From IMG/VR virus record IMGVR_UViG_3300027774_000001, positions 1 to 51,315 of that record: a DNA stretch of 51,315 bases. One strand, 5' to 3'. Every line of letters begins with the position of its first letter. Within the stretch, counting starts at the first letter, position 1. The translations under genes and the position numbers were made by a program. The stretch is from a virus (taxonomy: Duplodnaviria > Caudoviricetes). This document shows positions 1-51,315 of this stretch, piece by piece. Below the pieces are notes generated by a model. That model was not told the origin of the DNA. It saw only the letters and a program-made list of their open reading frames with translations, and made no database searches.

Positions 1-1137
1 TGCACCACCAGAGTAACCTACAGGTTTAATCCAATATGTCCCATCTCCTGCACTAGGATTTGCAGCAAGTATTTGCAATGCGTTTGCAGCAGGGTTTCCC
101 GATGATGATCCAATAGTATTATCTAAAGTATCAATAGGATATCTGATAACAACAATACCATTACCACCATTTCCTGCTCGTCTATTTGGATAGCCAGCAC
201 CACCGCCACCTCCGCCAAATCCATTACCACCTGTACCACCGACAATAGTTCCTGCAGCGATACCGCCACCACCTAGTCCGCCAGGTATAACGTCATTAGT
301 TGGGTTATTGCAGTTTGCTCCTGCACCACCACCCGCATAGAATTTATTCATTCCATCTATATCAAATAATAATCCATCTCCTCCATCTCCTCCACGGGGT
401 GCTGATCCATCTTGCCCTTGTTGACCAGCTCCACCGCCACCGCCTCCACCCCAGTCGGGTGATGATGGTGTACAGTTACCACCAAAGTTTCCAAATCCTC
501 CAGATGCAGAACTTGGTTGTAAACCTGGTTGACGTGTCCCAGAGTAAGGGTGACTTCCTCCACCACCACATCCTCCTGCACGTGCATTACCTCTATCGTT
601 ATTACCTCCTGCACCACCGCCACCGCCACCTAGGGCAGTAAATCCATTAAATGAACTATCTCCACCATTGTCACCTTTGGTGTCTTGGTTATAGTATCCA
701 GATCCACCAGATCCTATAACAACTGGAAATGTTCCTACACTAACTGCTACTCCTGACTTATATACTAATCCTCCTGCACCACCGCCACCATTACTACAGT
801 TACCGTCAGAACATCCTCCACCACCGCCACCACCGACGATCATGAAATCCATCTTTGCATCGTTCTGTGTTGCTTGAACATTGAACGTTCCAGAACTTGT
901 AAACTTATGCACTCTAAACAAACCAAAGTCATATACTTGGTTACCACCACTGGCATTAACAGTTGCTTCGTCTAGTTTCTGCCACTTCTGACCATTCCAA
1001 ACCTTCACTGCACCGATAGTAGAATCGTATGCTAGAAATCCTTGTGCTATACCACCTGTAGGTAAGTTGCTAGTGGCATAAGAAGGTAATTGGACACCCG
1101 CCCCTGCGTTAACTGTCCCGACATTCAGAGTTCCCAT
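1..1137 (-). CDS. Glycine-rich (polyglycine-sandwich type) tail adhesin/fibre protein followed by the start of a fibrinogen-like module; 3' end truncated by the window
   Basis: Hand translation from ATG at 1137 (AGGTG RBS upstream) is open to base 1: MGTLNVGTVNAGAGVQLPSYATSNLP...HKFTSSGTF...MIVGGGGGGG...GGGGAGG...GNGGNGIVVIRYP...GSSSGNPAANALQILAANPSAGDGTYWIKP. It is absent from the ORF track because no stop falls in the window. Confidence 0.85.
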   Translation of the reverse strand, partial: MGTLNVGTVNAGAGVQLPSYATSNLPTGGIAQGFLAYDSTIGAVKVWNGQKWQKLDEATVNASGGNQVYDFGLFRVHKFTSSGTFNVQATQNDAKMDFMIVGGGGGGGCSDGNCSNGGGGAGGLVYKSGVAVSVGTFPVVIGSGGSGYYNQDTKGDNGGDSSFNGFTALGGGGGGAGGNNDRGNARAGGCGGGGSHPYSGTRQPGLQPSSASGGFGNFGGNCTPSSPDWGGGGGGGAGQQGQDGSAPRGGDGGDGLLFDIDGMNKFYAGGGAGANCNNPTNDVIPGGLGGGGIAAGTIVGGTGGNGFGGGGGGAGYPNRRAGNGGNGIVVIRYPIDTLDNTIGSSSGNPAANALQILAANPSAGDGTYWIKPVGYSGGA

Positions 1138-1164
1138 TTCACCTATGATTACTTTTACTAGTTA

Positions 1165-1171
1165 TATTTAG
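1165..1171 (-). promoter_or_regulatory. T4-like late promoter variant (CTAAATA)
   Basis: Plus strand TATTTAG at 1165-1171 lies in the intergenic gap about 28 nt upstream of the ATG at 1137. Confidence 0.6.
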
Positions 1172-1234
1172 CGAAAAACCTAATAAGGAAAAATTACCCA
1201 AAAAATTTTTTCTACATATTTGTAATTAAAAATC

Positions 1235-2968
1235 TTATTTTGAAACTACAACTACGTACAAACCATTCCACCACATCGCAGCATCTTCTGGATCGTTCAG
1301 TAGTTCTCTCTCATACAGTATCTTTAATCCATTGTAATCTAAGAATTGTTTTGTGACTTCTACATTCTTTTCTATGTTTGCATCATCAATCACCAGTGTG
1401 AATACATCCTGAGTAAAAGTCAACATGTTAGTAAAGAACTCTACCATTTTCATCTGATCATTATCACCATCATAGAATATAACATTGACATCATGTTTGA
1501 AATCCTTTTTACCTAATTGTGAGGAGTCACCATTTAAAACTTGTATATCAAAGTCTAATGTCTCTGTCGTAATATTTTCTTGTAAGTTTTTAACAAACGT
1601 ATCTACGGTTACATTTTCTAATGATAGTGTAATATCTTCTCTAGCGGGTTGTAAGTTAGGTTGTGACCAGTTATCGTTTGCATATGCAGCAACCATGTCA
1701 TTGTTTTGCACTGCAGCACAAAATGTAGACCCCGCATACACTCCTACTTCAAGATACACTGCACCTTCTTGTGAGCATAGATTATTAAGAAAGTGTCTAA
1801 CTCTAGGTGATGTAAGTCCTTCTACATTATAATATGCACTAGGATCATTTGGATCATATGTTCTATGGTTTGACAGATATTTTCCTGAGTTATTAAATGC
1901 TTCTATACATGTCTCTACTTGTGGATGCATGACAAGTTCTGCCTTCTTCATGTGTGATTGCACTACTGCCTCACAATAATTACAATCCCAACAATCAAAC
2001 TTACAGGTCTTTATTTTCTCTCTCCATAAGACTATTGGAGAATCTTTTATTTTTAATTGTTCTTGATATTTTTTATACTCAGGAAACATATACTCTTCCT
2101 TGTCTGCCCATCTACGTATGAGATCCATGCTTTCTTGCAATCTCATCATACTCTCTCTACCGTGCAGTTTAAATGTATCAATACCAAGTTCTTGCATCTC
2201 CACCCAATCTTCTCTCCATGGTGGTAGGTTTGCTTGCTTAAGATCTGCCTCTGGATGTTCTATGTCCCATGTAGAACAAGACACACGACTTATAGGACTA
2301 GCAAAGAATATGGGATCATCTTTAGTTCTAGTGCTATTATATTGATAATGTTCTGGCATGATAGGACATCCACCCCAACATGTCTCATTGACTAACATAG
2401 AAAGCATGATAGGTTTACCTATAAACTTGCAATAATCTTTTGCTTTCCTGATACGTAATAGTTGGTCACGATCTCTCATAAGATCACGATCTAAGTTTAT
2501 ATAATTAAATCCTGCTTCTGCTAGTGATACTATTTCATTAGGTCTAGTAACTTCTCTAAGTATTGTATTTTTAATAAACAATTCTGGAAACGCTGCCTGT
2601 ATCTGTCCAGTAGAAACCCATGACGTATGTGGCAGTGTCACCACTCTAACTCCAGAGTTGTAGATAGGAGCAAACTCTTTTATCCACAAGTCTAGATTTT
2701 TTTGGTCTGGTCTAATCCATATATTATTAAAGGTTGCTGATAATGGTATGTCAGATTCTGATGAGATATAACATGCAGATTCTGTTAGTGCTTCTGGAGA
2801 CAAAAAGGTATCCCCCATAGCGTCCTGATCAAAGGGAGGGATACGACATGTAAAATAAAGATCTAGTATATATTCTTTGTACTTTTTAAGAAACGGTAGA
2901 AAAGTAGATACTACAAAGTCTTCACTCAGTTTTGGATTTATCGGTAGACTGAAGACTCTTTTGTTCAT
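1235..2968 (-). CDS. Fusion of a peptidase-U32-family (Fe-S hydroxylase-like) domain and a class I SAM-dependent methyltransferase (Methyltransf_24-like)
   Basis: The N-terminal ~345 aa carry INLDRDLMRD, LVNETCWGGCP..H, VSC, FKLHGRE (cf. U32 'KIEGR') and CKFDCWDCNYC. The C-terminal part carries YLEVGVYAGST (motif I), VIFYDGD and LVIDDAN. Confidence 0.75.
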   Translation of the reverse strand: MNKRVFSLPINPKLSEDFVVSTFLPFLKKYKEYILDLYFTCRIPPFDQDAMGDTFLSPEALTESACYISSESDIPLSATFNNIWIRPDQKNLDLWIKEFAPIYNSGVRVVTLPHTSWVSTGQIQAAFPELFIKNTILREVTRPNEIVSLAEAGFNYINLDRDLMRDRDQLLRIRKAKDYCKFIGKPIMLSMLVNETCWGGCPIMPEHYQYNSTRTKDDPIFFASPISRVSCSTWDIEHPEADLKQANLPPWREDWVEMQELGIDTFKLHGRESMMRLQESMDLIRRWADKEEYMFPEYKKYQEQLKIKDSPIVLWREKIKTCKFDCWDCNYCEAVVQSHMKKAELVMHPQVETCIEAFNNSGKYLSNHRTYDPNDPSAYYNVEGLTSPRVRHFLNNLCSQEGAVYLEVGVYAGSTFCAAVQNNDMVAAYANDNWSQPNLQPAREDITLSLENVTVDTFVKNLQENITTETLDFDIQVLNGDSSQLGKKDFKHDVNVIFYDGDNDQMKMVEFFTNMLTFTQDVFTLVIDDANIEKNVEVTKQFLDYNGLKILYERELLNDPEDAAMWWNGLYVVVVSK

Positions 2969-3686
2969 TACCAGTTAGTTGTTCATAAAGTTTGAGATCC
3001 AACTTATCCTCAACACCATCAAATGTTGGAATACGTGGTGCAGACCCGTCAACCATCATCTTATCTATCTGAGGTTTTAGTTCGTTTTGGATCTTACCAA
3101 TACCCGCGTTTAACAAACCAGAGTATTGCATGGCTATATTTAGTGTAGCATATTGATCATCTTCTCGCATCATTGCTATCGAGTCAAGGTTACCTACACC
3201 TATTCTACCTGTGCAGTATACATCCATTGCTGCCTGTTTACCCATACGAGCGATCCAATACTTTCTCTCTTCTTCTTCGTTATATTCTGCAGCTTCGATT
3301 AAGTCTTCCATAGACTTAAAGTTTTTATGTATCCATTGCATGAACGCATCTAACTCGTTGTTTGATTGATGCAATGTTATTTTAAATCTTCCGATGTCAA
3401 GTTTAAACTCATCAATATCACATTGGATAAGTCTTCTACTATATTCATCATCCTCTATTTCCAGTTTTGCTTCTAATGCTTCTATTCTTATTTTCTTTCT
3501 TTCTATGTCTAGAAAAAGTTTTTTCTTTTCGTGGTTACGTGTAGAAACTTCAATCAAGACTTGACGAAGTTTTCTTTTGTCAGTTACGTGGGAATTGACA
3601 ACGAAATTTTTAATTTGTTCATGTGTCATTCCAAAGTCCATATTGTCCTCAACAAAGGACTCTATGGAATCAGATGATAATGTCAT
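2922..3686 (-). CDS. Hypothetical helical/coiled-coil phage protein
   Basis: 254-aa ORF with a charged heptad-like segment followed by EEERKYWIARMGKQAAMD..TGRIGVGNLDSIAMM; overlaps the next gene by 47 bp. Confidence 0.75.
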   Translation of the reverse strand: MTLSSDSIESFVEDNMDFGMTHEQIKNFVVNSHVTDKRKLRQVLIEVSTRNHEKKKLFLDIERKKIRIEALEAKLEIEDDEYSRRLIQCDIDEFKLDIGRFKITLHQSNNELDAFMQWIHKNFKSMEDLIEAAEYNEEEERKYWIARMGKQAAMDVYCTGRIGVGNLDSIAMMREDDQYATLNIAMQYSGLLNAGIGKIQNELKPQIDKMMVDGSAPRIPTFDGVEDKLDLKLYEQLTGNEQKSLQSTDKSKTE

Positions 3687-3689
3687 AGT

Positions 3690-4493
3690 TTAAAATTGTA
3701 AGCCTTGTTTTATAGGTAACGGTGTCCATCCATCTTCTTCGGTTTTTCCTAATTCAATTGCCTGTTGTTGTGGCATAGGAACTCCCAAATATTTTTCCCA
3801 TAGAACGTTAAGTTCTTTTATTGTAGCACAATCTTTAAATTCTTGCTTGAGTGCAACCATTGCTCGGTAAAGTGCTGATACTTTATCTTTGAATGCTGCT
3901 TGTCCCTTAAGAACAGATTTTGCCATTTCTGCTACAGTAACACCTTTGATGGTAGCAAGATTATTTAGGAGAGGAGTCTCACCCTCTAAATTGTTTGCTT
4001 CCTGTATTTGTGTATCCCATAAGAACTGTTCAATCTTAGATTCTTCTGCTTTTAATGCTAAGAATTTTCTATCGTACTCATCCTCAATAATAAGTTTTGC
4101 ACCAAGTTTCATAAACTCTATTGCTGCATCTATCCTTTCTTTTGGTAATACAATTTTTGTCTTAGGTCCTGTCTGTGATACTTTATACTCATCACTAGTT
4201 GATAGTGGGTCTTCATCTGTAACCTTAATCTCTGCACGAATCTCAGCAAAATGTTTTGTACCCCATCTTCCTAAAGATTCTGTAATCTCTTCATAAGAAC
4301 CAGTTAATTTTACAAGTTCTCTCGTCCATTCTTCTTTAACAGAAAATACAACAAGTCCATACATATTCCACATAATGTCAATAGACTCTATTGTGTCAAT
4401 AGAAGGGCAATGTCTAGCGACGTAATACTTACGTTTTTCTGTTCCCTCTAGTATTGCGAGAACCTCTGTATCTAGATTAATTCCGTCAGACAT
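3690..4493 (-). CDS. Hypothetical protein, possible fibre-assembly chaperone
   Basis: 267-aa acidic helical ORF. Its W.TQ..EA...TPLL..LA..KG...AEMA..VL segment resembles tail-fibre assembly-type proteins; it is packed 2-3 nt from its neighbours. Confidence 0.65.
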   Translation of the reverse strand: MSDGINLDTEVLAILEGTEKRKYYVARHCPSIDTIESIDIMWNMYGLVVFSVKEEWTRELVKLTGSYEEITESLGRWGTKHFAEIRAEIKVTDEDPLSTSDEYKVSQTGPKTKIVLPKERIDAAIEFMKLGAKLIIEDEYDRKFLALKAEESKIEQFLWDTQIQEANNLEGETPLLNNLATIKGVTVAEMAKSVLKGQAAFKDKVSALYRAMVALKQEFKDCATIKELNVLWEKYLGVPMPQQQAIELGKTEEDGWTPLPIKQGLQF

Positions 4494-4495
4494 AA

Positions 4496-5671
4496 TTACA
4501 TTCCTGTGTATCCGTATTGTAGATTTCCGAATTCTACTCCTGCAGCAGACGCAGATCCACTGATGCCAGATCTATCCATTCTACTGTCTCTTGTGAAACT
4601 ATGACTTGCATAGGTAAAGAGGTAACCATTGTTATTCTGGTTTCCATCATACTGTCCACAAATAAATCCAAACTCATTACCTGTGTGCATTGATTCCTCA
4701 CCAGTAGTTATACCATTCTTACTTACAGATGCCATACGACCACCATTGTAAGAGTCTCTTAAATGCCAATCACAACTGGTTCTGTATCCTCCACAAGTAT
4801 TCCAGTATGAGAAACCGTTTCTACTTGATAAGGTTTTGTTAGATCCGTCTGTGCCTGGCGAATCTGTCCAGTTAGTATATGATTCTGTAGAGAAGTTAAA
4901 TGCGTATGCACCACCTTGTCTAATCCATCCTACTGTAGCACCTTGTCCACATGAAGGGTTGTTCTGTGATCCACTAGGGTTGTTTGTGGAGTTATTGCTT
5001 GCTTCGGTAGAAAGGTTGTATCTAACTGTACTACTACTGTTACTACCACCTCCATGAACATAAGCATACACAAAGTCTCTACCCATAGCAGAACATCTGT
5101 TTCTACTAGATGACATACTAGACGCAGCACCCGCATTGGATTCTGTGTTCATGTTTATCTTAGAAACATAACTTGATGTAGCATCCCAACTGTTACCTGT
5201 GGCAAAGATGTATGCATTCATGGTAGTGCTAGGTTTACCATCAATATATGCACCTGATTGTGCTGATAGATCTCCTAAGTTTGTTTGTGTAAATGTAGCA
5301 TGAACAAGTCTGTTTACGTTTCTCCAAGACTGTGCTCCACGATATCCACAACAACTAAATCCTCTCGTTATATTAAATCCTGCCTTATATTTTCCTTGCG
5401 AAAATCCTGCTACACCAGATGCACCTTCTCCTGATGTATCCCAATATGCCGAACCAGATGTACCACCTGATCTAAGAACCGCACCTAAATTAGATGCTGT
5501 TTGTGTCGGAAGTGTGACAAATGGTGAACCATTCTGTAAAAGGTCACCACTAAAATCTATATTTCCAACAATTGATATGTTACCTTGAAACGATGCACCG
5601 CCAGTAGGAAATGATACGGTTCCAGAACCGTTTAAATTAGTGACTTCATCAACCTTAATTCTTGACGCCAT
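4496..5671 (-). CDS. Putative virion tip protein with a kelch-like beta-propeller C-terminal region
   Basis: MASRIKVDEV fibre-type N-terminus, a low-complexity linker, then ~40-aa G/S/N/Y-rich repeats (YAYVHGG; INMNTE/YNLSTE/FNFSTE; GFICGQY). Confidence 0.6.
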   Translation of the reverse strand: MASRIKVDEVTNLNGSGTVSFPTGGASFQGNISIVGNIDFSGDLLQNGSPFVTLPTQTASNLGAVLRSGGTSGSAYWDTSGEGASGVAGFSQGKYKAGFNITRGFSCCGYRGAQSWRNVNRLVHATFTQTNLGDLSAQSGAYIDGKPSTTMNAYIFATGNSWDATSSYVSKINMNTESNAGAASSMSSSRNRCSAMGRDFVYAYVHGGGSNSSSTVRYNLSTEASNNSTNNPSGSQNNPSCGQGATVGWIRQGGAYAFNFSTESYTNWTDSPGTDGSNKTLSSRNGFSYWNTCGGYRTSCDWHLRDSYNGGRMASVSKNGITTGEESMHTGNEFGFICGQYDGNQNNNGYLFTYASHSFTRDSRMDRSGISGSASAAGVEFGNLQYGYTGM

Positions 5672-5997
5672 TAGATGTGCACCTCTTCTACTTTTAATTT
5701 ATCTTTATCTACTTTTACAAATAGATTGTGATCACATGCATGATTTATGATGCCCTGTAGATCAAATGATTCTTCATCAGGACAATTAAATTTATCTGGA
5801 GGAATAGCATAAAATTCTTCAAACACAACTTTATCTTTGCTGTCTTTCCATTGTAAAACATAACGGAAACATCCATTAGTCCCTAATACTTTTTTGTTTT
5901 TAATAACTGTTAACTTGATAGCATCATCATACTCTTTACTAGGCACGCTAGGAAGAGATGTTTCTTCACCAAAAATAGTTGTGTCAGAGTTAATCAT
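5671..5997 (-). CDS. Hypothetical protein
   Basis: 108-aa ORF with stop/start overlaps on both sides (ATGA at 5994-5997, shared base at 5671), consistent with translational coupling. Confidence 0.65.
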   Translation of the reverse strand: MINSDTTIFGEETSLPSVPSKEYDDAIKLTVIKNKKVLGTNGCFRYVLQWKDSKDKVVFEEFYAIPPDKFNCPDEESFDLQGIINHACDHNLFVKVDKDKLKVEEVHI

Positions 5998-6932
5998 TTT
6001 ACGTAGTATGCTCCATAGTTGAAATAGTCACCACCAGAACTGTTCCAGAAAGCAGCGTTCTGATAGTTTGCACCATTACCGCCCCAGAAACTTCCAGACC
6101 AACATGCTCCATACCACCATGGTGCTCTGTTGTATAAGTTGGCACAGTTAGCACCATATACGTCTTGGTCTCTATCAGTAGTAGTAAAGTTGTATCCGTT
6201 ATTAATATGATATGACCAAACGCCAGGTGTGCCTCCTAACTCTACGTTCAAGTTTGATTCACCAACCCAGTCATAGTTGGTTCCCCAACCAGTCCAAGTC
6301 CATCTTGCTCTCTTAGAGTGAGATCCAGTAGATCCTAATGGAACTGGAGATCCCGCAACGTAGAATACGACATTTCTTCCTACATTATTATTTGCTGCAA
6401 TGTCATTCCAAGCATTTAATCCTGCCCAAAGTGTATATTGTTTAGGATCTCCAGATCCATATACACCACCATTAGCATACCATTGAGTAGAGGTTGCTGC
6501 CTGAGCATATGTCAATGCACCAATACTAACATTAAATGGATGACTTCCAACAAGACTCCATCCACCACCATCATATACTGTGTCAATCCATACTTGTTTA
6601 GGAGTACCACCAACTTGAACCCAATACCATCCTGTAGAAGGATTAGCAAGAGCAGTCATAACATCAGTTGCTTTTGCAAGTGCCTTTTCAGCAGAACTTC
6701 CGTCTGGTTTTTCTTCCCCTATCGCAATCCATTTTACTCCAGTATACGCTTCAAATCTACCTAACTCACTGTTCCAACCTATCTGTCCTATCTCACCCGA
6801 AGGTCTAGTAGATGTTGTCCATTCTGGTAATTTTATTGTGCCATCAATTCTTAGTTGATGACCATTAGGTAATCTAACATTATTAGCATAGGTTGATAAA
6901 CCCTGTATATCGTGAACGTTAATTGTGCTCAT
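5994..6932 (-). CDS. Fibrinogen C-terminal (FReD)-like domain virion/receptor-binding protein
   Basis: GWYWV....VWIDTVYDGGGWSLV and FTTTDRDQD...NCANLYNRAPWWYGACW match fibrinogen-domain motifs (GGGW; FST.DRDND..NCA...WWY..C). The N-terminus carries the fibre motif LP.WTT.TRP..G.IGWN....FE.Y.G..W. Confidence 0.8.
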   Translation of the reverse strand: MSTINVHDIQGLSTYANNVRLPNGHQLRIDGTIKLPEWTTSTRPSGEIGQIGWNSELGRFEAYTGVKWIAIGEEKPDGSSAEKALAKATDVMTALANPSTGWYWVQVGGTPKQVWIDTVYDGGGWSLVGSHPFNVSIGALTYAQAATSTQWYANGGVYGSGDPKQYTLWAGLNAWNDIAANNNVGRNVVFYVAGSPVPLGSTGSHSKRARWTWTGWGTNYDWVGESNLNVELGGTPGVWSYHINNGYNFTTTDRDQDVYGANCANLYNRAPWWYGACWSGSFWGGNGANYQNAAFWNSSGGDYFNYGAYYVK

Positions 6933-9900
6933 TTATACTACACTCCAAGAACCACCGTTATTAACTGTTATGGTGACACCATTATTTATAGTGATAGGAC
7001 CAGCGGACATACAGTTATCTCCGTTGTTAACACTAATGTTTTCATTAACACTATTACGGTTTCTCCTAAAGACTCCGTATGTATCAATCCATAACTTGTC
7101 TCCACCAGCTCTTAATACTGTTGACTTCTGACCAGATGATAGACCCTCAGATGCATTTATGTTAATACCATTTAACTGATTAACTTGGATACCATATGTT
7201 GTCTGTGATTGATCACTTCCTGAGTAAATTGTCCAAGTACCACTACCTGTAAGTGAACCAATACCAGTGTCATTATCACTTCTAAAGAAGTAGGCATCAC
7301 CTGTTCTGAAGTATGTATGACTATTGTTAGAGAAGTAGAATCTGTCCTGACCACCATCATCTTGAATCCATACGTTAACTCTTCCTTGTAAGTATGGAAG
7401 ACCTAATGCAGTATAACCATCAAGTAAATCTGCGTTAAGATTAGGACATACAGTTGTAGAAGTAACAGAGATTGGTGCAGTACCAGTTGCGATGCTAGAT
7501 GAAATTTGTTTCTCAGTTCTTAATACTTCCTTGATTGTTACACCACCATCTCCTCTAAGATGCATACCCTCAATAGGTGTACCATTAGTATCAACTCTAA
7601 AACGAATAGCAGCAGAAGAATTAGCAAGACCAGTGTATACCTGATCAAAGTAGAAGTCTCCAACGCTATTGTCATAACGCATTAAGAAACCTTCACTTGT
7701 GCTATTTGCTTGACCAGTAAATCTAATCTGAGGATCAGCATTATTGTTAGTGCTAGATGTTCCTGCAGTAATTCTAAGTTCAGCAGTTGATCCACTATCA
7801 CTGTAAAGGTGAAGTAGTGTGCTTGGATTATTTGCCTGATTACCAATACCTACACTCTCACCTCTCATTACTAGAGTGGTGTTAGTAGCACTGGTTCCAT
7901 AATACATATAGGTTCCACTATATCCAAAGTATTTGGAGTCACTACCAAATCTTATAAAACCTTCAGATGATGAATTCTTACCTTGAATTGCTAATGTATT
8001 TGTAGCAGACTTACCAAGAGTAATACCATTGCCATCTGCAAGACTTAATGTTCCTGCACCGTTGTTAGTGAAGAAACCTTGATCACCATGAAGATCATTA
8101 ACATATAAGTGTCCTGATGAGTCTCTACGTGCAATTGTGTTACCTGTAGCACCCGCAGACTGAACATAACCATCTAAGTAATGAGCGTCTAGTTGAGATG
8201 ATATACCATCGTTTCCACTATGCCATACTGTGTTACCGTTAAAGGTAAAGTCTGCAGCGTTAAATCTGATTGTTCCATTACCATCTGTGCCATTACCACC
8301 AGAGACGATCATTTGAACGTCATAGTTTGGTGCCTGACCAGATGATCTAAAGTCTATTGTTGGTGTTGTAGATACTGTTGCTTTACCAATCTGTAACTTA
8401 GCACCATTTGCATTATCACGTAATCCAATAATTGTGCTAGATCCACCAGAGATCTTGTTAGATGATGATACTGTCCATTTTGTGCCAGGATTAGGACCGA
8501 AGACATATATGTTTGCGTTAGTGTTATTACCAACAAATGCTATCGTACCAGTTACAAGTGAATATATTTCACCAGTGCTATGTGTAAGTTCTTGAACACC
8601 ACCAGATGAATCAACTACGATTGAACCAATGTTGTTTGTTGCACCTACGTCAGAGTAGATAGTGTAAGTTCCACCATTGTTGATGTTACCACCAACACCA
8701 CTATTACAATGGAAATCAGGAATGTATAGTGTAAATTTATTACCTGTGTCATTAACAAAGAAGTTCTCAAAGACCATCTTGTTTTGACCAAGAACTTCTG
8801 GTAAGAACATGTCACCAATAGGTGCTGTGATACCACCACGTGTGTCACCTATGTTGTAACCTGTCTGATACCATAGACCTTGTTTTCCATCCATCTTGTC
8901 GGAATCAAGACCACTTCCTGCACCTTGATTAGATTCTGACCAGATCTTGAACCAGTTAGAGTAAACTGCAAGACCACCGCCATTACCTCTGATGTAAAGA
9001 TTGTTATTATCTGTAAATCCTAATTGTGTAGAAGCATTACCTGTTGCTTCTCTTCTGTATGTTACGACACCATGTGTAGAACCACCATCATTAAGACCAT
9101 CAGCACTGTTGTTTCTAAGTGCAGCAGCAACACCATTAGCTGCAGCAGCAGGAGCAGGGTTTGATGTGAGTGATGCAGTCTCGTTAAAGATTCTGTTTGC
9201 AGTGTCAGCAGTACCAGATATTGATATATTGTATGTGGTGTTTGCAAGTCTTGCGGGGTCTAATGTACCGAATACTATATTGTTTGCTGTCTGATAGAAT
9301 GAACCATCGTTACCATCAAGTTTGTCAGCGTTAAGTTCAGATCCTGCACCTTGGTCAATAGAAACATTACCATTGTTGTCAATAATAAATCCACCTTGAT
9401 CTTGGTTACCAACCGCTTGGTTCGTTACATCTTTTCTAAATCTGAATACACCGTAGTTACCATAAACAGAGGAACTTGCTGTTAGGTTATTACCTTTTCT
9501 AATATCAACTTCGATGTTACCATAGTAACGATTGATTGTTCCTTTATTAGCAGCAAGTATAGCACCGTTACCACCACCAAGTTCACTTGGTATTACAACT
9601 GAGAAATCACCTGTGTATCCTGTACCTGAGTCAGTAACAGTTGCAGATGTAATAGTTCCGCCAGATACAATATATGTTGCACGAGCAACGTTGTCACTAC
9701 TAATGGATATGTTACCACCGTCCATCGGTATGTTCTGGTAAGTTCCGTTTGTATATCCTGTACCACCGTTAGTAATTGTAATCGTGTCAATGTAACTACT
9801 ATCTGATAGAGAACCACCAATAACCATTGCATCTTGTGTAGTAGCTCTGATTGCTTGTAATGCATACTCCCATGATGAGTCACCACGTAAGAAACTGAAT

Positions 9901-12900
9901 GAGTTTGCAGCACCTTTACTTGCTAATCTTTCTGGGTCAATGATACCCGCAACAATGTTAGAAGCATCAATGTTTGTTGATGTTAACTGTGTCCAGTTTG
10001 CAGCGTTAGATGCAGATGTATTGATAACTCTGGAAAGGTCAATGATTCTCTTCCTTGCCATGTTACCACTATTGGTTCCACTAGAAGGTGAAGTTACAGA
10101 ATACTGATTAGAGTTAATAAGTGATATGGTGTAGAAACCATCAGACGCACCACCACTTGTAAAGTCAATAAACGCTAGTGCAGCGTTAGATAAACCGTGT
10201 GAGTTTTCAGTGATAGTAATTGTAGTGCCACTTTGACTGTAAGTACCTGTGCCTTCATTGACTAAACCTTGATCTAGTATAAAGTCACCCGCGTCAAACT
10301 TAATATTATTTGCAATCGCAATACTTACACGTGCTTCTATTTGTGCAACAACAATCGCTGTAGTTCCAGATGACACTGCTGCTTGAACAGTTGGTTGAGT
10401 GTAGTAACCTTTACCACCATTTGTGATAGTAACTTTAGTTACTGATCCGTTAACAACGTTTGCTGTAGCAACTGCTTGAACACCATTTACTGTGTCATCA
10501 GGTGCAGAGATTGTAAGAGGGAAGTCTCCAGTGTAACTATCACCCGCATTTGAGATTACGAAGTTGAATATTGTTCCATCATTGTAATCACTTACAGTAC
10601 CACGAGCAGTTGTAGAACTACCAACAATAATATCACCATTGCTAAATGTAAATGCATTGTTGGGAGTAAATGCTAAGAACTGAGATTCTAAATCATTCTC
10701 AAGAATATATGATATTGCAACACCCTGTGTCTTGAACTGATGAGTTCCAGAACCTTGAGATAATAAATCAATTGCTTGTCCACCACTAGCATTAGATTCA
10801 GTAGTAGCAAGTTTGATGGTATTGTCATCTACCTTAATAACATAGTAATCTACACCAGTTCCTAATCCACCTATTGCAGATGTTCCTTGTGTATATGTTA
10901 ATAGATCACCAGTATTGGTTCCATGTGATGCAATTGTAATCTGATCATTAGATGTATTGACTGATGCAGATGCAACGTTGAATGTTGTTGCTGTTGTTTC
11001 AATCGCAATGTCACCCGCGTTAGCATCTTCGATAGCAAGTCTCTCTGCTGTAGATGCAACAGATGTAATATTAAATGGACGTAATGCAGGAATCTGGTCA
11101 ATGTTAATCTTACCAGATGATGTTAACTGAACAAGAGCAGATGGAACTGCGTTTGTAGAGTATGGTTGGTTGAGGTAAGGTCCTAAGTTGTTTGAAATAT
11201 AATCTCTAACTGATGCCTGTGTAGGTAGTAAACTATCGGATGCAAATGTTCCACCTAAGTTATCATCTTGTGAGAATCCTGTAATTGTGATGTCACCACC
11301 AACAATCTTAATAGATGATAGTTCAGAGATACTAACTGTTCCAACGAAACTGATAGCACCAGTTCTGTTGAAGATCGTAACAAAGTTACCAACTTTAAAG
11401 TCACCAAACTCGTTAGTTCCTGATGTATAAACTTGTCCGAATGATTGTTCTGCTGCCTCAAATGCAGTTCCCTGTCCAACACCACCGTTCTGTGGTAACG
11501 CAGCGTAGGTATTACCTGATCCTGCATATTCCCAAGTGTGTGATGATGAGTTAACAACAGATGGTCTGTGGAATCTAATTGTCTTATTAAGAAGATTGCT
11601 TAATGGTAAACTTCCTGCAGCAAATGATGGATCATTACTTGATTGATAACGGTTACTTCCATCAGAGAAGTCCATTGCACGGTTAGTTGTTATCTTAGCA
11701 ACAATCTGTGTGCCAGGTGTACCAGAAATAACTTCTGTTTCTAGAATAATGTGCTCAACAGCAGGGTCGGAAGATGTGTAACCATCAATCTTGATGATAT
11801 AATCTTCAATAGGTATACCTGTTAGTGTTGTACCAGATACCTGTATAACCTGTCTTCCTGTAGGAACTCCATTACCATCCGTGTCATCTGTAATAGAATC
11901 AATAACACCAACGTCAAATGAATATGCCTCTGCCCTAAATCCTGTTGCTCTTAGAGCAAATGTTCCGAAGTTAGATGCTGAGTTAGTAACTGATGCATAA
12001 CCACCAGACTGACATAAGATACCATCTTGACAGAAGATAGCAAACACTGACACCAACTGGGTGTAACCATCATTGGTGACGTTATATGCAGTACCACCAA
12101 AACATATAATGGTGAATGCGTTCGCAACCATGGATTTACCCTGTGGGTCAAACTGTGCAACAGTAGCACCTTGTGCATTCTGTTTTAAGCCAGGTCTAGG
12201 AACGTTAGGTGTAGCAACTTTAGCACCGTCAATCTCACAACCAGAACCACCAAGGAATGATATAAGTGAAGAGTTCTGGATATATGGTGATGCTTCAATA
12301 ACTGGAAGATCTAGGAATGTACTTACAAGTGGGAATGAATATTTGCTTTGATCTTGTTCTGTAATCAGAGGATCAGGATTTGTTACTGTTCCACCATACG
12401 CATTACCACTAGACAATACGTTATCAAGAATACCCCAGTTTGTAACTAATGCAGATACAACGTTAGCACACTCAGGTGCGGATGAGTCTACAGTAATAGA
12501 ACCATTTGATCTAGGTGCTATTTGTGAGAATTGTCCCACTTCTAAATTATTTCTTATTGCGTCTATTGCTAATTCTTTTGCTGCAGCAAATATTGCACGG
12601 GTATATGTGACTTCAGTTGCAACGTGTTGAACACCACTAGCACCAGAAATGTATAAGTTTGCTGCCTCGACAATCTTAGAGTTACCGCCATAACGCAAGT
12701 CATACTGGAATGCTCTGGTAATCTTAACAACGTCATCAATACATTGTTGATCGCCAGGTGCAGTTGTTCTTGTTACACCTGATACAGATCCTGCTGTAGT
12801 ACCACTTCCTAACGCTGTTGTAACAGTGTCAAAGAAGGTTGTAATTGATGAGATAACGTTTGCACAAGAAGGAGTTGTTGCAACTGTTCTAGTCGCATGT

Positions 12901-15900
12901 GACATGTTATCGTTAGCGATAGCAGTGTCAATAATTGTGAAGAATCCATCTACTAGATTTGATTCTACAGATGTTCCTTTATTGACGTTATCAGTAACCT
13001 GAGTAAATCCATGATTACCCTCTACTGTAACAGTTTGACTCTCTAAAACTTGTTTTGCAATTGTGTTGACTAATGCAAATACAGCACGTGATTCTGTCTC
13101 CTCTCCATCTAAGAAAGTAGAGTTTGTATATAATTCAGCAGCATCATAAACTTGCTCGTTACCACCATATGCTAGGTTGTATACAACAGTACGTAATACA
13201 TCTAGAGCGTCATCAATACAGTTTTGATTTCCGCCAGGCACATTATGTGATGGGTTATCTATGTTGTATTGTTGAACTGCCTCAAATGCAATGAACTCAA
13301 GGTTCTTTTGTATAAGAGTTGCAGCGTCACGACGAACTGTTCCTGCACCTGTGTCTAAGGTTGCATTATGATAATACTGTAATTTTGTAGCATAGGTTGA
13401 TCTGTATATTGGTAGATTTCTTCCTGCTAAGATACAAGCATCTTTTGCATTGTTGAATACCTCTACGTAACGATCTCTAGTTAATGAGAAACCAGGATCA
13501 ATATAGAATTTTGCTTGATCGTATACTCTATCATTACCACCCCACTTGAGGTTATGTGCTACACATTTTTGTATAAAGTCTCTGACGTCATCGTAACATG
13601 CTGTGCTTCCTGTGGGAATAGTATAACCACTATTATTAGCAAGCATCTTATTGACTGCATAGTCTGCAATCATGTCTGCGTTACCAAATAGTAACTCAGC
13701 AACATCACCATACTTGTTATCTTGTGGAAGACTGTTAGGTGTTCTAAATGGTTTTTGTAGATCTGTAAATGTACCGCCAGTTCCAGATTGTCCTGCAGCA
13801 GCAGTTGACCCAAGATCTATTGAGAACTCTCTGTCATCATAAATGTCTGCAAGACCATGAGTTCCATTTACAGTAGCGTTACCAGATCCTGTAATAGTTA
13901 CTTGAGATGTTAATGCTTTTTTAACTGAGTTAGTTCCTGCACTTACAAAGTAATGTGTTGAGGTATCAGATGATATACCAACATCAACGGTAAATGTATT
14001 GGTTGTTTTTGATTTAATTTTTAACCACTTATCAAATGCAGGGTCACCACCTCTAGGATAAGGATGTTGTGTTGCACGAGAGTCGGTGTCGCACTCCATT
14101 ACGATTGCACCCGCATCAAACTTAATTAGATCTCCTACTTGGAATCCATGACCATTGATAGTTACTACAAAGTTACCGTTGCCAGGTGTGTACGATGCAT
14201 TGGTAGGTGTGTGTTGACTGAAACTAGGATATAAGTTATGTCCTTTCTGAATCTTGATTGTTGCAGTTTCACCACTTACTGACCATTCTGTAATGCTCCT
14301 TGCTACTGTATCTGAGGTTTGTCCAAAGTTTGTTCCACCAATAGTAAGTGCGTTATTACGAGTAAGGGATGATTCATAATAATATTTGACATATGCTGTT
14401 GCTTCCTGTGCAATAAACTCTTGGTTATTCTTAATATTTTCAGCACCATCTCTAAATCTGTCATCTTGATTGATGGCAGTAAATCCATAAGGTGAGTTAC
14501 GTAGAGATGCTAGAACATAGTTGTTAGAACCAACAACAGACTGGTCACCAGTTGGGTTAATAGAAGCACCAATCTCGGATATGTTTGCTCTTACAACAAA
14601 CTGTAGTGAGAAACCGTCAGCACGTTCTATACGATGTGTAATATATTTTCTACCATTAAGATCTTCTAAGTTGTTAAGAATAGAGACGCCAGTTCCAGAA
14701 GATGTTGTTACATCACTAGCAGTATCAATATTTGCTTGCTTTAAGACAAATGTGATTGTAGTATTAGAACTATTGTATCTTGCATGACCTAAACCTAAAT
14801 CTGAGTTATTAGGTAATGTTGGAGTACCAGACCCTACAGTAAATGAATTGATGTGATATGTTTTACTGAATCTAGAATCCGCACCAGTAAAGTTAAATGT
14901 GATACCAGCTTCACCTAGTGTCTGCCAATTTCCAAACAGTGCACTAGTAAGAGAGTTATCTACACCTGTAACTGTAACGGTGATTAAACCACCACTGATA
15001 GTGTAACTGCTGTTAGTAGATGTACCAAAATTTAAAGCACTATTTTGGAAACCGTAGATATTAACTTCTTGTCCAACTTCATAATCATGGAAATCAGATG
15101 ATGCAGCAGAAGTTGCTAAAGTAAAGATAGGACCGTTATAGGTTGCTATAGTGTTTAATGAAGTGTCAATAGTAGTAATTGACAATAATTTATTCTGTAA
15201 ATCAAATCTATGGAATCCTTTTCCTGCAGATGTTAGAGGTAATGTTACTGGATTGTCAGCACCTGATGCATCTTTTTGAGTTGCGTTAGCAGCAGATGAT
15301 GCAAGTCTAAACCAGTTATTACTTTCTTTGTATACAAAGTATGCAGTACCGTCAACAAGACCACCGATGCCACCCATCTTGCTTTCACGATAGACAACAC
15401 CATCTCCAGTTATAAACTGATGATTTGTAACATAGATGTGATTGTCTTCAAACATCACATTACCAGTTGTCAACTGGTGGAACTTAGTATCAGGAGACAC
15501 ACCTGTAAGATCTTTTTTACCCTGAGTTATGCTAGTGTTAGCAATAGCATTTACCTCTAGATCGTATAATTCAATAGTATCGTTATCTACCTTTCTTACC
15601 CAATAACGTGTGCCATCAATTAAACCTGGCAATGGATTTGTATTCTCATCCTTTTCATACAATACGTTATCACCAGTTACAAAACCGTGTGCAGTAATTG
15701 TAATTCTATCTGTTGTTGTATCAACTCTTGTAGAGTCAGCAGAGAAAGATACTGTTTCTCTCTCACTGTCAATAGTGTGCTGATAGATCTGGTTAGAGAT
15801 TGTCTCAAGTTCTGGTCTTAATGACTCAGCATCTACAACGTCAAATCTTTGTGACACACTAGGATTATTAATGTCAGTAATAATATTTGCTGCTACAGCA

Positions 15901-17273
15901 TCATAGAATATTTTCTCAGCGTCTTGGAATACATCATTTACACCAGATGTAACCAATATTGTCACACTACCAGTTGAGTATGGTGATGCTACAGGACCTG
16001 TGAAATTGACTCCTTGAATTGTACCGAGTGTACCAGATGATCCACCTTGTACAAAGTAACCTACTTGTAAGGTTGTATTATTACCTGTGTGGTTGTTAAA
16101 TGTAACACTAAAGATGTTATCACCACGGAATTTATCGCCAGGTACTGAAGGAATTTGTTCTACTTCTGGTTCGTAATATAATCTTTGTTTGTCATCGAAC
16201 ACAAACGCAAATTTCCAAGTATGAATTACTGTACTTTGTGGGTCTGATGCGTTCTGTAATGCGTCTCTGAATACAACACCGAAGATGTATGTTTCGTTAG
16301 ACGCCTTGATCATGTGACGATCTTGGTTAGCTGGTCTAAGAATTACTCGTCTTAAGTTGTCACCAACAAGTGAACAGTTTCTAGGTAGTGATATTGGGTT
16401 ATCTTCTAGATACTCACCACCAGATACAATAATAGTTACGTATTCATCACTTGCATCAGGTGTTGCTTTCTGCAAACCATATGCAATCTGTGCTGCTTTC
16501 TTAACAGTTTTTACTGGTCTTGCAGCTGAACGACCATCATTTTCATCACTACCGATAGTTTGTGATACATATACACGACCACCAGTGTCATTAGTAGCAA
16601 CTTTATATACAAAGTCAGTGGTAGCAACCCTTCTAGACTGATCACTTAGAGGTGGTGTGTCCGCTTGTGGGAAGAATGTTGTGCCAAAAGTAGGACTTGT
16701 GACGTCTGTATCTTCAAAGTTGACAAGGTTTGGAGCACGAAGATTCAACGCAGGGTTGATGATCGTGTCAATATCAAGGTTTGTAACCTGTGCAGTATCA
16801 GAAATGATAGAACGAGTCGTTCTAATCTGTCCTTCTACGTCTAGCTCAAACTGAGGATCGTTAGTATTGATACCAACCCTAACGTTTTCCTGTGCATTTT
16901 TATCAATGTATATTGCATCTTTCTCTAGAGAACCAGTTCCTACTGAGATTTCTAGTGTCTCATCTCCTTGAATACTTAATGAACGAACTCTTTTATATGC
17001 TAGAGTCGCACCCGCTGTAATTACACTATTTGCTGAACCTACAAAACTTAAATTATCATCATCTACCTTAGTTACTACATACTCTCCATCTACCTCACCA
17101 CCACTTGTGAAGTCAATGTAAAATTTATCTGTCCCTACAATACCATGAGCAACCGAAACGATATTACCCACACCCGCTGCAGTTCTACTGTACGTGGCGT
17201 TAGTCCAATTTCCTGTCGCTTTAGTCCCGCTAGCTTCAATTCGCTGTTGGTCAGTATTAATCTGAAAACTCAT
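6933..17273 (-). CDS. Giant modular tail fibre/virion structural protein (3446 aa)
   Basis: Contains a split pectin-lyase-like beta-helix (VYVS..GSD.NDG....P..TV..A; SPYIQNSS), HG-containing beta repeats, helical C-x-DD...YGGN modules, G.GY repeats, four L(N/D)xDxLDG-type fibre repeats and a C-terminal MSAGPITI...GGSWSVV motif. AAGGA RBS upstream. Confidence 0.85.
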   Translation of the reverse strand: MSFQINTDQQRIEASGTKATGNWTNATYSRTAAGVGNIVSVAHGIVGTDKFYIDFTSGGEVDGEYVVTKVDDDNLSFVGSANSVITAGATLAYKRVRSLSIQGDETLEISVGTGSLEKDAIYIDKNAQENVRVGINTNDPQFELDVEGQIRTTRSIISDTAQVTNLDIDTIINPALNLRAPNLVNFEDTDVTSPTFGTTFFPQADTPPLSDQSRRVATTDFVYKVATNDTGGRVYVSQTIGSDENDGRSAARPVKTVKKAAQIAYGLQKATPDASDEYVTIIVSGGEYLEDNPISLPRNCSLVGDNLRRVILRPANQDRHMIKASNETYIFGVVFRDALQNASDPQSTVIHTWKFAFVFDDKQRLYYEPEVEQIPSVPGDKFRGDNIFSVTFNNHTGNNTTLQVGYFVQGGSSGTLGTIQGVNFTGPVASPYSTGSVTILVTSGVNDVFQDAEKIFYDAVAANIITDINNPSVSQRFDVVDAESLRPELETISNQIYQHTIDSERETVSFSADSTRVDTTTDRITITAHGFVTGDNVLYEKDENTNPLPGLIDGTRYWVRKVDNDTIELYDLEVNAIANTSITQGKKDLTGVSPDTKFHQLTTGNVMFEDNHIYVTNHQFITGDGVVYRESKMGGIGGLVDGTAYFVYKESNNWFRLASSAANATQKDASGADNPVTLPLTSAGKGFHRFDLQNKLLSITTIDTSLNTIATYNGPIFTLATSAASSDFHDYEVGQEVNIYGFQNSALNFGTSTNSSYTISGGLITVTVTGVDNSLTSALFGNWQTLGEAGITFNFTGADSRFSKTYHINSFTVGSGTPTLPNNSDLGLGHARYNSSNTTITFVLKQANIDTASDVTTSSGTGVSILNNLEDLNGRKYITHRIERADGFSLQFVVRANISEIGASINPTGDQSVVGSNNYVLASLRNSPYGFTAINQDDRFRDGAENIKNNQEFIAQEATAYVKYYYESSLTRNNALTIGGTNFGQTSDTVARSITEWSVSGETATIKIQKGHNLYPSFSQHTPTNASYTPGNGNFVVTINGHGFQVGDLIKFDAGAIVMECDTDSRATQHPYPRGGDPAFDKWLKIKSKTTNTFTVDVGISSDTSTHYFVSAGTNSVKKALTSQVTITGSGNATVNGTHGLADIYDDREFSIDLGSTAAAGQSGTGGTFTDLQKPFRTPNSLPQDNKYGDVAELLFGNADMIADYAVNKMLANNSGYTIPTGSTACYDDVRDFIQKCVAHNLKWGGNDRVYDQAKFYIDPGFSLTRDRYVEVFNNAKDACILAGRNLPIYRSTYATKLQYYHNATLDTGAGTVRRDAATLIQKNLEFIAFEAVQQYNIDNPSHNVPGGNQNCIDDALDVLRTVVYNLAYGGNEQVYDAAELYTNSTFLDGEETESRAVFALVNTIAKQVLESQTVTVEGNHGFTQVTDNVNKGTSVESNLVDGFFTIIDTAIANDNMSHATRTVATTPSCANVISSITTFFDTVTTALGSGTTAGSVSGVTRTTAPGDQQCIDDVVKITRAFQYDLRYGGNSKIVEAANLYISGASGVQHVATEVTYTRAIFAAAKELAIDAIRNNLEVGQFSQIAPRSNGSITVDSSAPECANVVSALVTNWGILDNVLSSGNAYGGTVTNPDPLITEQDQSKYSFPLVSTFLDLPVIEASPYIQNSSLISFLGGSGCEIDGAKVATPNVPRPGLKQNAQGATVAQFDPQGKSMVANAFTIICFGGTAYNVTNDGYTQLVSVFAIFCQDGILCQSGGYASVTNSASNFGTFALRATGFRAEAYSFDVGVIDSITDDTDGNGVPTGRQVIQVSGTTLTGIPIEDYIIKIDGYTSSDPAVEHIILETEVISGTPGTQIVAKITTNRAMDFSDGSNRYQSSNDPSFAAGSLPLSNLLNKTIRFHRPSVVNSSSHTWEYAGSGNTYAALPQNGGVGQGTAFEAAEQSFGQVYTSGTNEFGDFKVGNFVTIFNRTGAISFVGTVSISELSSIKIVGGDITITGFSQDDNLGGTFASDSLLPTQASVRDYISNNLGPYLNQPYSTNAVPSALVQLTSSGKINIDQIPALRPFNITSVASTAERLAIEDANAGDIAIETTATTFNVASASVNTSNDQITIASHGTNTGDLLTYTQGTSAIGGLGTGVDYYVIKVDDNTIKLATTESNASGGQAIDLLSQGSGTHQFKTQGVAISYILENDLESQFLAFTPNNAFTFSNGDIIVGSSTTARGTVSDYNDGTIFNFVISNAGDSYTGDFPLTISAPDDTVNGVQAVATANVVNGSVTKVTITNGGKGYYTQPTVQAAVSSGTTAIVVAQIEARVSIAIANNIKFDAGDFILDQGLVNEGTGTYSQSGTTITITENSHGLSNAALAFIDFTSGGASDGFYTISLINSNQYSVTSPSSGTNSGNMARKRIIDLSRVINTSASNAANWTQLTSTNIDASNIVAGIIDPERLASKGAANSFSFLRGDSSWEYALQAIRATTQDAMVIGGSLSDSSYIDTITITNGGTGYTNGTYQNIPMDGGNISISSDNVARATYIVSGGTITSATVTDSGTGYTGDFSVVIPSELGGGNGAILAANKGTINRYYGNIEVDIRKGNNLTASSSVYGNYGVFRFRKDVTNQAVGNQDQGGFIIDNNGNVSIDQGAGSELNADKLDGNDGSFYQTANNIVFGTLDPARLANTTYNISISGTADTANRIFNETASLTSNPAPAAAANGVAAALRNNSADGLNDGGSTHGVVTYRREATGNASTQLGFTDNNNLYIRGNGGGLAVYSNWFKIWSESNQGAGSGLDSDKMDGKQGLWYQTGYNIGDTRGGITAPIGDMFLPEVLGQNKMVFENFFVNDTGNKFTLYIPDFHCNSGVGGNINNGGTYTIYSDVGATNNIGSIVVDSSGGVQELTHSTGEIYSLVTGTIAFVGNNTNANIYVFGPNPGTKWTVSSSNKISGGSSTIIGLRDNANGAKLQIGKATVSTTPTIDFRSSGQAPNYDVQMIVSGGNGTDGNGTIRFNAADFTFNGNTVWHSGNDGISSQLDAHYLDGYVQSAGATGNTIARRDSSGHLYVNDLHGDQGFFTNNGAGTLSLADGNGITLGKSATNTLAIQGKNSSSEGFIRFGSDSKYFGYSGTYMYYGTSATNTTLVMRGESVGIGNQANNPSTLLHLYSDSGSTAELRITAGTSSTNNNADPQIRFTGQANSTSEGFLMRYDNSVGDFYFDQVYTGLANSSAAIRFRVDTNGTPIEGMHLRGDGGVTIKEVLRTEKQISSSIATGTAPISVTSTTVCPNLNADLLDGYTALGLPYLQGRVNVWIQDDGGQDRFYFSNNSHTYFRTGDAYFFRSDNDTGIGSLTGSGTWTIYSGSDQSQTTYGIQVNQLNGININASEGLSSGQKSTVLRAGGDKLWIDTYGVFRRNRNSVNENISVNNGDNCMSAGPITINNGVTITVNNGGSWSVV

Positions 17274-17288
17274 TTCGTTCCTTAAAGG

Positions 17289-17822
17289 TTATGTAACAAC
17301 GGTTAATTCTAAATTCCCAACCCACTTAACTGTAGATGAGGTTGTCACACTTGATACTTGGAAAGTAAAGAATGGTGACCCACCGATTGTTATAGCTGCG
17401 GGAACTACATTCCAAGTTTCCTGACCTGGTGGATTGTTCCTAACAATTATCTTCCTTTCAGAAGCAACTGTAGGAGTTCCAGTAGATGAGGTAGTAATTA
17501 CAAGGTCAAATTTTACTGCATAAACATATATATTGGTCGTTGTCTCTTGCCCAAATATAGTTCCACTTGCAAAAGCAACGGAGTCGTTTGCTAATGGTGG
17601 TGTGTTTCCTGCAAGAGGTGTTGTACCATCTAATGATAACTGCTGTGTGTTATTAGCAGCATCGGTTTGCCTTTTAAGAATAAAGATATCTTTGTTTGCA
17701 TCGGTGAAATGATCACTCACCATGTGCATTGCTGAGATGTTTTTCAGAGCTCTGGAAGTATTCAATACTTCAGTAGAATCTACTGCGTATCCTCCTATAG
17801 ATGAAAAATTCTTAATCGGCAT
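17289..17822 (-). CDS. Hypothetical virion structural protein
   Basis: 177-aa beta-rich ORF directly downstream of a late promoter, between two giant fibre genes. Confidence 0.7.
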   Translation of the reverse strand: MPIKNFSSIGGYAVDSTEVLNTSRALKNISAMHMVSDHFTDANKDIFILKRQTDAANNTQQLSLDGTTPLAGNTPPLANDSVAFASGTIFGQETTTNIYVYAVKFDLVITTSSTGTPTVASERKIIVRNNPPGQETWNVVPAAITIGGSPFFTFQVSSVTTSSTVKWVGNLELTVVT

Positions 17823-17843
17823 GGTCTTAGATTACCTAGATGT

Positions 17844-17851
17844 TATTTATA
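17844..17851 (-). promoter_or_regulatory. T4 late promoter TATAAATA
   Basis: Exact consensus; overlaps the TAA stop (17847-17849) of the upstream gene and lies about 22 nt before the ATG at 17822. Confidence 0.7.
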
Positions 17852-20800
17852 CCTTGACCTTAGTAGTTGTGAATCTACCAGTGAAGTTTGATGATGATGT
17901 AGCAGCACTAGATTTTGCTAGTGAGATAGTCACGTTACTACCGACAACACTAATCGTCGCATCCATCAAATTATTGTCAGAAGTTACTGAGTTAGTGACT
18001 GTAGAATGTGCAGTAGTTCCGTTAGATGCACATACAGTTGTAACCTCAAGCATGTGAACTTTATTGTCATCACTCTCGATGGTTATGAGTGTCTTTGCTC
18101 CTTTATATTCATTTCTATCGAATTGAATAATAGATGAAGTTGATGGGAACGATGCTAACTGACCACCTTCTACACGACAGTCATCCAACTCCATGAATGT
18201 TGCAGTAGAATCAAATACTGTCAAATAACTTTCTGTATTTGTTGCCCAACCTCTATTAATCTTCCATGCTGTCTCTGATCCATTAGCATCTATAGCAAGG
18301 AATGACTTACCATCTGTTCTAGTTACAAAATCCTGAGCAACAATATCCATTCTAGCGAATGGTGCTGATGGACTACTGATAGTTGCAACTGGGAATGATA
18401 TGTCATCGGTAACTGGAGTTCCACCTATTAAGTTTCCTGCAATTGTGATAATCTCACCAACCTCATATCCAGTTCCACCAGATACGATTGTTACAGTTGA
18501 TATACCACCACTTCCATTAGTAACAACAGTGAATGTTGCTCCTGTTCCTTCAAAGTTTGATGTGGATGCTACAGCAGTATATGTTGCTGATGCTCCATAA
18601 TTATTTCCATTAGATGTTACTGATCCTATAGTTGCTACGACACCCTGTTGTGGAACTTGTCTAAGTCTTAAACCAGATGTAGCACCATCACATATCTCAA
18701 AATCTTTCTTATCTCTAAACTTAGCAATAGATGTTCCACCACGTTGGATATCTACTGGGTCTTGAGATGATGTAACACCATCAATTCTTAAAGTTCCTTG
18801 AACATCAAATGTTTTAGCAGATCTAAGTATAAACTTACTTTGAGATATACTTAATGAATTAACACCAGTATTAAAGAATTCAAATGTGTCTTCGTCAGCA
18901 CCAGGCGATGACTCGGTTAATACAAATGTATCTTGGTCAACGTCACGAACACCACCAAGAGATACAAAGTCATTTCCATTGAAACCTTCAAACTGTAACT
19001 GTGTGGTATTAAATCTGATAGCACCTGTAATACGATCTAATGTATTAGGACGTTGGTTTGTAGTTCCTGCAGGAATTACAAGAGATCCAGTTGTGTCACA
19101 TAATACATCGAACCCTCCGCCTGGTTTCAATACAACACCAGAACCATCTATGTCACTAACTGTAACTGATACACCTGTACCACCACCCACTGCAGCGATT
19201 GTAATTGTATCTCCAACTTTATAATTTTGACCCTTATCATATACAACAACTGATGAGAATGTTCCAGATGCAACGGTTACATCAACTGTCAATCCAGTTC
19301 CACTTCCACCTGTAGTTGCAGTTTGTGTGTATGCTCCATCTGTATATCCAGATCCAGTTCCTGTGACTGACAATGTAAGAACCTGACCAAATGATCTAGT
19401 TGATGTTGCACTATTATTGCTTACAACGTTTTGTCTAATACGTAACTTACCCGCATCTAAGTTTCCTAAGAATGTGGCAGTTCCTGTTCCAGTATCTATT
19501 GATACAACATCTGATGTTCCATCTGTAATCTTGAAGTCAACGTTTGCACCACCTTTAAATGTAAAGTCTCCTTCACCTTTGGTGTCAAAATTAAGTGGTA
19601 CGTTAATATCTGATCCACCTGTACCAATGGTATTTGTACCATCAATGAATAGATTAGATGTAGCACTTCCTAATTCTAATTTGCTTGTAGCGGTATCAAC
19701 TACAAAGAATGGATTTGTTTCAGTTATATCTGAGTCAAGTTTTAATCCTGTAAAGTATAAACCACTAGAATCTATTTTACCTGTTTGGGTTCCTGCAATA
19801 CTAACACCAACAATATCTGCACCTTCTCTGAATAAACCAGTTGAGGTGGAGTTATCAAATGATATACTAGGTGCTGCAGCACTTCCATCTGTAACTTTTA
19901 GAGATGTTTGTGCTATTGAACTGGTTCCACCAGATATTTGAACACCCGCACTTGCAGTGAATACTCCAGAAACACCAAGAGTATCACCAACTGAAAGTCC
20001 TTGAGTTACCGATACATTACCACTAAATGCTCCAGTTACCGCTGTAATAACACCAGAAGAACTTACGTTCCAGTTTGGTGTTTGTAACTGTCCATTTTTG
20101 TTTATAGTTACTTGTTCAGCAGCAGTTGCACCTAATGTTAATAGACCTTCTTGACTTAATTCTAATCCTTTCTCGGATGCAATACTTGCAATGCTAAGAG
20201 CTAATCCATTTCCTTGAACAGAACCAGGTGATCCAACTTCTCCTATTATTAATGTATCTGCTAATTCGTAAGCACCACCTGGATCACCAACTGATACTGC
20301 AGTTGCAAAACCAACAGCATTAATTGTAAATTGGAATCCACCTCCACCTCCACCACCAACTGTGGAGTCATCAACACTCAATACCTCTCCTACAAGGTAA
20401 CCTTCACCAGTTAACGATATGTTTGTAACAGATGATACACCTGTATTGTTTGATTGTAAAGTATACTCGAATCCACTACCAGTACCGCCAATATCATCTT
20501 GATCTGCTACTAATGTATGTCCTACTGAATAATTACCGCCAGTTCCCTGTGAAGAAATCTCAACAACAGTTACTGAACCACCCGCAATGGTAATGTTTGC
20601 TGACATACCAACACCAGATTGTCCTGCAGTACCTGTAGTGTATGTAATTACACCACCCTCACCCATGACAGTTCCATGAACTGTACATTGATATGTGCCT
20701 GATGATGTAGTAGAGGATACAGAACCAACAACTACCTCAAAATATGAACCAGCTGTACCTGGCGTTCTATATTGTCTAGTTGTAATTCCTTGTGCAGCAC

Positions 20801-23800
20801 TGAATGCTAGAGGGTGATTAGTGTTTGAAGCATCAGATGTATCAAAACGATATGTATTGTCATCTACAAGTGTGAAACTTCCTGCTTCATTACCATTAAT
20901 AAAGTATCTGTTAACGACTCCAGTTACTAATTCTAGAGTTCCACTTGCTCCTGCACCATTTGAGATAGTATCTGTTTGAGCATCTTGGAATACTCCTGTT
21001 ACATTGCTAAGATATAAGTAATCAGCACCGACAAATGATACGGTACCTGTAGCATTTGATACAGAACCTGTAACCGTATTTCCTACTGCAAATGTTCCTG
21101 TAATACTTGAGAGTTCTAATCTAGCTCTATCTGCAACTGTAACTGTAAATGTTGTGGTTGGAGGGTTTCTAAACTCAATGGATACTGGAGTTTCACCTGT
21201 GTCTGTGTATCCAGTTCCTGCGTTAGTAATTGTTCCAGAAAAACCAGGTATGGTAATATTTGCTGTTGCTCCTATTCCATTTCCTGTAGTTGTAAATGCA
21301 ACGTTATTATAAGTTCCTGCAGTATATCCAGATCCTGATGCAGTTATTGTTCCAGATAATGATTGTACATCTAACTGTGCGGTTCCACCAGATCCTGCAC
21401 CTCCCACAAATGTAATTGTAGGTGCTGCCTCATATCCACTTCCTGCAGTGTCAAGAGCAATTGATCCAATTCTACCTGTCTTTTCATCTAGTACAGAACT
21501 TATAACAGCTTCAACTAAGTTTTCTCCTGCAACTGGTTCGGGTGTAAGTTTTATAGTTGGGTTTGATCTATATCCTAAACCTTGTGAATCTAAATTTATA
21601 GACGCAATAGCAAATCCTAAAGTCGCAGTTGCAGCTGCACCTGATCCTGTGGTATCTCCAGTTCCTGGCGTAATTGTTACTGTTGGAGTAGCAGTATTGG
21701 CATAAGTTCCACCTGTGCCTACGATAATGGCGTCAAGATTTTGACCCATTGTAACTGATAAGTTTTCGCCAGATCCACCTGAGTCGGTAATCGTAATTAT
21801 TGGTGCACCAGTATATCCAGTTCCACTATTTGTGATTGTGAGACTAGTAATTGCATCTCCCGTAATATTTACGTTTGCTGTAGCAGTAACACCTTGGAAG
21901 AACATGTTACCAGAACCAGCTCCAGTTATATTAACAGCAGTTCCATTGTTAGCGTTTGACTCTGATGATGCAACTTTAAAGTTATTTCCATCTACACGAA
22001 TAGCATAATAAGTTCCTGCAGCAAGACCTGTAGGTGCTACAGCGTTTGAGTCTAATGTTGTTGTATCTAAGGATATTTGTTGTCCAGTCTCAAATGGGTG
22101 ATTATCAATATTGATACTATCGTTTGCTATGTCAACGGTAGAAACTCCACCTACAAATGTTTGTTCTGGAGGAGCAGCAAAAGCAGCAGTTGGTGATACA
22201 AAACCACTACCACCCGCATCTACTGTTACAGCAATAACTCTTTGCCCAGAACTTAATTGAGCAGTTCCTGCACCACTACCTGTACCAGAGAGAGTAACGT
22301 CTGGAACTGCAGTGTATGACATGTTACCTCTATTGGTAACTGTAAATTTCTTAATCTCACCAGTTGTAGCAATTGTTGCTGTTGCTGTTGCAATTGTGTT
22401 TGGATTTGATGTAAGTTCAACGGTATGAGATCCACCAACGTATCCGTTTCCTGCACTATCAAGATTTAATGAACCTAAACCATTTTTAAATACGATAAAT
22501 GCTCTGGATGAGAAGTTTGCTGCTTCAGACGAACCAAACAATAAACTATCAGAAAAACCTCTAACTCTTAGAGCACCTTGAACAGAACTACCAAAAGCAA
22601 TTGACTTATTAACGTCAAAGAATACTGCCTCTTTTACGATTGTCTCAGCGTTAACAACAAAGTCTTCTTGACCAGAAGGGTCAACGATAACCTGACCTGT
22701 AGTAGATGTAAGACTGTTACCCGCAATTCTTAAATTACCAGTCTCAATAAACGCAGGGAATATATTAGTTGTTCCAGTTGAGTCACTTAATGTGATGTTT
22801 GCAGCAGACTGAGCTGTTGATGTAGCAGCAAATGATACATTACCTGTCTCTTGGTCTACAGAAAATGCATCGCCAACACGGAAGTCACCGTCTTGGTCTG
22901 TAGATGAAAATAATACTTTACCACTATTAAGTTCTTCTACCTCATTATTCTGAACTGCAAGTGATGGGTCATTCGTAAAGTCTGCACCAGAACCAACATA
23001 ACCAAAGTTATGTGCAGTCAATATAAGTTTTACACCAGAACCATCTGCCTGTACACCTTTTTGTCCGTATACACATGCAGATGCAACTGAACGCATTTCT
23101 GCACCAAACGCAGAATAGTCAGCAGTGATAACAGATGTAGCAGTATCACCACCACTAGATCTAATATCAGATGTTCCACCAGAGACGTCTGTAAAGGTCG
23201 TAGAGGCGTCTGTACCGTTAGCATGGAGCAATAGTACTGTATTGATATCTGAACCATACTCACTTGTTGTTGGAGTAAATCCTGCAGTAAAACGAGCAGA
23301 ACCTTTACTGATTCTTACTTCATCAACATGTCCGTTAAATGCTTGTGTAGGACTTGCTTGATAATCAGAACCTATGATAACAGGTTTTGTTGATCCGTAA
23401 TCATTAGAGTCTGTATATGTGCCTAACTCAGTTCCATCTAAGAATAATTTTGTTGTACCACCACTTCTTGCTACTGCAACATGATAGAATGTGCCTGTTG
23501 CTAATGTACCACCACTAATTTGTGATGTATTTCCTACTGCATAATGTAATGTAGTTCCATCAAGATACATTGTAGGTGCTGTATCTGTAGCAGAATTATC
23601 TCTAAGATCAAATATCCTCTGTACACCTGATACACTGCCAGGTCTTATGAATGCTTCTAGACACCAGTTCGCTGTACCAAATCCAAAGTCTTCGTCACTT
23701 GGAACTTTTACGTTATCCTCAGTTCCGTCTAATAGTATGGATGCTGTGCCAAACTTTTTCTGTGCTGTATCTAACTGTGAGTCACCAAATCTACTTAATA

Positions 23801-25076
23801 CCTTAACTGGTTTATTGACAGTTGTAAATTCACCAGTTCCTTTTCCTGTAATGAATACATATGTACCATCATTGCTTGCAACCACACCTCGTGCAACCGC
23901 TTTCTTATAAGTGACGTTACCAGTTGTTGTGCCAGATGCAGAACTGTCTGTATATGTAAAAGTATTGTTATCTACTTTTGTAATCTGATAGAAGTTATCA
24001 GTTCCTGCACCACTAATATGATCTGCATAGATGTAGTCATTAGTTGATAGACCATGTGCAGTTCTTGTCAGTGTAATTGTAGCACTAGATCTTGCATAAG
24101 TTCCTGACTGGAAACTATTTTCTAATTGATATGCAACCTCAGATGTAGAGAATGTTCCACTAACACCACCTAGTTTCAATCTAGTATTACCAGAACCAGA
24201 TTTACCAGTTGTACCTTGAACACCTTGAATACCGATAGATGCAAAATAGTTGAAGCAATTCAACCACTCTACACGCATACCATTAGTAATCTTTACACCA
24301 ACCTGATTAGGTGTAATGAATGTACACTCATTGAATAATACAGAACTATGCTGTGATGCAGATGCAACATTTGCACCATCTAATAGAGCACCACGTCCTG
24401 CATCTCCCTGTGCATATCCATAAGGATCTGAACCAGATACTACACTACCTTTTGTTAATACAGTAATTCTCTCAACATAAGGACTCTGTGTAGAGTTCAT
24501 GTTTGATACTACAACAAAAGCATATCCTTTATCGTTGCCACTGTCGTAGAAAAAATCTTTGATTGTTAAGTCTGAGATATGTGCATCACCAGACAATATA
24601 AATGCATTATTATTATTTGTAACAGATGTTGGTTTTACAGATGTGGATCTTAGATTGGTTCCACGTAATGTAACACCATCAGGAATAGTCATTGGGAATG
24701 CTTCCTGATATTCGCCAGGTGCAACTATGATTGTATCACCTGATGTGGCAGTTGTAAGTGCCTTTGTAATAGTAAGAAAAGGTGTATCGGGATGTAAACC
24801 ACCATTACCACCATTAGGAAGAGTTGAATTATCCGAACCTACCGATGCAACATAAAAAGTATTGCCCTGACCATTCGTTATGTCAGTAGACAACATAGAA
24901 GTAACCACCTCACCCGTGTTGGGTTTCTGGTTTGCTACTTCAATTATATTTGATCCGTTTCTAGCGTATAACTTTTTATCCGCTATATTAAGAGCGACTT
25001 CACCGTCTTCTAAATTAGAAGTCGTCGGGACTGTCGCTGCTACCGTCGATCTCTTTAGTTTGATTCTCGTTGCCAT
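17847..25076 (-). CDS. Large tail fibre-like structural protein (2409 aa) with gp37/Mtd-like N-terminus, beta-helix, LamG/ConA domain and cupredoxin-like module
   Basis: MATRIKLKRS..A..P....LEDGEVALNIADKKLY resembles the T4 gp37 N-terminus. FYVA..GSD...PFLTI.KAL...GDTI.VAPGEY marks a beta-helix cap. LamG motifs (FYHVAVARSG...LFLDG; FNGHVDEVRISKG) lie at ~23215-23790, with many G.GY repeats. Confidence 0.85.
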   Translation of the reverse strand: MATRIKLKRSTVAATVPTTSNLEDGEVALNIADKKLYARNGSNIIEVANQKPNTGEVVTSMLSTDITNGQGNTFYVASVGSDNSTLPNGGNGGLHPDTPFLTITKALTTATSGDTIIVAPGEYQEAFPMTIPDGVTLRGTNLRSTSVKPTSVTNNNNAFILSGDAHISDLTIKDFFYDSGNDKGYAFVVVSNMNSTQSPYVERITVLTKGSVVSGSDPYGYAQGDAGRGALLDGANVASASQHSSVLFNECTFITPNQVGVKITNGMRVEWLNCFNYFASIGIQGVQGTTGKSGSGNTRLKLGGVSGTFSTSEVAYQLENSFQSGTYARSSATITLTRTAHGLSTNDYIYADHISGAGTDNFYQITKVDNNTFTYTDSSASGTTTGNVTYKKAVARGVVASNDGTYVFITGKGTGEFTTVNKPVKVLSRFGDSQLDTAQKKFGTASILLDGTEDNVKVPSDEDFGFGTANWCLEAFIRPGSVSGVQRIFDLRDNSATDTAPTMYLDGTTLHYAVGNTSQISGGTLATGTFYHVAVARSGGTTKLFLDGTELGTYTDSNDYGSTKPVIIGSDYQASPTQAFNGHVDEVRISKGSARFTAGFTPTTSEYGSDINTVLLLHANGTDASTTFTDVSGGTSDIRSSGGDTATSVITADYSAFGAEMRSVASACVYGQKGVQADGSGVKLILTAHNFGYVGSGADFTNDPSLAVQNNEVEELNSGKVLFSSTDQDGDFRVGDAFSVDQETGNVSFAATSTAQSAANITLSDSTGTTNIFPAFIETGNLRIAGNSLTSTTGQVIVDPSGQEDFVVNAETIVKEAVFFDVNKSIAFGSSVQGALRVRGFSDSLLFGSSEAANFSSRAFIVFKNGLGSLNLDSAGNGYVGGSHTVELTSNPNTIATATATIATTGEIKKFTVTNRGNMSYTAVPDVTLSGTGSGAGTAQLSSGQRVIAVTVDAGGSGFVSPTAAFAAPPEQTFVGGVSTVDIANDSINIDNHPFETGQQISLDTTTLDSNAVAPTGLAAGTYYAIRVDGNNFKVASSESNANNGTAVNITGAGSGNMFFQGVTATANVNITGDAITSLTITNSGTGYTGAPIITITDSGGSGENLSVTMGQNLDAIIVGTGGTYANTATPTVTITPGTGDTTGSGAAATATLGFAIASINLDSQGLGYRSNPTIKLTPEPVAGENLVEAVISSVLDEKTGRIGSIALDTAGSGYEAAPTITFVGGAGSGGTAQLDVQSLSGTITASGSGYTAGTYNNVAFTTTGNGIGATANITIPGFSGTITNAGTGYTDTGETPVSIEFRNPPTTTFTVTVADRARLELSSITGTFAVGNTVTGSVSNATGTVSFVGADYLYLSNVTGVFQDAQTDTISNGAGASGTLELVTGVVNRYFINGNEAGSFTLVDDNTYRFDTSDASNTNHPLAFSAAQGITTRQYRTPGTAGSYFEVVVGSVSSTTSSGTYQCTVHGTVMGEGGVITYTTGTAGQSGVGMSANITIAGGSVTVVEISSQGTGGNYSVGHTLVADQDDIGGTGSGFEYTLQSNNTGVSSVTNISLTGEGYLVGEVLSVDDSTVGGGGGGGFQFTINAVGFATAVSVGDPGGAYELADTLIIGEVGSPGSVQGNGLALSIASIASEKGLELSQEGLLTLGATAAEQVTINKNGQLQTPNWNVSSSGVITAVTGAFSGNVSVTQGLSVGDTLGVSGVFTASAGVQISGGTSSIAQTSLKVTDGSAAAPSISFDNSTSTGLFREGADIVGVSIAGTQTGKIDSSGLYFTGLKLDSDITETNPFFVVDTATSKLELGSATSNLFIDGTNTIGTGGSDINVPLNFDTKGEGDFTFKGGANVDFKITDGTSDVVSIDTGTGTATFLGNLDAGKLRIRQNVVSNNSATSTRSFGQVLTLSVTGTGSGYTDGAYTQTATTGGSGTGLTVDVTVASGTFSSVVVYDKGQNYKVGDTITIAAVGGGTGVSVTVSDIDGSGVVLKPGGGFDVLCDTTGSLVIPAGTTNQRPNTLDRITGAIRFNTTQLQFEGFNGNDFVSLGGVRDVDQDTFVLTESSPGADEDTFEFFNTGVNSLSISQSKFILRSAKTFDVQGTLRIDGVTSSQDPVDIQRGGTSIAKFRDKKDFEICDGATSGLRLRQVPQQGVVATIGSVTSNGNNYGASATYTAVASTSNFEGTGATFTVVTNGSGGISTVTIVSGGTGYEVGEIITIAGNLIGGTPVTDDISFPVATISSPSAPFARMDIVAQDFVTRTDGKSFLAIDANGSETAWKINRGWATNTESYLTVFDSTATFMELDDCRVEGGQLASFPSTSSIIQFDRNEYKGAKTLITIESDDNKVHMLEVTTVCASNGTTAHSTVTNSVTSDNNLMDATISVVGSNVTISLAKSSAATSSSNFTGRFTTTKVKV

Positions 25077-25221
25077 CTAAAGCATTCTCAGATTGTTGGT
25101 CAGTGCTCATACTATTTAACTGAGTTTGTAAATCTTGGATTTGTGCCTCCATCATTACATTTATCAGTGTCAATTCAGAAATTTTCTTTTGTAGTATAGA
25201 AATAACAATTTTTGCGTCCAT
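25015..25221 (-). CDS. Small coiled-coil hypothetical protein
   Basis: LQKKISELTLINVMMEAQIQDLQTQL heptads with an acidic tail; overlaps the next gene start by 62 bp. Confidence 0.6.
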   Translation of the reverse strand: MDAKIVISILQKKISELTLINVMMEAQIQDLQTQLNSMSTDQQSENALDGNENQTKEIDGSSDSPDDF

Positions 25222-25224
25222 GTT

Positions 25225-26904
25225 TTAAAACGTACCACCGTCGATTGTGTCAGTCCACACAGGTACACCCGCTGCTGTAACTGTAAGCACTTGGAATGAT
25301 GTTGTCGCATCAGCACCTGTGCCAGGTGAACTCATATTTGCCTCTGCAGTTACCTGTAAAGGATTTGTACCGTTACCATAAACGATACCATTTGTAGTAA
25401 ATGTACCAGCTCCAGTACCACCGAACTGAACCTCAAGGTCAGTATCGAGTTCTAGATCACCTAGTACAACTGTACCACGGTTACCTGTTACACCAAATAC
25501 AGTGTTTGTATCTGTTGCATCTTCAATGAATGTCCATGCACCAGCTCCATCGGCACCACCTGTACGGTCATAACCGAAGAAACCAAACTTGTTAGTTCCA
25601 GATGCATTGTAGTGAACCTTAACACCACGATCTAGTGCATCATCAGCACCACTTACTGTAACAAGAACAGAACCAGCTGCCATTGTTTGAGATAAGTTGT
25701 TGCTTAATGTAACTGTTTTAGTTCCAGTATTAATAGAAGAAATAGTTGTGCTGTTAGGAATTCCTGCAGTTGTTGAGGTAACTGAGTCACCAACTTGTAG
25801 TTGATCTACAGCATCTACAACAACGTCTGGTTGCCCACCAGTTGCTTCCGCAGTCAGTGTGACAGGAGTTGTTGGATCTCCTAGTTCGATTGTAGGATCG
25901 TTAACTGACATTGAAGCAGAGTTCACTGTAGTTGTGGTTCCATCAATCTGTAAGTCACCTTTAATAATAACAAGACCACCCGCATCAGTTGTAGGGTCAG
26001 GGTCAAGTATTAATTCTTGTACACTGTTTATTGTAGATAATGTATTACCATCTAACTTAAGGTTATCAATTTGGATGTCACCAGTCTGTTGTGTACTACC
26101 AGAAATATTGGTTTGTCCGTTAAAGGTAACATTATTTTGGAATGTAGTTGTTGCATTAACATTTAATGAGTCACCAGCTGCTGTACCAATAGTGGTGTTG
26201 TCATCTACATTCAAATCTTTGATGTGTGCAGTTGCAGCAACACCAATACCACCCGCAACTGTAAATGCTGCTGTAGCAACGTTAGAAGCGTCTGTGGTGT
26301 CTGCAATATTGACTTGGACACCAGTGCCATAGTTCCAGTCTGCACCCTCTACTTGGATCTTGTCAGTAGTTGTCTCGTCATATCTGATAGAGGCATCCTT
26401 TGTGTTACCAAAGTTTAGTTTCATATCATCAGCGATACGCAAGTCAGGGGTTCCTGCTACACGCTTGATGTCTAAAACTGCATCTGAGTCATTGAATGAG
26501 AGTTCTACATCTCCTGTAGTTCCAAATTCTAATTCTTGTCCATCTTCGATGACCAACTTACCTGTGCCATTTGCACGGAAGATGAGGTCAGCATCTGTTG
26601 TGGAAGTTGTTATTACGTTAGCATTTAACTCAATGTCATCTACTAACCATTGATCTATCTTTGAATTACTATCTACGATAGCAACAGAACTTCCTGTAAG
26701 TGTGCCATGCACATGATCGAGCATGTCAGTAAAATATCTACCACCTACAATCTGTGCAGCACCATTGTTATCTCCAACAAATAGTCTATCACCCGCATTT
26801 GCTTGGGTTCCGTTTGCTCCAGTAGTAATGGCGAGTTCACCAAACGTAATGGTGCCAGGTGCGGTAGAACCTGTACTCCTTTTTATCAGGATATTTGATG
26901 CCAT
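25225..26904 (-). CDS. Tail fibre-like protein
   Basis: MASNILIKRSTGSTAP..I.FGELA N-terminus, fibre motifs GDLQIDGTTTTVNS..V.DP.IELG, DRGV..HY and VQFGGTG, and C-terminal TIDGGTF. Confidence 0.8.
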   Translation of the reverse strand: MASNILIKRSTGSTAPGTITFGELAITTGANGTQANAGDRLFVGDNNGAAQIVGGRYFTDMLDHVHGTLTGSSVAIVDSNSKIDQWLVDDIELNANVITTSTTDADLIFRANGTGKLVIEDGQELEFGTTGDVELSFNDSDAVLDIKRVAGTPDLRIADDMKLNFGNTKDASIRYDETTTDKIQVEGADWNYGTGVQVNIADTTDASNVATAAFTVAGGIGVAATAHIKDLNVDDNTTIGTAAGDSLNVNATTTFQNNVTFNGQTNISGSTQQTGDIQIDNLKLDGNTLSTINSVQELILDPDPTTDAGGLVIIKGDLQIDGTTTTVNSASMSVNDPTIELGDPTTPVTLTAEATGGQPDVVVDAVDQLQVGDSVTSTTAGIPNSTTISSINTGTKTVTLSNNLSQTMAAGSVLVTVSGADDALDRGVKVHYNASGTNKFGFFGYDRTGGADGAGAWTFIEDATDTNTVFGVTGNRGTVVLGDLELDTDLEVQFGGTGAGTFTTNGIVYGNGTNPLQVTAEANMSSPGTGADATTSFQVLTVTAAGVPVWTDTIDGGTF

Positions 26905-27125
26905 TAGAAGCTACCCCCGTTAATTGTTATGTCGTTTAATACATTTGTGGCGATGAATCTTGTGCTTGATGCGTCATAAACGAGCACTGATCCGTTTGCT
27001 AGTCCGCCTTGTGATGTGTCTGTCAAATCTACGTCTGACATTCCGCCAATCGTGCCACCGCCACCACCTGTAGCGACACGTGTGACTCTTGGAACTGATT
27101 GGTCTCCAAATCTTAGTCTTGCCAT
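26904..27125 (-). CDS. Small fibre-associated protein
   Basis: 73 aa with SDVD.....NGSVLVYD....F and C-terminal TINGGSF; coupled to both neighbours. Confidence 0.7.
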   Translation of the reverse strand: MARLRFGDQSVPRVTRVATGGGGGTIGGMSDVDLTDTSQGGLANGSVLVYDASSTRFIATNVLNDITINGGSF

Positions 27126-27464
27126 TTAAAGTGTTACCCCCTCAAGAACGCTTACCGATCCTTCTAACACTCTGGACTTAATGCCAGATCCAGAAGTTAT
27201 TACAACGTCATATACAAACCGTCCACTCTTCATAGCAGCGGTCTGTGAATTAGTCAGAGACAGTTGTACTCTTCCGCTTGTCGCAGGAGATAAAACTGCA
27301 GCAGTCACTGTTTGCGAAGTACTACTTGTGTAGTGCTTTTTGATCAAACACGCTGCTGTATATCCAGTTAGGTCAAAATCTGTACCATTATCATTCTCAA
27401 CCGTAAAGTCGATGATAAAGTCAGCACCTTGATATATTATTAGATTGGATACAGCACTTGCCAT
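27126..27464 (-). CDS. Baseplate/fibre adaptor (BppU-N-like immunoglobulin fold) structural protein
   Basis: NLIIYQGADF...DLTGYTA...IKKHY...G.V.LSLT..QT...K.GR.VYDV.I.....RVLEG.V.V..GVT, a pattern typical of T4-like cyanophage adaptor proteins. Confidence 0.75.
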   Translation of the reverse strand: MASAVSNLIIYQGADFIIDFTVENDNGTDFDLTGYTAACLIKKHYTSSTSQTVTAAVLSPATSGRVQLSLTNSQTAAMKSGRFVYDVVITSGSGIKSRVLEGSVSVLEGVTL

Positions 27465-27487
27465 TCTCTAAAAGAATTCCCGTATAA

Positions 27488-27509
27488 TATTTAGCTTAAC
27501 TTTATTTAT
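27488..27509 (-). promoter_or_regulatory. Tandem late-promoter-like motifs (ATAAATA at 27503-27509, CTAAATA at 27488-27494)
   Basis: Both motifs lie upstream of the ATG at 27464; the first overlaps the stop of the 73-aa gene. Confidence 0.55.
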
Positions 27510-27723
27510 CCTTCTTCTCTACTAGGGTCTTCAGAAGTGACTTTACTTCGTCAAGTTCTTTTCTTAGGTCTTCTAGTGTTCTATCCTTTTTTCTTGCAGC
27601 ATCCCTTGCTTTAATATATGCATCATACTGTGATGTGTCTGTATTGAGTATTGCATTAGACTCAGGATCCCTGCCGAGAGTTGTATGACCCTCAACAGGA
27701 ACTAGTTCAATTTCATCTTTCAT
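27502..27723 (-). CDS. Small conserved-type hypothetical protein following VrlC
   Basis: VEGH..L.RD..SNAILNTD...Y..Y plus a C-terminal coiled coil; start overlaps the upstream stop. Confidence 0.7.
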   Translation of the reverse strand: MKDEIELVPVEGHTTLGRDPESNAILNTDTSQYDAYIKARDAARKKDRTLEDLRKELDEVKSLLKTLVEKKDK

Positions 27724-30700
27724 TACGCTAGAGCGATTCCTCTTAAATCTTTGACTCTTGGTATATATGGTTGTGCGTGGTTGAGTAGACTGATCTTAAT
27801 TTGGAAACCATCAAACTCTTCTACGTCCTCAACTGTATACTCATAGTCAGTAAATTCAACTAAATCGTTATTTGGAATTAGTGAACCTGTATCTGGTACA
27901 CCTGTACTATTAAAGAATTGGAATGGCAAATCGTCTAGACTATCTGCATATCCAACTGGTACTAATTTAAACATAACCACAATCTTAGATTGTGTCCATA
28001 TATTAGCAGCAAGCATTACCTTAAGTCCAGTTGCACTCTTTTCTAATCTTGCAACCTTAGTAATGTAGTTACCCGCACACTCAGTTCCAACATTTGCTGT
28101 TGGTTCTATATTGTTAATTACGTTTGATGTAGTTATAACATCACATCTAGTTAGGTCAATTACAGGAGATAGGTGTGATACCTCAGAATCCAGATTCAAC
28201 TCAAGTGTCAATGACTTAACACTATTCATTCTATTGATCTCGTTAATCTGGTTTGCAACTATCTTAGTAGCAGGGAAGTAATTCTCTTCTCCGATAGTAA
28301 TGTCTTGGAAGTCACTGTCCTTAATAAAGGATACCTCAGCAGATGATCCAGTTGGGAAAGGTCCGCAAGATGTTCCACTAGTTCCTTGAACTCTAGAAAT
28401 AATGCTAGTACGAGGTTCTACCTGACTCTGTATCTGTGGTGATAGAACATCCCATGGAATATTCTGTGACGCAACAACGTTGCCTCCTCCACCAAATATA
28501 CCTGTGCCCGCATTTACACCACTAATTTGTAAGTTGTAACTATGTGGACTGTTTATAGATGTAACACCACTACTGTGTGTCTTATTGATCTTAGTTAAAG
28601 GTATACCGTCAAAGTTATAGCATTGAACCACTGCACCTACAAGGTGTGCTTTACCAGTTGCAGATCCTGCAACTCCATTATGGTTTCTACCATTTGTAGC
28701 AAATGTAATTGTATTCGTGGTAGTATTGATTGCTTGATAAGCAATAATTTCGTCACCACTACCATCTTCCTCTGTACCAAGTATTCTTATAAAACCAGGA
28801 TTTGTGTTGCTAACTGAACTACCACCTATGGTTGTATGGAATTTATCTGGATCTGTAAGAACAACAGATGAACCATCAGCAGCAAGGTTAGATGCAGATA
28901 TTTGACTGTCTGCCACCTCAGATATAACACCACTTATCTGTAAGTAGTTAAGTGCTGATTGCATACCATGATTACTGTGGAATACTCTGATCTGATCACT
29001 GCCCGCAGTTGTCACAAATGGATTTGTTCTTAGATTAAGGAATCCACCATTACTTTCCCCTAACTCACCATTTTCTAGTATAAGTCTAGATGGTGCTGCT
29101 GTTGTTGGTAATGTAAATTCTGCTCTGTAAATCTTGAACATCAAGTCTTCATACTGTGAAGGTGTCCATGTAGATGCGTTCTGTGACTTAAATAGAACAC
29201 CGATGTATGGTTGTTCAGATATCTTCTCTCCAACGTGTGCAGCATCAATAGCATCATTACCTAGTAATGAGATGAATACCTTATACTGGTTTGAGTCAGA
29301 AGTTACCACCATCGCATGTTCTGTTCTGTATGGTATGAATACAGGTGCTTTGAATGTAAACGTAGTTGGTTTAGAAGCATCTGTAGATGTAAATACATCT
29401 TCTGCCTGTTTTACAACCTTAGAGAATGGTAATATGGTTTGTGTTGGATTACCGTTTTCTACAGTTCTAATATCTACTGCAACAGGAATCTCTTCATCCT
29501 TAGTAAAGAAGAATAAGTCAATCTTAGTTAAGAATACACCACCTTCTAGGGTAGAATCCTCAATTAAGAATGTCTGTGCTAGTGGGTCACACCATCTAGT
29601 CTCATCTCTAGATGTTTCTGTGACACTAACCAATGTTCTAGAATCAAACTGATCCTCAGATGTAACTCTTGCATTTCTTACAGATATAATAGTCTCTTGT
29701 GTAGTCTGTAAAATACCTGATGAACTAAATTCTGCTTCACCACTAGAATCTGATACACCAACAACTCTACTGTCATTTGATGTGTCACTAAGTCTAAACA
29801 GTTTTGTACCAGTCTTGAACTTAAGGTTACCAGCTACGTTAGGTGCATCAATGAAGAATGAACCACGAAGATTACCTTTCTTATCTGTAACTAGATCTTT
29901 GCTAGAAACTTTTGCAACTGCACCACTAGTCTCTCCAACTAAGTAATCATTTAACTTAGGAGAACCATAGTAACTACCTTTAACTTGATCTGCAAGTGAC
30001 TTGGTATCAATATTAATAAATGTTAGGTTTGAGGTGTAGTCGGTTGTTGTGCTGATATCAGTCCCATCAAGAGGATTGATTGCAATATTCTCGTTAGGAG
30101 CTGATACTCTTGCCTTAAATCTGAATTTACCATTACCTTTTTTAACATAAACTGTCTCACCTATTTGGAACGGAATGTTATTTGTTTGTGCATCTGTGCT
30201 TGGATCTTTTACTAGACCAATAATTTTTGGTGTAATAAGTTTCTTAGGTATTGCAATACCATCAAAGAATGCAAAGAATTTTGTTCTTGGTTTAAGTTTC
30301 TGACATACAAACTCTATGTTTCTAGAACGCATAAACTGGATATGCTCTACTGATACAACTTTACTACCAAGTGATTGTTGTTCGATAACAGGAGTGACTC
30401 TGTATCTTACACCAGTTCTTGCTTGTTTTGTAGTTGTTGTAGTTGTAGTTGTAATAGTTCTACGACGTCTTACTCTACCTTTTCCTCCACCACGCCATGA
30501 ACCAACTTGTCTGTTTACATCAGTTCCTGTCCATGTTGTTTTCCATGAGTTCCAGTGTATAGGAGAGAATCCATTCTGGTCTGCATTGTATTCTCTAACT
30601 GTAGTTAAGAAGTTACCTTCTACGACAGGACCTTGGATAGGATTAAGAGATTTTGTATCTACCCAGTTGTCAGACTCTGGATATAACTCTAGATCACCAG

Positions 30701-33700
30701 TATATGTGAATACGTTAAATGGGTTTACATTCTCAACAGCAGATGCATATGGTTGGTCAATCAGAACAGATGATGTATAAGGTAATGTAATAATATCATC
30801 AGTTTGTTGCACGTTTTGTGACGATGTGCTGTATTGTAGAGGAACCTGAGTTGTATAGTGTGCAGGACGCATTTGTCCTCTTTCAAAGTCAGTTGATACT
30901 CTATAATCAGGATGTAATGTATCTGCAGTAGAAAGAGATGCAAAGTTATCTACAATAAAACCATTCTTAAATCTACTAAGACCACTAGAGTCTCTAATCT
31001 CCATATTTGCAGTCTCACTTTCTAATAGTGACAACTGTGTATAGAATTCAAGTGTTTTAATTCTATCTTCTAATACCTGTATATCTCTAAAGGTATATCT
31101 CTTAAAGTTTGTCTCTACAATAGTGACATCTTCCTCAACATTAAACACATATGGAGCATAAGATACTGTTGCAAGAAGCATTGCATCTTCTATGTCCTCT
31201 GGTGGTTGTGGTCTAGTATTAGGTGCACCTTTTACTATAGAGAATACACTGTCTCTACTGAGGAATAATTTATCAACACGTGGTAGATAATATTGTATGC
31301 TTAGTGTTGTTGTATCACTAATGCCAGGTAATCCTACCTCATTATTTGTAAATGCTCTATTATTAAAGTCAAAATATTTTGTAGCAGTTAGTGTGTATGG
31401 AGATGCTTGTGATCCACTTCCTCCAAACTGTTCTGGTACAATAGGACGGAAATCAATTACATCTCTAAGTTGAGTTCCCTCGTATTGTGGAATAATTTTG
31501 TAGTCTGCCTCAGAGTAAGAATCAACTGTATATGGGTTAGATCCGTTTGATGTAAAGAATCTATCAAAGATAACAAGGATTTTATGAGTTGGTTCTGCAA
31601 ATCCTGCTTTTCTAACAAGTCTAGAATAATCATAGAACTGATCTCTCTGACCATTATCAAGATCAAATGTATCTGTGATATCAGTAGAACCTGGTTGTAG
31701 TCCACCAGTTACAATTTTCAATGTTGCATTAGGTGCAGTGATTGTCTCACCATCTGTAAACTTATCGTCCTCTACAGGAATGAAGTAAATCACATTACCA
31801 GTTGTAGATACTATTCTCGCTCTAGATCCAGATGAATCACCTTGAATCACATCGTCTATTGCAAGACTTCCTAGTAAGTTTGTGTATTGTAAGTTAGGTA
31901 TGACAGCAGAGTTAGAATCTGTAGACTCATATATTGCCTTAATTTTAATTACATCAGCACAACCTAGAGATATAGAACTATCTTCAACCCTAGTTCCAAA
32001 TCCACCAGTTACTTGGTTTAAACCATTTGCTGATCCTAGAGAATCATTTATCTCTAGAACTTTCATTCTTTGTGTAGTTTTTGCCTTACCAGATCTATCT
32101 GCACTTGATACAGTTCCAATAACATCAATAGAAGTTACACCACTTAGACCTTGTAGTGCTAAGTCTTCTGTATTTGTTGTATCACCATTAATTGTAAATC
32201 CATTGTTAGCAGACATGATATCGCCCGCACCTGATCCTGCAGTAACAATAACTAAGAAGTCATCGTTATTTGCTCCATTGATCCATTTTAAACCAGATCC
32301 TGCAGTAGCAGTAGCATTACCACCACTAACACTGATACCAGTAACACTTACTCTAAAACGTCCTGATGGATTGATTGTATTGTTATTATTAGTATTTTTA
32401 ACAGCAGAATATCCTAAAGGAGTCAATAGTTGTTTCTTATTTGCTTCTTTTAATTCTGGTCTTGTTCTAACAACAGGACTTGTAAGTGCACCATTAGCAA
32501 TGTTATTTGATGTTAACGATTGAATAGTAAATGTAAAGTTATCATCTACAGTTACAACCTTTGCTCTATGTGCTAAGTTATTGTTTGAGAACTCTACAAC
32601 GTCTCCTATTCTCAATTGAGACCTAAAGTTAGACAGTGTAGATGAGATTGTTCCTGTAGCACTTGTACCAGTTCCTGATACAGAACTAAGAATAGGACCT
32701 GAGCCAGGCAATGCTACCTTAACATCTAATACTGCATCAGCAGTTCCACCACCAGTTGCAAAATGATATTGTTTTACATCACCAAATCCAAATGTTCTTA
32801 TCGCACTAATAGTTCCATAAGTTGCACCTGACGCATTGTTTTTCTTAAGAACTTCTCCTGATACAAATGTACCAGTAACACCATATAAAAATGTTGTAGT
32901 GCTTGATGATACTGCTGCAGCAAGGAATCCTGTAGCACCACTAGTAGCACCTACAACTAGGTCTCCTTGACTACCACTAGTAGATCCAGTGGTTATTTCT
33001 GTATAAAACTGTGTATCAATAAAGTTTGCACGATATACTGTAGAAGAATCTCCTGCAATGTTACCAGACTCAAATGCAAAGTTAACAACTCTTGACCTAC
33101 CAATTGTTTGCCCTGCTGCTGTGCCAGGTGTTGATGTCTCTAGATTTTGTAAATTTATTGTCTCATATAATCTAGGTGCTTCATGTAAATTTGTCATAAA
33201 GACAAAGTTACCAAAGTCTGATGTCAGTGTTTTGTTTGCTTCAGTAGTAAAACTTCTTGGTTTATCTACATCTTTATACGTTGTAGATAATCTCTCTGTT
33301 CTATAACCTTGTACATATGCACAACCAGAGGATAATTGTAATGATATCTTGTCCTCAGAAGGAGTTGCATCACTAGATGTTAGATCTGTTGCTTCGTATA
33401 TACCATTATTAAATCCATCATTTAGATTTTCTCTAGCATCTATCTTAAATTTCTTAACATAGTAATTACCAGATTCCTCTTTTGTTCTAGTAGCAAGAAT
33501 GTCATTGATAAAACCTAGATCACTACGTTCTACTTTCTTCTCAATCTTACCAGTGTCAGTCCTTAGTAATTCTATAAAGTCAGCAGAGTTAGGTGCTGTT
33601 GTTAATTTCTTAACTAAGGTAAGAGTAATTTTAAATCTATCTGCACCAGGTGCTGAGAAGTTTGTGCTACCAATAGCATTATCATATAAACTTGCGTCTT

Positions 33701-34388
33701 CATCAGCAGTTATGATTCTCTCTTCTACTTTTAATCCTACTTTATATGATGGTTCTGTGCCATACTGATCTAGTATAACTGTCTGTGCTGCAACATTAAC
33801 AAAATATCCTCTTGTGAAGAATACTCCTGCACCTACACTAGCAGTAGATCCTCTTGATGTAGAGGATGAGTTAAGCAACTGTGCTAAAGGTGTACCAGAA
33901 GCGATAGTTGTCGATGCGTATGTTATATCAGTCTCACAAACAAATGTTTCTCCATCTGTAAATGTGCTAGTAATGTTATCTTCCGCTTTTTGTAAGTAGT
34001 TAAGATAAAATGTTATCTGACTTTTAGATGATGTATTAGAACTAATAGAAAATAGAATACGGGCACGAACACCAGAGGTAGATCCTTTAATAATCTGTCC
34101 ATCTAATGCAGTTCTATAATTCTCTACGTCTAGGTTGAGGTAATTGTTCTGAATCAAGATACATGGCACATCCTTGTTCAGAGTAATACCGCCAGGCACC
34201 ACCATAGAACCTTCTTTATAGACACCTTGACCGAACGTGTCTATCTGATCTTGCAATAAAGTTTGCAGTGTTGTAAGTTCTCTTGCTTGGACTGGGAAAC
34301 CAGGCTTAAAAAGAACCTTTAAGAACCCCTTGCTTTTGTCGAAATCATCGAAGTAAGGAGCTATGTTGAGGTTTGTATTCTGTGCCAT
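27723..34388 (-). CDS. vrlC: VrlC-like / DUF4815 large virion structural protein
   Basis: MAQNTNLNIAPYFDDFD..K.F.KVLFKPG.PVQARELT.LQ, APGADR, RFKNGFIVDNF, VNPFNVF, DPLAQTF, LFKSQNASTW and a terminal PRVKDLRGIALA; located directly after gp8. Confidence 0.85.
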   Translation of the reverse strand: MAQNTNLNIAPYFDDFDKSKGFLKVLFKPGFPVQARELTTLQTLLQDQIDTFGQGVYKEGSMVVPGGITLNKDVPCILIQNNYLNLDVENYRTALDGQIIKGSTSGVRARILFSISSNTSSKSQITFYLNYLQKAEDNITSTFTDGETFVCETDITYASTTIASGTPLAQLLNSSSTSRGSTASVGAGVFFTRGYFVNVAAQTVILDQYGTEPSYKVGLKVEERIITADEDASLYDNAIGSTNFSAPGADRFKITLTLVKKLTTAPNSADFIELLRTDTGKIEKKVERSDLGFINDILATRTKEESGNYYVKKFKIDARENLNDGFNNGIYEATDLTSSDATPSEDKISLQLSSGCAYVQGYRTERLSTTYKDVDKPRSFTTEANKTLTSDFGNFVFMTNLHEAPRLYETINLQNLETSTPGTAAGQTIGRSRVVNFAFESGNIAGDSSTVYRANFIDTQFYTEITTGSTSGSQGDLVVGATSGATGFLAAAVSSSTTTFLYGVTGTFVSGEVLKKNNASGATYGTISAIRTFGFGDVKQYHFATGGGTADAVLDVKVALPGSGPILSSVSGTGTSATGTISSTLSNFRSQLRIGDVVEFSNNNLAHRAKVVTVDDNFTFTIQSLTSNNIANGALTSPVVRTRPELKEANKKQLLTPLGYSAVKNTNNNNTINPSGRFRVSVTGISVSGGNATATAGSGLKWINGANNDDFLVIVTAGSGAGDIMSANNGFTINGDTTNTEDLALQGLSGVTSIDVIGTVSSADRSGKAKTTQRMKVLEINDSLGSANGLNQVTGGFGTRVEDSSISLGCADVIKIKAIYESTDSNSAVIPNLQYTNLLGSLAIDDVIQGDSSGSRARIVSTTGNVIYFIPVEDDKFTDGETITAPNATLKIVTGGLQPGSTDITDTFDLDNGQRDQFYDYSRLVRKAGFAEPTHKILVIFDRFFTSNGSNPYTVDSYSEADYKIIPQYEGTQLRDVIDFRPIVPEQFGGSGSQASPYTLTATKYFDFNNRAFTNNEVGLPGISDTTTLSIQYYLPRVDKLFLSRDSVFSIVKGAPNTRPQPPEDIEDAMLLATVSYAPYVFNVEEDVTIVETNFKRYTFRDIQVLEDRIKTLEFYTQLSLLESETANMEIRDSSGLSRFKNGFIVDNFASLSTADTLHPDYRVSTDFERGQMRPAHYTTQVPLQYSTSSQNVQQTDDIITLPYTSSVLIDQPYASAVENVNPFNVFTYTGDLELYPESDNWVDTKSLNPIQGPVVEGNFLTTVREYNADQNGFSPIHWNSWKTTWTGTDVNRQVGSWRGGGKGRVRRRRTITTTTTTTTKQARTGVRYRVTPVIEQQSLGSKVVSVEHIQFMRSRNIEFVCQKLKPRTKFFAFFDGIAIPKKLITPKIIGLVKDPSTDAQTNNIPFQIGETVYVKKGNGKFRFKARVSAPNENIAINPLDGTDISTTTDYTSNLTFINIDTKSLADQVKGSYYGSPKLNDYLVGETSGAVAKVSSKDLVTDKKGNLRGSFFIDAPNVAGNLKFKTGTKLFRLSDTSNDSRVVGVSDSSGEAEFSSSGILQTTQETIISVRNARVTSEDQFDSRTLVSVTETSRDETRWCDPLAQTFLIEDSTLEGGVFLTKIDLFFFTKDEEIPVAVDIRTVENGNPTQTILPFSKVVKQAEDVFTSTDASKPTTFTFKAPVFIPYRTEHAMVVTSDSNQYKVFISLLGNDAIDAAHVGEKISEQPYIGVLFKSQNASTWTPSQYEDLMFKIYRAEFTLPTTAAPSRLILENGELGESNGGFLNLRTNPFVTTAGSDQIRVFHSNHGMQSALNYLQISGVISEVADSQISASNLAADGSSVVLTDPDKFHTTIGGSSVSNTNPGFIRILGTEEDGSGDEIIAYQAINTTTNTITFATNGRNHNGVAGSATGKAHLVGAVVQCYNFDGIPLTKINKTHSSGVTSINSPHSYNLQISGVNAGTGIFGGGGNVVASQNIPWDVLSPQIQSQVEPRTSIISRVQGTSGTSCGPFPTGSSAEVSFIKDSDFQDITIGEENYFPATKIVANQINEINRMNSVKSLTLELNLDSEVSHLSPVIDLTRCDVITTSNVINNIEPTANVGTECAGNYITKVARLEKSATGLKVMLAANIWTQSKIVVMFKLVPVGYADSLDDLPFQFFNSTGVPDTGSLIPNNDLVEFTDYEYTVEDVEEFDGFQIKISLLNHAQPYIPRVKDLRGIALA

Positions 34389-35903
34389 TTAGAATTCAAT
34401 TACTACTTTTAGCTCTTCGTTTTGGTCTGCCGAACGAGTGATCGGGATCCTATTATCTAGGTATAATATTTCACCTGAGTTTAGTTCAATTTCTTCGTTG
34501 GCATAACCTTGAACAAATGATAAACCTAACTCGTAAACAGATACACCAATAGTTATCTGTGTCAACGGAACTGATGAAGTTCCAAATGTACTGTCTGGAG
34601 TTGCAGTATAAGAGTTTGTAGATCCAGTAATCTGATTAGAACCAGAGAACGGAATTACGTCACCATTGACAGTACCATCAGTCTCATCCTGATAGTATTT
34701 TAAGACTTTAGTTATTGTATCATATGATACAACTAATCCTTTTGCATTAGTTGTTGCTTGAGTGATAGTCTCACCAGCTACAAATGTTCCACTAGGTGTT
34801 CCTGCACCTGATTGTGGGAATATCAATGCCTTCACCGCAGATCTAGTATTCTGACTACAAACAGTTGTTGTGTTATAATCAGTAGGATTTAATACAAGAC
34901 CAACTCTCCTGTAAGTCAAGTCATTAGGGAAGTCAACAAATGCACTAGTAGTTTCTAACTTACTAGCAAACATAAGACGATATGCACCTAATTCTCTTAC
35001 AGAATCAAAACCATGTCCACCGTTAGGGGGAAGAACAACGTCAAGATTAGCGTTAGTTCCATTACCAATGTTAGGAATAAGACTTACATCAATAGATGCA
35101 AAACTATATCCAGAACCCGCTTGAGTTATTGTGACGGATGATACAGAACCAGATACTACAATCACTGTACATAGTGCTTGAGTTCCACCGTTAATATTAT
35201 AATCACCACGAATAGGAACGTTAGTGAATGTTCCATTGTTATAACCAGATCCTGCATTCTCAATAACAACAGTATCAACAGATCCTGAGTTTGCTGCAGA
35301 TTTTACAAGTGAGTTTGACAATACAGGAATAAATTCTGTAGTAACAAACTTTAGAATATTATCAGCATCAATAGTATAAAGATATTTCCAACGATAGGAA
35401 TATACGCCAGGTGAATCTGATGTCTCAATAATAGTTGTCGATGTTCCTGTAGGTTCTACCAATGAGGGGCGTCCTCTTGGGAAGTCAGGGTTTTGACCAT
35501 TGTATAGACACTTGTAGACATTAAAGTCTGAGTTCATAACATAGAAGTTACTGTCATACAGTCTAGAAGAACCGTTTGCAGTAGTCTTTGTTGGTGCATA
35601 ATCAGGTTTATACATTGAGTATGTACGTCCTACTCCACCAGTTGTTTTTGCAGGATCTATCCAGTCAACTCTTGGTATTACCAGAGCAGTATCGGATATG
35701 TCAACACGCTTAAATGCAACGGAGTCACCATAAGAAGTTCTCGCATACTCGAAACTATCAAGAGGTTCTCCTGTAGGTGGTACATCTGTACTACCCCAAG
35801 TCTTTGCTCTACCGACAAACATATACACCTTATTGGTGGTCTGCAAGGTATCTCTAAAGCTTTCAGCAGCGTATATTCTAAAATTGTCTGTAACTAATGC
35901 CAT
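34389..35903 (-). CDS. gp8: Baseplate wedge subunit gp8
   Basis: FYVMNSDFNVYKCLYNG, YRWKYLYTI, and terminal SGEILYLDNR.PITRS.DQ.EE.K.VIEF; follows gp7. Confidence 0.9.
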   Translation of the reverse strand: MALVTDNFRIYAAESFRDTLQTTNKVYMFVGRAKTWGSTDVPPTGEPLDSFEYARTSYGDSVAFKRVDISDTALVIPRVDWIDPAKTTGGVGRTYSMYKPDYAPTKTTANGSSRLYDSNFYVMNSDFNVYKCLYNGQNPDFPRGRPSLVEPTGTSTTIIETSDSPGVYSYRWKYLYTIDADNILKFVTTEFIPVLSNSLVKSAANSGSVDTVVIENAGSGYNNGTFTNVPIRGDYNINGGTQALCTVIVVSGSVSSVTITQAGSGYSFASIDVSLIPNIGNGTNANLDVVLPPNGGHGFDSVRELGAYRLMFASKLETTSAFVDFPNDLTYRRVGLVLNPTDYNTTTVCSQNTRSAVKALIFPQSGAGTPSGTFVAGETITQATTNAKGLVVSYDTITKVLKYYQDETDGTVNGDVIPFSGSNQITGSTNSYTATPDSTFGTSSVPLTQITIGVSVYELGLSFVQGYANEEIELNSGEILYLDNRIPITRSADQNEELKVVIEF

Positions 35904-35924
35904 CGCAATATAAGCTTTATTGGT

Positions 35925-35932
35925 TATTTATA
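35925..35932 (-). promoter_or_regulatory. T4 late promoter TATAAATA
   Basis: Exact consensus; overlaps the gp7 stop (35928-35930) and lies about 22 nt before the gp8 ATG. Confidence 0.7.
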
Positions 35933-38900
35933 ATGATCTCAGACGAACTTCTGGGCAAACACTGGTGTTTCCGCTTGTTGTCCGCGAGAATGGAAACTCT
36001 ACAGTAAATGTATTGCTTCCAGTAACGGTAACTGTGTAAGTTCCGTTGATTCCATCACCACTACCAGATCCAATATCAAAGTCTAAGACTACTCTCTGAC
36101 CTGTAGTGAAATTGTGGTTAGATGATGTAGAAACTGTACATGTGGTTCCTGACGAATTATATGTACCAGTCAATACTGTATGAACTGATGCTGTAGTTCC
36201 TTCATGTCCTCTACCATTTGTAGCGACTGTTAATGTATTTGATGAAGTGTTTTTAGATGCATACAATATTCTTTCACATGACCAAACTTGTTCAACAGTA
36301 TTGTAGAATGGAACTAATACCTCACCTTCGTCAGGGAATCCATTTTTCTGTGTAGAATTAAAGTATACATTTTTTAGATTTAATGTAGTTCCACTAGATG
36401 ATAATGTGGATGTCAAATATGTTATACCAAGTGACAGTGAGTTGGATAAAATTCTATCTCTTTGTCTTCTTTCTAGTGCTAGAGGATGCACAGCAATAAC
36501 AGTCGGTGCACTGGTATATCCAGCTCCACCCTTTAGATTTATAACTGATAAAACCTTACCACTTCCAGTCTCAATAGTAGTCTCAGCAGACGCACCATCT
36601 CCACCTCCACCTTGGAATAATAGGATAGGTGGAACCTCATAGTTAGATCCTACATTTGTTATATTGACCTGTGTTACTTGTCCGCCAGTAACGACTGCTG
36701 TAAATTCTGCAGTGCTTGGTTTTAGACCTGTATACTCGTAACTGTCAATAGTAGTAGAACTTGATACAGTAGCAACTAAACGATCTGAACCCTCACTAGA
36801 GATCTTAACTCTGTCGCCAGGATCTATAGAGTTGAATGTATTGCTTATCAATATATCGTTTGGACTACCTGTGTAGATGAATAGAATACAATCAGATCCT
36901 GCTCTAGGTGCTTCGCTAAACTCAATGATAGATCCTGTCAATGTATATGCAACGCCAGGTTCTTGATATACACCATTTAAGAATATGAGTAAGTTGTTTT
37001 GTGCTTGTACAGCAGCGTTATCACTTTCTAATGAGAATGGTTCAGTATTCTCTTTCATGGTAAATGTCTTTTTCTTATTATCAAAGAATGGTTCAATAGC
37101 ATCTAACTGTGTTAATTTACCAAAGTAGAATCCATAGAAGTCCATACCCGCTAGAGGTGCCTCAGTAAATGTAATTGTACTACCTGTGTAATTGTATGCC
37201 TTAGAACTACCCTTAATCTGTAAGGTGCTGTTCAAGAAAATTAAGAAGTTATCATTTGCGGGCAATACTTGTGTTGATCCACCAGACAGTGTGGTAAATG
37301 TAGTATCACTACCATCAAATGTTACATCACCAACGTTTATCTGGAAGAATGGTTGTACTGACGCTGTTCTGGTAATACCATTTAAGTTACCACTATTAGT
37401 TCCAACATTTACTGTGATTGTTGTCGCTGTAACCGCAGTAATAGCAACTGCTGTATTATATGCAGGATCGCTTGTTCGTGGGTAAGTATGGTTCGTTGCA
37501 TTGTTATCATTGGCACATGTGAATGTCATTGAGTTGGCAGAGATTGTCACTGTATCACTTGTTGTAAGTGAGTGAGATCCAATCGTCATCTCCATGAGAC
37601 CTGTAGTATTGTCGTATGTTGTTGGAGCAACAGCAGTGAAAGGTCCGCTACCACCACCAGTAACTGTGATGTTATTAGATGTGGAACTTACGAATGTGTG
37701 AGCACCAGTTCCTACTGCCTGAGTTACAATCGCCCATAATGTAGATATTGTTGATGCAGTATCGACACAGCATGCCTCAGAGTATGTTGTGCTACCAGAG
37801 TCATTACTAATTGTATTGTCTTTGATTTGTGTACCAACAGTGTCACCATTTGTAGTAACTGTAAGGTTACGCATAACCTGACGACAAATATCTCTAGCAT
37901 GATTGAATACCTGTACAGACTCACCTTCTTCACCATCTAGATGAACAGTTCCAACATAGAAATTAGCAGCATCATATGTTGCATCGTTTCCACCAAATTC
38001 TACGTTATCTGCAACTGCATCTATTAGTAATTTTGTATCACGAATACACTTGGTCTTGTAGATGCCAGAGAATGATGGGTTGTCTGCTTGCATTCTACCA
38101 TATGCAGTTGTAGCAATAAATTCTTGATTGAGTCTAAGTAGATTTCCTGCATCTGCAACTTTGCTATACTTATATACACCATAACTGACAACTGCTCGTG
38201 TGACAGCTGTAGAAGTGGCACTCACAAATGTATGTGTTGATGTATCAGATGATACACCTACGTTGACTGTAAATGTATCTGCAGTTACAGCGTCAATAGT
38301 ATGCCATGCACCTTCTGATGGATCTCCAACTCTAGGATATGTGTGCTGTGTAGCATTGTTGTCTAGACCACATGTAAATGTTAATGAGTTATTAGCAAAG
38401 AATATTCTGTCACCTTTGATTAATGGATGACCAGTTACTGTCAAGACCATTTCACCTGTGCTAGGTGTGTAAGTAATATCTGATGGTTGGAATTGGTATG
38501 TTGACAATCCTTGCCATGCGTGTGTGTCAGTGTTTGTAGGTGATGTTCCGTTTAATGCATTGACTGTAATCGTAGTGCTTGTTACCGCCTCAACTGGTAC
38601 ATCTTTCATCTTACCTTGTGTACCGATTGGGTCAGTAGCACGTGGATATGCTGCTGTACCACCACTACCATAGTTGCAACTAAATCTCAATGACTCATTA
38701 GCAATCCTTACTGTAGATATTGCAAACTTAACGCCATTTGATGCTGCCGATATGAATACATGTGGACTTAGATCAGTAGAAGGAATACTATCAAGAACTT
38801 GTACTGTAAATGTATTAGTAGTGCAATCAAATGCTTCTAACCATCTATCTGATGCATAGTCTGTAGAACGAGGATATGATTCATTACCTCCACCACCGTA

Positions 38901-41900
38901 ATTACAACTAAATGTCAATGAACCATCTGCAAACTTAACAAAATCACCATTGACACGTCCGTGGTTGTTAATAGTTACCACCATCAAACCAGTATTAGGA
39001 TCGTATGTTGCATCTGAAGGTGTATGTGTTGTAGGTGCAGATAAACCATGACCAGATCCTATGGTCAATACCATCTCACCAGATGTAGGAGCATATGTTC
39101 CATTTGTAGGAAGGAAATGCTTGACTAGTTGCTCTCCAACACGAGGATCAGATATACCTAGTACATCTGTATCAGTGTATCCATTACCCGCAGAGACTAA
39201 TGTAACATTTGATACTGCACCATTTGTAACTGTGATGTCAGCAGTTGCACCGATACCAGAACCTAATCTATTCTTAAGTGGTACTGCAGTATATGTACCA
39301 TCACTATAACCTGAGCCAGGTGTAAGACCATTTGCAACATCAAAGGATTTTATCTCATCACCAATCTGATCTAGTACAAACGAAGTAGTATAATCTGCAC
39401 GATCAAAATACATTGCAATAACTCTAGTCTCTGCTAATGGAGGTGTGATAAATGTTACAATGTTATTTGACAGTGTATATGTTGCAGGGTTTGCAATCAA
39501 TCCATTTACAGATAATAATAGTTGTGTGTTAGATGCAGTTTTACCAATTTGAGTATTGAGATCAACACCATTGACTCTTAACTTAAATGAGTCATTGATA
39601 CCATCTATAAAACATCTCAATGAGTGTCCTACACCTGATCCTTGAGATGTAAGGTTGATGTCAGCACCACCCTCTGTCAATGATAGTCTTATTGTATTAG
39701 CATCTACAATCTTAACGTAATATTTTGCAGCGTTTGTAAGTCCACCAATAGGAGTTCCAGATCTATTGTTAGGATAGTTACCAATATCTAATGATGGTAA
39801 CGCAGCAGTTGGATTTGATATAGCACCTGTAACTATTCCTGCAAATACAGTAATTGCACTCTTGACATCTGCACAACCGCCAGAATCGTTTGTAATACTT
39901 AAGTCTGTCTGTGGCACTATGTTTGTATATGTGCCTACTGGAAGATCATTTGTAACTGCTAGTAGACATAAATCTCTTGCCTTGTTAAATGCATATATTG
40001 TCTCTGTTTCTTCACCAGCTACGTGTTGTACACCAGTTCCATCTGTGTATGACTGTGCAGCATCTATACTAAAGTAATTACCACCATACTTAAGATCATT
40101 AGTCCATGCAGCAACTACAAGTCTAGTATCTCTAGCACATTTTGCCTGACCATACTGTAATGTTGGATATTGTGCATTTAGGAATCCAATAGTTTCTTCT
40201 ACAATATAATCAATATTGTTTACAATTAAATCTCTAGCATCTAAGAATCTATCTCCACCAGAGAAATAAGTTACCTGTTGTCCTTCTACAAGTCCATGAT
40301 TAGTGATTGTGATTTTGTCATCTACACCATCTACAACAGCAGTGCTAGATCCATCAAATGTTAAAGTTCTATCACTAATATCATCAATCTTATATGAGAT
40401 ACAAGATAAGATCTTCTGAACGTCTAATAACTGTTTTCCGTAGATAGAAACCTCTGTAGGAACCAATGCACTATAATCTGGTTTTGATAAAGCAAAGTTA
40501 TTAATCTGTGATAACTTACCAGTTGCTTTAGCAGATGGTTTTGGTGTTATAAATGTCGTGCCATTGAAAGTAGTTCCAATACTGTTTGTATTTGGCACCC
40601 ACCAGTCAAATGTGTTACTTGGGTTTAAGTTAAGTGTAGATCTAGGTCTAAAGTCTTTCTTGACTGATTGTGTCAATACTTGTGTACCAACAACTTTAAA
40701 TCCTGCAGGGTGTGCTGCAAACTTGAGTGGATTCTTCCAATCTGTGATGTTTATAGGTGATGATATATCATAAGAGAATTCTTGGAACCTATTACTGTCA
40801 TATACACGTTGTTCGTTAAGATCTAGGAATCCAGTGGTCTTCTCCCAGTTTGCTGCAGATGTACTAATAGGTGAAACGACAAATTCTGCATCTGCTCTAT
40901 CAAACGCATGTATTTGACCAAACGCTGCTGATTCTTCACCAAATACAGGTTGACCTACTACAAAGTCACCTTCTACAAGTTCTACACTAACAACACGACC
41001 AGATGCGTCCCAATCCTTGATAAATCCAAATGCAGTAAAGGATGTAGTAGATGCACCTTGATATATCCTTTCTCCGATAGCAAAAGTAGCGGGTTTGGTA
41101 TATGCAATAATATTGTCACCTAAGTCTGTTGTCTCAACTGTAAAGTATGTTTGACCAGTTACAGGATCACCTATAGGAGCACTTGTAAATGTTATTGTAG
41201 TCTCAGTGTTAGCATTGGCAAGACTAGTTGCTAGTTTTATCTGACTATCTGCTAAACCATTAGCAGTTGTTGCTGCAACAGCAAAGTAAGTTGTTTCTGT
41301 CTGTAATGGTGAAGGAAGTAATCCTGATGTCTCTACAAGTGTTACTTTTGTTCCTGTTGGTATTTTTGCATTATATGGGAAGTTTATTGTACTGTTTGAC
41401 TGTAATGCTACAAATGTGTGACTAACCTTTGCTCTTACCGTTGGTGATGACGTAAATCCTCTACCCGCATTTTCTACATTAACTGCCTGTATAATTTCGT
41501 TTTGGACTATTGGTTTTAAGTCAAATAATGAACCTTGACCACCCTCTAGTATAATCTCAGGTGTAGATACAAAGTTTGCACCACCATTTACCACATCAAG
41601 GTAATCAATGATCTGAGTTCTGATTAATTGTAAATTATAAGTTGTGTTTAACTTAGGTTTAAGTGTTCTATCGTGACTATAGTTAAATGTAATGTTTTCA
41701 CCACCAATCTTAAGTATCTCTCCCATATTTGATGATTTGAGAAGTATAGATGCACCAGTTCCAAGTCTTTGTTCAATATTAATAATTGGAGGACTTTGAT
41801 ATTGTTGTCCTGCTGCCAATATGTTGATTGATACTACACCTTCATTCAATATTAGTGCATTCAATGATGCATTGATACCATTACCACCTTGTGCTGTAAT

Positions 41901-44900
41901 ATTAGGTGCAGAGAGATAACCAGATCCTTGGTTAGTAACAGTAACAGAGTCTATTGATGCATCTAACAATGTTTCTGTTGTTGCTACATCTGTAAATGTC
42001 ATTGTTGCAGGTTTTAGAACTGCGTCGTCTGCTCCATCGGATCCACCTAGGTCAGCACCAGAGATTGTAATTTCGTCAGCAATATTATATGATGTGCCAC
42101 CATCTGTTACTGTTACAGACTCAATAGTTCCGTTACCATCAGTTACCACAGTGAATACTGCACCACTAGCACTAGTTCCTGCTATTGATTTTTGTTGAAC
42201 ACCTGTATATGTTTGAGATGATCCGTAGTTTGTTGAAGATTGAGTCTTAACTGAGACAGTTGAGATTATACCGTAGTATGGGTCATCAAACAATATCTGA
42301 GGAGCAGCTCTATAGTTTGTTCCTGCACCTGTAACATTAACCTCTGATACTTTACCCGCACCAGATACTGCTGCAGCGACTGTTGCCTGTGATCCACTTA
42401 TACTCTCGATAGTTGCTACAGAGTTTCCACCTGTGTAAACTAAAGAACGAATATTAAATGACTGTGTGCCAGTTCCAGAATTGGTTATGGTGATTGCCGT
42501 ACCCACCTCTGCTAACTGTGGTGTAAGTGCTAACTTCACACGTCCTGCATCACCTATGTTGATTACATAGTAAGTTTCTCCAACAACCATATTACTGATT
42601 GGGTTAGTCTCAGCTGAGACATATTTGACTGGATCTCCTGTTTTTGCATCATGGACTGGAAACTCAAACTGATCATCGTATCCTACTGCGTCAATTTGTG
42701 ATGGGTTTATATTGTATGTCTTACCCGCATTAAACATGATATATCCTTTCTGACCCGCACCTGTTCTAGTGTTCTGTAATGGTTGTAGTCTTAATACTGA
42801 TGTAATTGGGTTCCAGTTAATAACTTTACCTCTAGCAGTGTTATTATCTTGGATTGCCTTACCAATGATGATTTCGTCTGGTAAGAAGTTACCTAATACG
42901 TTTTCTAGAGTCACATCTACAAAATCAGGCATTGTAACAACACAAGTGGGCAATGCTGCAGGATTATATCCAGATCCATTGTTTGTTATTGATACATTAG
43001 ATAATCCACCAGAAATAGTCGCTATGGCAGTAGCACCTGATCCAGATCTAGTAGAACCGCTTAATTTAGGTAATGATTGGTAGTTTCTTCCACTATCACC
43101 AATTGTTATGGTTGCAATACCTCCAGTTGGGTATACTGAGTTTGTAGAGTAAGTTAATCCGACACTATAACCAGTTTCGGGTGCTGCAGCAAGTTTATAG
43201 GTAAATGAAGTGTCAGTTTTCGATATAACTGTATGTGTCCCTAATATTGGGTCATTGATGATTGTAAAATACCTACTATTGGTTACATCACTCTTAATTG
43301 TGATTGCGTTACCCATATAAGCGTGGTTTTGACAAACATAGTGTAATGTGTCAGGAGAAGTGACTGAAGGTGTAATAGAAACGCTTCTAGTAGTCGCACT
43401 TGCAAAATTAGAATTATAATCATCCCAAGAAACCACATCTCCGTTAATTCTGTAAACAACTCCTACCTCATACCTAAGAACACCACCATATGCGTCCTCA
43501 CTCTCAGAGAAGTAGATAGCATGTGTAGCATTTGATACATTACTTTGATCAAATGTATAAGTCAATCCACGAGACATTGTGATTGATGGAGATTGCTCAA
43601 GAGAACCATACTTATCGCCTGTCATCCAATATCCGTTACCAGATCCTTGACCGAATAGAGGATGATCTGTTGTTTTAGGTTGAACTGAAACTGTAAATGC
43701 GTTTGGTGCAGTAATTTGATGTTTTACATCGTGATAGTAGAAAATGCCAGGTAATTCTGTTATTTTTGTTGTAATTGAATTTTGTTCGTTAGTTATAGGG
43801 TCTCTAGACTCTTCAATAATGTTTTTGTAAGTAAAGATGTCTGTATTTGCAGGATCAAGTGTAAATGACAATACTTTACCAGTATTACTTGCATCAGATG
43901 TGTCAAACACATATGAGTGACCATCTATTACTGATAGATTTGGTTCTTTGACGTAAACGTCTGCAGGATTGCCACCATTACCTGTTGTAACATTTGCTGA
44001 AGTGGTAGAAGCAAAGTTTCTCTTGACAATAAACCTATTGAGTGAGTCTATCCTATCTACGATGTAATTTGCCTTATTATAAGACACAGGTGAGACACCT
44101 GAGATATTGACTAGAGATCCTACACCTAGTTGATGAGCATTATTTGTCTTACACTCTACCTCTCTTACAACTTGTGTCAATGTGATGAGGAATCCTGCAC
44201 CACTTGGGTTGTTTCCTACGTTAAGATTGTCAACACTAATCTGATCTCCAACATCATACCCAAATCCAAAGTCTGTAATTGTAATTGCTTGAACAGCACC
44301 ACTACCAATAACTATAGTTGCTTTAGCATCCTTACCATCTCCTGTTGATGATACTAATGGAACGTTTGAGTAAGTTCCGTCTAGGTAATTAGATCCTCCT
44401 GAGTTTGTAGTCCACCCATTTTGATATAAGTTACCATCTGTACGTATTCTTATAAACTCCCATTGCATTGCTCCGTCAGATGCTACTCCTGATGTATGTG
44501 TAGGTGCATTCGTTCCAGATGTTCCTGCAGGATGCACTGCTCTATACACTCTATTTGCAACATGTACTAGATCTCCAGTAGTATATGAAGAAGTGGTTGC
44601 GTATGGGTCTAACAACTTCATACTTACTAGATTAAAGTATTTGAAGTGATAGTTACCATTGATAACTTTACTTGTTAAAGATCTAGTATTGGAATTATCA
44701 GTTGTGGATATATTAATAATATCTCCCGCTTGTAGTAAATGTGCCTCAGCAGTAGTGACAACTCCGTAGTATAAGTCTAAACCTTCTACAGATACTGAAG
44801 CGTACACACTAGCAAGACTACTTACAGTTGTTCCTTCTACTTGTGCTACGACAGCACTAACACCTTCTCCGCCAGTTCCTGTATTGTCAAACTGCAATCG

Positions 44901-47900
44901 GTCATTTACCTTATATCCTTTACCGCCACCCTCTACAAGGTATTGATCAATATTTGCGGATGAAAACTTGTTTGTAGATGAAACAACTAGAGAGTCCGCA
45001 GAACCACCTCTAATAAACGGATAGTAACTGAAGTATCCAATACCATCCTCAATATATGTCAACGTCTCACCAGTCTCCATGACAATAAGAGTTGTACTAT
45101 CTTCTAGTGCAAGGAAGAAGTCAATCTTGTTGTCTAATACTTTTCTTCTTGCAACAATATTGTCTACACCGATAAATGGTGCTCTGTAACGTATTGCATC
45201 TTCTGTAAAGTTTTTCTGCAATCCATTACCATCCCAGTTCACTTGATCCGCTTCACCATAAAACTCTGATCCAATAAAGTATGGGAATGCGGGATTACCA
45301 GTTGTACCTGTAATAGTTGTAAAATACGCATAGACTCCATTTGGATATTCTGGAGTAACGCAGAATCTACCATTATAACGGTCTAAGTCGCCTAGACCTT
45401 CCACATATTCATAATCCTCAAGATAAGTGCCTAGAGGGTCACTGAGACCGCTTAGAAGGGCATCTCTGGTAGTCTTTACTCTGTAACTACTTCTAATACG
45501 TTTGTACTCATTAAATGGTGCACTATTCTCAGGATCTACAAATCCGTAAGGTCCGTATATCGGATGTCCGTCATACGCCCAACCAATAATAGGTGAGTGC
45601 ACTGTAGGAGGTAATTCCTGTAAAGTTCCGTTATTATCTAAACCAATACTATCTTTAAGTAAGAATCTTAGTTGCTTAGGATTATATAAGTATCCATACT
45701 CTCCTCCGTAGATCAAGAAGTTCTCTCCTTGGAAACACGCACCACCAAAAACGTCCGTAGTCTTAGGTGATACAAATGTACTACTACCTAGTTCTAATCC
45801 TGTTGCTGCTTCGTTTACGGATAGTTCCGTCAATCTAGTTTGGAATCGTGCACCTGAGCCAGGATATACGATGTCAACTCTTGTAGCACCCGCAGTATAC
45901 CCAATACCTTTACTTGATACAGTAATACCTGTAACGATGTTTGTGGTTAGGTCAACAGTAGCAAACGCAGTTGCACCTACACCGTCACCAGTAATGATAA
46001 CGTCTGGAGGACCGAAGTATGCACTACCACCGAATGTTACGATTATACTCTCTATCTTTCCATTCAGTATTGATGGATACGCAACAGCTCCGCTTCCACT
46101 TATTAGATTGATGGTTGGTTCGTATGTATACTGCGATCCTGCGTTTGTTATGTTAATAGTTTCTACAGGACCTCGACAAACTGCTACTGCAGTAGCACCA
46201 ACTCCGCCTCCTCCTGATATTGTTATGGTAGGAATACTTGTATATCCCGCACCACCGTTTACAATAGTAATACCTGTTACGGTACCATCCGTAATTTGTG
46301 CGGTAGCATACGCCTGATTTCCGCTTATCGCTCCTCCACCTACAATAGAAACGATTGGTTGCGTCTTATATCCCGCACCTCCACTCGTAACGTTGATTGC
46401 AGTTACGGAACCTGTAATGACAACCGCAGCTTCTGCACTCTGTCCTTCATACTCCCAATCAATCAATCCTACAGTTTGTATTCCTGCAGTGTGTAATGGA
46501 TACAGTGTTGCGGAAGATTTAGCAGGATTAAGTGCCTTATACCTTCTTCCCTGATATGTTACTCTAGTTCCAGACGCATATGTTGTGCTAAGTTTATATT
46601 CTGCCTCAAACTCTACAGTAGGAGGGTTTGTAATATCATATCCGCTTCCACCGTCAATTCTTTCAATATTCTTCAATCCACCATACTTTTTCTTAGTTTC
46701 AGACTTAAATGAGAATAATGGGACACCATTAGTACCAATACCAACTTGACCAACAGGAGTTGGTGTTTTTGATGATTTAATACTTGGTTTTAGAGGAATA
46801 CGTTTTAAATACCTCTGATTGCCAGGATCTAGGTCTGTAGGAGCAAAAGGTCCTACTTTATGTGTTGGTACACCTGTACTAGCGACTATTGCATGAGTAT
46901 CAGACTGATATGTGTTCTGTACATCACCAGTAGTGTCTTTTATAGCAATATTGATAGAATTGTCGTCACTAGTACCAAATGCAAATTCTCTGGCAATAAA
47001 GAACTCAAATCCACTAATACCTTGTGCAGGAGATGATGAGAATACAAACTCAAACGTAAACTCATCAACAATACCTACAACAGTGTGATTATTGTTGTAA
47101 ATGTCTTCTGGAGCATTTAATATTCTAACAGTGTCATTTCTGACCAATCTATGCTTCTCTTTAGTGATTACGGTACATCTAACTGATCCATCGCTTGCGG
47201 GTGCTTCTAGCGTCGCTGAGACGCCTCTGAGAGCACGTCGTACGTTGTATATAAAACTATCCCATATAGGATCTATGCTATCAAAACCTGGTGCAGCAGG
47301 AGTAGTGACTTTTGAGTCTGGTAAGTAGTATCTTCCACCATTATTGAGTATTACACCTCTAGTGCCACCAAATATCTTTAATTGTATCTCAGAACCGTCT
47401 ACATTGGAATTACCGTAGATTCTAAACGCAGCAATGACGTCTTGACCCGCATCATGTGCTACATTGCTTGAATTCTCTCTTGCACGGTTGCAACCAAGGA
47501 ATTGTGTAACTGTTTTATCGGTATAACTGATTATTTCGTCTTCTATCCTAAATTTACCGTTTGTTTCAGGCCATCCTAGTGTAGAGTCAACTGTAACAAC
47601 AGTATCGGTCAAATTAGCACCTAAATCTTGTGCTAGAGTTGTTTTATACGGAGTTGCAAAGGTTCCGAGTGAATTATTGGTGTCTACGTCAATTTCGTAG
47701 ATTGTTCCGTTCTCTGTAAAGACTTCTACGACTCCTTTGACGTAAATTCTCGCAAATCCGATATTTGAGTCGTTTGGATCCGCATCTTGGTACAATACTT
47801 CGCCTACAAGTTCTATTGGGTTGCCTTTTACAGGAACTGCACGGATAATTTCTCTAGAAGTGTAAAATGCATCACTAGGTTTAAATATTCGCTCTCTAGG

Positions 47901-48626
47901 ATACGATACTTCCGACTCTACGCCAAAAAGTGACCTTAACACAAACTGGAATGACCTACTTGTGCCTTTTGACGAGTAGAAGTCCTTAATACGTTTAATT
48001 ACGGTGCTTTCTGTAACACCATCTGCAAAATTCTTCGGAAATGTGTTTAGGAACTGTTCTTTGAACTTCCCAAGCATGTAAAGTGGGAAAATATTGTTCA
48101 AGTTAACAACTTCAGCACCTAGAGCGTGACTTGCAGCGACTGTAGACTCAAATTTGTAGTCTTCTCGTAATCCAACTGCTTTTACAGCGTTAAATCCACG
48201 TGCACAGTCTTGAAACAGTGTAGATCCTTTGCTCTGGTAGTAAATTATCTCATCATCTATTAATAATAGTCCTTCTGCAGGAAAATCACGAGTAGATTCA
48301 ACGTCAACCGATGTAGAAGACGTTGTAAGTGTAGAAATTAGAGTTGTAGTGGTAACTAATTCGCCATAATTGTCAATATTGTAATAATCCGACCAGTTCT
48401 GTATTATATCGAAGCAATATCCCTTTAATTCTTGTGATTTATAATATTCTTTGACAAAATCTATAAACGTAGGAAACTCTTCCCGTATAAACTGCGGAAA
48501 TTGCCCTGATATGCTTGTCGATATTTTTGATCTGGATTCTGGACTGACCTCAGACGGTACAGGTGGTTGTGTGACCGTTGTTGTGGGTGTTGTCCACGAT
48601 CCAACTCTCCATGAACTATTTGTCAT
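35928..48626 (-). CDS. gp7: Giant gp7-like baseplate wedge initiator (4232 aa) with many inserted domains
   Basis: QFPQFIREEFPTFIDFVKEYY and IKRIKDFYSSKGT..SF..V.R.LFG near the N-terminus, plus FQEFSYDISSP...W...K..AHPAGFK; lies between gp6 and gp8. Inserts include YHYH-like, CBM-like, cupredoxin-like and helical modules. Confidence 0.85.
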   Translation of the reverse strand: MTNSSWRVGSWTTPTTTVTQPPVPSEVSPESRSKISTSISGQFPQFIREEFPTFIDFVKEYYKSQELKGYCFDIIQNWSDYYNIDNYGELVTTTTLISTLTTSSTSVDVESTRDFPAEGLLLIDDEIIYYQSKGSTLFQDCARGFNAVKAVGLREDYKFESTVAASHALGAEVVNLNNIFPLYMLGKFKEQFLNTFPKNFADGVTESTVIKRIKDFYSSKGTSRSFQFVLRSLFGVESEVSYPRERIFKPSDAFYTSREIIRAVPVKGNPIELVGEVLYQDADPNDSNIGFARIYVKGVVEVFTENGTIYEIDVDTNNSLGTFATPYKTTLAQDLGANLTDTVVTVDSTLGWPETNGKFRIEDEIISYTDKTVTQFLGCNRARENSSNVAHDAGQDVIAAFRIYGNSNVDGSEIQLKIFGGTRGVILNNGGRYYLPDSKVTTPAAPGFDSIDPIWDSFIYNVRRALRGVSATLEAPASDGSVRCTVITKEKHRLVRNDTVRILNAPEDIYNNNHTVVGIVDEFTFEFVFSSSPAQGISGFEFFIAREFAFGTSDDNSINIAIKDTTGDVQNTYQSDTHAIVASTGVPTHKVGPFAPTDLDPGNQRYLKRIPLKPSIKSSKTPTPVGQVGIGTNGVPLFSFKSETKKKYGGLKNIERIDGGSGYDITNPPTVEFEAEYKLSTTYASGTRVTYQGRRYKALNPAKSSATLYPLHTAGIQTVGLIDWEYEGQSAEAAVVITGSVTAINVTSGGAGYKTQPIVSIVGGGAISGNQAYATAQITDGTVTGITIVNGGAGYTSIPTITISGGGGVGATAVAVCRGPVETINITNAGSQYTYEPTINLISGSGAVAYPSILNGKIESIIVTFGGSAYFGPPDVIITGDGVGATAFATVDLTTNIVTGITVSSKGIGYTAGATRVDIVYPGSGARFQTRLTELSVNEAATGLELGSSTFVSPKTTDVFGGACFQGENFLIYGGEYGYLYNPKQLRFLLKDSIGLDNNGTLQELPPTVHSPIIGWAYDGHPIYGPYGFVDPENSAPFNEYKRIRSSYRVKTTRDALLSGLSDPLGTYLEDYEYVEGLGDLDRYNGRFCVTPEYPNGVYAYFTTITGTTGNPAFPYFIGSEFYGEADQVNWDGNGLQKNFTEDAIRYRAPFIGVDNIVARRKVLDNKIDFFLALEDSTTLIVMETGETLTYIEDGIGYFSYYPFIRGGSADSLVVSSTNKFSSANIDQYLVEGGGKGYKVNDRLQFDNTGTGGEGVSAVVAQVEGTTVSSLASVYASVSVEGLDLYYGVVTTAEAHLLQAGDIINISTTDNSNTRSLTSKVINGNYHFKYFNLVSMKLLDPYATTSSYTTGDLVHVANRVYRAVHPAGTSGTNAPTHTSGVASDGAMQWEFIRIRTDGNLYQNGWTTNSGGSNYLDGTYSNVPLVSSTGDGKDAKATIVIGSGAVQAITITDFGFGYDVGDQISVDNLNVGNNPSGAGFLITLTQVVREVECKTNNAHQLGVGSLVNISGVSPVSYNKANYIVDRIDSLNRFIVKRNFASTTSANVTTGNGGNPADVYVKEPNLSVIDGHSYVFDTSDASNTGKVLSFTLDPANTDIFTYKNIIEESRDPITNEQNSITTKITELPGIFYYHDVKHQITAPNAFTVSVQPKTTDHPLFGQGSGNGYWMTGDKYGSLEQSPSITMSRGLTYTFDQSNVSNATHAIYFSESEDAYGGVLRYEVGVVYRINGDVVSWDDYNSNFASATTRSVSITPSVTSPDTLHYVCQNHAYMGNAITIKSDVTNSRYFTIINDPILGTHTVISKTDTSFTYKLAAAPETGYSVGLTYSTNSVYPTGGIATITIGDSGRNYQSLPKLSGSTRSGSGATAIATISGGLSNVSITNNGSGYNPAALPTCVVTMPDFVDVTLENVLGNFLPDEIIIGKAIQDNNTARGKVINWNPITSVLRLQPLQNTRTGAGQKGYIMFNAGKTYNINPSQIDAVGYDDQFEFPVHDAKTGDPVKYVSAETNPISNMVVGETYYVINIGDAGRVKLALTPQLAEVGTAITITNSGTGTQSFNIRSLVYTGGNSVATIESISGSQATVAAAVSGAGKVSEVNVTGAGTNYRAAPQILFDDPYYGIISTVSVKTQSSTNYGSSQTYTGVQQKSIAGTSASGAVFTVVTDGNGTIESVTVTDGGTSYNIADEITISGADLGGSDGADDAVLKPATMTFTDVATTETLLDASIDSVTVTNQGSGYLSAPNITAQGGNGINASLNALILNEGVVSINILAAGQQYQSPPIINIEQRLGTGASILLKSSNMGEILKIGGENITFNYSHDRTLKPKLNTTYNLQLIRTQIIDYLDVVNGGANFVSTPEIILEGGQGSLFDLKPIVQNEIIQAVNVENAGRGFTSSPTVRAKVSHTFVALQSNSTINFPYNAKIPTGTKVTLVETSGLLPSPLQTETTYFAVAATTANGLADSQIKLATSLANANTETTITFTSAPIGDPVTGQTYFTVETTDLGDNIIAYTKPATFAIGERIYQGASTTSFTAFGFIKDWDASGRVVSVELVEGDFVVGQPVFGEESAAFGQIHAFDRADAEFVVSPISTSAANWEKTTGFLDLNEQRVYDSNRFQEFSYDISSPINITDWKNPLKFAAHPAGFKVVGTQVLTQSVKKDFRPRSTLNLNPSNTFDWWVPNTNSIGTTFNGTTFITPKPSAKATGKLSQINNFALSKPDYSALVPTEVSIYGKQLLDVQKILSCISYKIDDISDRTLTFDGSSTAVVDGVDDKITITNHGLVEGQQVTYFSGGDRFLDARDLIVNNIDYIVEETIGFLNAQYPTLQYGQAKCARDTRLVVAAWTNDLKYGGNYFSIDAAQSYTDGTGVQHVAGEETETIYAFNKARDLCLLAVTNDLPVGTYTNIVPQTDLSITNDSGGCADVKSAITVFAGIVTGAISNPTAALPSLDIGNYPNNRSGTPIGGLTNAAKYYVKIVDANTIRLSLTEGGADINLTSQGSGVGHSLRCFIDGINDSFKLRVNGVDLNTQIGKTASNTQLLLSVNGLIANPATYTLSNNIVTFITPPLAETRVIAMYFDRADYTTSFVLDQIGDEIKSFDVANGLTPGSGYSDGTYTAVPLKNRLGSGIGATADITVTNGAVSNVTLVSAGNGYTDTDVLGISDPRVGEQLVKHFLPTNGTYAPTSGEMVLTIGSGHGLSAPTTHTPSDATYDPNTGLMVVTINNHGRVNGDFVKFADGSLTFSCNYGGGGNESYPRSTDYASDRWLEAFDCTTNTFTVQVLDSIPSTDLSPHVFISAASNGVKFAISTVRIANESLRFSCNYGSGGTAAYPRATDPIGTQGKMKDVPVEAVTSTTITVNALNGTSPTNTDTHAWQGLSTYQFQPSDITYTPSTGEMVLTVTGHPLIKGDRIFFANNSLTFTCGLDNNATQHTYPRVGDPSEGAWHTIDAVTADTFTVNVGVSSDTSTHTFVSATSTAVTRAVVSYGVYKYSKVADAGNLLRLNQEFIATTAYGRMQADNPSFSGIYKTKCIRDTKLLIDAVADNVEFGGNDATYDAANFYVGTVHLDGEEGESVQVFNHARDICRQVMRNLTVTTNGDTVGTQIKDNTISNDSGSTTYSEACCVDTASTISTLWAIVTQAVGTGAHTFVSSTSNNITVTGGGSGPFTAVAPTTYDNTTGLMEMTIGSHSLTTSDTVTISANSMTFTCANDNNATNHTYPRTSDPAYNTAVAITAVTATTITVNVGTNSGNLNGITRTASVQPFFQINVGDVTFDGSDTTFTTLSGGSTQVLPANDNFLIFLNSTLQIKGSSKAYNYTGSTITFTEAPLAGMDFYGFYFGKLTQLDAIEPFFDNKKKTFTMKENTEPFSLESDNAAVQAQNNLLIFLNGVYQEPGVAYTLTGSIIEFSEAPRAGSDCILFIYTGSPNDILISNTFNSIDPGDRVKISSEGSDRLVATVSSSTTIDSYEYTGLKPSTAEFTAVVTGGQVTQVNITNVGSNYEVPPILLFQGGGGDGASAETTIETGSGKVLSVINLKGGAGYTSAPTVIAVHPLALERRQRDRILSNSLSLGITYLTSTLSSSGTTLNLKNVYFNSTQKNGFPDEGEVLVPFYNTVEQVWSCERILYASKNTSSNTLTVATNGRGHEGTTASVHTVLTGTYNSSGTTCTVSTSSNHNFTTGQRVVLDFDIGSGSGDGINGTYTVTVTGSNTFTVEFPFSRTTSGNTSVCPEVRLRSL

Positions 48627-48632
48627 ATTGGA

Positions 48633-50483
48633 TTAATAGCTAGATTCTGGAATTACTCCTGTTCCAGAAAGATTTGAACCACTACTGATAGTATCTTCTA
48701 TTACAGTAATTACTGAGTTATCTATACCCATAGTAATATAAGTTTCTCGCAGAGAAACCAAGTCATTTGACTTAGGTGTAGCTTTTATCTGCAATGTATC
48801 ATTTGCTACACTAGTAGATTGTATTATCAAGTCATTAATTACAATCTCTCCCATATCATAATCCACAGATCCCCATAATCCATCAATATACTCAAACTCA
48901 CCAGTTCCTTTGACGTAGTATAGTCTTAATGTGCCTGTACCATCGTCATTTAAGAAGTAAGTATTAACATCATCACCTACAATCTTAAATCCGCTTGATA
49001 ATACAGCGGGATCTGTAGATGTTTGCTTGTTAATTCTGTTACCATAGCAAATTTTGTAGTTAACACGAGTGTTTAGATCAACTGTAACGTTCTTTCTCAT
49101 TGTTACACGAGTAATATTAGACGTAATTGATCTTTCTGCAGCGTCAATGATGTTTTGAACCTTAGAATATTTGAATTTACCACCAAACTTGTTAAATTCA
49201 CCACTTGCATTAAGTGCAGTTAGGGTAGTAATCACTAAATTCTTAATTTCAGCGGGTTCTCTACGTGTATTATTGGGGTTATAGTACACAAAACTCACTA
49301 AATCTATGAAAAGAATGGACGGATCAATGATTGTTGGTTGAATTGCAGCAACAGAAAACTCTCTGAGTTTCTTTAGAACAGAATTTTTCTCAGAAAGTGA
49401 TAATTTATCTGCATTTTTAGGTTTGATTGCTAAAAATACCTTACCAAATTCGGGAGGTTCCGCTTCTTCTCCACCATAACATGCAATAGATGCGACGTTT
49501 GGATAGATTTGTGGTATGATTGCCTCGTAATCCCGCGTAGAAACTGCTCTACCAAACGCAGAATAGAATTTTGGTGCACTAAATTTGATAGATTCCGTAG
49601 ATTCTGGTTCTGCACCTCCGTCTGGGAACTGAACTGCAGAGATAGAAATGCCAGAAGTTATCGCATTGTTCAAATTATCACGATAAGTTCCGATATTTTC
49701 AAAAACTTTTAGACCATTTGCTCCTCTTCCTGCAGAAGTTGTATATTTTACAGTTACAACATCTCCATTTTCTAGAGATTTACCTATCACACCGTCTCCA
49801 AATAGGATTTCTGGTATCTGATACTCACTCTCTTCTAAGAAAAATACCTTAGATGTAGAATCTATCTTAGTAATATCGGTTGCTTGTAAATATTTTTCTG
49901 TAATTGTACCAGAAGTTACCTCTACAATCATGCTTGTAGTGTCAACTCTCTCGTTAGTAAGTATAAATCTCTGTCTTTGTGTAGTATCTTTTACAAAAGT
50001 ATCGGTTAAGAACAATCCCTCAAACAAAACTGTATTGTTAAATGACGCAATACCTGTCAAACTATCTACAGATTGCGAAATATCAGTCGGAACTGAGAAT
50101 ACAAAGTTGTTATTATCTAATCCTGTAAAGTTTAGAACCAGTCCTGCAGCGATTGTGACTGATTTAGGGTAAGGGAATGCTGTTTGTACAGCAATATCAA
50201 CTATGGTACGTGCTGATTTTGCAGAACTAGGTGTGTAACCAATCATTCTTGCAAGTTTTACAACGTTTTCTCGTAAAACTGCTGTTTCTAGGAACCCCTC
50301 ATTGACTGCAAGGTTAGCATTTACACTGGTGTAATATGTGTTGTATGCTAATGTATCAATTAATACAGTAAGAGACGATCCCTCGAAGTCATAATCACTA
50401 AATTGCGACTGTGCCTTCAAATATTCTTTTATTTGTGCCTTGATCTGGTTGAACTCAAGGGCATTGACTTGATTAAATGCCAT
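48633..50483 (-). CDS. gp6: Baseplate wedge subunit gp6
   Basis: FSDYDFEGS.L.VLID.LAYNTYY, FGDG..G, RAVST.DY and GGEE..PP.FGKVF..IKP; follows gp25. Confidence 0.92.
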   Translation of the reverse strand: MAFNQVNALEFNQIKAQIKEYLKAQSQFSDYDFEGSSLTVLIDTLAYNTYYTSVNANLAVNEGFLETAVLRENVVKLARMIGYTPSSAKSARTIVDIAVQTAFPYPKSVTIAAGLVLNFTGLDNNNFVFSVPTDISQSVDSLTGIASFNNTVLFEGLFLTDTFVKDTTQRQRFILTNERVDTTSMIVEVTSGTITEKYLQATDITKIDSTSKVFFLEESEYQIPEILFGDGVIGKSLENGDVVTVKYTTSAGRGANGLKVFENIGTYRDNLNNAITSGISISAVQFPDGGAEPESTESIKFSAPKFYSAFGRAVSTRDYEAIIPQIYPNVASIACYGGEEAEPPEFGKVFLAIKPKNADKLSLSEKNSVLKKLREFSVAAIQPTIIDPSILFIDLVSFVYYNPNNTRREPAEIKNLVITTLTALNASGEFNKFGGKFKYSKVQNIIDAAERSITSNITRVTMRKNVTVDLNTRVNYKICYGNRINKQTSTDPAVLSSGFKIVGDDVNTYFLNDDGTGTLRLYYVKGTGEFEYIDGLWGSVDYDMGEIVINDLIIQSTSVANDTLQIKATPKSNDLVSLRETYITMGIDNSVITVIEDTISSGSNLSGTGVIPESSY

Positions 50484-50872
50484 TATGGTTTAAATACTAC
50501 ACTAACATCATCAAATTTCGGTTTTAGACCAATTATCAGATAATTAATAGAACAATTTAATGCATTTCGATCTTCTTCAAAGTCTACAGAGACAGTAACA
50601 CCTGTTACTCTTGGTTCATGTATCTCTATTGCCTCTTCAATCCTATTTTTGACCTCTAATTCTAATCCAGAAGTAGAATTCTCAAATAATAGACCAATGA
50701 TATTGCCACCGAAGAACGGATCAAAAGGTTTTTCGTAAAAATTATATAAAACTATATTTTTTACTGATTCTTTGATAGCAGCTTCGTTTTTTAGAGACAA
50801 GATATCATTAGTCACTGCATTCTTCTCGAATGTTAGTGAAAAATCTCTAAAAGATTTTGATATCAAGGACAT
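50483..50872 (-). CDS. gp25: Baseplate wedge subunit gp25
   Basis: AIKESVKNIV....YEKPFDP.FG.....LLFE...I...EPRV matches the GPW/gp25 pattern. Confidence 0.92.
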   Translation of the reverse strand: MSLISKSFRDFSLTFEKNAVTNDILSLKNEAAIKESVKNIVLYNFYEKPFDPFFGGNIIGLLFENSTSGLELEVKNRIEEAIEIHEPRVTGVTVSVDFEEDRNALNCSINYLIIGLKPKFDDVSVVFKP

Positions 50873-50899
50873 TGCGAACGTACTATACCTTCATCAATG

Positions 50900-50907
50900 T
50901 ATTTATA
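50900..50907 (-). promoter_or_regulatory. T4 late promoter TATAAATA
   Basis: Exact consensus about 28 nt upstream of the gp25 ATG; overlaps the TAA at 50903-50905. Confidence 0.7.
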
Positions 50908-51091
50908 CTCGTTTTTCCAAATATTTGTCAGAACGCGGATCAGTAATAAGATATCGACAATATTCATTCCCATTATCGTAGAAATCGTCAGACATGTCTA
51001 CGGGAATGTTAGCATTTCTCTTACCATCTATAATTCTATTTGCCTTGCCCACGATACCTCTTCTTTGCTCTGTTTCTAGAGGTTGCACCAT
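50903..51091 (-). CDS. Small hypothetical protein (start uncertain; the true start may be internal, e.g. ATG at 50995)
   Basis: PVDMSDDF...LITDPRSDKYL fills the gap between the basic microprotein and gp25. The long form overlaps the upstream gene by 56 bp. Confidence 0.4.
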   Translation of the reverse strand: MVQPLETEQRRGIVGKANRIIDGKRNANIPVDMSDDFYDNGNEYCRYLITDPRSDKYLEKRV

Positions 51092-51176
51092 ACCTTGTAT
51101 GCTTACCTCTACCTTGTGATGTCTTTTTGGGTTTTGTTTCTACCCCTACTTTACCCATGCTGTATTGTGTTGCCAT
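51036..51176 (-). CDS. Small very basic protein (46 aa)
   Basis: MATQYSMGKVGVETKPKKTSQGRGKHTRYGATSRNRAKKRYRGQGK; ATG at 51176 has a strong GGAGGT RBS and follows the PAAR stop by 2 nt. Confidence 0.75.
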   Translation of the reverse strand: MATQYSMGKVGVETKPKKTSQGRGKHTRYGATSRNRAKKRYRGQGK

Positions 51177-51178
51177 AA

Positions 51179-51315
51179 TTAACCTCCTGCAAAAACGTTT
51201 GATGATCCTGCTGCAACTGATGTGCAACCTGATATTCCATCCCCTACTCTACCACATCCTTTGCCATTTACAAATACGGTTGTACTCCCTGTTGCAATTG
51301 GTGCAGAATGACCAG
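51179..51315 (-). CDS. PAAR-repeat baseplate spike tip protein (gp5.4-like), 5' end truncated
   Basis: Hand translation GHSAPIATGSTTVFVNGKGCGRVGDGISGCTSVAAGSSNVFAGG* matches the PAAR pattern GS.TV.VNG....R.GD...C...A.GS.NVF.G; missing from the ORF track. Confidence 0.85.
   Translation of the reverse strand, partial: GHSAPIATGSTTVFVNGKGCGRVGDGISGCTSVAAGSSNVFAGG

Follow-up and report, generated by a model that had tools for sequence, protein, structure and literature searches.

Bilin-binding globin domains are best known from the beta subunits of phycobiliproteins (CpeB, CpcB and the cryptophyte beta chains; PF00502), free antenna subunits of 160-185 aa with a first site at Cys82/84 and Asp85/87 and a second site at Cys153/155/158 and Asp39. 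The latter residue, beta-Asp39, binds the pyrrole nitrogens of the beta-153 bilin (PMC6614406). Globins with a C-x-R-D site also occur outside the usual alpha/beta assembly, as the bilin domain of ApcE and as the bacterial BBAG-1 and BBAG-3, which belong to pre-PcyA gene clusters, accompany heme oxygenase and bilin reductase in non-phototrophs and bind bilin without lyases; the BBAG holoproteins tested are photoinactive (PMC10151467). Phages carry bilin genes of their own (cpeT, pebS, pcyA, ho1, hemO-pcyX). In the portions of the literature covered, these auxiliary genes are either taken to aid light harvesting by the host or given no explanation, no virion substrate is proposed, and the role of phage cpeT has been called unresolved and that of pebS and pcyA a mystery (PMC3037559).

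Here, we describe domains derived from phycobiliprotein beta subunits in the structural proteins of a marine T4-type cyanophage resembling P-HM1 and P-HM2. The window, i.e. the whole stretch of DNA analysed, comprises 51,315 nucleotides and encodes five modules (A to E) in two very large proteins (Table 1), and T4-like cyanophage fibre and baseplate proteins (PHROG 5342, 4527, 701, 18802 and 2885) are the hosts of such modules. The counterparts of the 3446-aa ORF in P-HM1 and P-HM2 are annotated as 'YapH protein' or 'tail fiber protein'; we infer the place of this protein in the particle from annotation and gene position, no virion proteomics being listed for this P-HM1/P-HM2 protein.

Table 1. 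Modules and host proteins in the window.
Feature	Position	Strand	Details
Tail-fibre-type protein	6933..17273	-	3446 aa; hosts modules A, B and C; PHROG 5342
Module A, remainder	12405..12764	-	aa 1504-1623; C-x-D-D Cys1511 (12741-12743); second-site Cys1602 (12468-12470)
Module B, last helix	12801..12872	-	aa 1468-1491; Cys1470 (12864-12866), equivalent to beta-Cys153/155/158
Module C	12909..13343	-	aa 1311-1455; intact; predicted phycoerythrin-beta globin fold; no second Cys
Module C motifs		-	PGGN 13227-13238; C-x-D-D Cys1352 at 13218-13220
Module B, helices to G-H loop	13344..13715	-	aa 1187-1310; Asp1190; C-x-D-D Cys1226 at 13596-13598
Beta-strand insert within module A	13716..14369	-	aa 969-1186; length differs among relatives
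Module A, first helices	14370..14459	-	aa 939-968; Asp942, equivalent to beta-Asp39
gp7-type baseplate wedge protein	35928-48626		4232 aa; carries modules D and E
Module E	37704..38162	-	intact; canonical C-I-R-D and second Cys; in 4232-aa protein
Module D	39810..40250	-	intact; canonical C-A-R-D and second Cys; in 4232-aa protein

A first-pass annotation of the sequence had proposed three nested phycobiliprotein-like modules in the fibre protein, and the peptides on which it relied all lie where it had placed them in ORF 6933-17273(-). That these modules are phycobiliprotein-beta-derived globin domains is confirmed by several searches. The Pfam family PF00502 matches aa 1311-1373 marginally (E=1.2e-4, 22.5 bits vs a cut-off of 22.2) and has no match in the 4232-aa baseplate protein, and a single-sequence PDB search with module C gave nothing useful. 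A profile of the five window copies, as the annotation had suggested, retrieved 48 PDB sequences at E<=10, every one of them either a phycobiliprotein or a fluorescent protein derived from one, with phycoerythrin beta as the best match (E=5.6e-4, improving to E=1.4e-5 with a 30-copy profile); the five-copy alignment is too divergent for a scan of the locus. The predicted structure of module C matches phycoerythrin beta with a Z of 16.6 and an rmsd of 2.0 A over 132 aligned residues (beta 33-177), the top 8 entries of a wide structure search (48,161 chains) are all of the phycobiliprotein family, and the bilin domain of ApcE matches the predicted module structure at Z 14.3; the ESM Atlas gave no match >0.79. 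At the domain level the modules are a variant of the phycobiliprotein fold, with the globin part running from beta-33 to the C-terminus. Unlike beta subunits, with which they share ~20% identity, they lack the X/Y dimer helices, sequence and structure matches beginning at beta 33-37 (some structural alignments place residues upstream in module B in the X/Y range, which is not interpretable), and they are embedded, repeated and nested in virion proteins of 1000-7000 aa instead of forming free antenna subunits. BBAGs are bacterial, whereas these modules are viral and lie inside structural proteins.

The insertion architecture A[B[C]] is also supported. Scored on a profile restricted to intact copies, the split halves are complementary: those of module A gave 15.6 bits (model 1-28) and 99.4 bits (model 35-149), and those of module B 93.5 bits (model 2-111) and, for the last helix, 20.5 bits (model 123-149), vs a top score of 7.6 bits among 263 control windows elsewhere in the 3446-aa protein. 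In addition, an intact module B is found in natural relatives without module C. It is these halves and natural variants that carry the nesting, rather than a structure of the paired halves, and beta-strand domains of ~220 aa, also inside module A and ahead of B, are to be added to the scheme as first drawn. Structure prediction bore out the globin fold of module C and did not reveal the pairing: AlphaFold gave a mean pLDDT of 54.8 for the 691-aa region, with module A <50, and a model of B[C] reached pLDDT 68 (~79 in the last helix of B), but its structure matches were C-centred only, so that B and its last helix are not directly seen to pair. The top Foldseek rows for the 691-aa model (Uba1, dynein, UBR4; rmsd >20 A) are artefacts, and a complex prediction of the first helices of A with the rest of A (score 0.01, mark 0.32, without controls) was weighed neither way. 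Each module would refold around its inserts, C sitting in the G-H loop of B, and B with C following the first helices of A.

The three nested modules hold five potential bilin-site cysteines, as originally counted: Cys1226, Cys1352 and Cys1511 at first sites and Cys1470 and Cys1602 at second sites, which module C lacks. All five are invariant in 20 orthologues, and so is the beta-39-position Asp of A and B; in C this position is Asp in 11 and Tyr in 9. The replacement of C-x-R-D by C-x-D-D in these copies, pointed out at the outset, holds for A, B and C in 20/20 orthologues, the conserved Arg having become Asp, and these sites may bind bilin differently or not at all. Like beta subunits, modules of the C-x-D-D class have a P-x-G-N loop. 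Its PGGN form is confined to module C (Asn invariant in 20/20 orthologues, PGAN in 2/20) and lies 3 residues before the Cys vs 10 in beta subunits, the loop being 7 residues shorter; the suggestion of CpcM methylation there, after the gamma-N-methyl-Asn72 of beta subunits, retains its motif, whereas the loop geometry differs and nothing beyond the motif speaks for it.

The loss of the Arg in A, B and C would suit pigment-free structural or spacer domains, whose cysteines, those of C-x-D-D especially, would serve in cross-links or metal binding. Such domains could also account for the extra cysteines of module B, the tolerance of large inserts and the missing X/Y helices, which help to build pockets and dimers. 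We consider this explanation unlikely in view of residues that a scaffold does not need. In 1462 copies drawn from the best 150 of 1244 representative proteins (10 top proteins being without taxonomy), the first pocket is conserved at 97% for Cys, 92% for Arg and 99% for Asp in otherwise divergent sequences; C-x-R-D is present in 1303/1455 family copies, and C-x-D-D is a minority class of 46/1455. Similarly unneeded is the coupling of Asp39 to Cys155: Asp occupies the beta-39 position in 86/89 copies with the second Cys vs 17/173 without, the strongest association with that Cys of all columns. Modules D and E have both second-site Cys and Asp39. The two Cys sites are, furthermore, far apart in the fold. 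A Cys1-Cys2 disulfide was rejected and does not explain the cysteines, since the first Cys is kept whether or not the second is present (178 copies with both and 246 with the first only, of 430) and the two bilins of phycocyanin are 38.7 A apart. A bilin pigment is likely to be loaded somewhere in the module family. Short database matches to the module look like fragments (not individually checked).

The confinement of CpeT to module-bearing genomes also argues against a mere scaffold. Among 27 phage genomes, 9 of them chosen with the module known, 14 have both module and CpeT, 2 the module only, none CpeT only and 11 neither; 16 cyanomyoviruses chosen blind to module state divide into 7 with both and 9 with neither (Fisher p=9e-5, a value that overstates independence because the genomes are related). 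In S-PM2, Syn1, S-CAM1 and S-RSM4, the first module match follows cpeT on the same strand at a distance of 1.3-3.1 kb. B23 and S-SKS1 keep both cysteines with no detectable CpeT, and an S-type lyase occurs in S-B68 and S-CBWM1, which lack the module. The association with bilin reductase in cyanophages is not significant (both 6, module only 1, reductase only 2, neither 5; p=0.10), and no bilin gene was found among the 16 large minus-strand ORFs scanned against families, out of 46 ORFs of at least 80 aa in the window. In biochemical work by Gasper from 2017, the phage CpeT lyase reportedly binds PEB but did not load host CpeB.

The nested modules likely bear covalently bound bilin, for which the phage's own CpeT is the likely lyase, and a possible course of events is as follows. 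During infection, phage or host enzymes would make PEB or PCB. Phage CpeT, which belongs with the T-type lyases that serve beta-Cys153/155, would load the second site (Cys and Asp39) of A, B, D and E, and the C-x-R-D first site of D and E would be loaded spontaneously or via a host S-type lyase. Pigment on baseplate and fibre would alter their behaviour in light and thereby gate adsorption. The whole chain, from bilin loading by phage CpeT through light-gated adsorption, has in our judgement somewhat less than an even chance of being right. Published work reports no dark adsorption for P-HM1 and P-HM2, dark adsorption for P-SSM2 and P-SSP7, light-dependent adsorption of S-PM2 for which host photosynthesis is not needed, and better adsorption in light even for P-SSM2, which is without the module (PMC6628666, 10.1101/167650). 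Module matches number 5-10 each in P-HM1, P-HM2 and S-PM2 and zero in P-SSM2 and P-SSP7, and module presence agrees with the dark-adsorption phenotype in 5/5 phages, which include one podovirus and two almost identical phages. P-HM1 and P-HM2 encode PebS, and PEB is without the C15=C16 double bond that phytochrome-type switches use, which makes a switch by simple isomerisation unlikely.

We tentatively suggest that many T4-like cyanophages and a jumbo phage clade have pigmented virions, with tail bilin arrays loaded by CpeT and supplied by phage or host synthesis, and that the array, a photoreceptor on the free virus particle, would be the light sensor behind the dark-blocked adsorption of P-HM1, P-HM2 and S-PM2. 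It is possible, if rather doubtful, that the bilin is instead passive, a light screen, a quencher of excited states or reactive oxygen for the tail, or a bilin sink, and that a host receptor sets the light dependence of adsorption. The pocket and CpeT evidence fits this equally well, the related BBAGs are photoinert and of low fluorescence, and the copy number, up to 31 per protein, fits bulk pigment better than it fits a switch. The agreement with the dark-adsorption phenotype counts against a passive role, as does the location of the modules in the attachment apparatus (fibre and baseplate), whereas a DNA sunscreen would be expected in a capsid protein.

A probable non-cyanophage also speaks for passive pigment. 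This complete 400-kb jumbo phage has 40 matches of a one-site class, with adjacent heme oxygenase and bilin reductase and no psbA/psbD, and it led us to reject strict restriction to cyanophages; the restriction to phages of phototrophs raised in the first-pass annotation probably does not hold. Abundance of the module in phages of hosts lacking any bilin pathway had been named there as an argument for a purely structural role, and this phage is not such a case since it encodes a heme oxygenase and a bilin reductase itself. Nine of 15 further jumbo contigs are module-positive, with a reductase in 9/9, the contigs being one clade and 8 of them chosen for reductase. The module was not seen in 4 reductase-positive jumbo fragments (30-44% complete), and no S-type lyase was found in genome G002 or four fragments. 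In the jumbo phages the modules share a genome with heme oxygenase and bilin reductase, but in the one cassette examined, that of G002, the bilin genes are ~20 kb away from the closest gene with a module; in this the modules differ from the BBAGs, as they also do in that one class possesses the beta-155 site.

Genuine homology with the antenna proteins of the host, together with the fibre location and INPHARED matches found only in cyanophage-named records (365 and 319 of 50,697), could also point to mimicry of host phycobiliprotein surfaces, the modules, pigmented or not, binding a host protein (receptor, phycobilisome debris or lyase). This seems quite improbable: it is the chromophore pockets whose residues are conserved, the dimer helices have been lost, the second class is present in a phage that has no psbA/psbD, and phycobiliproteins are not known to lie at the cell surface.

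No precedent for a system of virion protein, phage lyase and bilin supply was found in the literature covered, which took in little of the subscription journals. If bilin is attached, the virus particle would gain a way to respond to light. Cultured phages make it testable which substrate phage CpeT, PebS and PcyX serve, and whether the sensor of dark-blocked adsorption sits on the phage. If pigmented virions are real, the bilin cassettes in phages of non-phototrophs would be explained, several 'photosynthesis-support' genes would become virion-maturation genes, and small, dimer-free biliprotein domains able to accept large inserts would be on offer. In cellular genomes, a GTDB scan with module C, which reaches close relatives only, gave one match, on a 42-kb contig of an Acidimicrobiaceae MAG (ORF of at least 1995 aa) that is probably phage DNA.

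The gene content of the window marks it as the part of a T4-like cyanomyovirus genome that encodes the baseplate and fibres: gp25, gp6, a 4232-aa gp7-type protein and gp8 are present, and the minus strand carries several giant structural ORFs. Its fibre region is 82% identical to that of P-HM2 and 70–71% identical to those of P-HM1 and MED4-213. The genome record is one 51-kb contig, and genes beyond it were examined in relatives. When used as a query, module C of the fibre retrieves B and the larger part of A (A-C) from the same protein, plus two copies from the gp7-type protein, D and E, whose first-site motifs are C-A-R-D and C-I-R-D. No published description of the module was found in the literature searched, to which subscription papers and bioRxiv supplements could add a mention. 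The finding is real and reproducible, and is open to testing in cultured phages.

Module-bearing and neighbouring features of the window
Feature	Position	Strand	Remarks
Fibre ORF bearing modules A, B and C	6933-17273	(-)	3446 aa, PHROG 5342
Intact module, gp7-type baseplate protein	37704-38162	(-)	canonical C-x-R-D and second Cys
Intact module, gp7-type baseplate protein	39810-40250	(-)	canonical C-x-R-D and second Cys
Gene downstream of fibre	1235-2968	(-)	weak methyltransferase match (PF13578, below cut-off)
Gene downstream of fibre	5994-6932	(-)	weak fibrinogen-C match (PF00147)

The Pfam PF00502 match to module C barely exceeds the cut-off. A profile of the five copies gave 48 matches among PDB sequences at E≤10, all to phycobiliproteins or a derived fluorescent protein, and in the best of these the first and C-terminal cysteines align to the beta-82 and beta-158 bilin sites; with 30 copies, the profile reached E=1.4e-5 against PDB sequences. 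The AlphaFold model of C superimposes on phycoerythrin beta 33-177 (Z 16.6, rmsd 2.0 Å, 132 residues), and in a structure search of 48,161 chains ranks 1–8 were phycobiliprotein-family members, followed by photocobilins and sensor globins. The modules would work in the manner of a phycobiliprotein beta globin; unlike that family, the fibre modules lack the X/Y dimer helices, are not free subunits and carry C-x-D-D in A, B and C. They are not phycobiliprotein family members in the strict sense. In a model of window positions 12783-13727, residues of B fill the stretch where C lacks the X/Y helices in several structural alignments (e.g. model 9-271 aligned to phycoerythrin beta 5-184); neighbouring modules might stand in for the dimer partner, or this may be an alignment artefact.

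The first-pass annotation had proposed that A encloses B and B encloses C, and the peptides and cysteines that it quoted were confirmed in place. Against a profile built exclusively from intact copies, with control windows scored alongside, the halves of A align to model positions 1-28 and 35-149, those of B to 2-111 and 123-149, and each half scores higher than the best control window. Six of 52 homologues (P0039-42, P0044 and P0046) carry A around one intact B, without C. The B of the window matches P0039 at residues 1087-1193 (56/106) and its stray helix at 1210-1237 (14/26), and C aligns as a single clean insert in the G-H loop of B, immediately before the second Cys. Complementary halves, natural variants and clean insert therefore establish the A[B[C]] architecture at the sequence level. 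We infer that the split halves refold together. AlphaFold predicts the globin fold for C, and the last helix of B reached pLDDT ~79; A was poorly modelled, and contacts between halves were not seen in any output. In 15 of the 52 homologues (P0022-36) another long insert interrupts the innermost module once more, according to a profile seeded partly with joined rows.

A profile search among 1.84 billion sequences gave 1244 representatives at E≤1e-3, and the best 150 of these were analysed. Across their 1462 copies the first site retains Cys in 97%, Arg in 92% and Asp in 99%. The copies fall into two classes. Class I, the cyanomyovirus type, comprises 48 of the best 150 proteins; 192 of its 196 copies that cover the second site have the Cys there, and the first site reads C-x-R-D (178/242) or C-x-D-D (46/242). 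Class II (102 of the 150) reaches 31 copies per protein, with C-x-R-D in 1125 of 1182 and without the second Cys; these P0054-type proteins are fibre proteins with one-site modules. Beta-Asp39 is described as binding the beta-153 bilin (PMC6614406), and its equivalent, the column tracking the second Cys most tightly of all, is present in 86 of 89 copies with that Cys vs 17 of 173 without, a coupling that is not independent because it is largely a class difference. Among 20 orthologues of the fibre region this Asp never varies in A or B, whereas in C, the one fibre module without the second Cys, the position is Asp in 11 and Tyr in nine. Each of the five predicted bilin-site cysteines is likewise invariant, as are the three D-D pairs. 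Copies with C-x-D-D also occur in S-PM2, Syn1, S-RSM4, Syn19, P-RSM4, P-SSM7, P-TIM40, S-CAM7 and S-SKS1, and therefore form a conserved subclass, not decayed sites.

INPHARED matches (365 and 319 records) all bear cyanophage-type names. Module and viral CpeT profiles, CpeT being a T-type bilin lyase, were surveyed over 27 whole phage genomes, nine of them picked as known module carriers: 14 had both, two the module only, none CpeT only and 11 neither. Among 16 cyanomyoviruses picked blind to the module, seven had both and nine neither; both sets of counts are uncorrected for relatedness. The module-only genomes, B23 (L103) and S-SKS1 (L104), keep both cysteines and have no detectable phage CpeT or CpeS. 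In four phages cpeT lies directly upstream of the module genes. T-type lyases are reported to act at the beta-153 position (PMC10452541), the type of site retained as the second site in class I. Co-occurrence of module and bilin reductase was not significant (14 genomes), and the bilin of S-PM2 would come from the host. P-SSM2 (NC_006883) and S-SSM7 (NC_015287) have a bilin reductase with neither module nor CpeT detected. S-CBWM1 (L101) and S-B68 (L102) encode an S-type lyase without a detectable module; this lyase may act on a virion domain that has diverged further, or on a host protein.

The conserved parts of the module are the two chromophore pockets, and its partner gene is of the lyase type serving the second; covalent bilin loading is therefore the most economical reading, and a probable one. 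P-HM1 and P-HM2 are reported not to adsorb in the dark, the light-dependent adsorption of S-PM2 to be independent of host photosynthesis, and P-SSM2 and P-SSP7 to adsorb in darkness, with light-sensitive receptors or tail fibres among the candidates proposed by the authors (PMC6628666, 10.1101/167650). The module is present in P-HM1, P-HM2 and S-PM2 and undetected in P-SSM2 and P-SSP7, a small phenotype sample. We tentatively prefer light-tuned adsorption, whereby a pigment on the module would tune particle attachment by light. Against such a switch, phycoerythrobilin cannot isomerise at C15=C16, and copy numbers are high. The related bilin biosynthesis-associated globins are also described as photoinert (PMC10151467). 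That the modules carry pigment passively is a somewhat weaker possibility than light-tuned adsorption; a pigment-free scaffold is unlikely, and mimicry of a host protein improbable.

Class II led to G002 (L126, L132), a complete phage of 399,796 bases with 40 module matches. Its heme oxygenase and bilin reductase genes lie side by side (C1:339699-340905), its module genes are located around 104-123 kb and 361-365 kb, and neither psbA/psbD nor an S-type lyase was detected in it. The bilin pair adjoins clpS-like, small heat-shock and dnaK genes, these three recognised by eye. Eight large contigs picked for the reductase all carry the module; of seven picked by DnaK, five have the reductase, one of these with the module, and two have neither at threshold, both sets being incomplete contigs of one clade. 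The purpose of bilin cassettes in phages of non-phototrophs has been described as open (PMC11480375). An Acidimicrobiaceae MAG also contains a module-bearing ORF, 1995 aa or longer, on a 42-kb contig (L293) that is probably binned phage DNA.
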